Assembly (NCBI GenBank): GCA_035528415.1
Contig: DATKYQ010000044.1
Span: 4,473 to 68,472 of the forward strand
Direction of reading: 5' to 3'
Length of the DNA stretch: 64,000 nt
Source: Myxococcota bacterium
Lineage (GTDB): Bacteria > Myxococcota > B64-G9
Shown: positions 1-64,000 of the stretch, piece after piece
How positions within the stretch are numbered: position 1 is the stretch's first letter
Layout of the letters: each line of letters begins with the position of its first letter
Program-made: the position numbers and the translations under genes
The notes under the pieces: generated by a model
Databases searched by the model: none
Told to the model about the DNA's origin: nothing
The model's input: the letters and a program-made list of their open reading frames with translations, nothing else

Positions 1-2
1 AT

Positions 3-182
3 CCCCAGACGGCGCCGGTGCTGGCCAACAACGAGTTTCTGAAGGCCGGGGTGAGCGAGGCGCGGCCGATCGCAGTGGTGTTGCTGGTCGTCTGCCTGTG
101 GATCTTCGTGCTTTTGCAGTTCGGAAAGACCTTCCTGCCTCACGCCTACCGACGCGGCTCTTCCGGGGAGGGCATGCGTTGA
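3..182 (+). CDS. ABC transporter permease, C-terminal fragment (gene begins upstream of window)
   Basis: Frame 3 is open from the window edge to TGA at 180-182; translation ends in a hydrophobic TM stretch (VLLVVCLWIFVLLQFGKTFL) typical of an ABC permease C-terminus; directly followed by an ABC ATPase gene. Confidence 0.45.
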   Translation, partial: PQTAPVLANNEFLKAGVSEARPIAVVLLVVCLWIFVLLQFGKTFLPHAYRRGSSGEGMR

Positions 183-187
183 TCGTA

Positions 188-985
188 ATGAGCAACCTGC
201 GGCGGCGCTTCGGTGAATTCAGCATTGAGATCGACGATCTCGAAATCAAGCGCGGCCGTTATACCGTCATTCTGGGCCCAAGCGGCAGCGGCAAGTCGCT
301 GCTGCTCAAGCTGCTGGCCGGGCTGCACCACCCGCACAGTGGAAGCCTGCTGATCGACGGCAAGGATGCGCTGAATGTTCCGGCCGAGCGCAGAAACATC
401 GGGCTGGTATTTCAGGAAGCCTCTTTGTTTCCGCACCTGTCTGCCAGGAGCAACATCGCTTACGGCTTGCGCGCCCGGCACGTCCCGGCTGCCGAGCGCA
501 AACGCCGACTGGACGAGATGGTCACCCGACTGGGCATCGCGGACATTCTCGGGCGACCGGTTGTCTCTCTGAGCGGCGGTGAGGCCCAGAAGATCGCCCT
601 GGCTCGCGCACTGGTGGTGCGCCCGCGCATCCTGCTGCTGGATGAGCCCCTGAGCCAGGTGGATCACAACGCCAGATTGGAGTTGCAAAAAGCTCTCAAG
701 CGCCTGCAGCGTGAACTCGATCTCACCTGTCTGCACGTGACTCACGATCGCGAAGAAGCCGTCGTGCTGGCCGAGGATTGCGCGCTGATGCTGGGCGGGC
801 GGGTCATCCAGGCGGGCGGGCTGGATAATCTGCGCGATCGGCCGGCTTGCGATTTCGTGGCCTGGTTTTTAGGCGTCGATCCCGGGAGATATCCCGGCGC
901 CCCGGAAGACTGCGGTAAGAGCTGTCTTTCGGGAAGCGGCCGCTGCGACCGGGGTCGGACGCTGAAGGATTCCGATGCAAGGTAA
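188..985 (+). CDS. ABC transporter ATP-binding protein (ModC/TupC/CysA-like importer ATPase)
   Basis: ATG at 188 (MSNLRRRFGEF); Walker A GPSGSGKS, ABC signature LSGGEAQKIALARAL, Walker B LLLDEPLSQVD, H-loop VTHD; the ORF track extends the N-terminus artificially to 98. Confidence 0.8.
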   Translation: MSNLRRRFGEFSIEIDDLEIKRGRYTVILGPSGSGKSLLLKLLAGLHHPHSGSLLIDGKDALNVPAERRNIGLVFQEASLFPHLSARSNIAYGLRARHVPAAERKRRLDEMVTRLGIADILGRPVVSLSGGEAQKIALARALVVRPRILLLDEPLSQVDHNARLELQKALKRLQRELDLTCLHVTHDREEAVVLAEDCALMLGGRVIQAGGLDNLRDRPACDFVAWFLGVDPGRYPGAPEDCGKSCLSGSGRCDRGRTLKDSDAR

Positions 986-2009
986 CTACCTGCCACTCTG
1001 GAAGCTCCTCGACGCGCCGCTGATCTCGCTCGACGAGAGCCACGTCGAGCTTCTCTCTGTGCTGGCCTTGATGCTGCTGGCCATGCTTGCCCTGGTGGCG
1101 CCCCGCGGCCGGCGCCAGTGGATACGTCACCTGGTGCAGCTGCTTTCGGTGATGATCTTCTTCTACGTAGTCTACTCCTGCCTGGGCGTGTTCGGCATGG
1201 TGCGCAACGTGATATACGGCTCGACGCTGATTGGTACCATCTTCACCGAGTCGTTTTTCTGGATGAGCCTGCCGCTGGCCGTGATCGCCTTCAGCCTGAC
1301 CAGCGGCCCCTACTTCTGCGGTTGGATCTGCCCGACCGGGGCTTTCCAGGAACTCTCGGCCGCCGTCAGAGAGCGTATCTCGAGACGACTGCGCCGGGGT
1401 ATCAAGGATCGCACCCGCGTCCGCCCGCGCTGGTATAACCAGATTCTACTGGCTCTGTTCTTCGCGGGCTTTCTGGGGCTGATCTTCTACCTCGGCACCA
1501 CAAAACGTTTCTACGTCGAAGATTCGAGTCTCTACTGGGCCTCCTCGCTCTTCCTGCTCATCTACCTGGTGCTCACCCGGGCGGTGGACGACGCCGCTAT
1601 CCGGACGCTGCGCGGCGTGAGCTTTACGATCATCGTCGTCTCGACTCTGTTCAAGACGGCCATTGTCTCTCCGGTCCACTTCGCCTTTGAGGACGTCAGC
1701 GATCCCGCCTCGGCGCTTTCGACCCTGGCGCTGGTGGTAGCCTCCCTTTTCATCAGCCGCGCCTGGTGCCGCTACGTCTGTCCCTGGGGATATCTGATGG
1801 GCTGCATCCAGCGAGTCTCGCGTCTCAGGGTGCAGGCCGGCGACGACTGCAAGGAATGCGGGACGTGTGAGAGCGTTTGCCGGGTGGGGGCGATCCACGC
1901 GGGGCGGGTGGAGATTTCGGAGTGCCAGTTTTGCCTGGCCTGCATCGACAAGTGTCCCAGCAATGCAATCAAGGTGGTGGATGTCTGGAAGAAGCAAGGG
2001 CATGCCTGA
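975..2009 (+). CDS. Membrane-bound polyferredoxin, NapH/MauN/NosR-like (COG0348-type 4Fe-4S binding protein)
   Basis: Multiple TM segments; two CX3CP motifs (CGWICPTG, CRYVCPWG); C-terminal tandem ferredoxin motifs CKECGTCESVC and CQFCLACIDKCP; ATG overlaps upstream stop by 11 nt. Confidence 0.7.
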   Translation: MQGNYLPLWKLLDAPLISLDESHVELLSVLALMLLAMLALVAPRGRRQWIRHLVQLLSVMIFFYVVYSCLGVFGMVRNVIYGSTLIGTIFTESFFWMSLPLAVIAFSLTSGPYFCGWICPTGAFQELSAAVRERISRRLRRGIKDRTRVRPRWYNQILLALFFAGFLGLIFYLGTTKRFYVEDSSLYWASSLFLLIYLVLTRAVDDAAIRTLRGVSFTIIVVSTLFKTAIVSPVHFAFEDVSDPASALSTLALVVASLFISRAWCRYVCPWGYLMGCIQRVSRLRVQAGDDCKECGTCESVCRVGAIHAGRVEISECQFCLACIDKCPSNAIKVVDVWKKQGHA

Positions 2010-3504
2010 CCGGTTTGGTCATGGGGCGATCATCCTTTTGTGCCTTGCGGGTACGATTACGACCGGCGCCGCCGAGTGGTTTCCCAGCGGCGCCGTCCCG
2101 CGTCCGGGCGACTGGCTGCTCGCGCGCCACGACGCGGCCAACTCGGCGGTAACGATCCTTGACCACGACCCGCCTCAGGCGGCCCGGGCATGGACCCACC
2201 AGCTCTCGCGGCACGTGTTCGGTTACCGCCCCGGAATGAGCGTCTGGTCCTCGGCCGCGGTCGGCGACGTTGGCGGGCGGGCGGTGGTGGCCGCGGGCAG
2301 CTACGATCATAACCTCTACCTTTTCGACGCCGCCGAGGGAAACCTGGTGTGGCGTTTCACTACCGGCAACGGAGTGTACTCGGCCCCGTTGATCTGGAAG
2401 GACGGCGAACGGGAGTGGATCTTCGTCGCCTCGAGCGACAGGTTAATCTACGGCCTGGACGCCGTACTCGGCAACCGGCGCTGGAGCCGCGCCGTGGCCG
2501 GCTACCAGCCTACTCTTGGGGGCAGCCGCCTGTCCGCGCCTTGCCTGGGCCTGTCCAAGGGAACCCCCGCCGTTTTTGTCGGCTACCGGGTCTGGGACAA
2601 GTCGCTGGCCAACTCGACTCAGAGCGGAGGACTGATCGCCGTCGCCGCACGATCTGGAGAGCGTCTGTGGCAGGTAGACTTTCTGGACAATTCTGTTTCC
2701 GACCCCGTCTTTGCCGTCTTTGACGATCACTCATATGTCTTTGCGGCCTCCAGCGACGGCAACCTGCGCGCCCTGGATGCCGACAGCGGCAAACTACTCT
2801 GGTTTCACCGCGAGACCGAGCCGATCATGGGCGCGCCGCTTTTCTATCAGGCTAGAAGCGGGCCGCGGGTAATCATCGGCTCGCACTTCGGCAAGCTGCG
2901 CTGTCTCGACGCCCACGATGGGCGTGAGATCTGGAGCTTCAAGACGGGCAACTGGATTACCGGGGCCGCGGCACTCTACCGCTCGGGTGGGCGCGACCTG
3001 GTGGCCTTTGGATCGTACGACCGCCACCTGTACGTCCTGGAGGCCGAGAGTGGCCGTAAGGTGTTCGCCCATCTCGCCGCGGGGCCTGTTTATTCTTCTC
3101 CTGCGGTTGTTCCGCTGGAACCCGAGCCGCAGATTCTCTACGCGGCATGGGACAACCGCATCTACTGCCTGTCCGGTCTGGACGGCACCCAGCTCTGGAC
3201 GCTATTCACGGGCCAGCCCCTGTGGGACGCAGTGGCCCAGGGAGACAGCAACTGGTCCTCGCCGGTGGCGGCGCGCATCGACGGGCGCTGGATGTTGTAT
3301 CACGGCTCCTATAACGGCGTCTTCTACGCCATCCCGCTGGCACAGGCCGCAACGGCCGTCGGCGCGCATCCCTGGACAAACCTGCGCTTCTGGGTGACGA
3401 TGTTTTTAGCCATGGCCTTCTCGGGCGCCCTGGCTTTCTACCTCGACCGCCGCCGGCGCGGGCGCACGGCGGTTCGGGTGGACCGGAAATCTCCCCGCGA
3501 GTAG
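2002..3504 (+). CDS. PQQ-like beta-propeller repeat protein with N-terminal signal/TM and C-terminal TM anchor
   Basis: Repeated PQQ/BamB-like blades (YLFDAAEGNLVWRF, YGLDAVLGNRRWS, LRALDADSGKLLWF, LRCLDAHDGREIWSF, LYVLEAESGRKVF, IYCLSGLDGTQLWT); hydrophobic N-terminus GHGAIILLCLAG; C-terminal TM FWVTMFLAMAFSGALAFYL followed by RRRRGR; start chosen at ATG 2002 (alternative 1981), the ORF-track start 1867 overlaps the upstream gene. Confidence 0.65.
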   Translation: MPDRFGHGAIILLCLAGTITTGAAEWFPSGAVPRPGDWLLARHDAANSAVTILDHDPPQAARAWTHQLSRHVFGYRPGMSVWSSAAVGDVGGRAVVAAGSYDHNLYLFDAAEGNLVWRFTTGNGVYSAPLIWKDGEREWIFVASSDRLIYGLDAVLGNRRWSRAVAGYQPTLGGSRLSAPCLGLSKGTPAVFVGYRVWDKSLANSTQSGGLIAVAARSGERLWQVDFLDNSVSDPVFAVFDDHSYVFAASSDGNLRALDADSGKLLWFHRETEPIMGAPLFYQARSGPRVIIGSHFGKLRCLDAHDGREIWSFKTGNWITGAAALYRSGGRDLVAFGSYDRHLYVLEAESGRKVFAHLAAGPVYSSPAVVPLEPEPQILYAAWDNRIYCLSGLDGTQLWTLFTGQPLWDAVAQGDSNWSSPVAARIDGRWMLYHGSYNGVFYAIPLAQAATAVGAHPWTNLRFWVTMFLAMAFSGALAFYLDRRRRGRTAVRVDRKSPRE

Positions 3505-3514
3505 ATTGATCACG

Positions 3515-4558
3515 ATGCGCGACAAATTCAACAGCCGGTCCATCTCGCGCCTGCGCTTGGTCATACAGATCCTTTTCTTCGCCGTTTTGATCTATGGAGG
3601 CTTTGCGGTAAGCGGGATCGAGACATGGCTGAGCCGCGGACCGGCCCGGATCGACCGCCTGACCGGCCCGGCCAACGTCAAGCAGGTCGTCAAGCGCAGC
3701 ACCACCACTGACATCTACCTCCCGGCGACTTCCTGCATCTACCAGCGCCAGGGTTTGTGCAAGGGCTGCAGCCTCTACTACCTGACCGACATCATCGCCT
3801 GGCACCCGAAGATCGAGAAAGTGCTTGCCTACCTAGGTGTGCTCCTTCTGCTGATGCTCGTCGGCGGGCGCCTGTGGTGCGGTTGGGTCTGTCCCCTGGG
3901 GCTGCTTTCGGACATAATGACCAGGCTGCGCGCCAGGACTGGAATATCGAGAGTGCGCGTATCGAAGGGCTTTCGCGAGGGACTGGTGTGGGCCAAGTAT
4001 GTCATTCTCTTGGCGGTGCTCTCTGTCGCAGCCCTGGCTTCATTGCCTTCCATGGCCGATTATCGCCTAAGCCTGTCAGAGCCATTCTGCCAGGTCTGCC
4101 CCTCGCGGATCTTCCAGGCCTTCTTCTCGTTCGATACTGTCTGCTGGACCAACCCGGCCGACAAGATCACCACTGTCTTCACCGTGCTCGGATTACTCGC
4201 CTTCGGGCTGTTCTTCATCGGCCTGACCGTTCGCAGGTTCTGGTGCCGGCTGTGTCCAATCGGGGGGCTGAACGCCGCCTTCAACCGTACCGGCCTGGTG
4301 ATGATCGTCAAGGACGGGCAAAAGTGCACCCGCTGCGGCGCCTGCGAACGCTCGTGCCCGCTGGACGTCCAGCGTGTCTTCGAGGGCCGCGGGCGCGGCC
4401 CGGTTACCTCGTACGAGTGCCACCTGTGCCTGCGCTGTGTTGAAAGCTGCCCGGAGGATGGCTGTCTCGAGTTCCGCTGGCTGGGGTTTACTCTCGCCTC
4501 GAGCGGCGTTTCAAAAAAAGGCCCCAGAACACGAGCGCCAGAAGTGGAATCAGGCTGA
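3515..4558 (+). CDS. Second membrane-bound polyferredoxin, NapH/MauN-like paralogue
   Basis: TM segments; CGWVCPLG and CRLCPIGG motifs; C-terminal CTRCGACERSCP and CHLCLRCVESCP 4Fe-4S motifs; ATG at 3515 (the track uses TTG at 3506). Confidence 0.7.
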   Translation: MRDKFNSRSISRLRLVIQILFFAVLIYGGFAVSGIETWLSRGPARIDRLTGPANVKQVVKRSTTTDIYLPATSCIYQRQGLCKGCSLYYLTDIIAWHPKIEKVLAYLGVLLLLMLVGGRLWCGWVCPLGLLSDIMTRLRARTGISRVRVSKGFREGLVWAKYVILLAVLSVAALASLPSMADYRLSLSEPFCQVCPSRIFQAFFSFDTVCWTNPADKITTVFTVLGLLAFGLFFIGLTVRRFWCRLCPIGGLNAAFNRTGLVMIVKDGQKCTRCGACERSCPLDVQRVFEGRGRGPVTSYECHLCLRCVESCPEDGCLEFRWLGFTLASSGVSKKGPRTRAPEVESG

Positions 4559-5024
4559 GCGCGGCAAGCCCCAGCACGCGCGATGTCCGGCTGCTCTTAC
4601 CGACGTTGATGGTGCCCGCCTCCATCCAGCCGCGTCCTTGCCTGCCTGCCCGCGGGCTGTTGTCCGCGAAAAGGCGCAGGCTGTGCAGGTCGGGCTGTCC
4701 GCGGGCGTGAAGTGTTGCACTGATCGGGAACCGGACGTGCGGAGTTGTCGCCTTGCTCTTCGCATCGATCTCGAAGACGCAGCGATCGGCGGGCAGGCAG
4801 CGCGGGATGCTCGCCGGCCGCACCACGATCTCCAGGGGTGTCTCGCTCTCGACCGACACCCGGGCATCCAGGAGCGCAATTGGAGATTCGTTGCGGTAGA
4901 TCAGCCTGATCGATCCGCTGCCCCGCGGCAACCTGATCTCGGAATCGGTCGTAACCAGCGTGACTCCACCCGCCAGGGCCAGCGGGGGAAAGAAGGTCAA
5001 GAATGTGATGGCTACGATTCTCAA
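4488..5024 (-). CDS. Hypothetical exported protein with C-terminal TM anchor
   Basis: ATG start; N-terminal signal peptide MRIVAITFLTFFPPLALAGG; C-terminal TM LAALSLIPLLALVFWGLF followed by KRRSRRE; its 3' end overlaps the convergent ferredoxin gene by about 70 nt, which lowers confidence. Confidence 0.4.
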   Translation of the reverse strand: MRIVAITFLTFFPPLALAGGVTLVTTDSEIRLPRGSGSIRLIYRNESPIALLDARVSVESETPLEIVVRPASIPRCLPADRCVFEIDAKSKATTPHVRFPISATLHARGQPDLHSLRLFADNSPRAGRQGRGWMEAGTINVGKSSRTSRVLGLAALSLIPLLALVFWGLFLKRRSRRE

Positions 5025-5033
5025 AGGCGATTC

Positions 5034-5738
5034 CTACCTGGTCGGTTGGGACATTTCGAGCGGCGTGCGTCCGGAGCGATCCTTGGCGAAGATGCTGGCC
5101 CCGGCCATGATCAAGGCGTTGGCCACCTTTTCGTTGCGGGCCAGGTGCAAAGCCGTCATACCGTACTCGTCGTGGGCCTCGACATCTGCTCCGGCCGCGA
5201 TCAGCAACTCGGCGATCTCGGCCGTAGACGCTTCGTGCAACGGTGTCAACTGGTAGCGATTACGCGCGCTCACGTTGGCGCCATGCGCCAGCAGCTGGCG
5301 CACCATGACCGCCCGGCCGAGAATGGCGGCCCAATGCAGGGCACTCATGCCGTTGCGCGTGCGACCGTTGACATCGGCCCGGTGATCGAGAAGAGCCCCG
5401 GCCACGTCGACGTGATTTTGCATCGCGGCCGTGTGCAGCGGCGTCCAACCATACACGTTGCGGGCGGCCACCGGCGCCCCGTGCGAGATCAGTAGTTCGG
5501 CCACCGCGGCACTGCCCGCAAGATGCAAGGGCGTCAGGCGTAAGCTGTCTTCGGCGGCTGGCGGCTCCCCGGCATCCAGCAGGCTGCGCACACGCTCGGC
5601 ATCACCTGCGAAGCTGGCAAGTGCCAGGTCGGAAAGCCCGGCTTCTGAGACCGGTAAATTATAAAAGGGAAGTTCTCCCGGCATCGACTCGGCACAGCCG
5701 CTAAAGGCCAGAATTATAAGCAGCACAAAAGCACGCAT
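5034..5738 (-). CDS. Ankyrin-repeat lipoprotein
   Basis: ATG at 5738 gives the lipoprotein signal MRAFVLLIILAFSGC; at least 5 ankyrin repeats (TPLHLAGS, GWTPLHTAAMQNHVDVAGALLDHRADVN, MSALHWAAILGRAVMVRQLLAHGANV, LTPLHEAS, MTALHLAR). Confidence 0.75.
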   Translation of the reverse strand: MRAFVLLIILAFSGCAESMPGELPFYNLPVSEAGLSDLALASFAGDAERVRSLLDAGEPPAAEDSLRLTPLHLAGSAAVAELLISHGAPVAARNVYGWTPLHTAAMQNHVDVAGALLDHRADVNGRTRNGMSALHWAAILGRAVMVRQLLAHGANVSARNRYQLTPLHEASTAEIAELLIAAGADVEAHDEYGMTALHLARNEKVANALIMAGASIFAKDRSGRTPLEMSQPTR

Positions 5739-5829
5739 GTGCACAATCTTGACCTCTGGAGCCATGCGCGTCAAGCGAGAAGGGAGCAAGATGGGCATAA
5801 CCTTCTCGATGTGCTAGGATGATCCGGCA

Positions 5830-6879
5830 ATGGAAGAGAAGCGGCGAAATGAACGAGACAAGATCGACCGGCGGCGCTTTTTGAAAGTCGCCTGTGGTTC
5901 GGCCGCCTGCCTGGGAGCGGCGGCCTGCCTGCCCCACGCGGATGGCGACTGGGATTCGTGCACTGAAAGCCAGCCGCTGATAGAGGCCCCGTCTTCCAAT
6001 CGGGTGGTCGAAGTGCACTCGGAGCAGGCTGTCATCCAGGTTGAGGGAAAGAGCGCCATCGACGCCGGAGTGGTGATCGCCATGTTCGCGGCCGGTTTGC
6101 AGTCCTTGACCGGGCAGGCTGAGGCTGCCGAAGCCTGGCGAGTCGTCCTGCCGGGACGAAAGGACGGAGAGCGCATCGCGCTCAAGGCCAATGCATTGAA
6201 CCAGGATGTGCCGAGTTCTCCAGAACTTCTGGCCGCCGTCATCGGCTCGCTAACCGAAGGCGGCATCCCGGCCGCGGATGTTTTCGTCTGGGATCGCACT
6301 GTGCGTGAACTCGAGCTGGCCGGTATCACCCCCGAGCGACTGGGCGTCGACTGCCGCGGCACGATCTACTCTTCGGGCGACGACAGCGGTCCGGGCTACG
6401 AACAGGAGGCGGCCTGTCTTTCGGGGTGCAAGATACATCTCTCAACCATCCTGACTCGCGAGACAGATCATCTGATCAACGTGGCCGTGCTGAAAAACCA
6501 TTTCGCGGCCGGCTTCTCCGGCTGTCTCAAGAACAACTACGGCTGCTTCGAAAATCCCTACGACTTCCACGATGGCTGCGAGCAGCACATAGCCCTGCTC
6601 AATGCGCTGCCGCAGATCGCCTCGGTCGCCCGCCTGTGTGTGTTAGATTCCCTCTTCGCGGTCACGTCAGGAGATACCAACAAGCCGGCCGACTGCGAGC
6701 CGGGGCTCATACTGCTCTCGTTCGATCCCGTGGCCATCGATCAACGCGGCCTGGACGTCCGCGACCGGATTCGCGCATCGCGCGGGCAAGACCCGGGCAA
6801 TCCGGCCGGCTACCTGCAGGTGGCAGCCGATATGGGCATGGGCAACATCGACTACGACCTTCAGACAATCGAGATCTGA
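5830..6879 (+). CDS. Tat-signal DUF362-family protein
   Basis: Twin-arginine motif DRRRFLKVACGSAACLGAAA; conserved blocks shared with the paralogue at 13906 (KAN/KPN ... L[KN]NH ... D.VA.D ... L.AS.D); family assignment from memory of the DUF362 architecture. Confidence 0.6.
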   Translation: MEEKRRNERDKIDRRRFLKVACGSAACLGAAACLPHADGDWDSCTESQPLIEAPSSNRVVEVHSEQAVIQVEGKSAIDAGVVIAMFAAGLQSLTGQAEAAEAWRVVLPGRKDGERIALKANALNQDVPSSPELLAAVIGSLTEGGIPAADVFVWDRTVRELELAGITPERLGVDCRGTIYSSGDDSGPGYEQEAACLSGCKIHLSTILTRETDHLINVAVLKNHFAAGFSGCLKNNYGCFENPYDFHDGCEQHIALLNALPQIASVARLCVLDSLFAVTSGDTNKPADCEPGLILLSFDPVAIDQRGLDVRDRIRASRGQDPGNPAGYLQVAADMGMGNIDYDLQTIEI

Positions 6880-6881
6880 AC

Positions 6882-8129
6882 TCAGTCCGTCTTCCGGGCG
6901 ACAATCATCTCTAGCAGGGCTTCGATCCTGGTTCTCAAACGACCCGTGTCCTCAGGCCCGAATTCGGTGTTGATCGAAAGCCAGGGCAGCCCGCTCTCAG
7001 CGAAAGACCCCGCCAGCCCCGGCTCATCCAGGTCGAAAAGCTGACACAGGCGCTGAGTATGGTGAACGATCCCGTCCACGCTGTGGCTCTCAACCAGTTC
7101 GCGCAGGCGGTCGGTGCGCCCGTCGCTTCCGACCAGGCAGGGACAGGTGGAGGGCAAGAGCACTCGCTCCCCGGCCGCGCGGATCAGCCCGTCGGTCGTC
7201 CATTCGTCCACCACGACGGGGTGCCGCAGACGCTCGCTGCCCGAGCACAGCTCGTCGGCCACAATGTCGGCCCCGCATTCGAGCAGCAGAAGCGGCAGCT
7301 TGAAATCCGGCCATAGCACGGGCGAGCCGGTCAGCAGGATGCGCGCACGCGGCCTGCTTCCGCTGCCGTCAGCCGCACGTTGCTCGAGTTCGCCGAGAAG
7401 CACGGCGGTCTTCTCCGTCCACCAGTCGGGATCGGCGAGGAAGCCGGCCTGCATCACCAAAAGCGCGTCGGCACCGTTGACAGGCGGTCTGGCCGACTTG
7501 CGCAGCTCGTTCATCCTGCGCACCAGCGCCACGCGCTCGTTGACGTGCTCGATGGCCGCGCGCAGCGAGCGCCGCGTGACGCGCCGGCCGCAGAGTTTCT
7601 CGATGCGCCTGGTAAGGCGCCGCATCTCGGAAAGCCAGGCCGACCGCGCTCGCTCTCCCTGGTTTGTCTGCGGCAGCTCCAGATTGAACACTTCGTGCCT
7701 GCCCGAAAGCAGGCCGCCGAGTTTTTTCTTGCCGTCGCACGAAGTCGGAATCACCAGCAGATCGGCGGCAGCCATGGGATCATCGTCGTCGTCCACCCGG
7801 CCCATGAGCGCGCGCAAAGCGCAACAAACTTCGGCCTGCAGACGCCTGGCACCACGCCGCACCGTTGCCGAGCAGCCGTCGTCGAGGCGAATCGGCACTC
7901 CTCCCGCGGCCAGCACCAGCTCGTCCGGCACGAAGTTGCACACTTGGCCGACAAGCTTGCGCCCGGTCCCGGCAAGCTGACCGCGCCAGAGTTGCTTACG
8001 AAAAAATTCGTCGAACGGCTCGATGCCCCTCGGCCGATCCTTCACGGCAGCCAATGCGTCCAGAACCTGAACGACCTCTTGCTGACACTCAGACACGACC
8101 TGCTTCCTCCGCAATCTCAGGCGGGACAT
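6882..8129 (-). CDS. 2-hydroxyacyl-CoA dehydratase / benzoyl-CoA reductase B-D subunit family protein (HgdB-like; possibly a double-cubane-cluster protein)
   Basis: ATG at 8129 (MSRLRLRRKQVV) with GGAG 8 nt upstream; C-terminal half has the characteristic Cys pattern (ELCSGSERL ... STCPCLVGS ... HTQRLCQLFD); the 120-aa arginine-rich ORF extension upstream to 8486 is rejected as non-coding. Confidence 0.55.
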   Translation of the reverse strand: MSRLRLRRKQVVSECQQEVVQVLDALAAVKDRPRGIEPFDEFFRKQLWRGQLAGTGRKLVGQVCNFVPDELVLAAGGVPIRLDDGCSATVRRGARRLQAEVCCALRALMGRVDDDDDPMAAADLLVIPTSCDGKKKLGGLLSGRHEVFNLELPQTNQGERARSAWLSEMRRLTRRIEKLCGRRVTRRSLRAAIEHVNERVALVRRMNELRKSARPPVNGADALLVMQAGFLADPDWWTEKTAVLLGELEQRAADGSGSRPRARILLTGSPVLWPDFKLPLLLLECGADIVADELCSGSERLRHPVVVDEWTTDGLIRAAGERVLLPSTCPCLVGSDGRTDRLRELVESHSVDGIVHHTQRLCQLFDLDEPGLAGSFAESGLPWLSINTEFGPEDTGRLRTRIEALLEMIVARKTD

Positions 8130-8258
8130 CTCCGGGCAAAAAATAGGCTTCGGGGCCCACAACATCAAGAACAATCGCCGGCAGCCAGGTGAGCAGGGCC
8201 TGGAGATCCTGATTCTGGTCTTTTGTCGGCAGCCGGTATAGCATTTGCGAAATCGGAG

Positions 8259-9104
8259 ATGGAGGCTATGGGTTCCAAATATAAAGTTACGCTGGCGTTT
8301 CTGCTGGTGGCCGCGGTCACTTTTGCAGCGCTCGAGCTGTTCATGTCCCCGTCCAGCGGTCCTGATGTTCCGCTGACCGAGGAAGCCGTTGCTTTTCCTG
8401 GCGCCGGATCTTCTATACCGCGCGCAGGTAACGAAAAAACCACGGCAGAGGAACCCGCGCCGGCGGCCCGGGCGGCCGAACCGCAACTGGTGCCCGTCGT
8501 ACCGCGGGGCCCGGTTTCCATGCGAAAAGAGGCCAGGCTCCCCGTTCCTCCGTCCGAGTCCGAGCCCGGGCTCACGGCAGTTTACATGGTCAAGGATACC
8601 ACCCCGCCAAGGCTTTCGATTCTGTCGCCGGTCGACCGTTCATACACCATGGAGCGACAGATCAAGCTGACGGTTCGCTCCGAGGCGGGCGCCCGGGTCG
8701 ATCTGAACGGTTCTGCCCTTGCCGAAAAGCCGCCCGGCTTTTTCCGCGGCAGCGCCGGTTTGTCGCCCGGGCAAAACAGCATCGTCGTGCGGGCCACGGA
8801 CGCTGTCGGTAACGTTTCTACGGCCTTGGCACGGGTGACCTTCATCGATCCGGCAAACATCCGGGCCGAGAAAAGTCGCCTGGTCGCCCTATTGAAGCAG
8901 CTCGATGAAGTACGCGCCGCGGCCCGGGATGTCGACCAACGTATCGCCGAATTGCTCGGTCAGATCGAAGACGCCAAGGATGTCAAGCGCATTCCCGAGT
9001 TCAGCAATATCCTGCGCGAGGTGCGCAACAACCGCAAGCAGTTGCAACAAGAGATTGAACACGCAATTGTTAAAATCGACAAGTCCTTGCCTGGCGTGAA
9101 ATGA
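8259..9104 (+). CDS. Membrane-anchored hypothetical protein with Ig-like domain and C-terminal coiled coil
   Basis: N-terminal TM KVTLAFLLVAAVTFAALELF; Pro/Ala-rich linker; Big-like segment IVVRATDAVGNVSTALARVTF; C-terminal heptad-rich region (LVALLKQLDEVRAAARDVDQRIAELLGQIEDAK); start uncertain (ATG 8259 or 8268). Confidence 0.5.
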   Translation: MEAMGSKYKVTLAFLLVAAVTFAALELFMSPSSGPDVPLTEEAVAFPGAGSSIPRAGNEKTTAEEPAPAARAAEPQLVPVVPRGPVSMRKEARLPVPPSESEPGLTAVYMVKDTTPPRLSILSPVDRSYTMERQIKLTVRSEAGARVDLNGSALAEKPPGFFRGSAGLSPGQNSIVVRATDAVGNVSTALARVTFIDPANIRAEKSRLVALLKQLDEVRAAARDVDQRIAELLGQIEDAKDVKRIPEFSNILREVRNNRKQLQQEIEHAIVKIDKSLPGVK

Positions 9105-9161
9105 TACATTCAGTCGCTGTGCTAGATTGACTTCTCCATTTGTCCGGGTTAGGTACGGGCC

Positions 9162-10619
9162 ATGTCGGTCATCGCCACTGTCTTCAAAAAAGAATTGCTC
9201 GACGTCCTGCGCGATCGGCGCACGCTGATCTTCATGCTGGTCATCCCGACGCTGTCCATTCCCGTCCTGATGTGGGTCCTCACAAGCGTCATGGTTCACT
9301 TCACAGAAAAGTTGGCCCGCGAACAGGTGAACGTCCTGATGATCAATCCGCAGGCGGCACCGGATCTGGCAAAAGGCCTTACGGATCGCTCCACCATCGT
9401 CGGCCGGGCGCAGCGTGTCGCCGGGGTGCTTGGCGAGTACGGCATAGGCGAGAAGGAACTCGGCATGGTCAGTGGCGATTCACAGGCATTCATCAGACTG
9501 CTCGAGAAGAAAGGAGTCGATCCCGACCAGCTTGCGGCCCGGCTGCGGGGTGTCTCCGGGGACGATGAGTTCGATTTTTCGCCCGCCGGTATCATCGGCA
9601 GCGCCTACCCACCCAATTTCCATATCATCACCTCATTGCCCACGGGGATGCCGGACGTCTCCGACCCAGCCGACAGGCAGGCGGCCTTGCTGCAAGCCGT
9701 CCGTCGGGACAAGATCGCCGCCGCCGTCGAGTTCGAGCAGGATGCCCCGAAGCGCTTGGCCGGGGGCAATTTCACCGTGGTAAAAGTATACTACATCGAG
9801 ACGTCCGATCGCTCGGCACGAGCATTCAGAGGCCTGCGGACGATCCTGGGATCCCTGGGCAAGGATATCACCATCGAGAGGATCCGCGCCCACGATCTGC
9901 CGCCGGGGTTCGCAACGCCAATAAAAGTGCGCTCGCGGCGCCTGCCGGGGCCGAGCTTGATGGCCAAGATCCTTTCGCAGATCCTTCCCTACATGATCCT
10001 GCTCTTTTCCATGCTCGGCGCCCTCTACCCGGCCATCGATCTCGGCGCGGGCGAGAAAGAACGCGGCACGCTGGAGACGCTGTTGGTAGCCCCGGTCAGC
10101 AGGTTGTCCATCGTGCTCGGCAAGTTCACCGTGATTCTCTTAGCAGCGCTGGTGTCGGCGTTGCTGGCCACAGCAAGCCTTGCGATCTCCTTGCGGATCG
10201 GCGTCTTTGCGACCCTGTCGGTGATTGGCGGCGGATCGTTCACTTTCAGCCCGATCGAGGCGCTGGTGGCTTTACTGATGGTGGTGCCGGTCGGCTGCAT
10301 CTTCGCGGCGCTGCTTTTGGCCATCTCAATCTTCGCCAAGAGCTTTAAGGAGGCCCAGTCCTATGCCAGCCCGTTGCAGATGTTCATCGTCATGCCGGCC
10401 TTCGCCTCATTCATCCCCGGAGTCGATCTCGACTGGCTGACCGCCTCCATTCCAATCGTCAACGTATCGCTGGCGCTCAAGGAAATATTCACCGGCAATC
10501 TCGACCAGCATTGGGCTCACGTGGGCCTGATCTTTTTATCCACCACTTTCTACGCGGGACTGTTGCTGTGGTTCGCCGCCTGGTGGTTCCGCCGTGAGCA
10601 GGTTCTTTTCAGGTCTTGA
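9162..10619 (+). CDS. ABC-2 family transporter permease (NatB-like, large extracytoplasmic loop)
   Basis: N-terminal TM, about 250-aa loop, then 5 C-terminal TM segments; typical NatB N-terminus MSVIATVFKKELLDVLRDRRTLIFMLVIP. Confidence 0.75.
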   Translation: MSVIATVFKKELLDVLRDRRTLIFMLVIPTLSIPVLMWVLTSVMVHFTEKLAREQVNVLMINPQAAPDLAKGLTDRSTIVGRAQRVAGVLGEYGIGEKELGMVSGDSQAFIRLLEKKGVDPDQLAARLRGVSGDDEFDFSPAGIIGSAYPPNFHIITSLPTGMPDVSDPADRQAALLQAVRRDKIAAAVEFEQDAPKRLAGGNFTVVKVYYIETSDRSARAFRGLRTILGSLGKDITIERIRAHDLPPGFATPIKVRSRRLPGPSLMAKILSQILPYMILLFSMLGALYPAIDLGAGEKERGTLETLLVAPVSRLSIVLGKFTVILLAALVSALLATASLAISLRIGVFATLSVIGGGSFTFSPIEALVALLMVVPVGCIFAALLLAISIFAKSFKEAQSYASPLQMFIVMPAFASFIPGVDLDWLTASIPIVNVSLALKEIFTGNLDQHWAHVGLIFLSTTFYAGLLLWFAAWWFRREQVLFRS

Positions 10620-10677
10620 TACAATAATTGACAAGGCTCGCGGCTAAACCATATAAGGGCGCATCCGGAGGTGCGCT

Positions 10678-11973
10678 GTGAGCGTGACAATCGGTGTCCG
10701 CAGGGAAGATAAAAACGTATTCGAGCGCAGAACACCGCTCTTGCCGGATCACGTAAAAAGACTCGTCGGCGCAGGGATCGAGGTCGTCGTCCAGCCTTCC
10801 CCGATTCGGGCCGTAGACGATGCGGCTTACCGCGCGGCCGGGGCGCGGGTGGACGAGGATCTCTCGGGCTGCGCGGTCGTCTTTGCCGTCAAGGAGATCC
10901 CGGAGACAATGTTCAGGCGCGACGGCGTCTACGTTTTTTTCGCTCATGTCATCAAGGGTCAGGCTCACAACATGCCTATGCTGACCAGGCTGCTCAATCT
11001 CGGCTGTTCGCTGGTCGACTATGAAAAGGTGACTGATGCTTCGGGCCGTCGACTCATTTTCTTCGGCCGCCATGCCGGGCTGGCGGGAATGATCGACAGC
11101 CTCTGGGCCCTGGGACGGCGTCTCGAGTGGGAAGGCCACCAGACGGCCTTCTCGGCGATCAGGCCGACACACGAGTACACAGATCTTGCGCAGGCCAAGC
11201 AGGCCGTAGCCGAAGTCGGGCGGCGCTTGGAGCGAGAGGGCCTCCCTGCAGAGCTTACGCCCATGGTGTTCGGCTTTGCCGGCTACGGCAACGTCTCTGG
11301 CGGGGCCCAGGAGGTGTTCGACATCCTGCCGCATGAAACACTGTCGCCTGTCGAACTCGATACGTCCGCGGACAAGCAATCCGGCGTTCTTTACAAAGTC
11401 GTCTTCAAGGAAGAACACATGGCCGAGCCCAGGCTGCCGGGCCACCTGTTCGAGCTGCAGGAGTACTACGACCACCCGGAGCGCTTCAGGGGAACCTTCG
11501 CCCGCCACCTGCGCCGACTTACTGTGCTGATGAACTGTATCTACTGGACCGAGCGCTATCCCAGACTGGTGACGCGCGCCATGCTCGATGAGATCTGGCG
11601 CGAAGAAAAGCCCCGGCTGAAAGTCATCGGCGATATCAGCTGCGACGTCGAGGGCGCGATCGAGTGCACTCTCAAATGCACGGAGACGGATGCTCCGGTA
11701 TACGTCTACAACGTCCGTCAAGGTTCAATCAGCCCGGGCGTAGCCGGTGACGGCCCGGTAGTACTGGCCGTCGACAACTTGCCCTGCGAGTTGCCGATCG
11801 AGAGCTCTCGTGACTTCGGGGACGTGCTGATGCCGTTCGTCGCCGATATCGCCAGGGCCGATTTCTCGCGGCCCGTTTCCGAATTGGAGCTGCCTGCCCC
11901 GATCAAGAGAGCCTTGATAGTCCACCGGGGTGAGCTGACTTCCGACTACCGCTACCTGCAATCACATCTTTAA
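10678..11973 (+). CDS. Lysine-ketoglutarate reductase (saccharopine dehydrogenase, L-lysine-forming; AlaDH/PNT family)
   Basis: GTG start with GGAG 7 nt upstream; N-terminus MSVTIGVRREDKNVFERRTPLLPDHVKRL matches the conserved LKR N-terminus (ALRREDVNAWERRAPL in eukaryotic AASS). Confidence 0.75.
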   Translation: MSVTIGVRREDKNVFERRTPLLPDHVKRLVGAGIEVVVQPSPIRAVDDAAYRAAGARVDEDLSGCAVVFAVKEIPETMFRRDGVYVFFAHVIKGQAHNMPMLTRLLNLGCSLVDYEKVTDASGRRLIFFGRHAGLAGMIDSLWALGRRLEWEGHQTAFSAIRPTHEYTDLAQAKQAVAEVGRRLEREGLPAELTPMVFGFAGYGNVSGGAQEVFDILPHETLSPVELDTSADKQSGVLYKVVFKEEHMAEPRLPGHLFELQEYYDHPERFRGTFARHLRRLTVLMNCIYWTERYPRLVTRAMLDEIWREEKPRLKVIGDISCDVEGAIECTLKCTETDAPVYVYNVRQGSISPGVAGDGPVVLAVDNLPCELPIESSRDFGDVLMPFVADIARADFSRPVSELELPAPIKRALIVHRGELTSDYRYLQSHL

Positions 11974-11986
11974 TAGGAGAACCATC

Positions 11987-13300
11987 GTGAAAAAAGTATT
12001 GGTTCTGGGGGCCGGGCTGGTTTCGCGCCCACTGGTGCGTTACCTGCTGGACAACGGATTCGAGGTAACCGTTGCCAGCCGCACCGTTGCCAAGGCCGAA
12101 AGGCTAATCGCCGGCCACTCTCACGGCCGGGCCTTGTCTCTAAACGTGGACGATGTCAGCGCCATGCGCGAACTGATCGCCGCCTGCGACATGGCGGTCA
12201 GCCTGTTGCCCGCCACGCGCCACATCGAGGTTGCCCGCGCCTGCCTGGATCTTGGCAAGCACATGGCAACCACTTCGTATGTCAGCCCCCAGATGCGGGC
12301 CCTGGATGGAGAGGCCCGCCGGAAAGGCCTACTGCTGCTAAACGAGATGGGCGTCGACCCGGGCATCGATCACATGTCCGCTATGAAGGTTATCCATCGC
12401 GAGGAGGCTGCAGGCGGCACGCTGGTGGGTTTCTCTTCCTGGTGCGGCGGACTGCCCGCCCCCGAGGCCAACGACAACCCCTTCGGCTACAAGTTCTCCT
12501 GGAGCCCCAAGGGAGTGTTGATAGCGGCCCGCAACGGCGCACGCTACCTGAAAGACGGAAGGGTTGTCGAAGTGCTTCCAGAACGTCTCTTTGCAGATCC
12601 GGCCTCGGTGGATATTCCAGGTGTCGGAAATTTCGAGGGCTACCCCAATCGCGACTCGGTGGCCTACATGAACACCTATGGCTTCGACGAACGGGTCAGG
12701 GACATGTTCCGTGGAACCCTGCGCAACAAGGGCCATTGCAGGCTCTATACCCAGCTGATCGAGTTGGGCTTGCTGGAAGACCAGCCGCGCCGGGAATTGT
12801 CCGGTCTTTCATGCCTGGATCTTATGGAAAAGCTCTTCGGCAAGCCGGTCACGGAGACTATCCCCGAAAGGTTAGGAGTCTCTCCCGGCGAGTCACCGAT
12901 CGAGGCCCTCGGCTACATCGGCCTGCTCGAAGATCGCCCGATCGACATGCAGGCGGGAACGCTCATGGACCTGCTGGCCGATCGCATGAACGCGGCCCTG
13001 TGCTACAAGGAAAGCGAACGGGACATGTTGCTCATGCGCCACGATATCACATTCAGCTACGCGGACGGCGACCGGCGCGAGCGCATCACGGCTGTCATGG
13101 TCGACTACGGCATTCCCGGCCAGGACAGCTCGATGGCCCGCACCGTCTCGCTGCCGACCGCCATCGGCGTCCGCATGCTGCTCGAGGATCGCATCAAGAT
13201 AAAAGGTGTTCACATTCCGATCAAGCCTGAGATCTACGAGCCCGTGCTTGCGGAACTTGAGCGCCTTAACATCGCTTTCAGCGAGACCCGATCGATCTGA
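11987..13300 (+). CDS. Saccharopine dehydrogenase (NAD+, L-glutamate-forming) domain protein
   Basis: GTG start with AGGAGA RBS; Rossmann motif KKVLVLGAGLVSRPLVRYLLDNGFEVTVASR; length and layout match the SDH half of the bifunctional LKR/SDH enzyme. Confidence 0.8.
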   Translation: MKKVLVLGAGLVSRPLVRYLLDNGFEVTVASRTVAKAERLIAGHSHGRALSLNVDDVSAMRELIAACDMAVSLLPATRHIEVARACLDLGKHMATTSYVSPQMRALDGEARRKGLLLLNEMGVDPGIDHMSAMKVIHREEAAGGTLVGFSSWCGGLPAPEANDNPFGYKFSWSPKGVLIAARNGARYLKDGRVVEVLPERLFADPASVDIPGVGNFEGYPNRDSVAYMNTYGFDERVRDMFRGTLRNKGHCRLYTQLIELGLLEDQPRRELSGLSCLDLMEKLFGKPVTETIPERLGVSPGESPIEALGYIGLLEDRPIDMQAGTLMDLLADRMNAALCYKESERDMLLMRHDITFSYADGDRRERITAVMVDYGIPGQDSSMARTVSLPTAIGVRMLLEDRIKIKGVHIPIKPEIYEPVLAELERLNIAFSETRSI

Positions 13301-13357
13301 TACGGTAACGCGACGCTGTAATTGACTCACGCCGGATATGACAATAGTATTATTCTT

Positions 13358-13909
13358 ATGAAACGATTGGTGTGCGTCATTTTCTGCCTCGCTCTCGCCC
13401 TACCGGCTGCGGCGGCCACGGTAGAGGCCAACTGGAACGCGGTCAGCCGGGATGTCAACGGCCAGCCGGAGTCTGTCAGCCACTACATACTCTACTATGG
13501 TGAGACGGCCCGGCCAGGCAACGTCGTCCACCCTTCCGATCCGGCCTTCGCCTATGATCATCAGGCCAATGTTGGCAACGTCACCCAGGTACAGCAGGGC
13601 AACTTGACGGTCGGACAGACTTATTTTTTCGCAGTCGCCGCGGTCGACGCGGCCGGCAACCTTTCCGACTATTCCGGCGAGGTGAGCATCATTGTCCCCG
13701 AGCCATCCGACGGCGGCCCGTCTGATGGCGGCCCGTCTGATGGTGACTCCCATACAGATGCCGGAGCCGACAGCGGACAGCAGGTGGATAGCGGGGGGCA
13801 GACCGTCAGCGGCGGCTGCGGCTGCGCCGCCGCGGGCACGGCCCGCTCTTGCTGGTTGATGATACTGCTGGTGCCGCTCGTCCTCCGCAAACAGGTCCGA
13901 TCAGCTTGA
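13358..13909 (+). CDS. Secreted FN3-like domain protein with MYXO-CTERM-like C-terminal sorting tail
   Basis: Signal peptide MKRLVCVIFCLALALPAAAA; FN3-like body (YILYYGETARPG ... GQTYFFAVAAVDAAGNLSDYSGEVSI); tandem SDGGP repeats; C-terminus SGGCGCAAAGTARSCWLMILLVPLVLRKQVRSA (GC-x-C, TM, basic). Confidence 0.6.
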   Translation: MKRLVCVIFCLALALPAAAATVEANWNAVSRDVNGQPESVSHYILYYGETARPGNVVHPSDPAFAYDHQANVGNVTQVQQGNLTVGQTYFFAVAAVDAAGNLSDYSGEVSIIVPEPSDGGPSDGGPSDGDSHTDAGADSGQQVDSGGQTVSGGCGCAAAGTARSCWLMILLVPLVLRKQVRSA

Positions 13910-14847
13910 AAAACAGCCGCCGAGACTTTGTTCGCAAAAGCATCTTGGCAGGCGCAGCCGTTGCGCTGTGCAAGACGCGTCTCGGCCGGGCAGCGGCGAG
14001 AACCGGCCCGGCCAAGTCTGCGGTTCGTCCCGAACTTGCCGCGGTCAGCGGAAAAGACGCCGGGCGTATGTTCGCGCGGGCAGTCGATCTCCTGGGAGGA
14101 GCCGAGAAATTCGTCTCGCCCGGCGATCGGGTGGTGATCAAGCCCAATGCCTCCTTTGCCAACCCCGCGAATTGGGGCAACAACACCAACCCCGAGGTGC
14201 TGGCCGCCGCCTGCGAGTTCTTCATAAAAGCCGGGGCGCGCAAGGTCGTAGTCGTCGACTATCCGCTCATGGGCGGAGCCAAGGCGCCCCAGGCCAATGG
14301 GCTGGCCGCCATATGCCGCGGCCTGTCCGGCGTGGAACTTTCCGTGCTGTCCGCCCGACACCAGTTTCGCAAGCTGTCAGTGCCCGGGGGAGAGACCCTG
14401 AAGACAGTTGAGGTGTCCCGCGAGGTGCTGGACGCCGACTTGCTCGTCAACCTGCCGGTGGCCAAGGCGCACGACGCCGTGGCGGCCAGCATCGGCCTGA
14501 AGAACTTGATGGGGATAATATGGGACAGGGCCGCCTTTCATACCATGCTGGAGATCAACCGCGCCATCGCCGAGCTTTCACTGGCGGTGCGCCCACAGCT
14601 GACCGTCGTCGATATGACCCGGGTGATGGTGACCAATGGCCCTAAGGGGCCGGGCGAGGTTGCCACCCCTAACTTGTTGGTGGCCTCGAGCGATCCCATC
14701 GCCGCCGACGCCTACAGCTTGACCAAGGCGCGCTTCAACGGGCGCCGCTTCCGGCCCAAGCAGATTCGCTATCTGCGCTATGCCCACCAGGCCGGACTGG
14801 GCGAGATCGATCTTTCTGCGGTCGATATCCGCGAGGACCGTGTGTGA
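13906..14847 (+). CDS. Tat-signal DUF362-family protein (paralogue of 5830..6879)
   Basis: TTG at 13906 overlaps the upstream stop (TTGA) and gives MKNSRRDFVRKSILAGAAVALC (Tat motif); blocks VVIKPNASFANP, VNLPVAKAHD, IAADAYSL shared with the other DUF362 copy. Confidence 0.65.
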   Translation: MKNSRRDFVRKSILAGAAVALCKTRLGRAAARTGPAKSAVRPELAAVSGKDAGRMFARAVDLLGGAEKFVSPGDRVVIKPNASFANPANWGNNTNPEVLAAACEFFIKAGARKVVVVDYPLMGGAKAPQANGLAAICRGLSGVELSVLSARHQFRKLSVPGGETLKTVEVSREVLDADLLVNLPVAKAHDAVAASIGLKNLMGIIWDRAAFHTMLEINRAIAELSLAVRPQLTVVDMTRVMVTNGPKGPGEVATPNLLVASSDPIAADAYSLTKARFNGRRFRPKQIRYLRYAHQAGLGEIDLSAVDIREDRV

Positions 14848-17800
14848 GCCACCGGTTTATCGGTTTTCTGCTTGTTTTTGCAATCCTCGCCTGGCTGCCG
14901 GGCCAGGCCGCCGCTGGCATGCGCTATCCACGCGTTGTACGCGATTCGCAGGGGACCTGGATAGCCACCGACGAGGCGCTGATTCACCTGGTCGGTGATC
15001 TTTGGACTTTCTACGGTACAAACGACGGCTTACCGGCCGACCGGGTGCGCATGGTGGCGCCCGACGACCGCGAGGTCTGGGCGGCCACGCCGCGCGGCCT
15101 GGGCCGCATGGATCGCAGTTCGCGGCGCTGGGAGGCTTTCACGGCGCCCGACCCGTTGCCTTCAAGCAACGTCTTTGCCGTTGCGGTTGACGACCGCTAC
15201 GCATGGGTGGGCACCGCGCGGGGCGCCGTACGCTACGATAAGACCAGCCGTGAATGGAGCCGTCTTGCCGACGCCGGCGGTCCGGGTGAGCAAGCGGTGT
15301 TCGACGTACTCTCGTTCGGGCGCAGCGTCTGGCTGGCCACCACCCGGGGCGTCTATCGCTACGACCGTCAGACGCAGGTCTTCAGGCATTTTGGACCGCA
15401 GGAAGGGCTCGACCTGGGTGATGTCTTCGAGATCGTCCTGGCCGGCCAGAGCCTGTGGTTCTTGTGCCGCCGGGGATTGGCCCGCTTCGATCTGCACAGC
15501 GAGGCCATCTCGACATTTACCGAAAAGGACGGCCTGCCTAGTACGCGAATTACCGCCTTTGCCCAGGTGCAGGGAGACATATGGATAGCCACCCCCAAGG
15601 GCATGGCGGTTTACAGTCCGGGCGCCGACGCCATCGGGCCTTTCATCTACTCCCGCGGCATGCCGGCCGGCACGGTGACAGGGATCGAGGCGGCCCTGCC
15701 ATGGGTATGGGTCTCTAGCGATCACGGCCTGGGCATGTTCAACACTTTGCGCCGTGTGTGGGAGGAGAAGCGATCCGCGGATGGCCTGGCCAATAACATC
15801 ATCGATGGAATCGCCATGGCCGGCTCGACCTTGGTACTTCTTCAGCCAGGAGGCTACCAGGGCTATCTGATCCAGCAGGACGACTGGGTGACCTACTCGC
15901 GGGATGATGTCTGGTCTGGCACGATGGGAACCAGGAGCGAACCGTCCGCCTGGCGCTTCAATTTCGAGATGACCCTCAGCGGCGAGGGAAACTTCTCGAA
16001 ATCCGGCGGTAGCTGGGAAAACAACCGGCAACTAGTGCCCGACCTGCGCCTGGGAATGGGAACCGAGCTGGAAGGCGGGCGTACGCTGGACGCCTCGATT
16101 CGTCTCGATGCAGGCGATGTCACCCTGCCGGGAATACGCGAATACGACGCGGAGTTACGTATCAGGGGCAACCAGACCGACACCATCCGCGAGCTGCTTG
16201 TATCCGACATGATGCCGCTGATGGGCAACGAGAACGACCACGATCTGATCGCCGACGCCTGGCTCGAGGGTCTGGGTATCCGCCAGCGCATGGGAGACGG
16301 CACCGGGCGCAAGCGCGATCCAGTCGAGGTCGAAGCCGACGTCGGCCTGCGCCGGGGTGTGCGCCAGCGCGAGTTCTTCCGTGGCTCGATCGATCTCAGC
16401 TACCAGCTGGCCAAGCAATACATTACGCCCGGCTCGGACATCGTCAAGGTCGACGGCATGATCCTCGAGCGCGGCGTCGACTACATCATCACTCACACCA
16501 CCGGTCAGCTTTCCTTCCTGAATCCCGATCGGGTCAACGCCCTCAGCCTGATCGAGGTCAACTACACCTACGAGCAGATCCCCCGCAAGGAAACCTCCGG
16601 GCGCTCGCTTCTGGAGATGCTTCCCTGGGACAACGAGCTGGGAACCTTCGTGCGCTCCGGCACGCCGGTTTACGTGACTGACGAGGGGGGTCTGTATGCC
16701 CAGATCGACGGAGCGGCGCCCAAGTATATCGATCGAGGTTGGGTCGAGAGCGTCTTTCAGGACTATTCCCAGGGCTCGACCAAGGTAAGCGTGCAGATCC
16801 ACGACATGGGCTCGCTCGAACAAGCCTCCGAGATCTTCGACTACGACCGTCCGGTCTCGTACCAGGTCTTGTTCGAGGACGAGGACTCCGTCGCCCTGCT
16901 GGACGAGAGCCTGCCATCGGGCTACGCGGTCAAGATGCGCATGGATCGTTTCTACGTCGAGCTGACGATCGACGAGAAGAGCCGATCGTCCGAGATCCTG
17001 GTAAACCTCTTCGCCCAGGCAATTAAGACCAAGGGCAGCCTGTCCGGCACTCTGATGGACTCGCTGCGTCCGTTGATCGGGCGCCTGCGCGTGGGTGTCA
17101 ACCCAAGCGATCACTACGGCTTCGGGGCATCCTACCTGGGCAGCGGGGACGTGGAAGACAACCAGATAGAGAAGCGCCTCGATCTCGACGCCGGACGTTA
17201 CGATCTGGCCAGCCTGGACATGTGGACGAACAACGACATCGGCGCCGGCGACTACGGCGGTAACCTGTACTCATTTCTCCAGGTGGCCAAGGGCCACGCC
17301 CAAAACGGCCCGACAGACAGCCAGGGGTACGCCGCCTCGGGCAATGTTCTATACAACGCCCCGGCTTTGAATCTGCGCCTGGACGGCGAGGCTCACTCGC
17401 GCGATTTCACCACGCTGGGCACGCGGGACACCCCGCTCGGCACCTTCGCCGCTGATGTCAGGGGAGACGCCACATTCATGCCACTGCGCTGGCTCTCGTT
17501 GCGCTTGCTGTACGATCACCAGCGTTCCTACCTGGCGCCCGAACTTGCCGCGGGCTCACCCGCCGACGGGGTGAACGAGAGCCAGCTGGGCAAGCTGACC
17601 TTCATGCGGGCGCGTTGGCCCACGCTCTGGTTTTTGGCCGGGCACAGCATCCTGCTGGGAGGCGGACATCGAGATGAGAAGATCCGCCTGGCCGGCAGCC
17701 TCGAGTACGACCTTGCAAAGGGGATCCTCGATTTTCTTGGTTTTCGCAAGCTGGCGGTCAAGGGTTATTTCGACAATTCATCGAGCGACGTCTCAGGCCC

Positions 17801-18917
17801 GCTAACTGCAGACAGCGGAAACTTCCAGGTCTTTGGATCGACGCCCGGAACGGCGCGCAATATGCGTTTCGAGTTGAAAGCCGCACCGACCCGCACCGAG
17901 GATTGTTACGCCCGCTTCGAGCGCAAGACGTTCGATCCCGCCCAGGGAATGACCGGCGGCCAGCAACCGCTCGAGTCCTGGGAACTGGTCATGGGCGCGG
18001 CCAGCCGCTATGTCGAGGGACTTGTGCCGACATTCAACGGCAAACTCTCCCGTTACAGGGGCAGCCAGCTTAAGGGCGACGCCGTGACGAATGTCGACAC
18101 GGCCCAGGCGCTCCTGTCGGGGCAGATCGAGATGTTTCCCGGACGCTGGATCGAGACTCTCGGCAGCCTGATGCTGGCGGTGGGTTACGGCTACACCAAC
18201 ACCGAAGAGGCCGAGGCCATGTCCATGCAGGCGCACCTGCAAAAGCACCAACTGGACGGGCGAGCGGCCTTCGGCAACTACGACGATCCGTTCCGCATCG
18301 AAACACGCGGCCGGTACTGGACGGTGTCAGAAGACGAGCACCAGGACAATACCGAACGTTTCTACGAGGTGCTAAACCGTCTGACCTTCAGGCCCATCTA
18401 TACGTCGCCCATCACGCTGCGCTTCGATATCAGCAGGCTTGAGCAAACTCCTATAGACACCCGGCGTAGCGGAGTCGTCATGCGCTACTTTCCCTCGATC
18501 GAGTGGGAGCGCCGCTGGTCGCTCGACCTGGCAACCAAGATTCGTATCGAGACGCCCTTGCGCCTATTGGATGACGCCCTGGACGAGAACCTGGGGGCCA
18601 ATGTTACTTTCAAGGAATGGTCGCTGAAGCCTTGGGTCGAGGCGCGCCTGCGCCTGCGTGACATGTGGCGGGGAAGCCTGTTGCGCCTCATCGTGCGAGG
18701 CTCGTTTGCCTGGGTCGACTGGTTCGAGTCCGGCACAGGCGCCGAGCGGGCCTGGGAAACAATGGGTTCTGTGTGGCTCGACTGGGAAAAGGCGGGCGTG
18801 TTCATCGTTCGTCTGGGAGTTATCTATACGCGCCACAAGTGCCAGGAGCGCGTCGGCACGGACTGCGCCAGCTTTCATTCCATCCAGCCGTCGATAAAGG
18901 CCATAGCACGCTTTTGA
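14844..18917 (+). CDS. Large (1357 aa) secreted protein: N-terminal two-component-regulator-propeller (Reg_prop/Y_Y_Y-like) repeats plus about 1000-aa C-terminal domain, putative outer-membrane beta-barrel
   Basis: GTG start overlaps the DUF362 stop (GTGA); signal peptide FIGFLLVFAILAWLPGQAAA; at least 6 repeats W-x-[AG]-T-x-x-G-[LAV]-x-R-[YFM]-D-x-x-x-x-x-W; C-terminal region with alternating hydrophobic patterning ending in ARF (aromatic terminal residue typical of OM barrels). Confidence 0.65.
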   Translation: MSHRFIGFLLVFAILAWLPGQAAAGMRYPRVVRDSQGTWIATDEALIHLVGDLWTFYGTNDGLPADRVRMVAPDDREVWAATPRGLGRMDRSSRRWEAFTAPDPLPSSNVFAVAVDDRYAWVGTARGAVRYDKTSREWSRLADAGGPGEQAVFDVLSFGRSVWLATTRGVYRYDRQTQVFRHFGPQEGLDLGDVFEIVLAGQSLWFLCRRGLARFDLHSEAISTFTEKDGLPSTRITAFAQVQGDIWIATPKGMAVYSPGADAIGPFIYSRGMPAGTVTGIEAALPWVWVSSDHGLGMFNTLRRVWEEKRSADGLANNIIDGIAMAGSTLVLLQPGGYQGYLIQQDDWVTYSRDDVWSGTMGTRSEPSAWRFNFEMTLSGEGNFSKSGGSWENNRQLVPDLRLGMGTELEGGRTLDASIRLDAGDVTLPGIREYDAELRIRGNQTDTIRELLVSDMMPLMGNENDHDLIADAWLEGLGIRQRMGDGTGRKRDPVEVEADVGLRRGVRQREFFRGSIDLSYQLAKQYITPGSDIVKVDGMILERGVDYIITHTTGQLSFLNPDRVNALSLIEVNYTYEQIPRKETSGRSLLEMLPWDNELGTFVRSGTPVYVTDEGGLYAQIDGAAPKYIDRGWVESVFQDYSQGSTKVSVQIHDMGSLEQASEIFDYDRPVSYQVLFEDEDSVALLDESLPSGYAVKMRMDRFYVELTIDEKSRSSEILVNLFAQAIKTKGSLSGTLMDSLRPLIGRLRVGVNPSDHYGFGASYLGSGDVEDNQIEKRLDLDAGRYDLASLDMWTNNDIGAGDYGGNLYSFLQVAKGHAQNGPTDSQGYAASGNVLYNAPALNLRLDGEAHSRDFTTLGTRDTPLGTFAADVRGDATFMPLRWLSLRLLYDHQRSYLAPELAAGSPADGVNESQLGKLTFMRARWPTLWFLAGHSILLGGGHRDEKIRLAGSLEYDLAKGILDFLGFRKLAVKGYFDNSSSDVSGPLTADSGNFQVFGSTPGTARNMRFELKAAPTRTEDCYARFERKTFDPAQGMTGGQQPLESWELVMGAASRYVEGLVPTFNGKLSRYRGSQLKGDAVTNVDTAQALLSGQIEMFPGRWIETLGSLMLAVGYGYTNTEEAEAMSMQAHLQKHQLDGRAAFGNYDDPFRIETRGRYWTVSEDEHQDNTERFYEVLNRLTFRPIYTSPITLRFDISRLEQTPIDTRRSGVVMRYFPSIEWERRWSLDLATKIRIETPLRLLDDALDENLGANVTFKEWSLKPWVEARLRLRDMWRGSLLRLIVRGSFAWVDWFESGTGAERAWETMGSVWLDWEKAGVFIVRLGVIYTRHKCQERVGTDCASFHSIQPSIKAIARF

Positions 18918-18932
18918 AAGGGAGAGTGTCGC

Positions 18933-19691
18933 GTGTCCAGCGATAACGGAATAGAAATACAGGCACGGGATCTTACCAAGACCTTTGCCGCCGGGAAGGG
19001 CAAGCAGCTCTGTGCGGTGAACGGGTTGAGCTTCGAGGCGCAGCGTGGCGAGGTTTTCGGGCTACTGGGAATGAACGGCGCCGGTAAGACCACGACGCTG
19101 CGCATGTTGGCGACAATGTTGACGCCGACGAGGGGCGATGCACAGGTGGCCGGCTACTCGGTAACCCGCAAGCCCGAGGAGGTGCGGCGCCGAATTGGTT
19201 TCATGTCCAGCGCCACGAGTCTTTACGGTCGTCTGACGGCCCGCGAGATGATCGCATACTTCGGCCACCTGCACGGCATGAGTAATGATCGCATTGCCCG
19301 GCGCACGCAGGAGTTGTTCACCCTGCTGGACATGCATGCTTTCGCCGATCGCCGCTGTGACCGTTTGTCGTCGGGAATGAAGCAGAAGGTCTCGATAGTC
19401 AGGACGGTGCTGCACGATCCCGACGTGATGATCTTAGACGAGCCCACCACCGGTCTCGATGTCCTGACTTCCAGGGTGATCGTCGATTTCATCAAGGACT
19501 GCCGCGCCCGTGGCCGCTGCGTCGTGCTGTCCACTCATATAATGTCCGAGGTGGAGAAACTGGCAGATCGGGTGGGAGTGATCCACGCGGGCAAGCTTCT
19601 GAGCTGCGAGACAATTAACGACCTTCGCGCCCGAACACCCGGCGGCCGGGTCGAGGATGCTTTTATCAAACTGGTCGAAGGGCTATCCTGA
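18933..19691 (+). CDS. ABC transporter ATP-binding protein (ABC-2/NatA-like)
   Basis: GTG start preceded by GGGAGAG; Walker A GMNGAGKTTT, signature LSSGMKQKVSIV, Walker B MILDEPTTGLD. Confidence 0.85.
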   Translation: MSSDNGIEIQARDLTKTFAAGKGKQLCAVNGLSFEAQRGEVFGLLGMNGAGKTTTLRMLATMLTPTRGDAQVAGYSVTRKPEEVRRRIGFMSSATSLYGRLTAREMIAYFGHLHGMSNDRIARRTQELFTLLDMHAFADRRCDRLSSGMKQKVSIVRTVLHDPDVMILDEPTTGLDVLTSRVIVDFIKDCRARGRCVVLSTHIMSEVEKLADRVGVIHAGKLLSCETINDLRARTPGGRVEDAFIKLVEGLS

Positions 19692-19708
19692 TCACTGGAG
19701 GCGTGGCC

Positions 19709-20092
19709 ATGAAGGGATCCTGGAAAAAGTCCTGGTTCGTACATTCATACCCGGACGCGGTAATACGCATGATCAAGCTCATGCCGCGTGTCTACGAGGA
19801 TGGCGCCCTGGCCGGAATAGTGGGCTGGATGGGCCGGACCTACTCTCACCAGCGCAGGGACGCTCGTCCCAAGTCCCCGAAACTTTCGGTCGACAAAGGC
19901 GAGCGGCTGATTTTCCAGCACGATCAGATTACCCCTTTCACCTACACTGTTCAGATGAAAGAACAAGAAGGCGGGACACAGATTGAGGTCGAGGTAAAAA
20001 CATCCGGCAGCAGCCGGGACACGACCTCCAGCGAACAGGTCGTGACGCTTCTCTTCGCTTTAACCAAGGCGCTGGAGCCAGGCACGGGTTAA
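19709..20092 (+). CDS. Small hypothetical protein (about 127 aa)
   Basis: ORF directly downstream of the ABC ATPase on the same strand; no recognisable motifs. Confidence 0.4.
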   Translation: MKGSWKKSWFVHSYPDAVIRMIKLMPRVYEDGALAGIVGWMGRTYSHQRRDARPKSPKLSVDKGERLIFQHDQITPFTYTVQMKEQEGGTQIEVEVKTSGSSRDTTSSEQVVTLLFALTKALEPGTG

Positions 20093-20904
20093 GTGCGGCG
20101 CGGGGCTCTTCCCAGTAGTGACTCAAGCTCGGCGGCGACGTCGGCGGCATTATTCAAAAACGGACGGTAGAGCACCTTCTGGGCCCCCTGGTGGATCGCC
20201 TCAACTGCCCCTTCCAGGCCGTGCACCATGGCCACGGCCACAAAATTCACTTCGGGATGGATCATCAACGTGCTCCGCAGAAAACAGGCCCCGGCGTTGT
20301 CACGCTGGAGAATCTCGAGCTCGCAGATCAAAGCGTCTGCCTCTTTCGCTCTCAGAGACTCCAGGATCCTCGACACTTTTCTGACCGGCACGGCTTTGTG
20401 TCCCAACAATTCGACGCCCTCGCGCAACAGGCCGCCGATTCGCTCATCGCTTTCGCAGATCAGCACCCGGCACCTGTCCGCCGCCGGACGCGTGCTTTTC
20501 GAACGACGGCTGCGTTTATCGCGCCGATCGAGCACCTCGATCACCTTGGCCTCGAGGTCGGCGACATCGAACGGCTTGACGATGTAGTCGTCTACACCGA
20601 TGGCCATGGCCTCTTCGGCCGACTCGCGCGATGCATAAGCGGTGATCAGCAGGGTGGCTATGTTGGCGTCGTGTGCCTTGGCCCGCCTGATGACGTCAAG
20701 CCCGGTGATTCCGGGCAGGTTTTTATCGACGATCAGTAAATCGAAGTGCTCTTTAAGCGCCAGCGAGATAGCCTTCTCTCCGTCGGGGGCATAGACAAGG
20801 TACATCCCCGGACGTTCGAGGGTGTTGCGGACAACCTCCCAGACGACGACCTCGTCATCAACCACAAGAATACGGCAGGGTCTGTCAACAAACGCCGCGC
20901 TCAA
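20089..20904 (-). CDS. Response regulator, receiver domain plus second divergent receiver-like domain
   Basis: CRILVVDDEVVV ... LLIVDKNLPGITGLDV ... LLITAYAS ... DDYIVKPFD match REC-domain landmarks (phospho-acceptor Asp in LLIVD). Confidence 0.7.
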   Translation of the reverse strand: MSAAFVDRPCRILVVDDEVVVWEVVRNTLERPGMYLVYAPDGEKAISLALKEHFDLLIVDKNLPGITGLDVIRRAKAHDANIATLLITAYASRESAEEAMAIGVDDYIVKPFDVADLEAKVIEVLDRRDKRSRRSKSTRPAADRCRVLICESDERIGGLLREGVELLGHKAVPVRKVSRILESLRAKEADALICELEILQRDNAGACFLRSTLMIHPEVNFVAVAMVHGLEGAVEAIHQGAQKVLYRPFLNNAADVAAELESLLGRAPRRT

Positions 20905-21008
20905 GTCAATCGTCCCTTTCTTCTCACAATAGATGACATTCTAGCGCTGCCGTGGGAGCTATACAAGCTTCCTTATCGATCTGCTTGCATTCAGCACGGT
21001 GACTGGCT

Positions 21009-22097
21009 ATGCTCGCGACGATTCCCGGACCTGGAGGATCGTTGGAAGATTTTCCTCGAGTCGAAAGCTACACCATCCAGGTAAAGCTGTTAAGCGATTT
21101 CCTGGCACATATCCGGCGCTGCAAGAATGAGTTGGCCGGTCTCGATCCCGCCGAGACCCAGGCTCTGTGTCTCCAGGCCGCCTCCAACGCGGCCGGCGGG
21201 TCTCCGGCTATTTTGCTGGCGGCCGATTCAGGAGGCTCTCTTTTCAGCCTCGACCTTGCTTCGGCCCAGCTCGACTGCGATCCCGAAAAGCTGAAGTTGC
21301 GACTCTCGTTCGGCGATCGCAAAGAAGTAGCCGGAAACCCCTCCTTGCTTTGCGAACTGCCTGCTTTCCGCGGCATGGTCCGCGATGCCTTCGGTCGCGA
21401 GAACGCTTTCGGCAGGGCCATGGTGCGCGATGCCCAGCCAAGCGGCGCACTTGTTATCCTGCCTCCGGCCGGACGCTCGTTCACGGCCGAGGAAGTCGGA
21501 ATGCTGCATCCTTTGACTTCGCAGATCGACTCTCTGCTCGAGGCATCCGAGATGTTCGCCGCCTTGATTCACCAGTCGCTGGTCGACGAACCGACCGGCC
21601 TGTTCAATCATCGTTACCTGCGCACCCGTCTTTCGGCCGAGATCTCTCGGGCTTCGCGCTACGGTCATCCGCTCTCGATCATCTTTTGCAAGTTGGACGA
21701 CTTTTCCGTCTACCTGGAAAACAACGGCCGGTATGCCGCCGACCGGCTGGTGAAGGATTTGGCGGCATTTCTCAACACCCGTACAAGGCCCGAGCCGGGC
21801 TCGTTTTGTTTCCGGGCCTCCGATGTCACTTTCCACTACGAAGTGAACAAGTTCGCGGCGCTGCTTCCCGAGACACCCAGATCGGGCGCCATTATAAAGG
21901 CCGGCCGGCTGGTAAAAGCGGTGGCCGGAACCAGCTTTATCGGCGGACGCGCCCAGCCGCAGGGCGCAATCACCGTCAGCGTCGGCGTGGCCACTTTCCC
22001 CGACGATGCCTCTGACGCCGTATCGATGCTGGACATGGCAGACCGAGCGTTATCGGCCGCCCGTAAGGCGGGAAAGAATAACGTCCAGGGCGTTTGA
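21009..22097 (+). CDS. GAF-like plus degenerate GGDEF domain protein (likely catalytically inactive; candidate c-di-GMP effector)
   Basis: GGDEF-domain landmarks LFNHRYL, RYGHPLSIIFCKLDDFSVYLENNG, VSVGVATFP, ADRALSAARKAGKNNV are present, but the GG[DE]EF signature is replaced by YEVNKF. Confidence 0.65.
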   Translation: MLATIPGPGGSLEDFPRVESYTIQVKLLSDFLAHIRRCKNELAGLDPAETQALCLQAASNAAGGSPAILLAADSGGSLFSLDLASAQLDCDPEKLKLRLSFGDRKEVAGNPSLLCELPAFRGMVRDAFGRENAFGRAMVRDAQPSGALVILPPAGRSFTAEEVGMLHPLTSQIDSLLEASEMFAALIHQSLVDEPTGLFNHRYLRTRLSAEISRASRYGHPLSIIFCKLDDFSVYLENNGRYAADRLVKDLAAFLNTRTRPEPGSFCFRASDVTFHYEVNKFAALLPETPRSGAIIKAGRLVKAVAGTSFIGGRAQPQGAITVSVGVATFPDDASDAVSMLDMADRALSAARKAGKNNVQGV

Positions 22098-22139
22098 TTA
22101 GGGCGGCAACATCGTCAGGGCGGCGCTCCAACAGACCGA

Positions 22140-24071
22140 TCAAAAGATTCGGGCTGCACGCCGCAGGCCCAGGAACGCCAGCGCGGCCAGCAGTATCAGG
22201 CCCGTGCCCGTGCACGCGCTATGGCAGCCCGAGCAGCCGGCGGCCTGGTCGGGGGCGGTCAGTTCCTCGATCTTTTGGGCCACTTGCCGCCGGGCGTCGA
22301 GCAGGACGTTTTCGTCCAGGGTCCAGGGCTGGTCGTCGGGGCAGTAGTAGGACTCGTCCGAGGCCTGGCAGTCCTCGTAGAACAGGTCGCCGAAGCGGCT
22401 GTAGGCCCGCCTAACCTGCTGGCGGACGAAGTCCTCGGCGCCCAGGTCGCTTGCCAGGCGGAACATCTCCCAGTCCTCCAGGCCGTCGCGGATCTGCTTG
22501 AGACGGAAGCTCTCGATCGGCCCGTCGATGGCGATCTCCGGCGGCGACCCCTTGCCCCCGGCCGTGCCGTCGTGATCGCCGGGGTAGAGCAGAAAGCCGT
22601 CGCCGTTGCGGGCGCTCAGATCACCGAACTCGTCCAGGTTGAGCAGCACGTGCCAGGGATCGTCTTCGACCCAGTAGTTGGTCCTCCAGTACAAAAAGCC
22701 CGTGGCCCGCTCGAACCAGGCGCCCCACTTGACGATCCGCGGCTCGTAGCCGATGGCCGAGTCGAGGTCGTAGCCGGCGTAGGGCGGGGTGTTGTGGTTG
22801 CAGACGTAGAACCACAGCTCCTCGCCCAGCGCCAGCCGCTCGGTGTAGGTGTCCCAGCCGGCCTTGGGCTCCCAGGAGTAGAACCAGTCATCGTACATCG
22901 GGGTGACCGGGCACCAGATGCCGATCCGGCCGGCGACCCGCTCGTCGAACGGGCCGGTGACCAGCACGTGGCCCTTCCACAATGGGCTTGCCGCCTCCAG
23001 GCGCTCGGCGTCCTCGGCGATCTGGGCGTAGGTGCCGTCGGGGTCGGAGCGGCCCCAGGGCTCGTCGGTGGCGTAGACGTAGGCCCGCTGCCACCAGCCC
23101 TGCTCCTGTAGGTGCTCGGCAAAGGCCGCGGCTGCCACCTTGTACTGGGCCTCGGTCAACGAGCCCAGTCCGCTGCCGGGCCTGAAGCGCCCGACGTTGA
23201 AACGGGTCATGCCCACCCCGTCCGGGAAGCGGCTGCCGTCGAGCCAGGGGCCGACGGCCGCGTCGTAGCCGCTCCAGTCGACCGGCAGGAGCTGGTCGCC
23301 GTCGAACTCGAAGTCGACCGGTCCGTCGATCGTGGTCGGGTCGATGCGGTTCTCGTGCAGGGCCATGTAGTAGCGGTCGGTGATCGCCGGGACGTCCCCG
23401 GCCGGCGCCCCCTCGGGCCCGCCGTGGAAGCGGCGGACTAGGTTGGCGCTGAAGCCGAAGGCGGTGCCGATGCTGCGCTCCCGCGGGATGGCGAAGCTCC
23501 AGACCGTCAAATGGATCGGCAGCTCGACCGCCTGCCGGCCCTCGGCCGTCACCCGGGCGCTGCCGGTGTAGTCGCCTGCGGCCGCGTCCAGCGGCACGTG
23601 CCAGTCGACAAAGATCACCTCGGTCTCACCCGCGGCCAGGTCGAAGGGCGCGCCGACCGGCCGCTCGTCGTCCGAGTAAGGATCGTGGAAAGGGATCAGC
23701 GGATCAGGGTAGAGCCCGGCGGCCCGCTCGTGCAGCGTGACCCACAACGACGAAGGGTGGGTCACCTCGACGAAGTACTCGCGGTAAAGCCGGGCGGCCG
23801 AGGCCGGAATGCAAGCCCCGCCCGCCGCGCACAGCTCGGACAGGCTGACGTCGACGCTAGAGGCGCCGGCCTCGTCGCGAATGACGATCTGGAACGCCTC
23901 CCACTCGTTGCGGGCCGCCTCCAGCTCGGCCTCCACAGCCTGCGGCATCGGCGTGGCCGGCAGGATCTTGCGGGTCGAAGGTGCAACACCCAAATCGAAG
24001 GCCCGAGCCGGGCCGGACCAGACCCCGAGCAAGACCGCCAGGGCAAAGGTCGCAATGTGCCGCTTGTACAT
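22140..24071 (-). CDS. Secreted DUF4091/GH123-like putative glycoside hydrolase with MYXO-CTERM-like tail
   Basis: Signal peptide MYKRHIATFALAVLLGVWSGPARA; blocks EAFQIVIRDE, LTVWSFAIP, YVYATDEPW consistent with DUF4091 (family assignment from memory, moderate); C-terminus AAGCSGCHSACTGTGLILLAALAFLGLRRAARIF. Confidence 0.6.
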   Translation of the reverse strand: MYKRHIATFALAVLLGVWSGPARAFDLGVAPSTRKILPATPMPQAVEAELEAARNEWEAFQIVIRDEAGASSVDVSLSELCAAGGACIPASAARLYREYFVEVTHPSSLWVTLHERAAGLYPDPLIPFHDPYSDDERPVGAPFDLAAGETEVIFVDWHVPLDAAAGDYTGSARVTAEGRQAVELPIHLTVWSFAIPRERSIGTAFGFSANLVRRFHGGPEGAPAGDVPAITDRYYMALHENRIDPTTIDGPVDFEFDGDQLLPVDWSGYDAAVGPWLDGSRFPDGVGMTRFNVGRFRPGSGLGSLTEAQYKVAAAAFAEHLQEQGWWQRAYVYATDEPWGRSDPDGTYAQIAEDAERLEAASPLWKGHVLVTGPFDERVAGRIGIWCPVTPMYDDWFYSWEPKAGWDTYTERLALGEELWFYVCNHNTPPYAGYDLDSAIGYEPRIVKWGAWFERATGFLYWRTNYWVEDDPWHVLLNLDEFGDLSARNGDGFLLYPGDHDGTAGGKGSPPEIAIDGPIESFRLKQIRDGLEDWEMFRLASDLGAEDFVRQQVRRAYSRFGDLFYEDCQASDESYYCPDDQPWTLDENVLLDARRQVAQKIEELTAPDQAAGCSGCHSACTGTGLILLAALAFLGLRRAARIF

Positions 24072-24179
24072 GGGTCTGCCCTCCGGCTATGTTCGATACC
24101 ACCGGATGCTACCACCGCCCGCCAATCCCGATCCACCTCCACGGATGGAAGCCCCTTCGAAGGTGACAAACGAACCCCA

Positions 24180-24674
24180 ATGGCGGCCCAACGGCGAATC
24201 ATGATCACGGGCGCCTTTTCCTACACCGGAAGCGCGGTGGCGGCTGCACAGCACCGGCGCGGCTTCAGGCTGTCCACCCTTACCAACCGCACTCGGCCCG
24301 TCAATCCGCCCCCGTGCAACATCGAAACATACCCGCTCGGCTTCGGGGATCCCGGCCAGCTGGCCGAATGCCTGCATGGCGTGGAAGTCCTGGTCAACAA
24401 CATCGCCTGGTTCATCCGCCGCTTTCCCTTCTTCGCCTTGCCCGGAGACGGGCGCTACCGCCTGCAGCCGATCACCCTGCAAGACACCGGCGAGATAATC
24501 GCCGACGCCTGCGAAGCCGAAGACGACGCCGTCATGGACGCGGCCGGGCCGCGGATAGTCAGCTTCGAAGAGCTGGTGAGAGCGATCGCCCGGGCGGTTG
24601 GCTGCAAACCGCATATTGTCCATCTGCCGGGCTGGCTCTCACTTGTCTTGCTCAAGAATGTACAGGGCGCCTGA
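24180..24674 (+). CDS. Short NAD(P)-binding Rossmann-like protein (NmrA/epimerase-like; possibly truncated)
   Basis: MAAQRRIMITGAFSYTGSAV resembles the GxxGxxG N-terminus of atypical SDR/epimerases; about 165 aa is short for the family; the 5' 670 nt of the track ORF overlap the convergent gene and are rejected. Confidence 0.4.
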   Translation: MAAQRRIMITGAFSYTGSAVAAAQHRRGFRLSTLTNRTRPVNPPPCNIETYPLGFGDPGQLAECLHGVEVLVNNIAWFIRRFPFFALPGDGRYRLQPITLQDTGEIIADACEAEDDAVMDAAGPRIVSFEELVRAIARAVGCKPHIVHLPGWLSLVLLKNVQGA

Positions 24675-24696
24675 TATCGACGACCGGCGACGGTTC

Positions 24697-27600
24697 TCAC
24701 TGCGGATAGATGAAGGTCACGCCGTTGATGTCGGAAGTCGCCAGGGTGACGCGTGAGGGATCGCACGGGCCGATGGCGTAGTACATGGTCGCGTCCTGGA
24801 CGTTGGGATGATCGAGACCCAACAGGTGCCCCTCTTCGTGCGTGGCCACGCCCTCGATGTCGGTCAACTGGCTCGACCAGCACGAAGACGCCGCCGCCTC
24901 GGCGTTGGTGCCGAAGGGAACCCCGTCGTTGAAGACAATATCCGAGTCGGTGATGCGGTAGAAAGTGATGCCGTTGGTAACCATGCTCTGGCCGTTGGTG
25001 TAGGCGATGATCGTAGCTCCCAGTGTGCCCGTTCCCAGGTCTCCGTCGGGATCGCCGAAAGTCATGGTGTTGTGCCCGTCCCACGAGGCGAACCCGCCGC
25101 TCGACGTTGAGGCCGTCTCCTGGAAAGTGATCGTCGCCGTGGCAACGTCCTGCCAGTGTTGGAACCCGTTGCTCACGGCGCCACGTGCCTCGGCCTGGGT
25201 CAGGCCGGCCTGTGAGTTGCCGTTGACGAAGCGGAATTCGACCGGCATGTCCTGGGGAAACCACTTGCGGGCGGGATTGAGCAACTCGAAGACATCGGTA
25301 GTGCCAACCGTCTGGGAAGACGGCCCGTCGATGTTGTTGCCCTCGTTCGATTCGGCCACCGCCTGCATTGTGTCGCACTGCACGTAGGCGCTGTACTCGC
25401 CGGGATCGGCGTCGGAAAGAACCAGGTCGACGGGAATGCTGTCTCCCATTGCCAGTTCGTCGTAGCTCTGGTTCCAGTTGCCGTCCTGGCTGGCAGTGGG
25501 CGGGTTTTCGAGATCGATGTACAGATCGAGCCTGAAAGGATTCACGCAATCGACGTTGCCCTGGTTGGTAACCACGAAGTGGTAGTGAATGTCATTGCCG
25601 GCCAAGGCGGTCGTGAACTCACTGAAAGTCAGATCAACCACTCCTCCGGCTAATCTCAGCGGCAGGCTGTCGGTCCAGTGGTTCACCCCGTCTGTGATGT
25701 CGAGATCCAGCATGTACTGATAGGCATCGGCTCCAGAGGAGATCTGCACCTGGTAGCCCGAAGCCGCTTTCGTCTGGCCGGCCGCGATGGTTCCGTAACT
25801 CCCGCTGTCGTGACCAGCGACAACCGTAACATCCGCATCGGTCGAAGATATCGTGGCCGTCACGTTGGTCGCGTCCTCGGCACCATCGTTTTTCAAGGTA
25901 ATGTTCAGATTGACCGAGTCGCCCGGCGCGGGGCTGGCCGGCGTACTGGTGTGTGAATCGTAGTTCAGTTCCGTGGCCTGGCAGCCGTGCGGGCGCAGCA
26001 TGGCAGAGATTCCCTGTGCCGTCCAACTCGAGCCGCTCTGATCCCAGAGCACGCCGTTGCTCCATGACGGGTTGTTCCCGTCGTCGGCTAACACTGCGAA
26101 GTATTCCAGGGACGAAAGATCGCTTTGCGACTCGACCAGCGCGAAGAAGGTATTGCCCTGCTTGAACGTCAGCGCCGTGGGCAGGTTGAATACATGGCTT
26201 ATGGGTGTGTTGTTGCCCGGACCCGAGACGGACTCCCAGCCCGAGGTCGAGATAAGTTGATCGGGGGCGCCGGCCAGGTAGGTGTAAACCTTGACCCGGA
26301 AGTTTCTCGAGGCCGGGCTAGCCACCGTCTTGTAGAACTGCACCTCGACCCCGGTCATGTTGAAGGAAGTTGAGTCGACCGCGAAGTAGTTTCCGAACAT
26401 ATCGCCCGCCGCCAGTGGCATGACGTAGGTGGCCGTGTCGTTGTCGGCGGCCAGGGCATGGTTGTCCTGGCTGCAGCCGCTGCCCTGGACGTACAGGCCG
26501 AAGGCGTGACCCCACGAATTGGCGCCGTCCGAACTTGCCAGGCTCATGCCGTAGATGCCGAAGGCGACAGCGTCCGGCAGTACCGAGAAGTTGGGGCTTC
26601 CGGCAGCCACGCCGTCAATTGCGATGTTTCCGAACGAGGTGCTGTCCGCGGTGATTGCCATCTCGGGTTTTTCGCAAGACAACACCCCGTTGACTCCGCT
26701 TGCGGCAGCGAAGCCCCGGTTGTGCAGCGAGGCGCTGAGAGTGACTGCGCTGCCCGGCTGCGCGATGGCCGGAGTCGATGAGTGGGATTGCAATTCGAGC
26801 CACGGCCCGTCGCCGCAACCCTCGACCCTGATCTGCCAGTTGCCGTTTGCCTGGTAGTACTGGCCGTCGGTGGCGTCGTGCAGGAAGCCGCCCATGTAGG
26901 GAATCAGCGCCGGCGGGCAGAAGATGGGCAAAAAGGCGTCGCCGTTGCCCTGGTCGTCGGTCTCCTGCTCGTGAGAGTGAACCGCCACCCAGAACAACTG
27001 ACCATTGGTGAAAGATACGGGCGCAGGCAGAACGAAAGTGGCCCAGGCTATGTCCTGGGGATCGCTCTCGGGATCGCAGCCGCCCTGCCTGCCGACCGCC
27101 TGGGTGGCGCTGGCCGCGAGTTCCTGGCCAACCGCCCCGGCGTCATCGGCATAGATGTGTACCGAGTATTGACCCTGGTCTCCACCACTGTCGCAGTTGA
27201 AGTCATAGAAGGCGGCCTTGACCTGGATGACGTTATAGGAACTCGACTCGACGAAGAAGGCGTTCAGCGCCTCGTCGTCGGTGTCAATCATGTAGGCGCC
27301 GCCGAACGTGTCGTTGTCGATCACCAGTTCCGCGGCCGGATCGACGGCCGAGCAGCCCGAGCAGCCCTCGTCGGTCAGGTAGTTGCAATTGTTGTCCTTG
27401 CTATCGCCGCAAATCTCCGGCGCGCCGGGATGGCTGTTGGGATCGTTATCGTCGCAATCATCGCCCCCGCAGGCCTGGTCGCCGTACGTATCCAGGTCGA
27501 CGTCCTGGGGATCGCCGACACAGAAACCATTGGAGCAGTGGTCATTGATCATGCAAGGATCCGCATGCACACAGTTAGCGCCGTCGTCCGGCGGGAAAAC

Positions 27601-36900: not shown

Positions 36901-37643
36901 GTTCGCTGGCCCGTCGAGCACTCGTCGAGACAGTCGGGAGAACAGGTGACGCTGGATGCGTTACAGGTCTCGCCGCTCGAGCATGAATAGAAGTCGCCCC
37001 ACTCCTTGCAGCCATCTGAGTTGTAGTCGCCGCAGGTCTCGACACCGTTCTTCGGCGGCTGGGCGCAGCGGGTGGCGTCCTGGGTCGTGCACTCGTCCGA
37101 GCAGGTCGAGACGCAGTTGCCGTCAACGCAGGTCAGTCCAACCCCGCAGGTGTTCAGCGGCCCCCAGTCGAGGCAATCGTCGCCGTCGTATTCGCCGCAG
37201 ACGCGGTAACCGTTGGCACCTTCCTTGTCGCAGACCTGGGCGCCAACGCGACTGCACTCGTCCGTGCAGCTTGTCACGCACTCGCCGTCGACGCACAACT
37301 CGCCGGTTCCGCAATTCTGAGGAGCCTGCCATTCCTTGCAGGTGTCGTTGTCCGGATCGCCGCATACCTGAAACTGAGTAGTGCTGCCCAGCGCACAGCG
37401 CTTGTCACCGTCGCCGCACTCGTTGTTGCAGGCGGTGCAGTTAGCGCTTATACATTCCTGCCCGCTCAGGCAGGCATTTTCACACGAGCCGCAGTGGTTG
37501 CGATCGCTCGAGGTGTCGAGGCAAATACCGCCGCACTCTAGCTGGCCTGCCGGACACGGGTTGCTCGAACCGCCGCAGCCGGCCGAAGCCAGGGCAAGAA
37601 ACAAAGCCGAGCTAACATATAGGCAACATATACGCTTCTTCAT
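33918..37643 (-). CDS. Giant (about 1240 aa) lipoprotein: about 13 Cys-rich 48-aa repeats, lamin-tail domain (LTD), C-terminal PQQ-like beta-propeller
   Basis: ATG at 37643 with GGAGGAG RBS; lipoprotein signal MKKRICCLYVSSALFLALASAGC; repeat E-C-x-x-G-x-x-x-C-x(5-8)-CG-x-x-D-x-D-x-C-[LI]-[ED]-W-x(5)-C-x(4-5)-C-x-x-G-x-C; LTD-like block ILVISKLLYDCDGSPDIDYAYIEIFGPAG ... GGHFVIAPS; PQQ blades (GSIYFGTRGGGFMALDSDGSQKW, GTVYVGCDDGYLYAFNGATG). Confidence 0.8.
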   Translation of the reverse strand: MKKRICCLYVSSALFLALASAGCGGSSNPCPAGQLECGGICLDTSSDRNHCGSCENACLSGQECISANCTACNNECGDGDKRCALGSTTQFQVCGDPDNDTCKEWQAPQNCGTGELCVDGECVTSCTDECSRVGAQVCDKEGANGYRVCGEYDGDDCLDWGPLNTCGVGLTCVDGNCVSTCSDECTTQDATRCAQPPKNGVETCGDYNSDGCKEWGDFYSCSSGETCNASSVTCSPDCLDECSTGQRTCDGAGYRTCGQHDADLCLDWSAVTDCQSWEVCNAANGQCETACSDECQQGQRQCHSDTEIDLCANYDSDPCLEWGIIDTCNADEKCVNGQCVEDCKNECDPQGARMCQNVGSDAGYRVCGDWDSDSCIEWSTPTACDSGQSCSDGVCSDTCVDECDLGQKECFGTGFHQCGESGDGDSCRDWLAVVPCQAWEVCDQVTATCVVNCSDECGPAGSKACDGDNSGYMVCGNWNADPCLEWGAVNECGAGRICDPAINDCRDDCSDECPGSGSKQCADTDTWQTCANWDNDSCLEWGGDTDCQSGYVCSNGSCASTCSDECSQAGTTVCDGTGGWRLCDHLDADPCLDLGSFNACAGNEECQNGACVVICTDDCTPNDLQCNAGNDAVEVCAADGDSDPCFEWKTQQSCTAGTEVCHQAQCVSTTAPAILVISKLLYDCDGSPDIDYAYIEIFGPAGLNLNHYSLVGVNGNGGTDYVEFDLSGYTMPDGGHFVIAPSSTLWDQSLIDIFSNNADLQNGPDGVQVRWAGQTVVDGLAYEGTGAGTPQGGEGDPAPSAKYDTTYDIMYCLARRYDNDSGTYLDTDDNVTDFMTRTYCQPGGAGYGLRLAEYNTWSTVDATPAVDPATGAVFAPSYDYFDEVLPDFSSYAWFDVVAGDKSSPALSADGTVVYVGISAGAGAADSGLRAYQTAAGGATFPTVLWTAADTIEVRSSPAVGADGSIYFGTRGGGFMALDSDGSQKWVPYAETNWIDSSPALGNIGSGGEELVVFGVGGVGSGKVVALNAATGAEVWSDSTPTGGCNGSPGIGSDGTVYVGCDDGYLYAFNGATGAAQTGFPVLISADSGGTPEMVDGRSVAVAPASGGGDVIMATSSGSDTNFNIINSDSTISHYNMGPAPSSVTITADGGFLFVYGDGAGGAFIVAYGPQWTLEWYDYIGSSDDMAWITSSPNVLDVGYGQVYVGTHEGKIYSYYWAAGLFNGAGSFPKFRGDLVNSGRGF

Positions 37644-37806
37644 TCTCTCCTCCAAAGAAATGGCAAGATCAACATGTTTCTGGACCATCTAGACTCGGCC
37701 ATCCGACCCCGGCCGGTCAAGTAAAAAAAGCCGCCGGGAATCTTGAAAGCGGCTCGCAGAACGTGGTAGCTTCCGTCACCCAAACGATTTTTTCCGAGGA
37801 GGTGCG

Positions 37807-39939
37807 ATGGACCGCTCAGCCGAGACGCAAGCTAAGCTATTGCCCGCCAATGCCTATACCAAGCTCGAGCCAGGCCAGGAATACCGGCCCATCGTCCCTG
37901 CCGCGGACACGCGCGCCGAGGTGACCCCCTGGTCGATCGGCACGGGGCTGGCGATGGTAATCATCTTCACCGCCGCCTGCGTCTACATCGCGCTCAGGGC
38001 CGGCAACGGCATCGAGGCATCCATTCCAATCGCCATTCTGGCCATCTTTTTCGGCAAGATGAGAAAGATAAAGAGCACCATTCTCGAAAACGTGATGGTG
38101 CAGAGCGTGGGCCAGGCATCGGGGGTAGTGGCCGCCGGGGCCACTTTCGTTATCCCGGCTCTGTACATCAACCAGCTCGACGTCGCCTGGTGGGAAATCT
38201 TCTTGGCCAGCGCCGTGGGCGGCTTTTTGGGAATTGTGCTGATCATTCCGCTTCGCAAGTACTTCGTAAAGGACCTGCACGGCGACCTTCCTTTCCCCGA
38301 GGCCACCGCCATCAACGAGGTACTGGTCACGGGCGAGAGCTCGGCTGCCGGGGCGGGCAAGATTCTGCTGATGGCCTTCCTGTTGGGAGCCGGCTACGAC
38401 TTCATGGTCGAGGCATTCCGCCTCTGGAACCCGGACATTTCTACAACAAACATTCTGGGCTCGTTCGGCCAGGCCATGGGCGGCGTGCGGATCGAGCTGC
38501 AAATTTCCGGCCTGGCGGCCCTGTTCGGTCTGGGCTACATCATCGGAATCCGCTACGCATCCATAATCGCCGCAGGATCGGTTTTGGCAATGCTGGTGCT
38601 GGTGCCGCTGGTGTATCTTTTCGGCAAGAACCTGGGCTCTTTTTCTTATGCCAGCCAGGTCTTCGATCTCGGAAACATGAACGCCAATCAGATCTTCGGC
38701 AACTTCGTGAAACCGATAGGCATCGGGGCTATCGCCATCAGCGGACTGGTGGGTATCATCCGCATGGGCAAGATCGTCATGAGTTCCGTTACGCTGGGTT
38801 TCAAGGGCTTTTCCAAGAAAGGGCGGGCCGAGGCCGAGGCCGAGAGAACTCAGCTCGACATGGCCCCGCGAAACGTCTTGCTTATCGAACTCGGCTCGGC
38901 TCTGGCCATGGGTGTGCTCTTTTTCGTGGTGGCCAACATCACCACGGTCGGCGGTGAATCTTACGGGCTGGGCCAGAGCCTGGTCTTCGCCGTGGTGGGC
39001 ATGCTGGCCGGGTTTCTGCTGTCTTTCCTGTTCACACCGGTGGCAGCCCAGGCGATCGCCATCGTGGGCGTCAACCCGGTCTCGGGCATGACGCTGATCA
39101 CCGTGACTCTGGCCATCGGAGCGCTGATCATGGTGGGTCTGGCCGGTAAAGCCGGCATGATCATCGCCCTGGTGGTCGGTTGCGCCGTCTGCACGGCGCT
39201 ATCGACCTCGGGGGCGCTTATTTCCGATTTCAAGATTGGCTACTGGATCGGCGCCACCCCGCGTAACCAGCAGCGCTGGAAATTCCTGGGCGTGCTGGTG
39301 GCCGCGCTGGTGGTGGCGGTCGTCATTCCCTTGATGGATCAGGCTTACCACTTCATTGACCCCCTTACCGGCCTTTCGAACAATCAACTTCCCGCGCCGC
39401 AGGCAAACATGATGGCCGCGGTCTCGCGCGGCCTGATGGACAACCCGGCCAACCAGCCCTGGCTGCTCTACGGCCTGGGCGGCATCGTGGCGATCATGCT
39501 GCTGATGTCGGGAGTGCCGATGTTGGCCTTCGCCCTGGGAATGTACCTGCCGATCTCGATCAACATGGCCGTGCTGGCCGGGGCGGTCTGCGCCTGGGCG
39601 ATATCCCGCACCGGAGGAAGCGAACGGGTGCGCAAGGCACGCGCCGAGCAGGGCACGCTGATAGCCTCGGGCATGATGGCCGGCGCGGCCATCTTCGGTA
39701 TCATCACCGCCGCCATGCGTCTGACGGACCTGGGCGCGCCAATCCAGTACACCAGTGTCGGCGTAGCCTGCCTGGTCAAGAACGGGGTGCTGCACGAGAA
39801 AGCCGCAACCTGGTTTTCGGGACCCCCGGGCCAACTAATCAGCGTGGGCATGTTGTTGATGCTATCGTTCGCCTGCTACGGGCTCGCCCGCATGGGAGCC
39901 AAATGGGTACTGGGCAGGCCTGGCAAAACAGAAACATGA
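37807..39939 (+). CDS. OPT-family oligopeptide transporter
   Basis: 710 aa; about 16 TM segments; N-terminal architecture (YRPIVPAADTRAEVTPWSIGTGLAMVIIFTAACVYIALRAGNGIEASIP) typical of bacterial OPT proteins. Confidence 0.8.
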   Translation: MDRSAETQAKLLPANAYTKLEPGQEYRPIVPAADTRAEVTPWSIGTGLAMVIIFTAACVYIALRAGNGIEASIPIAILAIFFGKMRKIKSTILENVMVQSVGQASGVVAAGATFVIPALYINQLDVAWWEIFLASAVGGFLGIVLIIPLRKYFVKDLHGDLPFPEATAINEVLVTGESSAAGAGKILLMAFLLGAGYDFMVEAFRLWNPDISTTNILGSFGQAMGGVRIELQISGLAALFGLGYIIGIRYASIIAAGSVLAMLVLVPLVYLFGKNLGSFSYASQVFDLGNMNANQIFGNFVKPIGIGAIAISGLVGIIRMGKIVMSSVTLGFKGFSKKGRAEAEAERTQLDMAPRNVLLIELGSALAMGVLFFVVANITTVGGESYGLGQSLVFAVVGMLAGFLLSFLFTPVAAQAIAIVGVNPVSGMTLITVTLAIGALIMVGLAGKAGMIIALVVGCAVCTALSTSGALISDFKIGYWIGATPRNQQRWKFLGVLVAALVVAVVIPLMDQAYHFIDPLTGLSNNQLPAPQANMMAAVSRGLMDNPANQPWLLYGLGGIVAIMLLMSGVPMLAFALGMYLPISINMAVLAGAVCAWAISRTGGSERVRKARAEQGTLIASGMMAGAAIFGIITAAMRLTDLGAPIQYTSVGVACLVKNGVLHEKAATWFSGPPGQLISVGMLLMLSFACYGLARMGAKWVLGRPGKTET

Positions 39940-41159
39940 GCATCCTGACCCTGAACTGCGGATCTTCCTCGGTCAAGTACTCGCTCTTCGACACCCGCGG
40001 GCATGATTTCACCTGCCGCGGCCTGGTGGAGCGGGTAGGCATGGGCAAGAGCTTTCTCAGACAACAATATGCCGGCCGGGAGACTCGAATAGATCGAGAT
40101 TGCCGTGATCATGCCGCTGCTGTCGGCCTGGTTCTCGATATTCTCACAACCGGCGAAGACTCGCCCATCCGCGCCGTCGGTCACCGGGTGGTCCACGGCG
40201 GCGAAGAGTTCGCAGCCAGCGCCTTGGTGACCCCCGAGATGCTGAGCACCGTAGAGCGCGTGGCCGAGTTGGCCCCGCTGCACAACCCGCCCAACCTGGC
40301 CGGCATTCGGGCGGCCGGGGCTCTGTTGCCGGGCATTCCACAGGTGGCCGTCTTCGATACGGCTTTTCACCAGCGCATGCCGCCGGAAGCCTACATATAT
40401 CCGCTACCCTACGAGTGGTACGAAAAATACGGCATCCGGCGCTACGGCTTCCACGGCACCAGCCACCTGTACGTCGCGGCCCGGGCGGCGGTCATGCTCG
40501 GCCGCCCGCTCGAAGAACTGAAGCTAGTCACGCTTCACATCGGCAACGGCGCAAGCGCGGCGGCGGTGCTGGACGGTCGTTCGGTGGACACTTCCATGGG
40601 CTTCACGCCGCTGGAGGGACTGGTCATGGGCACCCGTTGCGGCTGGATCGACCCGGCCATAGTAACCTACGTCATGCAGCGCGAAGATCTCGACGCCGAC
40701 GAGATGGACCGGCTGCTCAACAAACGCTCCGGCCTGCTGGGCCTGAGCGGCCGCTTCACCGACCGGCGCGATATCCTGGAAGGCGCGGACCGCGGAGACG
40801 AACGTTGTGAGCTGGCGCTACAGATAGAGTGCCGGGCCATCACTAAAATCATCGGAAGCTATGCGGCGGTCATGGGCGGGCTCGACGGCGTGGTCTTCAC
40901 CGCCGGGGTGGGCGAAAACGCGGCGGCCATCAGGGCCCGCGCCCTCGAAGGCCTCAGGTTCCTGGGCATCCGACTCGATCCCGCAAGGAACGAGCGCGCG
41001 CTCGGCGGCGCGCGCGAAGAGTTCATATCGAGCGACGCCAGCCCGGTCGCAGCACTGGTTATCCCTACCAATGAAGAGCTGGTAATTGCCGAGGACACTC
41101 AGGCCATTCTCGAAGGCCGCCTCGAAGATCCCGACTTCAGCTACTCCTTCGCCCGGTAA
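39936..41159 (+). CDS. ackA: Acetate kinase
   Basis: ATG overlaps OPT stop (ATGA); MSILTLNCGSSSVKYSLFD N-terminal motif; VVHGG, HLGNGAS, TSMGFTP, FTAGVGEN landmarks. Confidence 0.9.
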   Translation: MSILTLNCGSSSVKYSLFDTRGHDFTCRGLVERVGMGKSFLRQQYAGRETRIDRDCRDHAAAVGLVLDILTTGEDSPIRAVGHRVVHGGEEFAASALVTPEMLSTVERVAELAPLHNPPNLAGIRAAGALLPGIPQVAVFDTAFHQRMPPEAYIYPLPYEWYEKYGIRRYGFHGTSHLYVAARAAVMLGRPLEELKLVTLHIGNGASAAAVLDGRSVDTSMGFTPLEGLVMGTRCGWIDPAIVTYVMQREDLDADEMDRLLNKRSGLLGLSGRFTDRRDILEGADRGDERCELALQIECRAITKIIGSYAAVMGGLDGVVFTAGVGENAAAIRARALEGLRFLGIRLDPARNERALGGAREEFISSDASPVAALVIPTNEELVIAEDTQAILEGRLEDPDFSYSFAR

Positions 41160-43170
41160 TCTTTGCCAGCGCCGCCTGAAAATCCTTGATGGTCGCCGGC
41201 TTGGCTATGAAGTCATCCATTCCCGCCGCCAGGCAGCGCTCGCGGTCTTCTTCGAGCGAGTGGGCGGTCATGGCAATCATGTACACGTGGCGATCGCCGC
41301 CGGCTTCATGGCGGCGAATCTCTTTCGTGGCATCGAAGCCGTCGACGCCGGGCATCTGGCAATCCATGAAAATCGCGTCGTAATCTCCGCGCGCGGCCAT
41401 CTCGACCGCCTGCCGACCGTCGGCGGCCAGCTCGATCTCGCAGCCCAGCCTCCCGAGAATGGTCAGAGACACTTCCTGGCTGACGTCGTTGTCTTCCGCC
41501 ACCAGCACTTTCAACCCAGTTGGTACGCTTTTTTCGGTTCGCTCTTCCGGAACGGGCTCGTCTTCACACGGGGACTCGACTACAGAAAGATCCAGAACGA
41601 AGAAGAACTCCGAACCCTGCTCCGGCCGGCTTTTCACCGATAACTCACCGCCCATCATCAGGACGAGCTGCTTGCTGATGGCCAGGCCCAGTCCGCAACC
41701 CGCGTAGCGGCGCGAGGCCGATGAATCGACCTGGGTGAACTTGTCGAAGATGCCGTCGAGCTTCTCGCCGGGAATCCCGATTCCTGTGTCATGAACCGAG
41801 AAACGCAACCGGGCCATGTCTCCTTTTCGTCCCTCGCTCTCGACTGCCAGCCTGACCCGCCCGCGCTCGGTGAACTTCAGGGCATTGTCTACCAGGTTGA
41901 CCAGTACCCGTCTGATGCGTCCGGCGTCGCCGACGAGCCGGTGAGGCGCCAGGGGAGCATAGCGCATGGACAGATCGAGACCTTTCTCAATCGCCAAGGG
42001 CGATAGCATCTCGACAACGTCGGCCGTCAGCGCCCGCATATCCAGCGGGGCCGGATCGAGCGTCAGACGTCCCGCCTCGATCCTCGAGAAATCCAGAAGA
42101 TCGTTGATGACGTTCAAGAGCACCTCGGCCGAGCGCGTGATCGTCTCAACATAGCGCCTCTGCTTGTCATCGAGACCACCGTCATCGAGCAGCGAGGCGA
42201 CTCCGATGATGCCGGCCAAGGGAGTGCGAAGTTCGTGACCCATGTTGGCCAGGAACTCGCTCTTGGCCCGGTTGGCCGCCTCGGCATCTTCCTTGGCTGC
42301 CTGGAGAGCACTCAGGACCTTGCGGCGTTCGGTTACGTCGCGCGCGATCACCAGCACCGCCGGCCGGCCGCCGTGCTTGATGGCCGTATCGGAGATCTCG
42401 AGATCGCGCATCTGGCCGTTGCGATCTCTAAATCTCACCTCGGCCTTGTCCTGCCTGCGCTCACCCGAGAGAAGCGCGCTTACGCGGGCCAGGCTTCCTT
42501 GCTTCTCGTCTTCTCCAAGGTAATCTATGTAGTCGCTCTCGATCACCTCGGCCGGCCGCCTGCCCCCCATTTTCGCGAGGGCCCGGTTCAGGAAGATCAC
42601 CTTGCCGTCCTGCAGGATGGCCACCCCGTCGCTGGCCGCCTCGACCAGCGCCAGGTAAAGGGCCTCGGATTCCTCGCTGCGCACCAGCAGATCTCTCTGC
42701 GCCCGAACCTTTTGCGTGCGCAGGCGATGGATCTCGAAGACACGGTCCAGCAAGCGCAGGAGAGTACGGCTCTCGATCGGCTTGCGCAGGTAGTGAAAGG
42801 CGCCCTTCTCCATGGCCGCCACGGCCGAGTCGAGATCGGCATGCGCGGTCATGACGATGCATAAGCAATCTGGATGGCGCCCCTTGAACTCCGATAGAAA
42901 ATCGGTGCCCAGCCCGTCCGGCAGACGCAAGTCGATAAGCGCCACCTGGAATTCGCGCTTGGCTGCAATAGCTCGCGCCTCTGCACAGTTTCCGACGAAG
43001 GTTACCCGGCAGCCTTCCTTTTCCAGAATGTCAGCGAGCAACCCGCAAAGAGCCGCATCGTCGTCCACCACCAGGATGGTTCTTTCGTTCGAGTCCGCCA
43101 AACTCCCTCCAAAAAGCATCCTATCCACAAAACAGGACCCATTGATATGACACCCGCACACAGGAATCAA
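41137..43170 (-). CDS. Hybrid sensor histidine kinase: REC - PAS - HisKA - HATPase_c - REC
   Basis: N-terminal receiver (ILVVDDDAAL ... ALIDLRLPDGLG ... FHYLRKP); PAS-like middle; H-box ANMGHELRTPL; N, G1 and G2 boxes (DTGIGIP, GCGLGLAIS); C-terminal receiver (LVAEDNDVSQ ... IFMDCQMPGVDG ... IAKP); true start may be the internal ATG around 43122. Confidence 0.8.
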   Translation of the reverse strand: MIPVCGCHINGSCFVDRMLFGGSLADSNERTILVVDDDAALCGLLADILEKEGCRVTFVGNCAEARAIAAKREFQVALIDLRLPDGLGTDFLSEFKGRHPDCLCIVMTAHADLDSAVAAMEKGAFHYLRKPIESRTLLRLLDRVFEIHRLRTQKVRAQRDLLVRSEESEALYLALVEAASDGVAILQDGKVIFLNRALAKMGGRRPAEVIESDYIDYLGEDEKQGSLARVSALLSGERRQDKAEVRFRDRNGQMRDLEISDTAIKHGGRPAVLVIARDVTERRKVLSALQAAKEDAEAANRAKSEFLANMGHELRTPLAGIIGVASLLDDGGLDDKQRRYVETITRSAEVLLNVINDLLDFSRIEAGRLTLDPAPLDMRALTADVVEMLSPLAIEKGLDLSMRYAPLAPHRLVGDAGRIRRVLVNLVDNALKFTERGRVRLAVESEGRKGDMARLRFSVHDTGIGIPGEKLDGIFDKFTQVDSSASRRYAGCGLGLAISKQLVLMMGGELSVKSRPEQGSEFFFVLDLSVVESPCEDEPVPEERTEKSVPTGLKVLVAEDNDVSQEVSLTILGRLGCEIELAADGRQAVEMAARGDYDAIFMDCQMPGVDGFDATKEIRRHEAGGDRHVYMIAMTAHSLEEDRERCLAAGMDDFIAKPATIKDFQAALAKITGRRSS

Positions 43171-43221
43171 GCAACAGGTTTACCGATTGCCGCTTGCATG
43201 CCTGTCTGCTACGCTTCAACA

Positions 43222-44295
43222 ATGATTGCTGTTATCGATAGGCGGCCGAGATGGAAGCGCCTGATGGCTATAGTTCTCGGCGCTGTGGTCACACTGGCTC
43301 TTGTTTTCGCGGGAGTGCTGATGTTGATCGAATGGAAGCCCGGGCCAGTCGAGGACACGCCGGTATCCGGAGGCGGCGACCGGGCACTGAAGCCGCCTGT
43401 GTCGCTGGATCTATTGTCTTTCAACATAGGCTACGGAGGGCTTGGCCGGCAGGCCGACTTCTTCATGGACGGCGGCGAACAGGTGCGCCCTGAGCGGGAT
43501 GCCGTCGAGGCCAACCTCGCGGCCTTCGGGGATGTCTTGCGCTCTCATCCGGCCGACATCGTCTTGCTCCAGGAGGTCGACCGCGACTCCTCTCGAAGCT
43601 ACGGCATCGACCAGGCCGCGGCCCTGGCCGGCGTGCTGCCGGGCTTTGCCCGCTCGATGGCGCTCAACTTCAAGGTGCCCTGGATTCCCTACCCCGTGTT
43701 GCGCCCGCTGGGCAGGGTTGAAAGCGGCCTGCTCTCTTTGAGTCGCTACCCGTTAGGCTCGGCCAAGCGCTTACAACTTCCCGGCTACTACCCCTGGCCG
43801 GTGCGCGTCTTTCATCTCAAGCGCTGTCTGCACCTGTTACGCTTCCCGGCCCCGGACGGCAAGGACTGGGTGATAATCAACCTGCACCTGTCGGCTTTCG
43901 ACAAGGGCGGCCGCCTGCGGCAGGAGCAGATGGTCTACCTGAAGAAACTGGTTATGGATCTGACAGGCGCCGGGCATCACCTGATCGCCGGGGGCGATTG
44001 GAACCAGGCCTTTCCCGGGATCGACGGCGGCACTTTTGCGCACGGCGATCCCGTTCCAGGCTGGTTCCAGCAGATGGATCCAGCCTGGCTCCCAGCCGGC
44101 TTCCGGTGGGCCTACGACCGCATGCAACCCTCGCTGCGCGCCATCAACAAACCCTACACACCAGGCGAGAACTTCCTGACAATAGTAGACGGCTTCTTAG
44201 TCGGCCCCGGAATAGAAGTGCTCGAAGTACACACGACCAACCTCGGCTTTGCCAACAGCGACCACAACCCGGTGCTGCTGCGGGTGAGGCTCTAA
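43222..44295 (+). CDS. Endonuclease/exonuclease/phosphatase (EEP) family protein, N-terminally membrane-anchored
   Basis: TM MAIVLGAVVTLALVFAGVLMLI; EEP landmarks LLQEVD, NLHLSAFD, GDWN, SDHNPVLL. Confidence 0.7.
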   Translation: MIAVIDRRPRWKRLMAIVLGAVVTLALVFAGVLMLIEWKPGPVEDTPVSGGGDRALKPPVSLDLLSFNIGYGGLGRQADFFMDGGEQVRPERDAVEANLAAFGDVLRSHPADIVLLQEVDRDSSRSYGIDQAAALAGVLPGFARSMALNFKVPWIPYPVLRPLGRVESGLLSLSRYPLGSAKRLQLPGYYPWPVRVFHLKRCLHLLRFPAPDGKDWVIINLHLSAFDKGGRLRQEQMVYLKKLVMDLTGAGHHLIAGGDWNQAFPGIDGGTFAHGDPVPGWFQQMDPAWLPAGFRWAYDRMQPSLRAINKPYTPGENFLTIVDGFLVGPGIEVLEVHTTNLGFANSDHNPVLLRVRL

Positions 44296-45317
44296 TTTCC
44301 CGGCTCGATGATTACTTTTATAGACTCGTCGCCTTGTGCGACCAGGCGGAAGCCTTCCTGGATTTGAGACAGCGGCAGGCGGTGGGTGACCATCTCGGCG
44401 ACGGAAACCGTCCGGCCGGCTATCAGATCCAGGGCTTCCGCGCAGTCGGCGGGCGAGCCGGCGTAGGACGGGACAAGGGTTATCCCGTTTCGCCAGAAGT
44501 CGTTCACCGGAACGGGAAGATCCTGGCCCGGGGGCGGGGTGGCGAAGAAGAGAACGGTTCCTCCCCGGTCGACCGAAAGGATGGCCTGATTGAGGACAGG
44601 GATGGTCCCGGCGCAGACTATTACCACGTCGGCACCGCGGCCCTGGTTGATCTTGCGGATTTCCGCCGGCACGTCGTCGTCCCCGTGCAGAACCGCCGTG
44701 GCACCGAACTTCTCGGCCTGTTTCATGCGGTAGGTGTTGATGTCTGTTGCTATCACCTGCGAAACGCCTAGTGCACGCGCGAGCGCAATGTGCAAGATAC
44801 CCGAGATGCCGCTTCCCAGCACTGCAACCGTCTTGCCGGGCTTGACCCCGGCGATGCGCTGGCCGCGAAGCACGCAGGCCAGCGGCTCAATAAAAGTACC
44901 CTCCTCGAAGCTCATGCTGTCCGGCAGAATAAAAAGGCCGCGATCGACATTGATGGCCGGTACGCGGACGAACTCGGAAAAACCTCCGGGATCGAAGTTG
45001 GTGGTATGCAGTGTCTCGCAGACGGTGTGCTGCCCGCTCAAGCAGTAGCGACAGGTGTTGCAGGGCACATGGTGGCTGACAAATACGCGCTCTCTGACCT
45101 TGTAGCGTGAAACTCCCGGGCCGACTTTCTCTATTGTGCCCGCGATCTCATGGCCCAGCACAAGCGGCGCTTTCTTGATGCGGTACCACTCCATGACATC
45201 GCTTCCGCAGATGCCGCTGGCGGCAACCCGCACCAGGATTTCGCCCGGCCCGATTTCGGGAACGGGCCGTTCCTCGACGCGGCTGTCTGTGTTGTTGTGG
45301 TAGACGGCGACCTTCAT
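44292..45317 (-). CDS. Zn-dependent medium-chain alcohol dehydrogenase (sorbitol/threonine dehydrogenase-like)
   Basis: GICGSDV ... GHEIAGTIEKVG catalytic Zn site; structural Zn Cys cluster CNTCRYCLSGQHTVC; Rossmann VAVLGSGISG. Confidence 0.8.
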   Translation of the reverse strand: MKVAVYHNNTDSRVEERPVPEIGPGEILVRVAASGICGSDVMEWYRIKKAPLVLGHEIAGTIEKVGPGVSRYKVRERVFVSHHVPCNTCRYCLSGQHTVCETLHTTNFDPGGFSEFVRVPAINVDRGLFILPDSMSFEEGTFIEPLACVLRGQRIAGVKPGKTVAVLGSGISGILHIALARALGVSQVIATDINTYRMKQAEKFGATAVLHGDDDVPAEIRKINQGRGADVVIVCAGTIPVLNQAILSVDRGGTVLFFATPPPGQDLPVPVNDFWRNGITLVPSYAGSPADCAEALDLIAGRTVSVAEMVTHRLPLSQIQEGFRLVAQGDESIKVIIEPGN

Positions 45318-45322
45318 GAGCG

Positions 45323-46111
45323 CTACTTTTCAGACGCCTTCAGATCCTGGTACATCTCGTAGGCCTGTCCGGCCGGCAGGTTCTTGTGAACAACGGCGCG
45401 CACCGCCTTGATCATGGCCACCGGGGAATCTGACTGGAAGACGTTGCGGCCCATGTCCACCCCGGCGGCGCCGTCGCCCACGGCGTTGGCGGCCATTTCT
45501 AAAGCATCCTTCTCGGGCATCTTCTTGCCGCCGGCGATCACCACCGGAACCGGAGTGGCGGCAATGATTTTCGAAAAATTCTCGCAGTAGTATGTTTTCA
45601 CCATGTGGCTGCCGATCTCGACGGCCATCCGGCAACACAGCCCCAGATAGCGGGCATCCCGGGCCATCTCGCGGCCCACCGCGGTCACGGTCATGACGGG
45701 GATGCCGTACTTGTTGCCCCAGTCGGCGAGCTTGCCCAGGTTGATAAGCGTCTGGTGCTCGCCCGGTGTGCCGACGAAGATGGACAGGGTGATGCCGCAG
45801 ACATTGAGCCTGATTGCATCTTCAATGTCGCAGGTGAGGCCTTCGTTGGAAAGTTCTGTGAGAATGCTGTTGCCCCCCGAGACGCGCAACATGATCGGCA
45901 CGTCGCTGTCGGGGTCGACACAGATGCGCAGCATTCCCCTTGTGATCATCAGGGTGTCGGCGTACGGCAGTAAGGGGTCGATCGTGCTCTTGAGATCCCT
46001 AAGGCCGGTGGTGGGTCCCTGAAAGTAGCCGTGGTCCACGGCCAGCATGACGATCCGTCCGGTATCGGGTTTGATCATCCGCGCCATTCTGTTCTTCATT
46101 CCCCATTCCAT
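45323..46111 (-). CDS. Class I DhnA/LsrF-type aldolase (fructose-bisphosphate aldolase family)
   Basis: 262 aa; blocks IVMLAVDHGY, ITRGM, MLRVSGG, HMVKTYY resemble archaeal-type class I FBP aldolase / LsrF. Confidence 0.7.
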   Translation of the reverse strand: MEWGMKNRMARMIKPDTGRIVMLAVDHGYFQGPTTGLRDLKSTIDPLLPYADTLMITRGMLRICVDPDSDVPIMLRVSGGNSILTELSNEGLTCDIEDAIRLNVCGITLSIFVGTPGEHQTLINLGKLADWGNKYGIPVMTVTAVGREMARDARYLGLCCRMAVEIGSHMVKTYYCENFSKIIAATPVPVVIAGGKKMPEKDALEMAANAVGDGAAGVDMGRNVFQSDSPVAMIKAVRAVVHKNLPAGQAYEMYQDLKASEK

Positions 46112-46206
46112 GTTCTTCCTCCTTCATGGTTCGAGAGTGCAATCTTATGCAACGCAGTATGGAAGTCAAGCTGCTCAGCGAACGACGATCCGCCTCTCGT
46201 TGACAC

Positions 46207-46218
46207 CCCGATATCGGG
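46207..46218. promoter_or_regulatory. 12-bp perfect palindrome CCCGATATCGGG in the 190-bp gap upstream of the aldolase/ADH genes
   Basis: Perfect inverted repeat inside the only sizeable intergenic gap of the BMC region; candidate operator; function not demonstrable from sequence. Confidence 0.2.
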
Positions 46219-46302
46219 ACTTAGATTGTTCTACAGGAAAGACGGGAGGTCGCCATGGCTGGCATAAAAAACCATTCTGGCCTGCCCGAATTGCATCGCC
46301 CG

Positions 46303-47748
46303 TCAGTTCCCCTTCTGGCCGGCAGACTGGCCGGTGGCGATGGCCACCGAGGCCGAGGCGCCGATACGCGTGGCGCCGGCCGCCACCATGGCCTCGGCCG
46401 TCTGACGATCCTTGATGCCTCCCGAGGCCTTGACGCCCATCTCGGGCCCGACCGTCTCGCGCATCAGGGCAATGTCCTCGACTGTGGCCCCGCCCCCGCC
46501 GAAGCCGGTCGAGGTCTTTACGAAATTCGCCCCGGCCATCTTGGCCAGCAGGCAGGCCTTGACGATCTCCTCCTTGGCGAGCAGGGCGGTCTCGAGGATC
46601 ACCTTGACCAGCGCCTGGCCGCGGGAGGCGTTGACGACTCCCTCGATGTCCCGGCGCACCAGTTCGTCGTCACCCGATTTCAGGGCCCCGACGTTGATGA
46701 CCATGTCGATCTCTCTGGCCCCGTTGGCGATGGCGTCGCGTGTCTCCATGGCCTTGGACGTCGGTGTCGTCGCGCCCAGCGGAAAGCCGATCACTGTGCA
46801 AACCTTGACGTCGCTGCCGGCCAGCAACCGGGCGCACAAGGCCACCCGACCGGGATTGACGCACACCGAGGCGAAGTGGAACTGCCTGGCCTCGGCGCAC
46901 AATTTATGAAACTGATCTTCGGTGGCGTCCGGCTTGAGCAGGGTGTGATCGATCATGCGGCTGATGTCGCCTGAGACAGGCTGCGCCCCAATCGAGGATC
47001 CAACACGCGCGGCGCCGCCTTCTACCAGCTTGCTGACCGCCTCTGGGTTGTTCTCGATGCACAGCCCGCAAGAGCTGCACTCGCCGATGGTCGCCAGCGT
47101 GCAAGCCGGGTTGGGCTTTTGCTCGCCCGTAACGGGATCGACGATTGTTCCCGGGCCGGTCATTTTATCGACGTCGCACAGGCACACGCCCAGCGCCGCA
47201 AGCTGTTTCTCGATGTCGGCGATCTTTTGCCTGACGGCGGCCGGCGCCGCGGCCGGCTCGATCTCGGCGGCAAACAGCGAGTCACGCGCGGCCACCACCG
47301 TGATTCCGCGCATCAGTCCATAGATTGCCAAGATGCAAACCAGGCTGTCGGGCAGCATGGTCAGCAGCTTCGAAGCTGCGTTGAGCGACATGTTCGGCAG
47401 GTAGATTACACCGACGCCGTCGAGCAACTTCCAGACGTCGCCCTCGGTGAGAACCTCGGCTTCGGGGGCGGCCCGGCGTACGGCCGGCACGCCGACAATC
47501 TTCTGCGCCGAGGAAGAGAGAACCACCTTGCAGTCCTCGCAGCAGTCGCAGATCTTGCCTACTTGCGAAAGCGCCTCTGTGAGCCTGCGGTTGCCGCCGG
47601 TGAGCAGGACCAGCACGCGTTTGCCCTTGGGCGTCGCGGGCGGTATCCAGCCGCTGTCCATTCTCTTCTCGCCTTCCGTGGACGGGGACGGCCCCAGCCG
47701 TTTGATCACTTCCGCGGATATCCTGCGAACCAGATCGTCGGAATCCAT
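46303..47748 (-). CDS. deoC: Fusion protein: N-terminal Cys-rich domain of unknown function with putative encapsulation peptide + C-terminal deoxyribose-phosphate aldolase
   Basis: C-terminal half has DERA landmarks ([28 protein letters not shown] with Schiff-base Lys, VKASGGI); N-terminal 250 aa start with the amphipathic [15 protein letters not shown] and contain CDCCEDC and CSSCGLC. Confidence 0.8.
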
Positions 47749-47889
47749 AGGTGTCCTCCACTACGGGCGGACCCGGGGCGTTCCCGGGCCCGGGCTCCGC
47801 ATGGGACGAAGTTATCCCAGGCTCGGCCGTAACCCTCACACTGCGAGGGCCGCTGAGAAACGCGGAAACCACGGCACGAGCGGCGCCGA
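47749..47889. promoter_or_regulatory. GC-rich palindromic intergenic segment between the BMC-H stop and the deoC-fusion start
   Basis: Nested GC palindromes (cccggg, cgggcccg) able to form a stable RNA stem-loop on the minus-strand transcript; no trailing U-tract, so not a canonical intrinsic terminator. Confidence 0.25.
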
Positions 47890-48177
47890 TTACTTGCCGG
47901 CGGTCTTGGGCAGGATGCCTTCCACGTCGCCGTGCGGACGCGGGATGACATGCACCGACACCAACTCGCCGACCTTCTTGGCCGCCACCGCGCCGGCTTC
48001 CACCGCGGCCTTGACCGCGCCGACGTCGCCGCGCACCATGACGGTCACGAACCCGCCGCCGATGAACTCCTTGCCTACCAGGGACACCTTAGCTGCCTTG
48101 ACCATTGCGTCGGCCGCCTCGATTGCGCCCACCAAGCCTTTGGTCTCGATCATTCCCAGCGCTTCTTTCGACTCCAC
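47890..48177 (-). CDS. BMC shell hexamer protein (BMC-H, PduA/EutM/CcmK family)
   Basis: 95 aa; GTG start; canonical Pfam00936 sequence [26 protein letters not shown] ... VHVIPRPH. Confidence 0.95.
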
Positions 48178-48199
48178 GTCAAACCTCCGTCTGTTGAAC

Positions 48200-48502
48200 T
48201 TAGGGATTCCAGATCTTCACACGGCCGCCGGGTTCTTCCTCGACGGCCAACTCATCCACGTATCCAACTATGGTCGCATCCACCGGGGGCTTGTCGCCTA
48301 AAGCGATGGCCGCGTCCCTCTTCATGACCAGGTAAACCACATCGCCGGGCCCGGCGCAACGAATCCCGTCGACTGCGACGAACGCTTCGCCCGAGGGCCG
48401 CAGGTTTTGGTCGAGCCCCTGAACGACCAGAAGCCTGAGACCCTCGAGTTCGGGGTCCTTGATCGTCGCCACTACGCGCCCGATGACTTTTCCCAAGCGC
48501 AT
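48200..48502 (-). CDS. BMC vertex pentamer protein (BMC-P, EutN/PduN/CcmL family), copy 1
   Basis: 100 aa from ATG 48502: [28 protein letters not shown] ... [10 protein letters not shown]; the track ORF start at 48712 overlaps rpiB and is rejected. Confidence 0.9.
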
Positions 48503-48509
48503 ACCTTGC

Positions 48510-48977
48510 CTACCCTTCCCGAACGCGATTCTCGACCGCGGTGATCTTGTCGAGCCTTTGCTGGTGCCGTCCACCGGCATAGTCGGTCTCAAGCCAGAGC
48601 TTGGCCAGATCCTTGGCCAGGCCCGGGCCGAGAACTTGTCCGCCCAGGCAGAGCACGTTGGCGTCGTTGTGCACCCGGCTGCTCTTGACACCGAAGGCAT
48701 CGTATCCGGCAATCGCCCTGATACCCGGCAGCTTGTTGGCCACGATGGCGCTGGCCTGCCCTATGCCGTCAATCATGATGCCCCGGCAATCCGCGGAAAC
48801 CCGCGAAGCTCCGGCCACGGCCTGCGCCACCAAAAAGGCGAAATCGGGATAATCGCAAGCATCCTTCCCGTGACAGCCGAAGTCGCGCACCTCGTGCCCA
48901 AGTTCCACCAGAAATGTCTTCAGCGACTCTTTCAGTTGGTAGCCACCGTGGTCGCTGCCGATAAAAATCTTCATCAC
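48510..48977 (-). CDS. rpiB: Ribose-5-phosphate isomerase B (RpiB/LacAB family)
   Basis: MMKIFIGSDHGGYQLKESL ... GIMIDGIGQASAIVANK ... NDANVLCLGG landmarks; 155 aa. Confidence 0.9.
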   Translation of the reverse strand: MMKIFIGSDHGGYQLKESLKTFLVELGHEVRDFGCHGKDACDYPDFAFLVAQAVAGASRVSADCRGIMIDGIGQASAIVANKLPGIRAIAGYDAFGVKSSRVHNDANVLCLGGQVLGPGLAKDLAKLWLETDYAGGRHQQRLDKITAVENRVREG

Positions 48978-49843
48978 GCCTTCTCCCGGGCCGTAATGGC
49001 GATGATTTCACTCAACGCTTCGGGATTCAAGCCCGCTCCTCCCACCAGGAAACCGTCGCAGTCCGGCATTCGCGCAAGATCCCCGGCGCTGCCGACACCG
49101 ACGCTGCCCCCGTAGAGCAGGCGCGACCGTTCGGCCCAGGCATGTGAAAACAACTCGCCCAACCTGTCGCGGATGAAAACCAGGGCCTCCTGGACCTGGG
49201 AGGGCGAGGCGACCAGTCCGCTGCCGATGGCCCAGATCGGCTCGTAGGCCACTACGATCTCCTGCGGATCGGGTGCCGGCTGCCCCAGCCCGGAAAGCGC
49301 CAGCGTGAGCTGGGCGCGCAGCACGCGGAAGGTCGCGCCCCGCTCGCGCTCTTCAAGCCGCTCGCCGACGCACAGAACAGGAGTCAGGCCTGCGGACAGC
49401 GCGGCGAGCAGCTTGCGGCGCACCAGTTCGTCGTCCTCGCCGGCCGCCCGGCGCTCGGAATGTCCCACGATCACGTAGCTCGCGCCGGCATCCTTTATCA
49501 TCTCGGCGCTGTGCTCCCCTGTATGCGCGCCGGAGTGTTCCGGGTGCAGATCCTGGGCGCCCAGGCTGACATGCGTGCCGTTGGAGAGCGCGCCGCGCAA
49601 CACCGGCAGCAGCACCAGCGGCGGGCACAACAGCGTGTCCACTCCGCTGTCCGCGTGAGGATTCAGTTTGGCCGCGTAGCGCCGCGCGTCCTCGGCCAGC
49701 AAGTTCATTTTCCAGTTGGCGGCGATCAGCGGCCGGCGACCGCCGCTGGCGGATAACCGATGTATATCTGCATCGCCCGCGGCCATGGTCTCGTAGACCA
49801 CCTGGCGCACCACCCGTTCCACTCTGTCCCGCAGGTCGCTCAC
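48974..49843 (-). CDS. tpiA: Triosephosphate isomerase with N-terminal extension of about 30 aa (candidate encapsulation peptide)
   Basis: IAANWKMN, VIVGHSERR, AYEPIWAIGSG, GGSV TIM landmarks; GTG at 49843 (GGGGAGGG RBS 9 nt upstream; overlaps the upstream BMC-P stop as GTGA) gives MSDLRDRVERVVRQVVYETMAAGDADIHRLSASGGRRPL before the IAANWKMN core; alternative start is the internal ATG around 49786. Confidence 0.8.
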   Translation of the reverse strand: MSDLRDRVERVVRQVVYETMAAGDADIHRLSASGGRRPLIAANWKMNLLAEDARRYAAKLNPHADSGVDTLLCPPLVLLPVLRGALSNGTHVSLGAQDLHPEHSGAHTGEHSAEMIKDAGASYVIVGHSERRAAGEDDELVRRKLLAALSAGLTPVLCVGERLEERERGATFRVLRAQLTLALSGLGQPAPDPQEIVVAYEPIWAIGSGLVASPSQVQEALVFIRDRLGELFSHAWAERSRLLYGGSVGVGSAGDLARMPDCDGFLVGGAGLNPEALSEIIAITAREKA

Positions 49844-50157
49844 TTGTGTGCACCCTCCCCGGCCGGCGCCTCGAGCGCCAGGCGTTCGCCGCGCACCCGG
49901 ACCTGATCGATCACCCCAACGATGATCGCTTCGCAAGGCGCGCTATCGCTGCCGAGCACCTGCCGGGCGCTCTTGCCTTCCTCGACCACCAGGACGTAGT
50001 CACCAACGCCCGCCTGGGCGGCGTCGATGGCGATAAAAGCAGGATCGGTCTGCCGCCCCTTGCTGTCGATCGGGCCGACGAACATCAGCTTACAGCCGAC
50101 ATGATCCGGATGCTTGACTGTCGCAACCAGCGACCCGATGACCCTCGCGATTTTCAA
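49840..50157 (-). CDS. BMC vertex pentamer protein (BMC-P), copy 2
   Basis: 105 aa: MKIARVIGSLVATVKHPDHVGCKLMFVG ... AIIVGVIDQV. Confidence 0.9.
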   Translation of the reverse strand: MKIARVIGSLVATVKHPDHVGCKLMFVGPIDSKGRQTDPAFIAIDAAQAGVGDYVLVVEEGKSARQVLGSDSAPCEAIIVGVIDQVRVRGERLALEAPAGEGAHK

Positions 50158-50186
50158 GTCAATCTCCTTATCCGTCCATCAGGCGA

Positions 50187-50750
50187 TCACAACAACTTCG
50201 CAACCAGGTCGGGATGCGGGGCCGGGATCACGGTCGTAGCCAACAGCAAGCCGTGATCGCGGGCCGCACGCTGTCCGGCCTCGACGGCCGCCCTGACGGC
50301 GGATACCTCGCCGGTCAGCAGCACATAGCCCTTGCCTCCCAGTGCCCGGGCCAGACGGATCTCGAGCAAGTCGACCCGGGCGCTCTTGACCGCCTGGTCG
50401 CCGGCGATGATCGCCGCAGCCAGCGAAAAAGTCTCGATCACTCCCAGGGCGGCGATGCCGGCCGGCACGGTCGTAGCGCTGAAGGCATCGAGTACCTGCG
50501 GATGAACGTTGGGAATGACGATCTCGTCCACTAAGCTGTCTCTGGCCTCGGTCTTCCCGGCCGCGACCGCGGCCTGCGTATCGGCCACCGCTCCACCGAT
50601 GATTGTCAGGTACTTGCCCGGGCAGACCGGGCTGGAAAACAGCAGACGCACCCGGGCGGCCTTGAGCATGGCATCAGCCGCCCGGATTCCCGTGACCACG
50701 CTGCTGGTCTCGACACAACCAATCGCCTGCTCATTTTTTTTCTCGACCAC
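50187..50750 (-). CDS. BMC tandem-domain shell protein (BMC-T, PduT-like)
   Basis: 187 aa with two BMC domains (AIGCVETSSVVTGIRAADAMLKAARV and ALGVIETFSLAAAIIAGDQAVKSARV). Confidence 0.85.
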   Translation of the reverse strand: MVEKKNEQAIGCVETSSVVTGIRAADAMLKAARVRLLFSSPVCPGKYLTIIGGAVADTQAAVAAGKTEARDSLVDEIVIPNVHPQVLDAFSATTVPAGIAALGVIETFSLAAAIIAGDQAVKSARVDLLEIRLARALGGKGYVLLTGEVSAVRAAVEAGQRAARDHGLLLATTVIPAPHPDLVAKLL

Positions 50751-50753
50751 GGT

Positions 50754-52106
50754 TTACTCCACGTCGATGGTGACGGCCGTCGGACTGACTTCGGCCACCC
50801 GTCCGGCAAGGCCGGTGTGTACGCATGCGCCCAGAGCGTCCCCGGGGACCTCTCCCAACAGCTCTCCGGCCGCTACATTCTGGCCGGCTTCTACCACGGC
50901 CTGTGCCGGCTGGCCGGCATGTTGCTTCAACGGTATGGTCAGGCGCGTCAGCTCGATTTCAAATGCAGCCCGGGGCGCCGGGCGATCGTAGGCGTCTAGG
51001 CCCAGGCGGGCAATCAGGCGTTTGGAAGGCACCCTGCGTAACGGACTGAATTCGCGTTCCGCCGATGTCACCGCCGGCTGCGGGCGAGGCATCCCGGCTT
51101 CCGTAAGTCGCCCTACAAACTCTTTGTTCATGGCGCACGGGTCGAGATTCATCACACAACCATAGGCCGTACATAACCCGCAGCCTGAGCAGAGAAAGGC
51201 CCCCGTGTAAGCCTGCAGATCCTCGCTCACGCTCGCGGCCAGGTTACGCATCAGTCGGTCGGGATAGAGCCGGTGGCCAAGCAAGTTGCGCGGGCAAATT
51301 TCGGTGCACAGCATGCACTTCAGACAAGCCGAGCGCGCCAGGTGAATTTGGCGCTCGACTGTCCGCCGTCGACGTGTGACCTGCGGGTGATCCGCGGGAA
51401 GCACGAGCATAAGGCTTGTGGTCTTGGTTACTACTGAGGAACTCTCGTCCACGATCGAACCCATCATCGGCCCGCCGGAAATGACTACTGCCGATTCGCA
51501 GGCTGCTCCCCCGGCCGCTTCCAGCAGAGCCGACAAGGGAGTTCCAAGCGGCACGCGGAAGGTGGCCGGGCTCCCGACCGCGCCCGCCAGGCTGACGTAG
51601 CGGTGCGTGACAGGCTGCCGGCCGTCGACGGCCGCGGCCACATCGATCAGGGTAGAGACATTCGACACCACGGCGCCCACCGCGAGCGGCAGGCCGAACT
51701 CGGGAATTACACGATCGAGCACCTCGCGTACCAGCACAAACTCGTCCCCGGCCGGGTAAAAGTCATCCAGCAGGCGCAACTCAATCTTCTCGCCAATATT
51801 GCCGAGTTTGATTGCCTCGCCGAGCGCATCGATCGCTGGGGCGTATTTTTTCTTGAGCGCCACGATCCCGCGCCGGGCACCGGTGATCTCCATGGCGATC
51901 TGCAGCCCGCGCAGCACCTCGCGGGGCTTCGAGGCCATGCGCTGCTGGTCGACCCGCGCCAGCGGCTCACACTCGGCCCCGTTACCGATGACTACCTCCA
52001 CCTGCGCTGCATACTTGACATGGGTGGGGAAACCCCCGCCTCCGGCGCCGACCACGCCGGCCGTGCGAATTCTTTCGAGCCACTCTTTTACAGAACCATG
52101 GACCAA
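50754..52106 (-). CDS. PduS-like RnfC/NuoF-family Fe-S flavoprotein (BMC-associated oxidoreductase)
   Basis: GAGGGGFPTHVK nucleotide-binding N-terminus; SLBB-like region; two 4Fe-4S motifs CLKCMLCTEICP and CSGCGLCTAYGC; 450 aa. Confidence 0.8.
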   Translation of the reverse strand: MVHGSVKEWLERIRTAGVVGAGGGGFPTHVKYAAQVEVVIGNGAECEPLARVDQQRMASKPREVLRGLQIAMEITGARRGIVALKKKYAPAIDALGEAIKLGNIGEKIELRLLDDFYPAGDEFVLVREVLDRVIPEFGLPLAVGAVVSNVSTLIDVAAAVDGRQPVTHRYVSLAGAVGSPATFRVPLGTPLSALLEAAGGAACESAVVISGGPMMGSIVDESSSVVTKTTSLMLVLPADHPQVTRRRRTVERQIHLARSACLKCMLCTEICPRNLLGHRLYPDRLMRNLAASVSEDLQAYTGAFLCSGCGLCTAYGCVMNLDPCAMNKEFVGRLTEAGMPRPQPAVTSAEREFSPLRRVPSKRLIARLGLDAYDRPAPRAAFEIELTRLTIPLKQHAGQPAQAVVEAGQNVAAGELLGEVPGDALGACVHTGLAGRVAEVSPTAVTIDVE

Positions 52107-52117
52107 GCCAGCTCCTC

Positions 52118-53587
52118 TCAGACGATCCTGAAGGCCCCGGCCAGCACGCAGCGGCGCTGCCTGGTGAACGTGCGCGCCGAGGTCAGGCCCTCGCCGGTGG
52201 GGCCGGCGATGCTCAGCGTGGTAAAACCCTCGCCGCCGAATCCCAGCCCGGCGTAGGAGGGAGCGTTCTTGACGAAGATGGTGGTCTCGATCTCGCGGGC
52301 CACCAGGCTCATGTTGCTGACGCTCTCCGAGTGCATCATTGCCGAGTGCCGGTTGCCATGCTCGGCCTGCTTGGCCTTGGCAAGCGCAGTGGTGAGATCG
52401 GGCACTGCAACGATCGGCAGGATAGGCATCAGCATCTCGGCCTGCACCAGGGGATGCTCGAAGGGCACCCGGCAGATCACCAGGCGCGTATCGGGACCGG
52501 CCGTGAGGCCGATCTGATCCAGCAAGACCGAGGCGTCTTTGCCGACGAACTTCTTGTTGGGGTGCGGGTGAGGCCGGCCGGGCTCGACCAGCACCGAGGT
52601 GATCTTATCGACATCGTCGCCCGAGATCAGACGCGCTCCATAGGTAATCATCTCATCGATCAACCTGTCGGCGACGTTTTCTAAAACCAGCACCTCTTTC
52701 TCGGCCGTGCACAGGACGTTGTTGTCGAACGATGCCCCGTCGACGATACAGCGGGCGGCCTTGCGGATATCGGCGGTGTCGTCGACGATAACCGGCGGGT
52801 TTCCCGGTCCGGCCGCGACCGCCTTCTTGCCGCAGGTCATGGCCAGCCTGACCACCTCGCCCCCACCGGTGACCATCAATAACCGGATGCCGGGATGCAT
52901 CATGATCGCCTGCGATGTCTCCAGGCTGGGCTGGGCGATAGAACACAGCAGCGTCTCGGGACCGCCGGCAGCATGGATGGCCTTGTTCAGAAGACTCACG
53001 GCCTCGTTGCTCACCCCCTTGGCCAGCGGGTGAGGATTGAAGACCACCGCGTTGCCGGCCGCCACCATCGAGATGCCGTTGTTGATCACGGTGGCCACCG
53101 GGTTTGTGCAAGGGGTAACGGCGGCGACGACACCGTAGGGCGCCGGCTCAACAAGCGTCAAGCCGTCGTCGCCCGTGTAACACATCGGCGTCAGGTCTTC
53201 CACTCCCGGTGTCTTGCGGGCCGCCAGCAGGTTCTTCTGCACCTTGTGCTCGGCGCGCCCGAAACCCGTCTCGGCCACAGTCTTGCGCGCCAGGTCCTCG
53301 GCCATCTCGATGCCCGCCTGCCGCATAGCCTTGATGAACACCCGGCGGCGTTCGAGAGACACGCCCGAGAATGCCTGGTAGGCGGCCCCGGCGGCGGCGA
53401 TGGCCTCTTCCATCGTCTCGAAGACGCCATTCGCAGTTGACCCGCCATTTTGCGCGCCGGCCCGCGGCTCGCAAATAAGTGACCGCGGACGTGGTTCTGC
53501 AACAGGCTGCGAATCGCCGTTCGTCACTCGCCTGACGATCTCGGTCACCAGCCGCTCGATCTCTTTTTCGTTCACCGGAATGGTCAT
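52118..53587 (-). CDS. CoA-acylating aldehyde dehydrogenase (PduP/EutE family) with N-terminal encapsulation peptide
   Basis: N-terminal amphipathic EKEIERLVTEIVRRV; ALDH superfamily body with catalytic Cys region NNVLCTAEKE; 489 aa. Confidence 0.9.
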   Translation of the reverse strand: MTIPVNEKEIERLVTEIVRRVTNGDSQPVAEPRPRSLICEPRAGAQNGGSTANGVFETMEEAIAAAGAAYQAFSGVSLERRRVFIKAMRQAGIEMAEDLARKTVAETGFGRAEHKVQKNLLAARKTPGVEDLTPMCYTGDDGLTLVEPAPYGVVAAVTPCTNPVATVINNGISMVAAGNAVVFNPHPLAKGVSNEAVSLLNKAIHAAGGPETLLCSIAQPSLETSQAIMMHPGIRLLMVTGGGEVVRLAMTCGKKAVAAGPGNPPVIVDDTADIRKAARCIVDGASFDNNVLCTAEKEVLVLENVADRLIDEMITYGARLISGDDVDKITSVLVEPGRPHPHPNKKFVGKDASVLLDQIGLTAGPDTRLVICRVPFEHPLVQAEMLMPILPIVAVPDLTTALAKAKQAEHGNRHSAMMHSESVSNMSLVAREIETTIFVKNAPSYAGLGFGGEGFTTLSIAGPTGEGLTSARTFTRQRRCVLAGAFRIV

Positions 53588-53600
53588 GAACTCAACCTCG

Positions 53601-53891
53601 TTACTTGGCGAAAGTCTGCCGCCCGCCGATGTCGATAAAATCTACTATGGCCACAATGGTCGCGTCGACCGGCGAATCATGGGTGGTGTCGGTCAGCCTC
53701 GACGATGAGCCCTGAACCACCAGCACTATCTCGTCCTCGCCGGCCCCGACTGAATCCACGGCTACCAGTTGTTTGCCGCTGGCTTCCTGTTTCTCGAAAT
53801 CGACCGGATCGACGACCAGCAGCTTGGTTCCGGAAAGCTTCTCGGATTTCCGTGTGCTGACTACGTTTCCTACAACTCGCGCAAGAAACAT
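53601..53891 (-). CDS. BMC vertex pentamer protein (BMC-P), copy 3
   Basis: 96 aa: MFLARVVGNVVSTRKSEKLSGTKLLVVD ... ATIVAIVDFI. Confidence 0.9.
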   Translation of the reverse strand: MFLARVVGNVVSTRKSEKLSGTKLLVVDPVDFEKQEASGKQLVAVDSVGAGEDEIVLVVQGSSSRLTDTTHDSPVDATIVAIVDFIDIGGRQTFAK

Positions 53892-53935
53892 GTTTCGTGC
53901 TCCTTTCGGTCAATATGTCGACCCGCAGTCGTTCA

Positions 53936-54703
53936 TCACACATCCAGCTTGACGATCTCAATGCCGAGATCGCGCGCCCGGCTTTCCGCCATAGGCGTCA
54001 CGATGGTGCCCGCGGGCAGCGTAAGTTGGCGTTCACCCGCCCGCGCCAGTTGTTCTACGTCGTCCTCCGTCACAAGCCCGTCGAAAGAGCGGGCCCGCGT
54101 GGTACCGGACGTCCCGATGTGTTCGATCAGCCCCGCTATATCGGCCGCGGCTACAGGCTGCAACCCCAGCGTGTCCAGGTCACGCAAAATGCTTGCGGCC
54201 TCGGCCCCCGTCTGACCCCGTGCGCCCAACCCGGACGGTCGCAGATCGTCCGTGACCAGGGCCACGCGCCGCCCGGCCAGAAGAGCCTGACTGACCAGCC
54301 TGACGAAGGGCTGCCCATCGCGCCTGTCAATCAGCGCCCGGGCGTGCTCGAAGCCGATACTGCCCACCAGCACCAGGTCATCGCGGCCGATCTCGCCAAG
54401 CGCATAGCTTAAGTCCGCCTCCGAAAAAGCGGAGATATCGCCGCCCAACTTCCCGCGCAAGCCCCCGCTATCGATGTCGCCGAGCAGGGCTGACTCACAG
54501 AGTACCCTCACGCGCGCGCCGCCTGCGACCAGGGGTGCCAGTTGGTCTGCCAGGATCCCGAGGTTTGCCGAGGCCACTGGCAACACCACGAGGATTCGCG
54601 GTGCGTGGCCCGCTGGGGGCAAACTCGCGGGGGACCCCAAGCGCGCCAGAACACGTCCGGTGATTTCCTCAATCAGGCGCTCGATTTCCTTGTCGTCTGC
54701 CAT
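53936..54703 (-). CDS. BMC-associated protein of unknown function with N-terminal encapsulation peptide
   Basis: N-terminus MADDKEIERLIEEITGRVLARL nearly repeats the aldehyde dehydrogenase EP (KEIERL); 255 aa; C-terminal TEDDVEQLARAGERQLTLPAGTIVTPMAESRARDLGIEIV block; no confident family assignment. Confidence 0.6.
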   Translation of the reverse strand: MADDKEIERLIEEITGRVLARLGSPASLPPAGHAPRILVVLPVASANLGILADQLAPLVAGGARVRVLCESALLGDIDSGGLRGKLGGDISAFSEADLSYALGEIGRDDLVLVGSIGFEHARALIDRRDGQPFVRLVSQALLAGRRVALVTDDLRPSGLGARGQTGAEAASILRDLDTLGLQPVAAADIAGLIEHIGTSGTTRARSFDGLVTEDDVEQLARAGERQLTLPAGTIVTPMAESRARDLGIEIVKLDV

Positions 54704-54720
54704 GCGTACAATTGTCCCGT

Positions 54721-55413
54721 TTACCGAATCGTCACACCGCCGGCCGTGTAATCACAGAAGGGACGCGTGTTGCCACCCTCGGTGCTCTGGGAGGCAAGGC
54801 ATCCCTCGCGGCCGCACAGGTCAAGGCACAGGCTTGGGACAACCTCGACCCGGCTGCCTGCTACGACTCCCGCCGCGTTGCCCTCATCGGTGTCCAGGTG
54901 CAACTCGGTCAGAAATTTGTCGCTCACCCGCACGACGATTTCATCGAAGATCAGCGAGCGCGGCCCCGGAAAGTGAACATACACCTTCTGGCCGTTTGTT
55001 ACTCCGAGCCTGCGGGCGTCCTGCGGTGTCGCGTGGATGTGGCGCACGGCGCAGATGCAGCCCGAGTTCAGCCGAACCGCCCCGCGGGGTCCAATCAGAT
55101 CGGCGCCCGGTGTGCCCGCCAGGTCGCCGGACAGGCGCACGGGCACGTTTATACCCAAGGCAACCCCGTCGCTTACCGACAACTCCACCTGGCTCGCGCC
55201 GCGGGGAGGGCCGAGAATTCGCACCCCGGGAATCGAGCGCCGCGGTCCGACGACCTCCAGCGTCTCGCGCGCGGCATACTGGCCCGGCTGGGACAAGGCG
55301 GACACAGGGGTCAGGCGGTAGCCGTGCCCGAAAAGCTCTTCCACATGCCGATCAGACAGGTGAACGTGCCGGGCCGAGAGGGCGACCGGGATGGTGCGAT
55401 CTCCGTTTTCCAT
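54721..55413 (-). CDS. pduL: Phosphotransacylase PduL (phosphate propanoyl/acetyltransferase)
   Basis: Two PduL-type repeats with metal-binding His motifs: SARHVHLSDRHVEELFG and ICAVRHIHATPQDARRLGV; 230 aa. Confidence 0.85.
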   Translation of the reverse strand: MENGDRTIPVALSARHVHLSDRHVEELFGHGYRLTPVSALSQPGQYAARETLEVVGPRRSIPGVRILGPPRGASQVELSVSDGVALGINVPVRLSGDLAGTPGADLIGPRGAVRLNSGCICAVRHIHATPQDARRLGVTNGQKVYVHFPGPRSLIFDEIVVRVSDKFLTELHLDTDEGNAAGVVAGSRVEVVPSLCLDLCGREGCLASQSTEGGNTRPFCDYTAGGVTIR

Positions 55414-55457
55414 ATGATCCGGGCCCGGGCAACGCCAGTCAGGCGGCCCTTATATTG

Positions 55458-56033
55458 TTACTTCGCCTTCAGGGAGTTCATGGCCTTGCCGACGGTGGCC
55501 GCCTCGCCCGGGCACTTCTGCGAAAAATCCATCATGACCTTCTGCATCTCGATCATGGTGGGCGCCATTAAAGCCACCAATTGCTGACCCATCTTGGCCG
55601 CATCGGGTCCCTTCATGTTCTTGCTCATCTCCTTCATTTTCTTAGAACACATCTCGATTTCGGCCTTGTTCTTCTCGACGTAGGCCGTGGCGGCAGCGGC
55701 CGCTTTCTTGCAATCCGGCATGCCGCCCTTGACGGCCTGCGTCACCTGGTTGATGTGCGCGACCATCTTCTTCATGTGCTCGGGCGCGGTCGAGGTGTCG
55801 ACGTTCTTGGCCATCTCGGCCGCGGCCGCGACGGCTTTGGCTGCGTCATCCTTGGCTGCCTCGGCGGCGCCCTCGACTGCCTCGGCTGCGCCCTCGACTG
55901 CCTCGGCGGCGCCCTCGGCTGCCTTGACGGCACCCTCGGCGGGCGCGTTCTCGTCGGTCTTCTTGTTGCAGCCAAGCGCCATGAGACTCGCGATTGCCAA
56001 CATGGTAACGAAAATCTTCAGAATCCGGTTCAT
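55458..56033 (-). CDS. Lys/Ala/Glu-rich lipoprotein with AEAVEGA tandem repeats
   Basis: ATG at 56033 gives MNRILKIFVTMLAIASLMALGC (lipobox); repeats AEGAVKAAEGAAEAVEGAAEAVEGAAEAAKD encoded by 21-nt DNA tandem repeats; visibly lower GC and Lys-rich compared with neighbours. Confidence 0.55.
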   Translation of the reverse strand: MNRILKIFVTMLAIASLMALGCNKKTDENAPAEGAVKAAEGAAEAVEGAAEAVEGAAEAAKDDAAKAVAAAAEMAKNVDTSTAPEHMKKMVAHINQVTQAVKGGMPDCKKAAAAATAYVEKNKAEIEMCSKKMKEMSKNMKGPDAAKMGQQLVALMAPTMIEMQKVMMDFSQKCPGEAATVGKAMNSLKAK

Positions 56034-56251
56034 GTCTTCCTCCTCCGAGGTTTTTGTACCCCGTCCATACGGGACACCAAGAACTTCATCCCGTATAACC
56101 GGGCAATCTATATCCACGACAAGTCGCCACAGTATCCCTCCCCGGAACGAATTTCAAGTATGTTCTTTCCGTCATCGAGAAACTGCGGACTTGAACGAAA
56201 CCGCCTTTCCCCCTAGTGTTATATGGAACAGAAAAAAGGGGAGACGATCTC

Positions 56252-59200
56252 ATGATCACAGAGAAACCAGGCAGGCTATCTTTGTCCCGCGCTTTCTTGC
56301 TGCCGGCGCTTGCCGGCCTGTTGTTGTCGGCCTGCGGCTCGGACAAGGCAGGCTCGAAGTGCGGCGACTGCTCCACGCTCGACGGGCCCTGCAGCCAGGG
56401 AGCCTGCAACGAAGACACCCGCGAGTGCTTCGCCGATGCGATTAACGAGGGCACCGACTGCAGTGACGGCGACAAGTGTACACTCGACGACAGCTGTCAG
56501 GCCGGGCAGTGTGTGGGCACGCCCATGGAGTGCACCGAGCAGGTGTCCGAGTGCGTGGCCGGTGTGTGTGACAAGGGCGAGTGCACATACCCAGCTCGGC
56601 CGGACGGCACGGCCTGCATCAGCAAGACAGATGAGTGCAACGACGGCCAGTGCCTGGCCGGCGAGTGCAGCGCCGTTGTGAAAGCCGACCAGACACCCTG
56701 CAACGACGGCGACTGGTGTACCACCCCCGACAGTTGCGCAGCCGGCGTCTGCGATGGTACGGCACGCAACTGCTCGGACGGTCTCGACTGCACCAGCGAC
56801 TCGTGCGACCCGGATCGTAACGCCTGCGGCTACCAGGTGGCCGCAGACAACTGCCTGATCGCCGGCAACTGTTTCGCGGACGGTGACCCCAACCCGGACA
56901 ATTCCTGCCAGGAATGCGCTGCCGCCATGAACCAACAGGACTGGTTCAACGATGACAGCAACGCCTGCGATGACGGCAACCTGTGCACGGATCCGGATGG
57001 GTGCACGGACGGGGTATGCTCGGGAACGCCCGTTTCCGGCTGCTGCCTTGCCGACGGCGATTGCGGCGACGGCAAGGACTGCACTACTGATGTCTGCAAC
57101 ACGGCGGACGGCACCTGCACGAACGGCGTCGATGCCGGATATTGTCTGATCGGCGACCTGTGCGTTACCGACGGCACCCTCAACCCGGCCAATGCCTGCC
57201 AGTCCTGTATCGCTGTGACAAACCAGACCGGCTGGGCGGACAACAATGATCCCTGCGACGACGGATTGTACTGCACAACGGACGACCATTGCGGCGGCGG
57301 ATCGTGCCAGGGCACCAGCGGCACGATCTGCGATGACGGCGTAGACTGTACCGACGATGTCTGCAACGAATCGGCCCAGAGTTGTTCTCATGCGCCCTCT
57401 GCCGGCCAGTGCCTGATCGGCGGCACCTGCTTCGCGGCGGGAGCACTCAACCCGAACAACGACTGCCAAGAGTGTATTCCGGCAGGCAGCCAGACAGACT
57501 GGAGCGCCGACGACAGCAACACCTGCGACGACGGAAACAACTGCACCGACTCCGACCACTGCAGCGCAGGCACCTGCACCGGAACGCCCATTCCCAACTG
57601 TTGCACCAGCGACGCGGAATGTAACGACAACCTGGATTGCACCAGCGACAGCTGCACGCTGGCCACAGGCGCCTGCACAAACTCCGTCAATGCCGGCCAG
57701 TGCCTGATCGCGGGCGCCTGCTACGCCAACGGAATTCCCAACCCCAACAACAACTGCCAGGCCTGCGCGGCAGGCACTGTCCAGGACACCTGGTCGCCGG
57801 CCAACGAAGGCGCCGAGTGCGGCGGGATCTGCCAGGCATGCCAGGGTGGAACATGCGCAAACATGCCCGACACGGGCGACGCCGATCCCTTCGGCGAATG
57901 CCCGCCCTGCCGCGTGTGCGACGGGTCCGGCGGCTGTCGTAACGCCCAAAACGGCACCGACCCCAAGAACGACTGCCAGGCGGCCGAGTGCGTCTTCGAC
58001 GTTTGCCAGGCAGGCTCCTGCAACATGACATCGGGCACGCAGTGTACCGACAGCGACCAAGGCGACTGCAACGACGCCCAGTGCAATAGCCTGGGCACTT
58101 GCCTGCAGGACTTCGCCTACGAGGCATCCGGCTACGCCTGCGATGACGCAGACGCCTGTACCACTCCAGATCAGTGCGACACGTTGGGACAGTGCGCGGG
58201 CGCTGCACTGGCGCCCGATCCCGATCCCGATTCGGTTGTTTCGGCAACCAGCGCCTGCCTGACCTACTCCACGAACTCCCGCACGGTAGTCAGCGTCGCC
58301 CTGAACGACACGGGCGGAACCCCGATCGGCGCCGCCACGGTGACCATCGAGGCCGACGACGCAGGCATCAGCTGGAGCGGCCCGGTCGTAGAATCGGCCG
58401 TTGCGCCGGGAGTCTACTTCCGCGTCATGCAAACCCCGGCGGCGCAGATTCCGGGCGACGACACCGTGGTATCGGTAAGCGCGCATTCGGGGTCTGGCGC
58501 CTGTCAGTCTTCCGAGGAAGCAATGAACACGACCGCAACTATCGTCTTCGCCGCGCAGACCGCGGCGGGAGCCGCGGCCGGCACCGGCGGCTGCCCGATC
58601 GACAACAATCTCAGGGTGCGCGTCATTGACGCCCGCGATTCGAGCCCCATAGCCGGCGCCTACGTCATGGTGGGCCTCGCCCCTGGCGACGTTTTCGAAG
58701 ACGACTTCGAGCAAGTCCTTTCGGGCGCGGCCAGCCTGACAAACGCCGGGCGGGCCGATACCGGCGGGATGATTGAGTTCGAGGACCAGGGCACGGCCCT
58801 GGATGGGCCGCAGATTGTAACAGCCGGTTTCGACAACATGAGTTACACGAGCATGGTCGACGTCGACGCGGCCGACATCGTCATCTCGCTGACCCCTATT
58901 AGCGCCATCCCGGCCATGGCGAAGATCGCGGGCTCGGTGACCGGGTTGCCGATCGTAAGCTACGACGACATCGTCAATGCGGCCATGGTTATCAACCAGT
59001 TCAATATGGACAGCCTGGTCAAGTTCAGGTTCGACGATCTGCTGGCCCAGGAGGAAGACTGCTGGCTGGCGGCCTCCATCTTTCTGCTGGGCGACCAGTG
59101 GGCGTCCATGCCGGCCAACATCGACGTTCCCCAGCAAACCGAGAGATATATCTTTCCCGTGACTATCAACCCGCACTTCTACCAAACCGTCCCGCTCGAG

Positions 59201-60148
59201 GTGGGATCCGTCGATCAACATATAGTGGCGCTGGGCGGAACGGTGCCCTTCGGCGATATCGTCAATATCCTGATGAACGGCGGCAGCCTGGCAGGCCTCG
59301 TCAACTTGCTCAGTGTGGACCGCATCGGCCTGATCACCCGAAACCAGATAAGCGGCAACGAGAACAACGTCTCCATCGCAGCCGACACGGCGCTCAACGC
59401 CAATATAAGCTGCGCGATTTCGAACAAACCGGTTTCCCTTTCGGGAAGCGATGACCTGTGCCTGACCTTAGGCGACTGGGACGGTACGCTGGGCGACGGC
59501 CCTATGTTCATCATGGGATTCCGGGCGCTTTCGGGAGGTTCCGGCATGCTCAGCAACGTGCCCGGCTCGGGCGCCTTTTCCGGAATCGGCCGCTTAGGAA
59601 TGGCAGTTTTGGCCTATCTCGATTCGAGCACTTTACCCGGCGGCGACGAATGGAAAAGCGGGGCCACCTCGGGCATCCTCGACCGCTCGGGCAGCTTGAG
59701 CCCGTCCGGCGGCGCCTTGGATTTCGACAACGACTTTCTGGAGATCACGCCGCTGAACCGCTCCGGCAGAAGCTTCCAGTGGAACCAGGTGTCGACGGCC
59801 AATACTCAGGCGCACTTTTCTGAACACGACATCGACCTGATCGAGTCGACAACCACCTGGATCGGCTCGGAGTGCGATGACGTCACCGAGGATGTCTGGC
59901 GCAACACCTATTGGAGAATATTGGCCCCGGCCGGCACGACCTCTTTCAACCTGCCCAATCTGCCCGCCGGCTGGCCGCGCGCCGCCGACGGCGGGCTGGC
60001 CGCCCCGGGCGCCGACGAACGTTTCAACTGGTCGTTCTCGGCCCTGCACATGCAGCCGCTTTCGGCATCCTTCGATTTCAACCATTTCGACTTCGCCGCA
60101 GCGCTCGGACTCGCCACCCATACATCCAGCAACAGCACAGATTTCTGA
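56252..60148 (+). CDS. Giant (about 1300 aa) lipoprotein with N-terminal Cys-rich repeats (about 10 units) and large Cys-free C-terminal domain
   Basis: ATG 56252 with GGGGAG RBS; lipoprotein signal LSRAFLLPALAGLLLSAC; repeats C-x-DG-x-x-CT-x-DD-x-C-x-AG-x-C and CDDG[NL]xCTD; C-terminal 650 aa devoid of Cys. Confidence 0.75.
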   Translation: MITEKPGRLSLSRAFLLPALAGLLLSACGSDKAGSKCGDCSTLDGPCSQGACNEDTRECFADAINEGTDCSDGDKCTLDDSCQAGQCVGTPMECTEQVSECVAGVCDKGECTYPARPDGTACISKTDECNDGQCLAGECSAVVKADQTPCNDGDWCTTPDSCAAGVCDGTARNCSDGLDCTSDSCDPDRNACGYQVAADNCLIAGNCFADGDPNPDNSCQECAAAMNQQDWFNDDSNACDDGNLCTDPDGCTDGVCSGTPVSGCCLADGDCGDGKDCTTDVCNTADGTCTNGVDAGYCLIGDLCVTDGTLNPANACQSCIAVTNQTGWADNNDPCDDGLYCTTDDHCGGGSCQGTSGTICDDGVDCTDDVCNESAQSCSHAPSAGQCLIGGTCFAAGALNPNNDCQECIPAGSQTDWSADDSNTCDDGNNCTDSDHCSAGTCTGTPIPNCCTSDAECNDNLDCTSDSCTLATGACTNSVNAGQCLIAGACYANGIPNPNNNCQACAAGTVQDTWSPANEGAECGGICQACQGGTCANMPDTGDADPFGECPPCRVCDGSGGCRNAQNGTDPKNDCQAAECVFDVCQAGSCNMTSGTQCTDSDQGDCNDAQCNSLGTCLQDFAYEASGYACDDADACTTPDQCDTLGQCAGAALAPDPDPDSVVSATSACLTYSTNSRTVVSVALNDTGGTPIGAATVTIEADDAGISWSGPVVESAVAPGVYFRVMQTPAAQIPGDDTVVSVSAHSGSGACQSSEEAMNTTATIVFAAQTAAGAAAGTGGCPIDNNLRVRVIDARDSSPIAGAYVMVGLAPGDVFEDDFEQVLSGAASLTNAGRADTGGMIEFEDQGTALDGPQIVTAGFDNMSYTSMVDVDAADIVISLTPISAIPAMAKIAGSVTGLPIVSYDDIVNAAMVINQFNMDSLVKFRFDDLLAQEEDCWLAASIFLLGDQWASMPANIDVPQQTERYIFPVTINPHFYQTVPLEVGSVDQHIVALGGTVPFGDIVNILMNGGSLAGLVNLLSVDRIGLITRNQISGNENNVSIAADTALNANISCAISNKPVSLSGSDDLCLTLGDWDGTLGDGPMFIMGFRALSGGSGMLSNVPGSGAFSGIGRLGMAVLAYLDSSTLPGGDEWKSGATSGILDRSGSLSPSGGALDFDNDFLEITPLNRSGRSFQWNQVSTANTQAHFSEHDIDLIESTTTWIGSECDDVTEDVWRNTYWRILAPAGTTSFNLPNLPAGWPRAADGGLAAPGADERFNWSFSALHMQPLSASFDFNHFDFAAALGLATHTSSNSTDF

Positions 60149-60212
60149 GATTAATTGACTCCCGTGTGCCGCATGCCGTAGGCTGTGCCGGTCGGGAAGC
60201 TACTCCGGAGGA

Positions 60213-62396
60213 ATGCCGGTGGAACACATGACGGACGAGGGGCAGGAGCCCCAGATCGATCTGCGCGATTACTGGAACGTGGTCCTGAAGCGCAAGTGGA
60301 CGGTGCTGGCTTTCTTCGTGGTGATCGTCACATTGGTCACCATCTTCACCCTGCGTCAAACCAAGATCTACGAGGCGAAAGCCTCGGTGGTCATCGAGCC
60401 CTACGCCCCGCAGGTACTCGGCAACGTCAGGGAGGTGTACAACCTGGGTGCGGGATCCTACTGGAGCAATAAGGAGTACTACGAGACCCAGTACAACGTA
60501 ATCACCAGCCGTACCGTGGCCCTGAAGGTCGTGCAGTTGCTCAGGCTCGAGGGCAACAAGGAATTTCTTGGAATCGACAAGCTGGCCGCGGACGACCAGA
60601 AAAGCTTTATGGAGAATTCTATCAACTATGCCGACCTGGTCCGCGGCATGCTAGAGGTGGAGCCGGTCAAGGACAGCCGCACGGCCTACATCAAGGCCCG
60701 CCACCGCTCTCCCAAGTGGGCCCCGCGAATCGCCAACGCGGCAGTCAACGCTTACATCGATTACAACCGCCAGACCCGGCGCAAGGTCACCCAGGACGCC
60801 GCCGGCTGGCTTGGCAGCCAGGCCAGCGTATTGAAGAAACAGATGGAGACCGGCGAGCTGAAGCTATACGAGTTCAAGAAGAGCAACAAGATCCTCTCGG
60901 TTTCGCTGGAAGATCGTCAGAATATCACTTCCCAGCGGCTGCAGGATCTCAACCAGACCATCAACCGCGTCCAGGCCGAGCGCATCACCCTCGAAGGCAG
61001 GCGCAAGCAGATTCTCGACGTCAAAGAGAACCGCCTGCCGCTGGACTCGGTAGACAAGGTAATCAGCAACAGCCTGATCCAGCAACTGAAGGAATCCTAC
61101 GTTAAATTAAAAGAGCAGAAGACCGAGCTGGGCGCCAAGTACCTGCCCGACCATCCGCGCTACAAGGTGATCGAGAACAAGCTCAAGCTCATTCGCAACA
61201 ACATCGACCGGGAGATTGCCAACGTCATGGAGAGCCTCGAGTCCGAGTACCGGGCCAAGCAGGATAGCGAGGCGTCGCTGCGCCGGGAGTTAACCAAGGT
61301 TAAGAGCGAGGCTCAAGATATCAACAAGAGAGAACTCGGCTACAACCGGCTAAAGCGGGTCGCCGACAATTACGCCACCCTGTACAAGCATGTGCTGACG
61401 CGCCAGAAGGAAGCCGGCCTGGCCGCCCACCAGGAAACCAATAACATCTACAAACTCGACTCGGCGATCGAGCCTTTATTTCCCGTCTACCCACGCGTCA
61501 AGCTCAACATCCTGCTGGCGGTCGTGGTCGGGCTGCTGGGCGGAATCGGACTGGCATTTTTCCTGGAGTATCTCGACAACACCATAAAGAACCAGGAAGA
61601 CGTGGAGCGCTACTTGCAGGTTCCCTTCCTGGGCATCATCCCCAGTATCAAGCTGGACCCACACACCGAAGAAGGACAGGACACCCCCCAGCGGGACACT
61701 TACCTTATCAGCCATCCCAAGAGCTCGGTGGCCGAGTGCTGTCGCACGGTACGCACCAATATCCTGTTCATGTCTCCGGAGAAGCCTTCCCGCCGAATCC
61801 TGGTGACGTCCGCCGGCCCCCAGGAGGGCAAGAGCACCGTGGTGATCAACCTGGGCACGACCATGGCCCAGAGCGGTTCAAAGGTGCTGCTGATCGACAC
61901 AGACATGCGCCGCCCCCGGCTGCACAAGGCCTTCGGCATCGAGCGCGGCACCGGGCTGACCACCGCCATTCTCGGCGAGGCCGAGATCGACGACGTCATC
62001 CAGCAAACTGAGGTGCCGGGCTTGCGCGTGATGCCCTGCGGCCCGATCCCCCCAAATCCCACCGAGTTGTTCCACACCGAGCGCTTCGCCCAAATCGTCG
62101 CTGAACTGGAGGAAAAGTACGACCGGGTCATCTTCGACAGCCCGCCGGCCGTGATGGTCGCCGATGCACTGATTCTCTCGCGCATGATGGACGGTGTGAT
62201 CATGGTGATCAAGGGAGGCCACACCTCACGGGACATGGTCAGGCGGGCTCTTCGGCAGTTGCAAGACGTCAACGCGCGCATCCTGGGCACGGTGATCAAC
62301 GATCTGGATCTCGAGCAGCGCGAGTACGGCTACTACTACTATCGCCAATACGGCTACTACTACGGAGAGAAAGAAGGCGATGCCACCAATAGTTGA
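60213..62396 (+). CDS. Polysaccharide co-polymerase / tyrosine autokinase (Wzc/EpsB-like BY-kinase)
   Basis: N-terminal TM plus Wzz-like periplasmic coiled-coil domain, second TM (ILLAVVVGLLGGIGLAFFLEY), Walker A GPQEGKST, Walker A-prime and B (VLLIDTDMRRP, VIFDSPP), C-terminal Tyr cluster YGYYYYRQYGYYYGEK. Confidence 0.85.
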   Translation: MPVEHMTDEGQEPQIDLRDYWNVVLKRKWTVLAFFVVIVTLVTIFTLRQTKIYEAKASVVIEPYAPQVLGNVREVYNLGAGSYWSNKEYYETQYNVITSRTVALKVVQLLRLEGNKEFLGIDKLAADDQKSFMENSINYADLVRGMLEVEPVKDSRTAYIKARHRSPKWAPRIANAAVNAYIDYNRQTRRKVTQDAAGWLGSQASVLKKQMETGELKLYEFKKSNKILSVSLEDRQNITSQRLQDLNQTINRVQAERITLEGRRKQILDVKENRLPLDSVDKVISNSLIQQLKESYVKLKEQKTELGAKYLPDHPRYKVIENKLKLIRNNIDREIANVMESLESEYRAKQDSEASLRRELTKVKSEAQDINKRELGYNRLKRVADNYATLYKHVLTRQKEAGLAAHQETNNIYKLDSAIEPLFPVYPRVKLNILLAVVVGLLGGIGLAFFLEYLDNTIKNQEDVERYLQVPFLGIIPSIKLDPHTEEGQDTPQRDTYLISHPKSSVAECCRTVRTNILFMSPEKPSRRILVTSAGPQEGKSTVVINLGTTMAQSGSKVLLIDTDMRRPRLHKAFGIERGTGLTTAILGEAEIDDVIQQTEVPGLRVMPCGPIPPNPTELFHTERFAQIVAELEEKYDRVIFDSPPAVMVADALILSRMMDGVIMVIKGGHTSRDMVRRALRQLQDVNARILGTVINDLDLEQREYGYYYYRQYGYYYGEKEGDATNS

Positions 62397-63561
62397 AGAT
62401 CCGGCGGGCGGCGAGATTCCGCTTCTGGATCTGAGATCCCAGCACCGGCAAATACAGGCGGAAATATTGGCGGCCATCGGCCCGCTGATCGAGCGACAGC
62501 GCTTCATCAACGGCCCGGAGGTGGCACAGTTCGAGTCGGGAGTGGCCGACTACCTGGGAGTCGAGCACGCGATCGGAGTGTCGTCGGGCACGGACGCCCT
62601 GCTGGCCGTGCTCATGGCTCTCGGGGTCGGGCCCGATGACGAAGTCATCACTACCCCCTTCTCTTTCATTGCGACAGCCGAGGTCATCCTGCGCCTGGGG
62701 GCTCGGCCTGTTTTCGCGGACGTCAGCGGCGAGAGTTGTCTCATTCGGCCGTCAGCCGTGCGCAAACTCCTCACCAACCGCACGCGGGCGATCATCCCGG
62801 TGCACCTGTACGGCAAGGTGTGCCAGATGGACGAATTTCTCGATCTTTCGGCCGAACGCGGTATTCCGATCATCGAGGATTGCGCCCAGGCCATGGGAGC
62901 CAGGCAGAACGGACGGGCCGCGGGATCGTTCGGGCTGGCCGGCGCTTTCAGTTTCTTTCCCTCGAAAAATCTCGGGGGCTGGGGCGACGGGGGAATGCTG
63001 ACCACCAATGACGCCGCGCTGGCGCATAAGTTGCGCAGCATTCGCGAGCACGGCGCCGACGACGACATGCGCTACTCTCTTTTGGGCGGCAACTTCCGCC
63101 TGGACACCATCCAGGCCGCTGTTTTAAGCGTCAAGCTCGGGCACCTCGACCAGTGGCTGCAGGCCAGGAAGACGGCGGCGCAGTACTATATCCAGCTCAT
63201 GGTTGAGGCCGGCCTGTCCGCAGGCCAGAACGAGACCCGGCACCCGGGCCATCAACTTCTTCCGCCTCCGGTTTGGGACGAGCCGGATCACGCCTTCAAC
63301 CTCTTCGTCGTCCGGGCGGAGAGACGCGACGCATTGAAGACACACCTCGACTCGGCGGGAATAGGCTGCGCCGTCTACTACCCCACTCCGTTGCACCTGC
63401 AGCCGTGTTTCGCAAAGTTAGGTTACCGCCCGGGGGACTTCCCGGCCGCCGAGGAGGCGGCCCGCAGCGTACTGGCCCTGCCTCTGTACCCCGAGATCGG
63501 CCGCGCCCAGCAAAAAAGGGTGGTGGAAGCCATAGCCGGGTTCTACCACGCCCGGGCCTGA
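62380..63561 (+). CDS. DegT/DnrJ/EryC1/StrS-family PLP-dependent aminotransferase (sugar aminotransferase)
   Basis: LDLRSQHRQIQAEI ... FINGPEVAQFE ... GVSSGTDAL ... ITTPFSFIATAE landmarks; PLP-Lys region FFPSKNLG; 393 aa. Confidence 0.9.
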   Translation: MPPIVEDPAGGEIPLLDLRSQHRQIQAEILAAIGPLIERQRFINGPEVAQFESGVADYLGVEHAIGVSSGTDALLAVLMALGVGPDDEVITTPFSFIATAEVILRLGARPVFADVSGESCLIRPSAVRKLLTNRTRAIIPVHLYGKVCQMDEFLDLSAERGIPIIEDCAQAMGARQNGRAAGSFGLAGAFSFFPSKNLGGWGDGGMLTTNDAALAHKLRSIREHGADDDMRYSLLGGNFRLDTIQAAVLSVKLGHLDQWLQARKTAAQYYIQLMVEAGLSAGQNETRHPGHQLLPPPVWDEPDHAFNLFVVRAERRDALKTHLDSAGIGCAVYYPTPLHLQPCFAKLGYRPGDFPAAEEAARSVLALPLYPEIGRAQQKRVVEAIAGFYHARA

Positions 63562-63567
63562 ACCGAC

Positions 63568-64000
63568 ATGAGCCGCCCGGAAGAGCCCGCCTGGTACGCC
63601 GTGCACACCCGTTCGCGGCACGAGCGCAAGGTGCTGGCCGAACTGGCGCGACAATCTTTCGAGGCCTTCCTGCCCGAGTACCGCACCTGGTCGCGCCGCA
63701 AGGATCGGCGCAAGCAGATCCTCAAACCTCTTTTCCCGGGCTACCTGTTCGTACGCAGCGGCATGTCGCCTGCCCTGCGCCTGGCCATCCTGCAGACGGC
63801 CTCGGTTGTGCGCCTGGTTGGCATCGGCTACGAACCGGTCCCGGTTCCCGATCGCGAGGTGGAGTCGATCAAGATCCTATTGCAGGGAGCCGGAGACGCC
63901 CGGCCCGCGGAGCCTCTGAAGATCGGCCAGCGGGTCCAGGTGATGGAAGGCCCCCTGAGCGGAGTGATCGGCGTCGTCGAACAGAGCGCCCGCCGCCGCA
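63568..64000 (+). CDS. NusG-paralogue transcription antiterminator (UpxY/TaA/LoaP-like), 3'-truncated by window end
   Basis: NGN-domain start WYAVHTRSRHERKV ... LFPGYLFV; KOW-like KIGQRVQVMEGPLSGVIGVV; positioned directly after polysaccharide genes. Confidence 0.7.
   Translation, partial: MSRPEEPAWYAVHTRSRHERKVLAELARQSFEAFLPEYRTWSRRKDRRKQILKPLFPGYLFVRSGMSPALRLAILQTASVVRLVGIGYEPVPVPDREVESIKILLQGAGDARPAEPLKIGQRVQVMEGPLSGVIGVVEQSARRR

Follow-up and report, generated by a model that had tools for sequence, protein, structure and literature searches.

In the window, by which we mean the whole 64,000-nucleotide stretch of DNA that was analyzed, every gene from position 55413 down to 44292 lies on the minus strand and is separated from the next by a short gap. 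These genes encode, in order, a PduL-type phosphotransacylase (PTAC), the protein studied here (the target), a BMC-P, an aldehyde dehydrogenase (AldDH), a PduS-like NADH dehydrogenase (PF01512 plus Fe-S domains) and a BMC-T, followed by a BMC-P, triosephosphate isomerase, RpiB, a BMC-P, a BMC-H and DERA, and finally by a second DeoC/LacD-family aldolase and a zinc-type alcohol dehydrogenase. The locus is a sugar-phosphate-utilising (SPU) microcompartment operon, a class defined by Axen 2014, Sutter 2021 and Dwyer 2024. Its gene content would place it nearest to subtype SPU4, for which PTAC, TPI and a BMC-P triplet are described; some SPU4 loci also have a PduS-associated BMC-T, and one member is deltaproteobacterial. 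A gene for EutQ was not found in the window. The target gene, its parts and the relevant neighbors are as follows.

54721..55413, minus strand: PduL-type phosphotransacylase, upstream neighbor of the target (PF06130, E 8e-71)
53936..54703, minus strand: whole target gene, stop codon included, encoding a 255-aa protein of the PduM/eut_hyp family
54635..54700, minus strand: putative encapsulation peptide (EP) of the target, an N-terminal amphipathic helix at residues 2-23 (AlphaFold2 helix, likeness to the AldDH EP, conservation)
54599..54634, minus strand: flexible, poorly conserved linker of the target, residues 24-35 (pLDDT and conservation)
54101..54598, minus strand: alpha/beta domain of the target, residues 36-201, with a PF02441 (HFCD/UbiX/DpaB) flavoprotein fold in which the flavin motifs are replaced
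53948..54079, minus strand: mini-domain of the target, residues 209-252, beta-alpha-beta-beta-alpha-beta, homologous to the EutQ N-terminal H1/H2 and the PduM C-terminus
53601..53891, minus strand: BMC-P pentamer protein, downstream neighbor in the PduN/EutN slot (PF03319, E 2e-30)
52118..53587, minus strand: aldehyde dehydrogenase (PF00171)
53522..53572, minus strand: EP of the aldehyde dehydrogenase, residues ~6-22 of that gene, sequence NEKEIERLVTEIVRRV
50187-50750, minus strand: BMC-T with tandem BMC domains and a CPGK pore motif
47890-48177, minus strand: BMC-H, shell protein of the locus
46303-47748, minus strand: DERA signature enzyme, DeoC-type (TIGR00126, 1.1e-83)
47155..47748, minus strand: paralogous EP plus flavoprotein-like module on DERA, residues 1-198 of that gene (hhalign)

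The target begins 17 bp downstream of the PduL gene and ends 44 bp upstream of the BMC-P gene, and the Pfam assignments of both neighbors (PF06130 and PF03319) agree with the placement given in an earlier note on this DNA. The 255-residue open reading frame of that note was likewise recovered at exactly 53936..54703, and it reads only on the minus strand, the plus strand of the same interval being riddled with stops. Homologs that start at the same residues back the start codon, and the sequence agrees with the earlier quotation both at the N-terminus (MADDKEIERLIEEITGRVLARL) and in the C-terminal block (TEDDVEQLARAGERQLTLPAGTIVTPMAESRARDLGIEIV). The protein has the same sequence (100% identity) as the entry 'hypothetical protein VM425_10580, Myxococcota bacterium', and a related-locus search with alignment A1 found its close genomic relatives only in two uncultured Myxococcales MAGs.

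N-terminal EPs have been described on SPU AldDHs (PMC11585597), and the AldDH of this locus (52118..53587, minus strand) begins with MTIPVNEKEIERLVTEIVRRV. The best ungapped BLOSUM62 score between the N-termini of the target and the AldDH was 49, compared with 17.7 +/- 3.7 (maximum 44) for 3000 shuffles, none of which reached 49. Because this score is far higher than chance would give, the resemblance to the AldDH EP that had been pointed out earlier is real. EPs are recognized as terminal amphipathic helices of ~15-20 residues that a flexible linker of low conservation sets apart from the folded domain and that are missing from non-BMC homologs, and the target shows each of these properties. 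Residues 2-23 form a helix in the AlphaFold2 model (block pLDDT 87) with a hydrophobic i/i+4 stripe of L10, I14, V18 and L22, all four of which rank in the family's top 25 positions by conservation. The pLDDT falls to 57 for residues 21-30, and residues 24-35 are the least conserved region of the protein (0.86 bits per column). Finally, the helix has no counterpart in human PPCDC, TvaF or DpaB, since the alignments with these proteins begin at strand beta-1. An EP HMM built from the target's family also matched the N-terminus of DERA. Within-locus co-variation of the target and AldDH EPs gave no clear diagonal signal in five loci, and we therefore make no claim of co-evolution for the two peptides. 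The sequence and structural hallmarks behind the earlier proposal of an EP are thus all present. Since they are conserved across a family found in BMC loci, a location that is luminal, as first suggested, or shell-associated can reasonably be inferred, and the putative EP would function in encapsulation.

The AlphaFold2 model of the target, computed from an alignment of 62 sequences (A2), had a mean pLDDT of 90.8 and a pTM of 0.75 and consists of a helix (residues 2-23), a low-confidence linker (24-35), an alpha/beta domain (36-201), a short linker and a mini-domain (209-252). Fold comparison gave the highest figures for flavoproteins: 16.0 for DmrB/AfpA, 15.1 for HAL3, 14.9 for human PPC decarboxylase, 14.0 for TvaF, 13.7 for CoaBC, 13.3 for DpaB, 13.1-13.3 for UbiX and 12.9 for EpiD. 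Structure prediction and fold comparison therefore give a PF02441-type flavoprotein fold to a body in which no assignable motif had been seen, and the 'Rossmann-like LVVLPVA' segment singled out earlier corresponds to strand beta-1 of its alpha/beta domain. The target shares with PF02441 the Rossmann-like alpha/beta fold and falls short of the Pfam gathering score. A Pfam search of the target returned nothing, PF02441 included, even at E<=10; the control protein P0057 scored 32.7 bits on PF02441 against a gathering score of 22.7. PDB sequence searches gave as top matches designed repeat proteins (PPR and a designed TIM barrel), which are spurious because of repeats, and only marginal matches to flavoproteins.

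The flavin/substrate motifs of PF02441 (G-x-T/S-G-S, S/T after beta-2, P-A-S/T-A-N-T and P-x-M-N) are not present in the target clade. They can be followed through A3, a distant subgroup that includes P0057 and retains 'FTGGTIGLE', 'vvLS-aAekivG' and 'lvPVLTQNTAAKLA-T-ADT'; in the A3 HMM these segments align with the TGS loop, VVTT and P-L-D-A-N-T-L-G-K / PAMN of human PPC decarboxylase (1qzu). The same columns in the target clade hold 'LLLP-x-x-S', non-conserved residues and 'GS-x-GF…DDDPFVRL…DDL', so that clade-specific, conserved acidic motifs (DDDP and DDL) occupy the former active-site position. From these replacements we infer that the target probably lacks canonical flavin binding, with the reservation that motif loss is no proof of flavin absence, because a degenerate first motif does not keep EpiD-type flavoproteins from binding FMN. 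A cytosolic housekeeping enzyme of the CoaC/UbiX/DpaB kind was rejected on the grounds that the motifs are lost, an EP is present and the family contexts are all BMC; neither membership in a cytosolic housekeeping family nor a showing that the N-terminus is something other than an EP emerged from the analysis.

Exhaustive HMMER searches, with an alignment of four relatives from a word-indexed search of the target as the query, found at least 226 cluster representatives of the target's family at E<=1e-3 and 33 at E<=1e-30, most of them ~250 residues long. Across the 62 aligned sequences, conservation was highest in the mini-domain (2.41 bits per column), followed by the EP helix (2.23) and the alpha/beta domain (1.57), and twelve mini-domain residues are among the family's 25 most conserved positions. 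The C-terminal block that the earlier note called conserved is accordingly the best-conserved part of the family. Relatives of 93, 113, 144 and 191 residues consist of the EP helix, a disordered linker and the mini-domain and have no alpha/beta domain, and one further relative consists of three tandem mini-domains. Within the window the mini-domain is found only in the target (80 bits), and a word-indexed search that used the mini-domain profile yielded no more than two proteins, both short.

The family can be connected to TIGR02536 ('eut_hyp') of NCBIfam. The target itself matches this model weakly, at 20.9 bits against the curated cutoff of 152.6, and only residues 209-252 align, with the last 44 positions of the model. 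Among the aligned relatives, 41 of 62 match, with E values down to 8e-18 and over positions 22-206 of 207, which establishes the homology through intermediates. The target also has the genomic position of this group, in a BMC operon beside a PduL-type PTAC and a BMC-P; in C. difficile, for example, the order is EutD, CD1921 (annotated 'unknown function'), EutN and PduT.

All family contexts with enough flanking DNA proved to be microcompartment loci, and the commonest arrangement is PTAC-X-BMC-P, where X is the family member, that is, the pduL-pduM-pduN slot. In the window and in loci L001, L003, L004, L005, L006, L011 and L016, the family member has a PTAC gene upstream of it, directly adjacent in most; a BMC-H gene intervenes in L011 (PTAC-BMC-H-X-BMC-P-AldDH) and a BMC-P triplet in L016, a PVM-like locus in which the family member follows that triplet. 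The closer relatives in L003, L004, L005 and L006 lie in PTAC-X-BMC-P-AldDH-PduS-BMC-T blocks, and L003 is a full SPU locus syntenic with the window. P0057 occupies the pduM slot of a canonical pdu operon (pduA-B-C-D-E-G-H-J-K-L-[P0057]-N-O-P-S-T). Elsewhere, the family member adjoins BMC-T and CsoS1D-like genes (L015) or BMC-H (L014), and the 113-residue relative is encoded after a BMC-P triplet and before PduS/BMC-T.

PduM has a structural role, and its loss upsets core-shell association and compartment size. A PduM profile of 17 sequences, all belonging to PF15953, matched the family by hhalign (92.5%, E 5e-7, 109 columns), with residues 118-254 of the target aligned to PduM 54-163. This alignment spans the second half of the alpha/beta domain and the mini-domain and is local, which is reflected in a value of 92.5% rather than 99%. 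The mini-domain profile alone matched the PduM profile at 93.6% (E 2e-7). Comparisons with single PduM sequences were weak (hhalign 57%; 9% against A3; phmmer at most 13 bits), and PF15953 (gathering score 27 bits) gave no match for the target, whereas E. coli PduM scores 136.7 bits; in the search made, PduM matches were confined to Enterobacteriaceae. The gene position is also common to the two, the window having PduL-X-BMC-P where E. coli has pduL-pduM-pduN. Because the profile match, the gene slot and the N-terminal helix coincide, we conclude that PduM is probably a truncated member of the target's family. The first 23 residues of PduM are a functional signal sequence for which targeting to the compartment has been shown, PduM(1-23) goes with the core and not the shell, and loss of PduM partly separates the core from the shell (PMC12108088). 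The same study states that PduM has no known homologs outside Pdu, and the 2021 catalogue keeps PF02441 (PvmL) and PF15953 (PduM) as separate families; no paper linking PduM to the target's family was found in our literature search.

A second connection of the mini-domain is with EutQ. When the family was compared with E. coli EutQ by hhalign, residues 208-255 of the target aligned with EutQ 2-51 (89.5%, E 2e-6) in the common pattern L-(I/V)-T-x-x-D-(I/V)...(I/V)-(I/V)-T-P-x-A-R-x-x-A-x-x-L-G. In Salmonella EutQ, the shell-binding helices are H1/H2 (within residues 9-41) and those that bind cargo EPs are H3/H4, and shell and cargo dissociate when the N-terminal region is deleted (PMC12487888). 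The target therefore appears, by homology, to carry the H1/H2 shell-binding module, and by analogy its mini-domain may bind the shell; the protein ends after the mini-domain and has no C-terminal cupin (acetate kinase) domain. Compared directly, PduM and EutQ gave no significant match (0.4%, E 0.17), for which reason their connection is transitive through the target's family and a direct relationship is not claimed.

The DERA of the locus has an N-terminal extension of ~260 residues, which hhalign aligned with the target's family at 99% (E 3.5e-18) and with the subgroup that keeps the flavin motifs at 99% (E 2.8e-18). This paralogous module comprises an EP and a flavoprotein-like domain and has no C-terminal mini-domain. 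The paralogy is seen by profile comparison alone, a BLASTP comparison of the target with DERA having returned nothing significant.

We favor, with moderate confidence, the interpretation that the target is a non-catalytic, long-form member of the PduM / TIGR02536 'eut_hyp' / BMC-flavoprotein family that serves as a cargo-shell tether. The EP, of the same type as those on the AldDH and DERA, would put the protein into the cargo core; the alpha/beta domain, devoid of flavin and substrate motifs, would probably be an oligomerization or spacer body; and the C-terminal mini-domain would dock the protein on the inner face of the shell. The target would then be a bivalent, possibly oligomeric adaptor that tethers the SPU enzyme core as PduM and the EutQ N-terminus do, a role extrapolated by analogy from these two proteins across very low sequence identity. 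Of the two possibilities raised earlier, a missing pathway enzyme or a scaffold, the scaffold is favored by the homology to PduM, the PduM slot and the EutQ H1/H2-like module. The missing enzyme, whether a kinase, a phosphatase or a cofactor-recycling activity, is disfavored by the replaced flavin/substrate motifs, the absence of a family match and the short relatives that do without the alpha/beta domain.

It is unlikely that the target instead organizes the cargo core, as an oligomeric hub that binds cargo EPs or the paralogous domain of DERA and nucleates a condensate in the manner of CcmN or CsoS2. Such a hub would fit the presence of the EP plus flavoprotein-like module on DERA, the trimers or dodecamers typical of PF02441 proteins, the binding of cargo EPs by EutQ H3/H4 and the association of PduM(1-23) with the core. 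However, the region of EutQ that aligns with the mini-domain is the shell-binding H1/H2 and not H3/H4, and the DERA paralog is limited to this SPU subtype whereas the family is pan-BMC.

A working flavoprotein, acting as a small luminal redox carrier for cofactor recycling together with the PduS-like NADH dehydrogenase (MNdh) and an Fe-S BMC-T(SE), seems distinctly improbable. The fold is that of a flavoprotein, distant family members keep the flavin motifs and pass the PF02441 threshold, PduS-like and CPGK-pore BMC-T genes lie three genes downstream of the target, PduS/BMC-T accompany the family in most contexts, and pfam02441 proteins have been raised as possible electron acceptors (PMC11626177). 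Against this, the target clade has other residues in place of all three flavin/substrate motifs, the target escapes PF02441 even at the permissive threshold, and the alpha/beta domain is partly or wholly missing from PduM and the 93-191 aa relatives, which nevertheless keep the EP and mini-domain; moreover, the acceptor proposed in the literature would be outside the shell, whereas the target carries an EP. Finally, it is very improbable that the old flavin pocket now serves a new enzymatic activity, such as that of a phosphatase, kinase or isomerase acting on sugar phosphates. The conserved acidic DDDP/DDL motifs at the former active site could bind a metal, substrate or ligand, but no enzyme family match supports the idea, and members of the target's family occur in BMC types whose substrates are unrelated. 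In particular, a kinase or phosphatase was rejected for want of a family match and of a HAD motif, with HAD folds ranking below all flavoproteins in the fold comparison.

The tether interpretation can be extended, tentatively and with more doubt than confidence, to the whole set of proteins considered here, such that PduM, eut_hyp, the BMC 'flavoproteins' and the EutQ N-terminus would form one ancient, pan-BMC class of tethers. Each member would combine an EP with a ~45-residue shell-docking mini-domain, and the class would go back to an encapsulated flavoprotein; its catalytic body would have degenerated repeatedly, leaving a domain without flavin in the target, half a domain in PduM and a bare linker in the 93-191 aa forms. 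In this locus the flavin-less body may, in addition, hetero-oligomerize with the DERA domain and so dock DERA directly under the shell.

Part of this picture is already on record. Supplementary Data 2 of Sutter et al. 2021 describes for SPU4 a eut_hyp-type, flavoprotein-related protein with an N-terminal EP, so that the central observation of the earlier note had been made before and its label 'unknown' no longer applies; the 2024 SPU paper contains no discussion of this protein. As far as our literature search found, the following points had not been made before: the flavin motifs are lost in this clade, the family is homologous to PduM, the C-terminal block can be identified as a module of the EutQ H1/H2 type, a series of minimal relatives is made of EP, linker and mini-domain, and DERA carries a paralogous module. 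The links of the family to PduM and EutQ are modestly new, and the target is a known kind of protein with a functional hypothesis attached rather than a new kind of system. Attachment of the core to the shell is the central open question in BMC assembly and the main obstacle to engineering. Pdu (PduM and the PduB N-terminus) and Eut (the EutQ N-terminus) are so far the only systems with defined attachment factors, and these have been treated as unrelated. If the target is indeed a PduM-family protein with an EutQ docking module, SPU compartments, which belong to the commonest and least investigated BMCs, would gain a candidate tether, and the pair of EP and mini-domain would offer a portable, minimal linker for synthetic compartments. 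The target is also dropped from the candidates for missing SPU pathway enzymes.

Comparison with known proteins places the target as follows. The HFCD/UbiX/DpaB/DmrB flavoenzymes (CoaC, EpiD, PPCDC, UbiX and dipicolinate synthase B) are only 8-15% identical to it, are encoded outside BMC loci and have neither an EP nor a C-terminal mini-domain, and their flavin/substrate motifs are missing in the target. The PF02441 flavoproteins of BMC loci (PvmL-type proteins and 'long PduM' such as P0057) resemble it in having the three modules, the same slot and a full-length alignment; unlike the target clade, they retain TGGTxG / S-x-A-A / PVLTQNTAAK and pass the Pfam threshold. The TIGR02536 'eut_hyp' proteins, such as C. 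difficile CD1921 and the SPU4 protein of Sutter et al. 2021, belong to the same family and occupy the same PTAC-X-BMC-P slot, and the target differs from them in being GC-rich, from Myxococcota and of a clade with its own motifs (GSxGF, DDDPFVRL and DDL). EutQ has its module at the N-terminus, ahead of the EP-binding helices and of a cupin acetate-kinase domain, whereas that of the target is C-terminal and is accompanied by no cupin. PduM (PF15953 'PDU_like', the structural protein of the Salmonella and E. coli Pdu compartment) shares with the target the gene slot and the N-terminal amphipathic signal/EP helix, and at 163 aa it lacks the first half of the alpha/beta domain that the target has.

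The DERA signature enzyme of the operon carries, in its N-terminal extension, a paralog of the 255-aa PduM/eut_hyp-family protein. The genes of the microcompartment operon considered here, together with those lying outside it, are:

45323-46111 (-), DeoC/LacD-family (class I-type) aldolase
46303-47748 (-), DERA signature enzyme with an N-terminal extension of ~260 residues
48510-48977 (-), RpiB
48974-49936 (-), TPI ORF
50187-50750 (-), BMC-T with pore motif VCPGK
50754-52106 (-), PduS-like protein (PF01512 + Fer4 + RnfC_N)
54721-55413 (-), PduL (PF06130 from residue 9)
56216-60148 (+), predicted secreted protein of 1310 aa
60213-62396, Wzz/tyrosine-kinase-like protein, assigned by eye
62380-63561, DegT-type aminotransferase-like ORF, assigned by eye

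DERA residues 1-198 (47155-47748, -) comprise an encapsulation peptide (EP) helix and a flavoprotein-like domain and are paralogous to the 255-aa protein, as indicated by hhalign comparisons of the extension with the family of that protein (99%, E 3.5e-18) and with its flavin-motif subgroup (99%, E 2.8e-18). The flavin motifs are partly kept in this module, and the C-terminal mini-domain of the family is absent from the extension. Past this module and ahead of the DERA barrel comes a four-cysteine motif, NPAC-x8-EC-x2-CGLC-(I/V)EN (residues ~205-235), which is also kept in the syntenic DERAs of loci L003 and L013 and may be an Fe-S or metal site.

Some other relatives of the 255-aa protein are much reduced or rearranged. 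Four of them (P0072, P0129, P0146 and P0133, from L010 and other loci; 93-191 aa) consist only of the EP helix, a disordered linker and the mini-domain, the linker in one case being a Gly/Ser-rich stretch of ~120 residues; the gene for P0129 follows a BMC-P triplet and precedes PduS/BMC-T. P0070 (198 aa) is composed of three tandem mini-domain copies, with neither an EP nor the alpha/beta domain. Since the family member P0096 (727-1509 of L015) is found in a BMC locus of a different kind, containing two CsoS1D-like BMC-T(dp) genes, a DAO-family oxidase, a Fer2_BFD protein and a TRAP transporter, the family reaches beyond the PDU, EUT and SPU types.

The slot occupied by the DeoC/LacD-family aldolase holds a class II aldolase (PF00596) in the syntenic SPU locus L003 (17466-18236), and the difference has the appearance of a non-orthologous replacement. 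Immediately beyond the operon, the 1310-aa predicted secreted protein contains many Cys-rich repeats of the C-x-D-G-x-x-C type, and its gene is followed by the two ORFs assigned by eye.

The BMC-T gene is directly downstream of the PduS-like gene, and the two correspond to the pair for electron export, MNdh/BMC-T(SE), that PMC11626177 describes. In the TPI ORF a long stretch precedes the TIM domain, with an EP-like helix, LRDRVERVVRQVVYETM, ~20 residues ahead of that domain. In contrast to the SPU RPIs of PMC11585597, which have an N-terminal extension, the RpiB of the window lacks one, and its C-terminal end is helix-like (RHQQRLDKITAVENRV). Although EPs have been predicted in the literature on SPU PTACs, the PduL of the window begins with its catalytic domain and has no N-terminal EP; EP-like N-termini are present on the PduLs of loci L006 and L001. 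Finally, the only DERA extension described in the 2024 SPU paper is that of SPU6, at ~70 residues, whereas that of the window DERA spans ~260.
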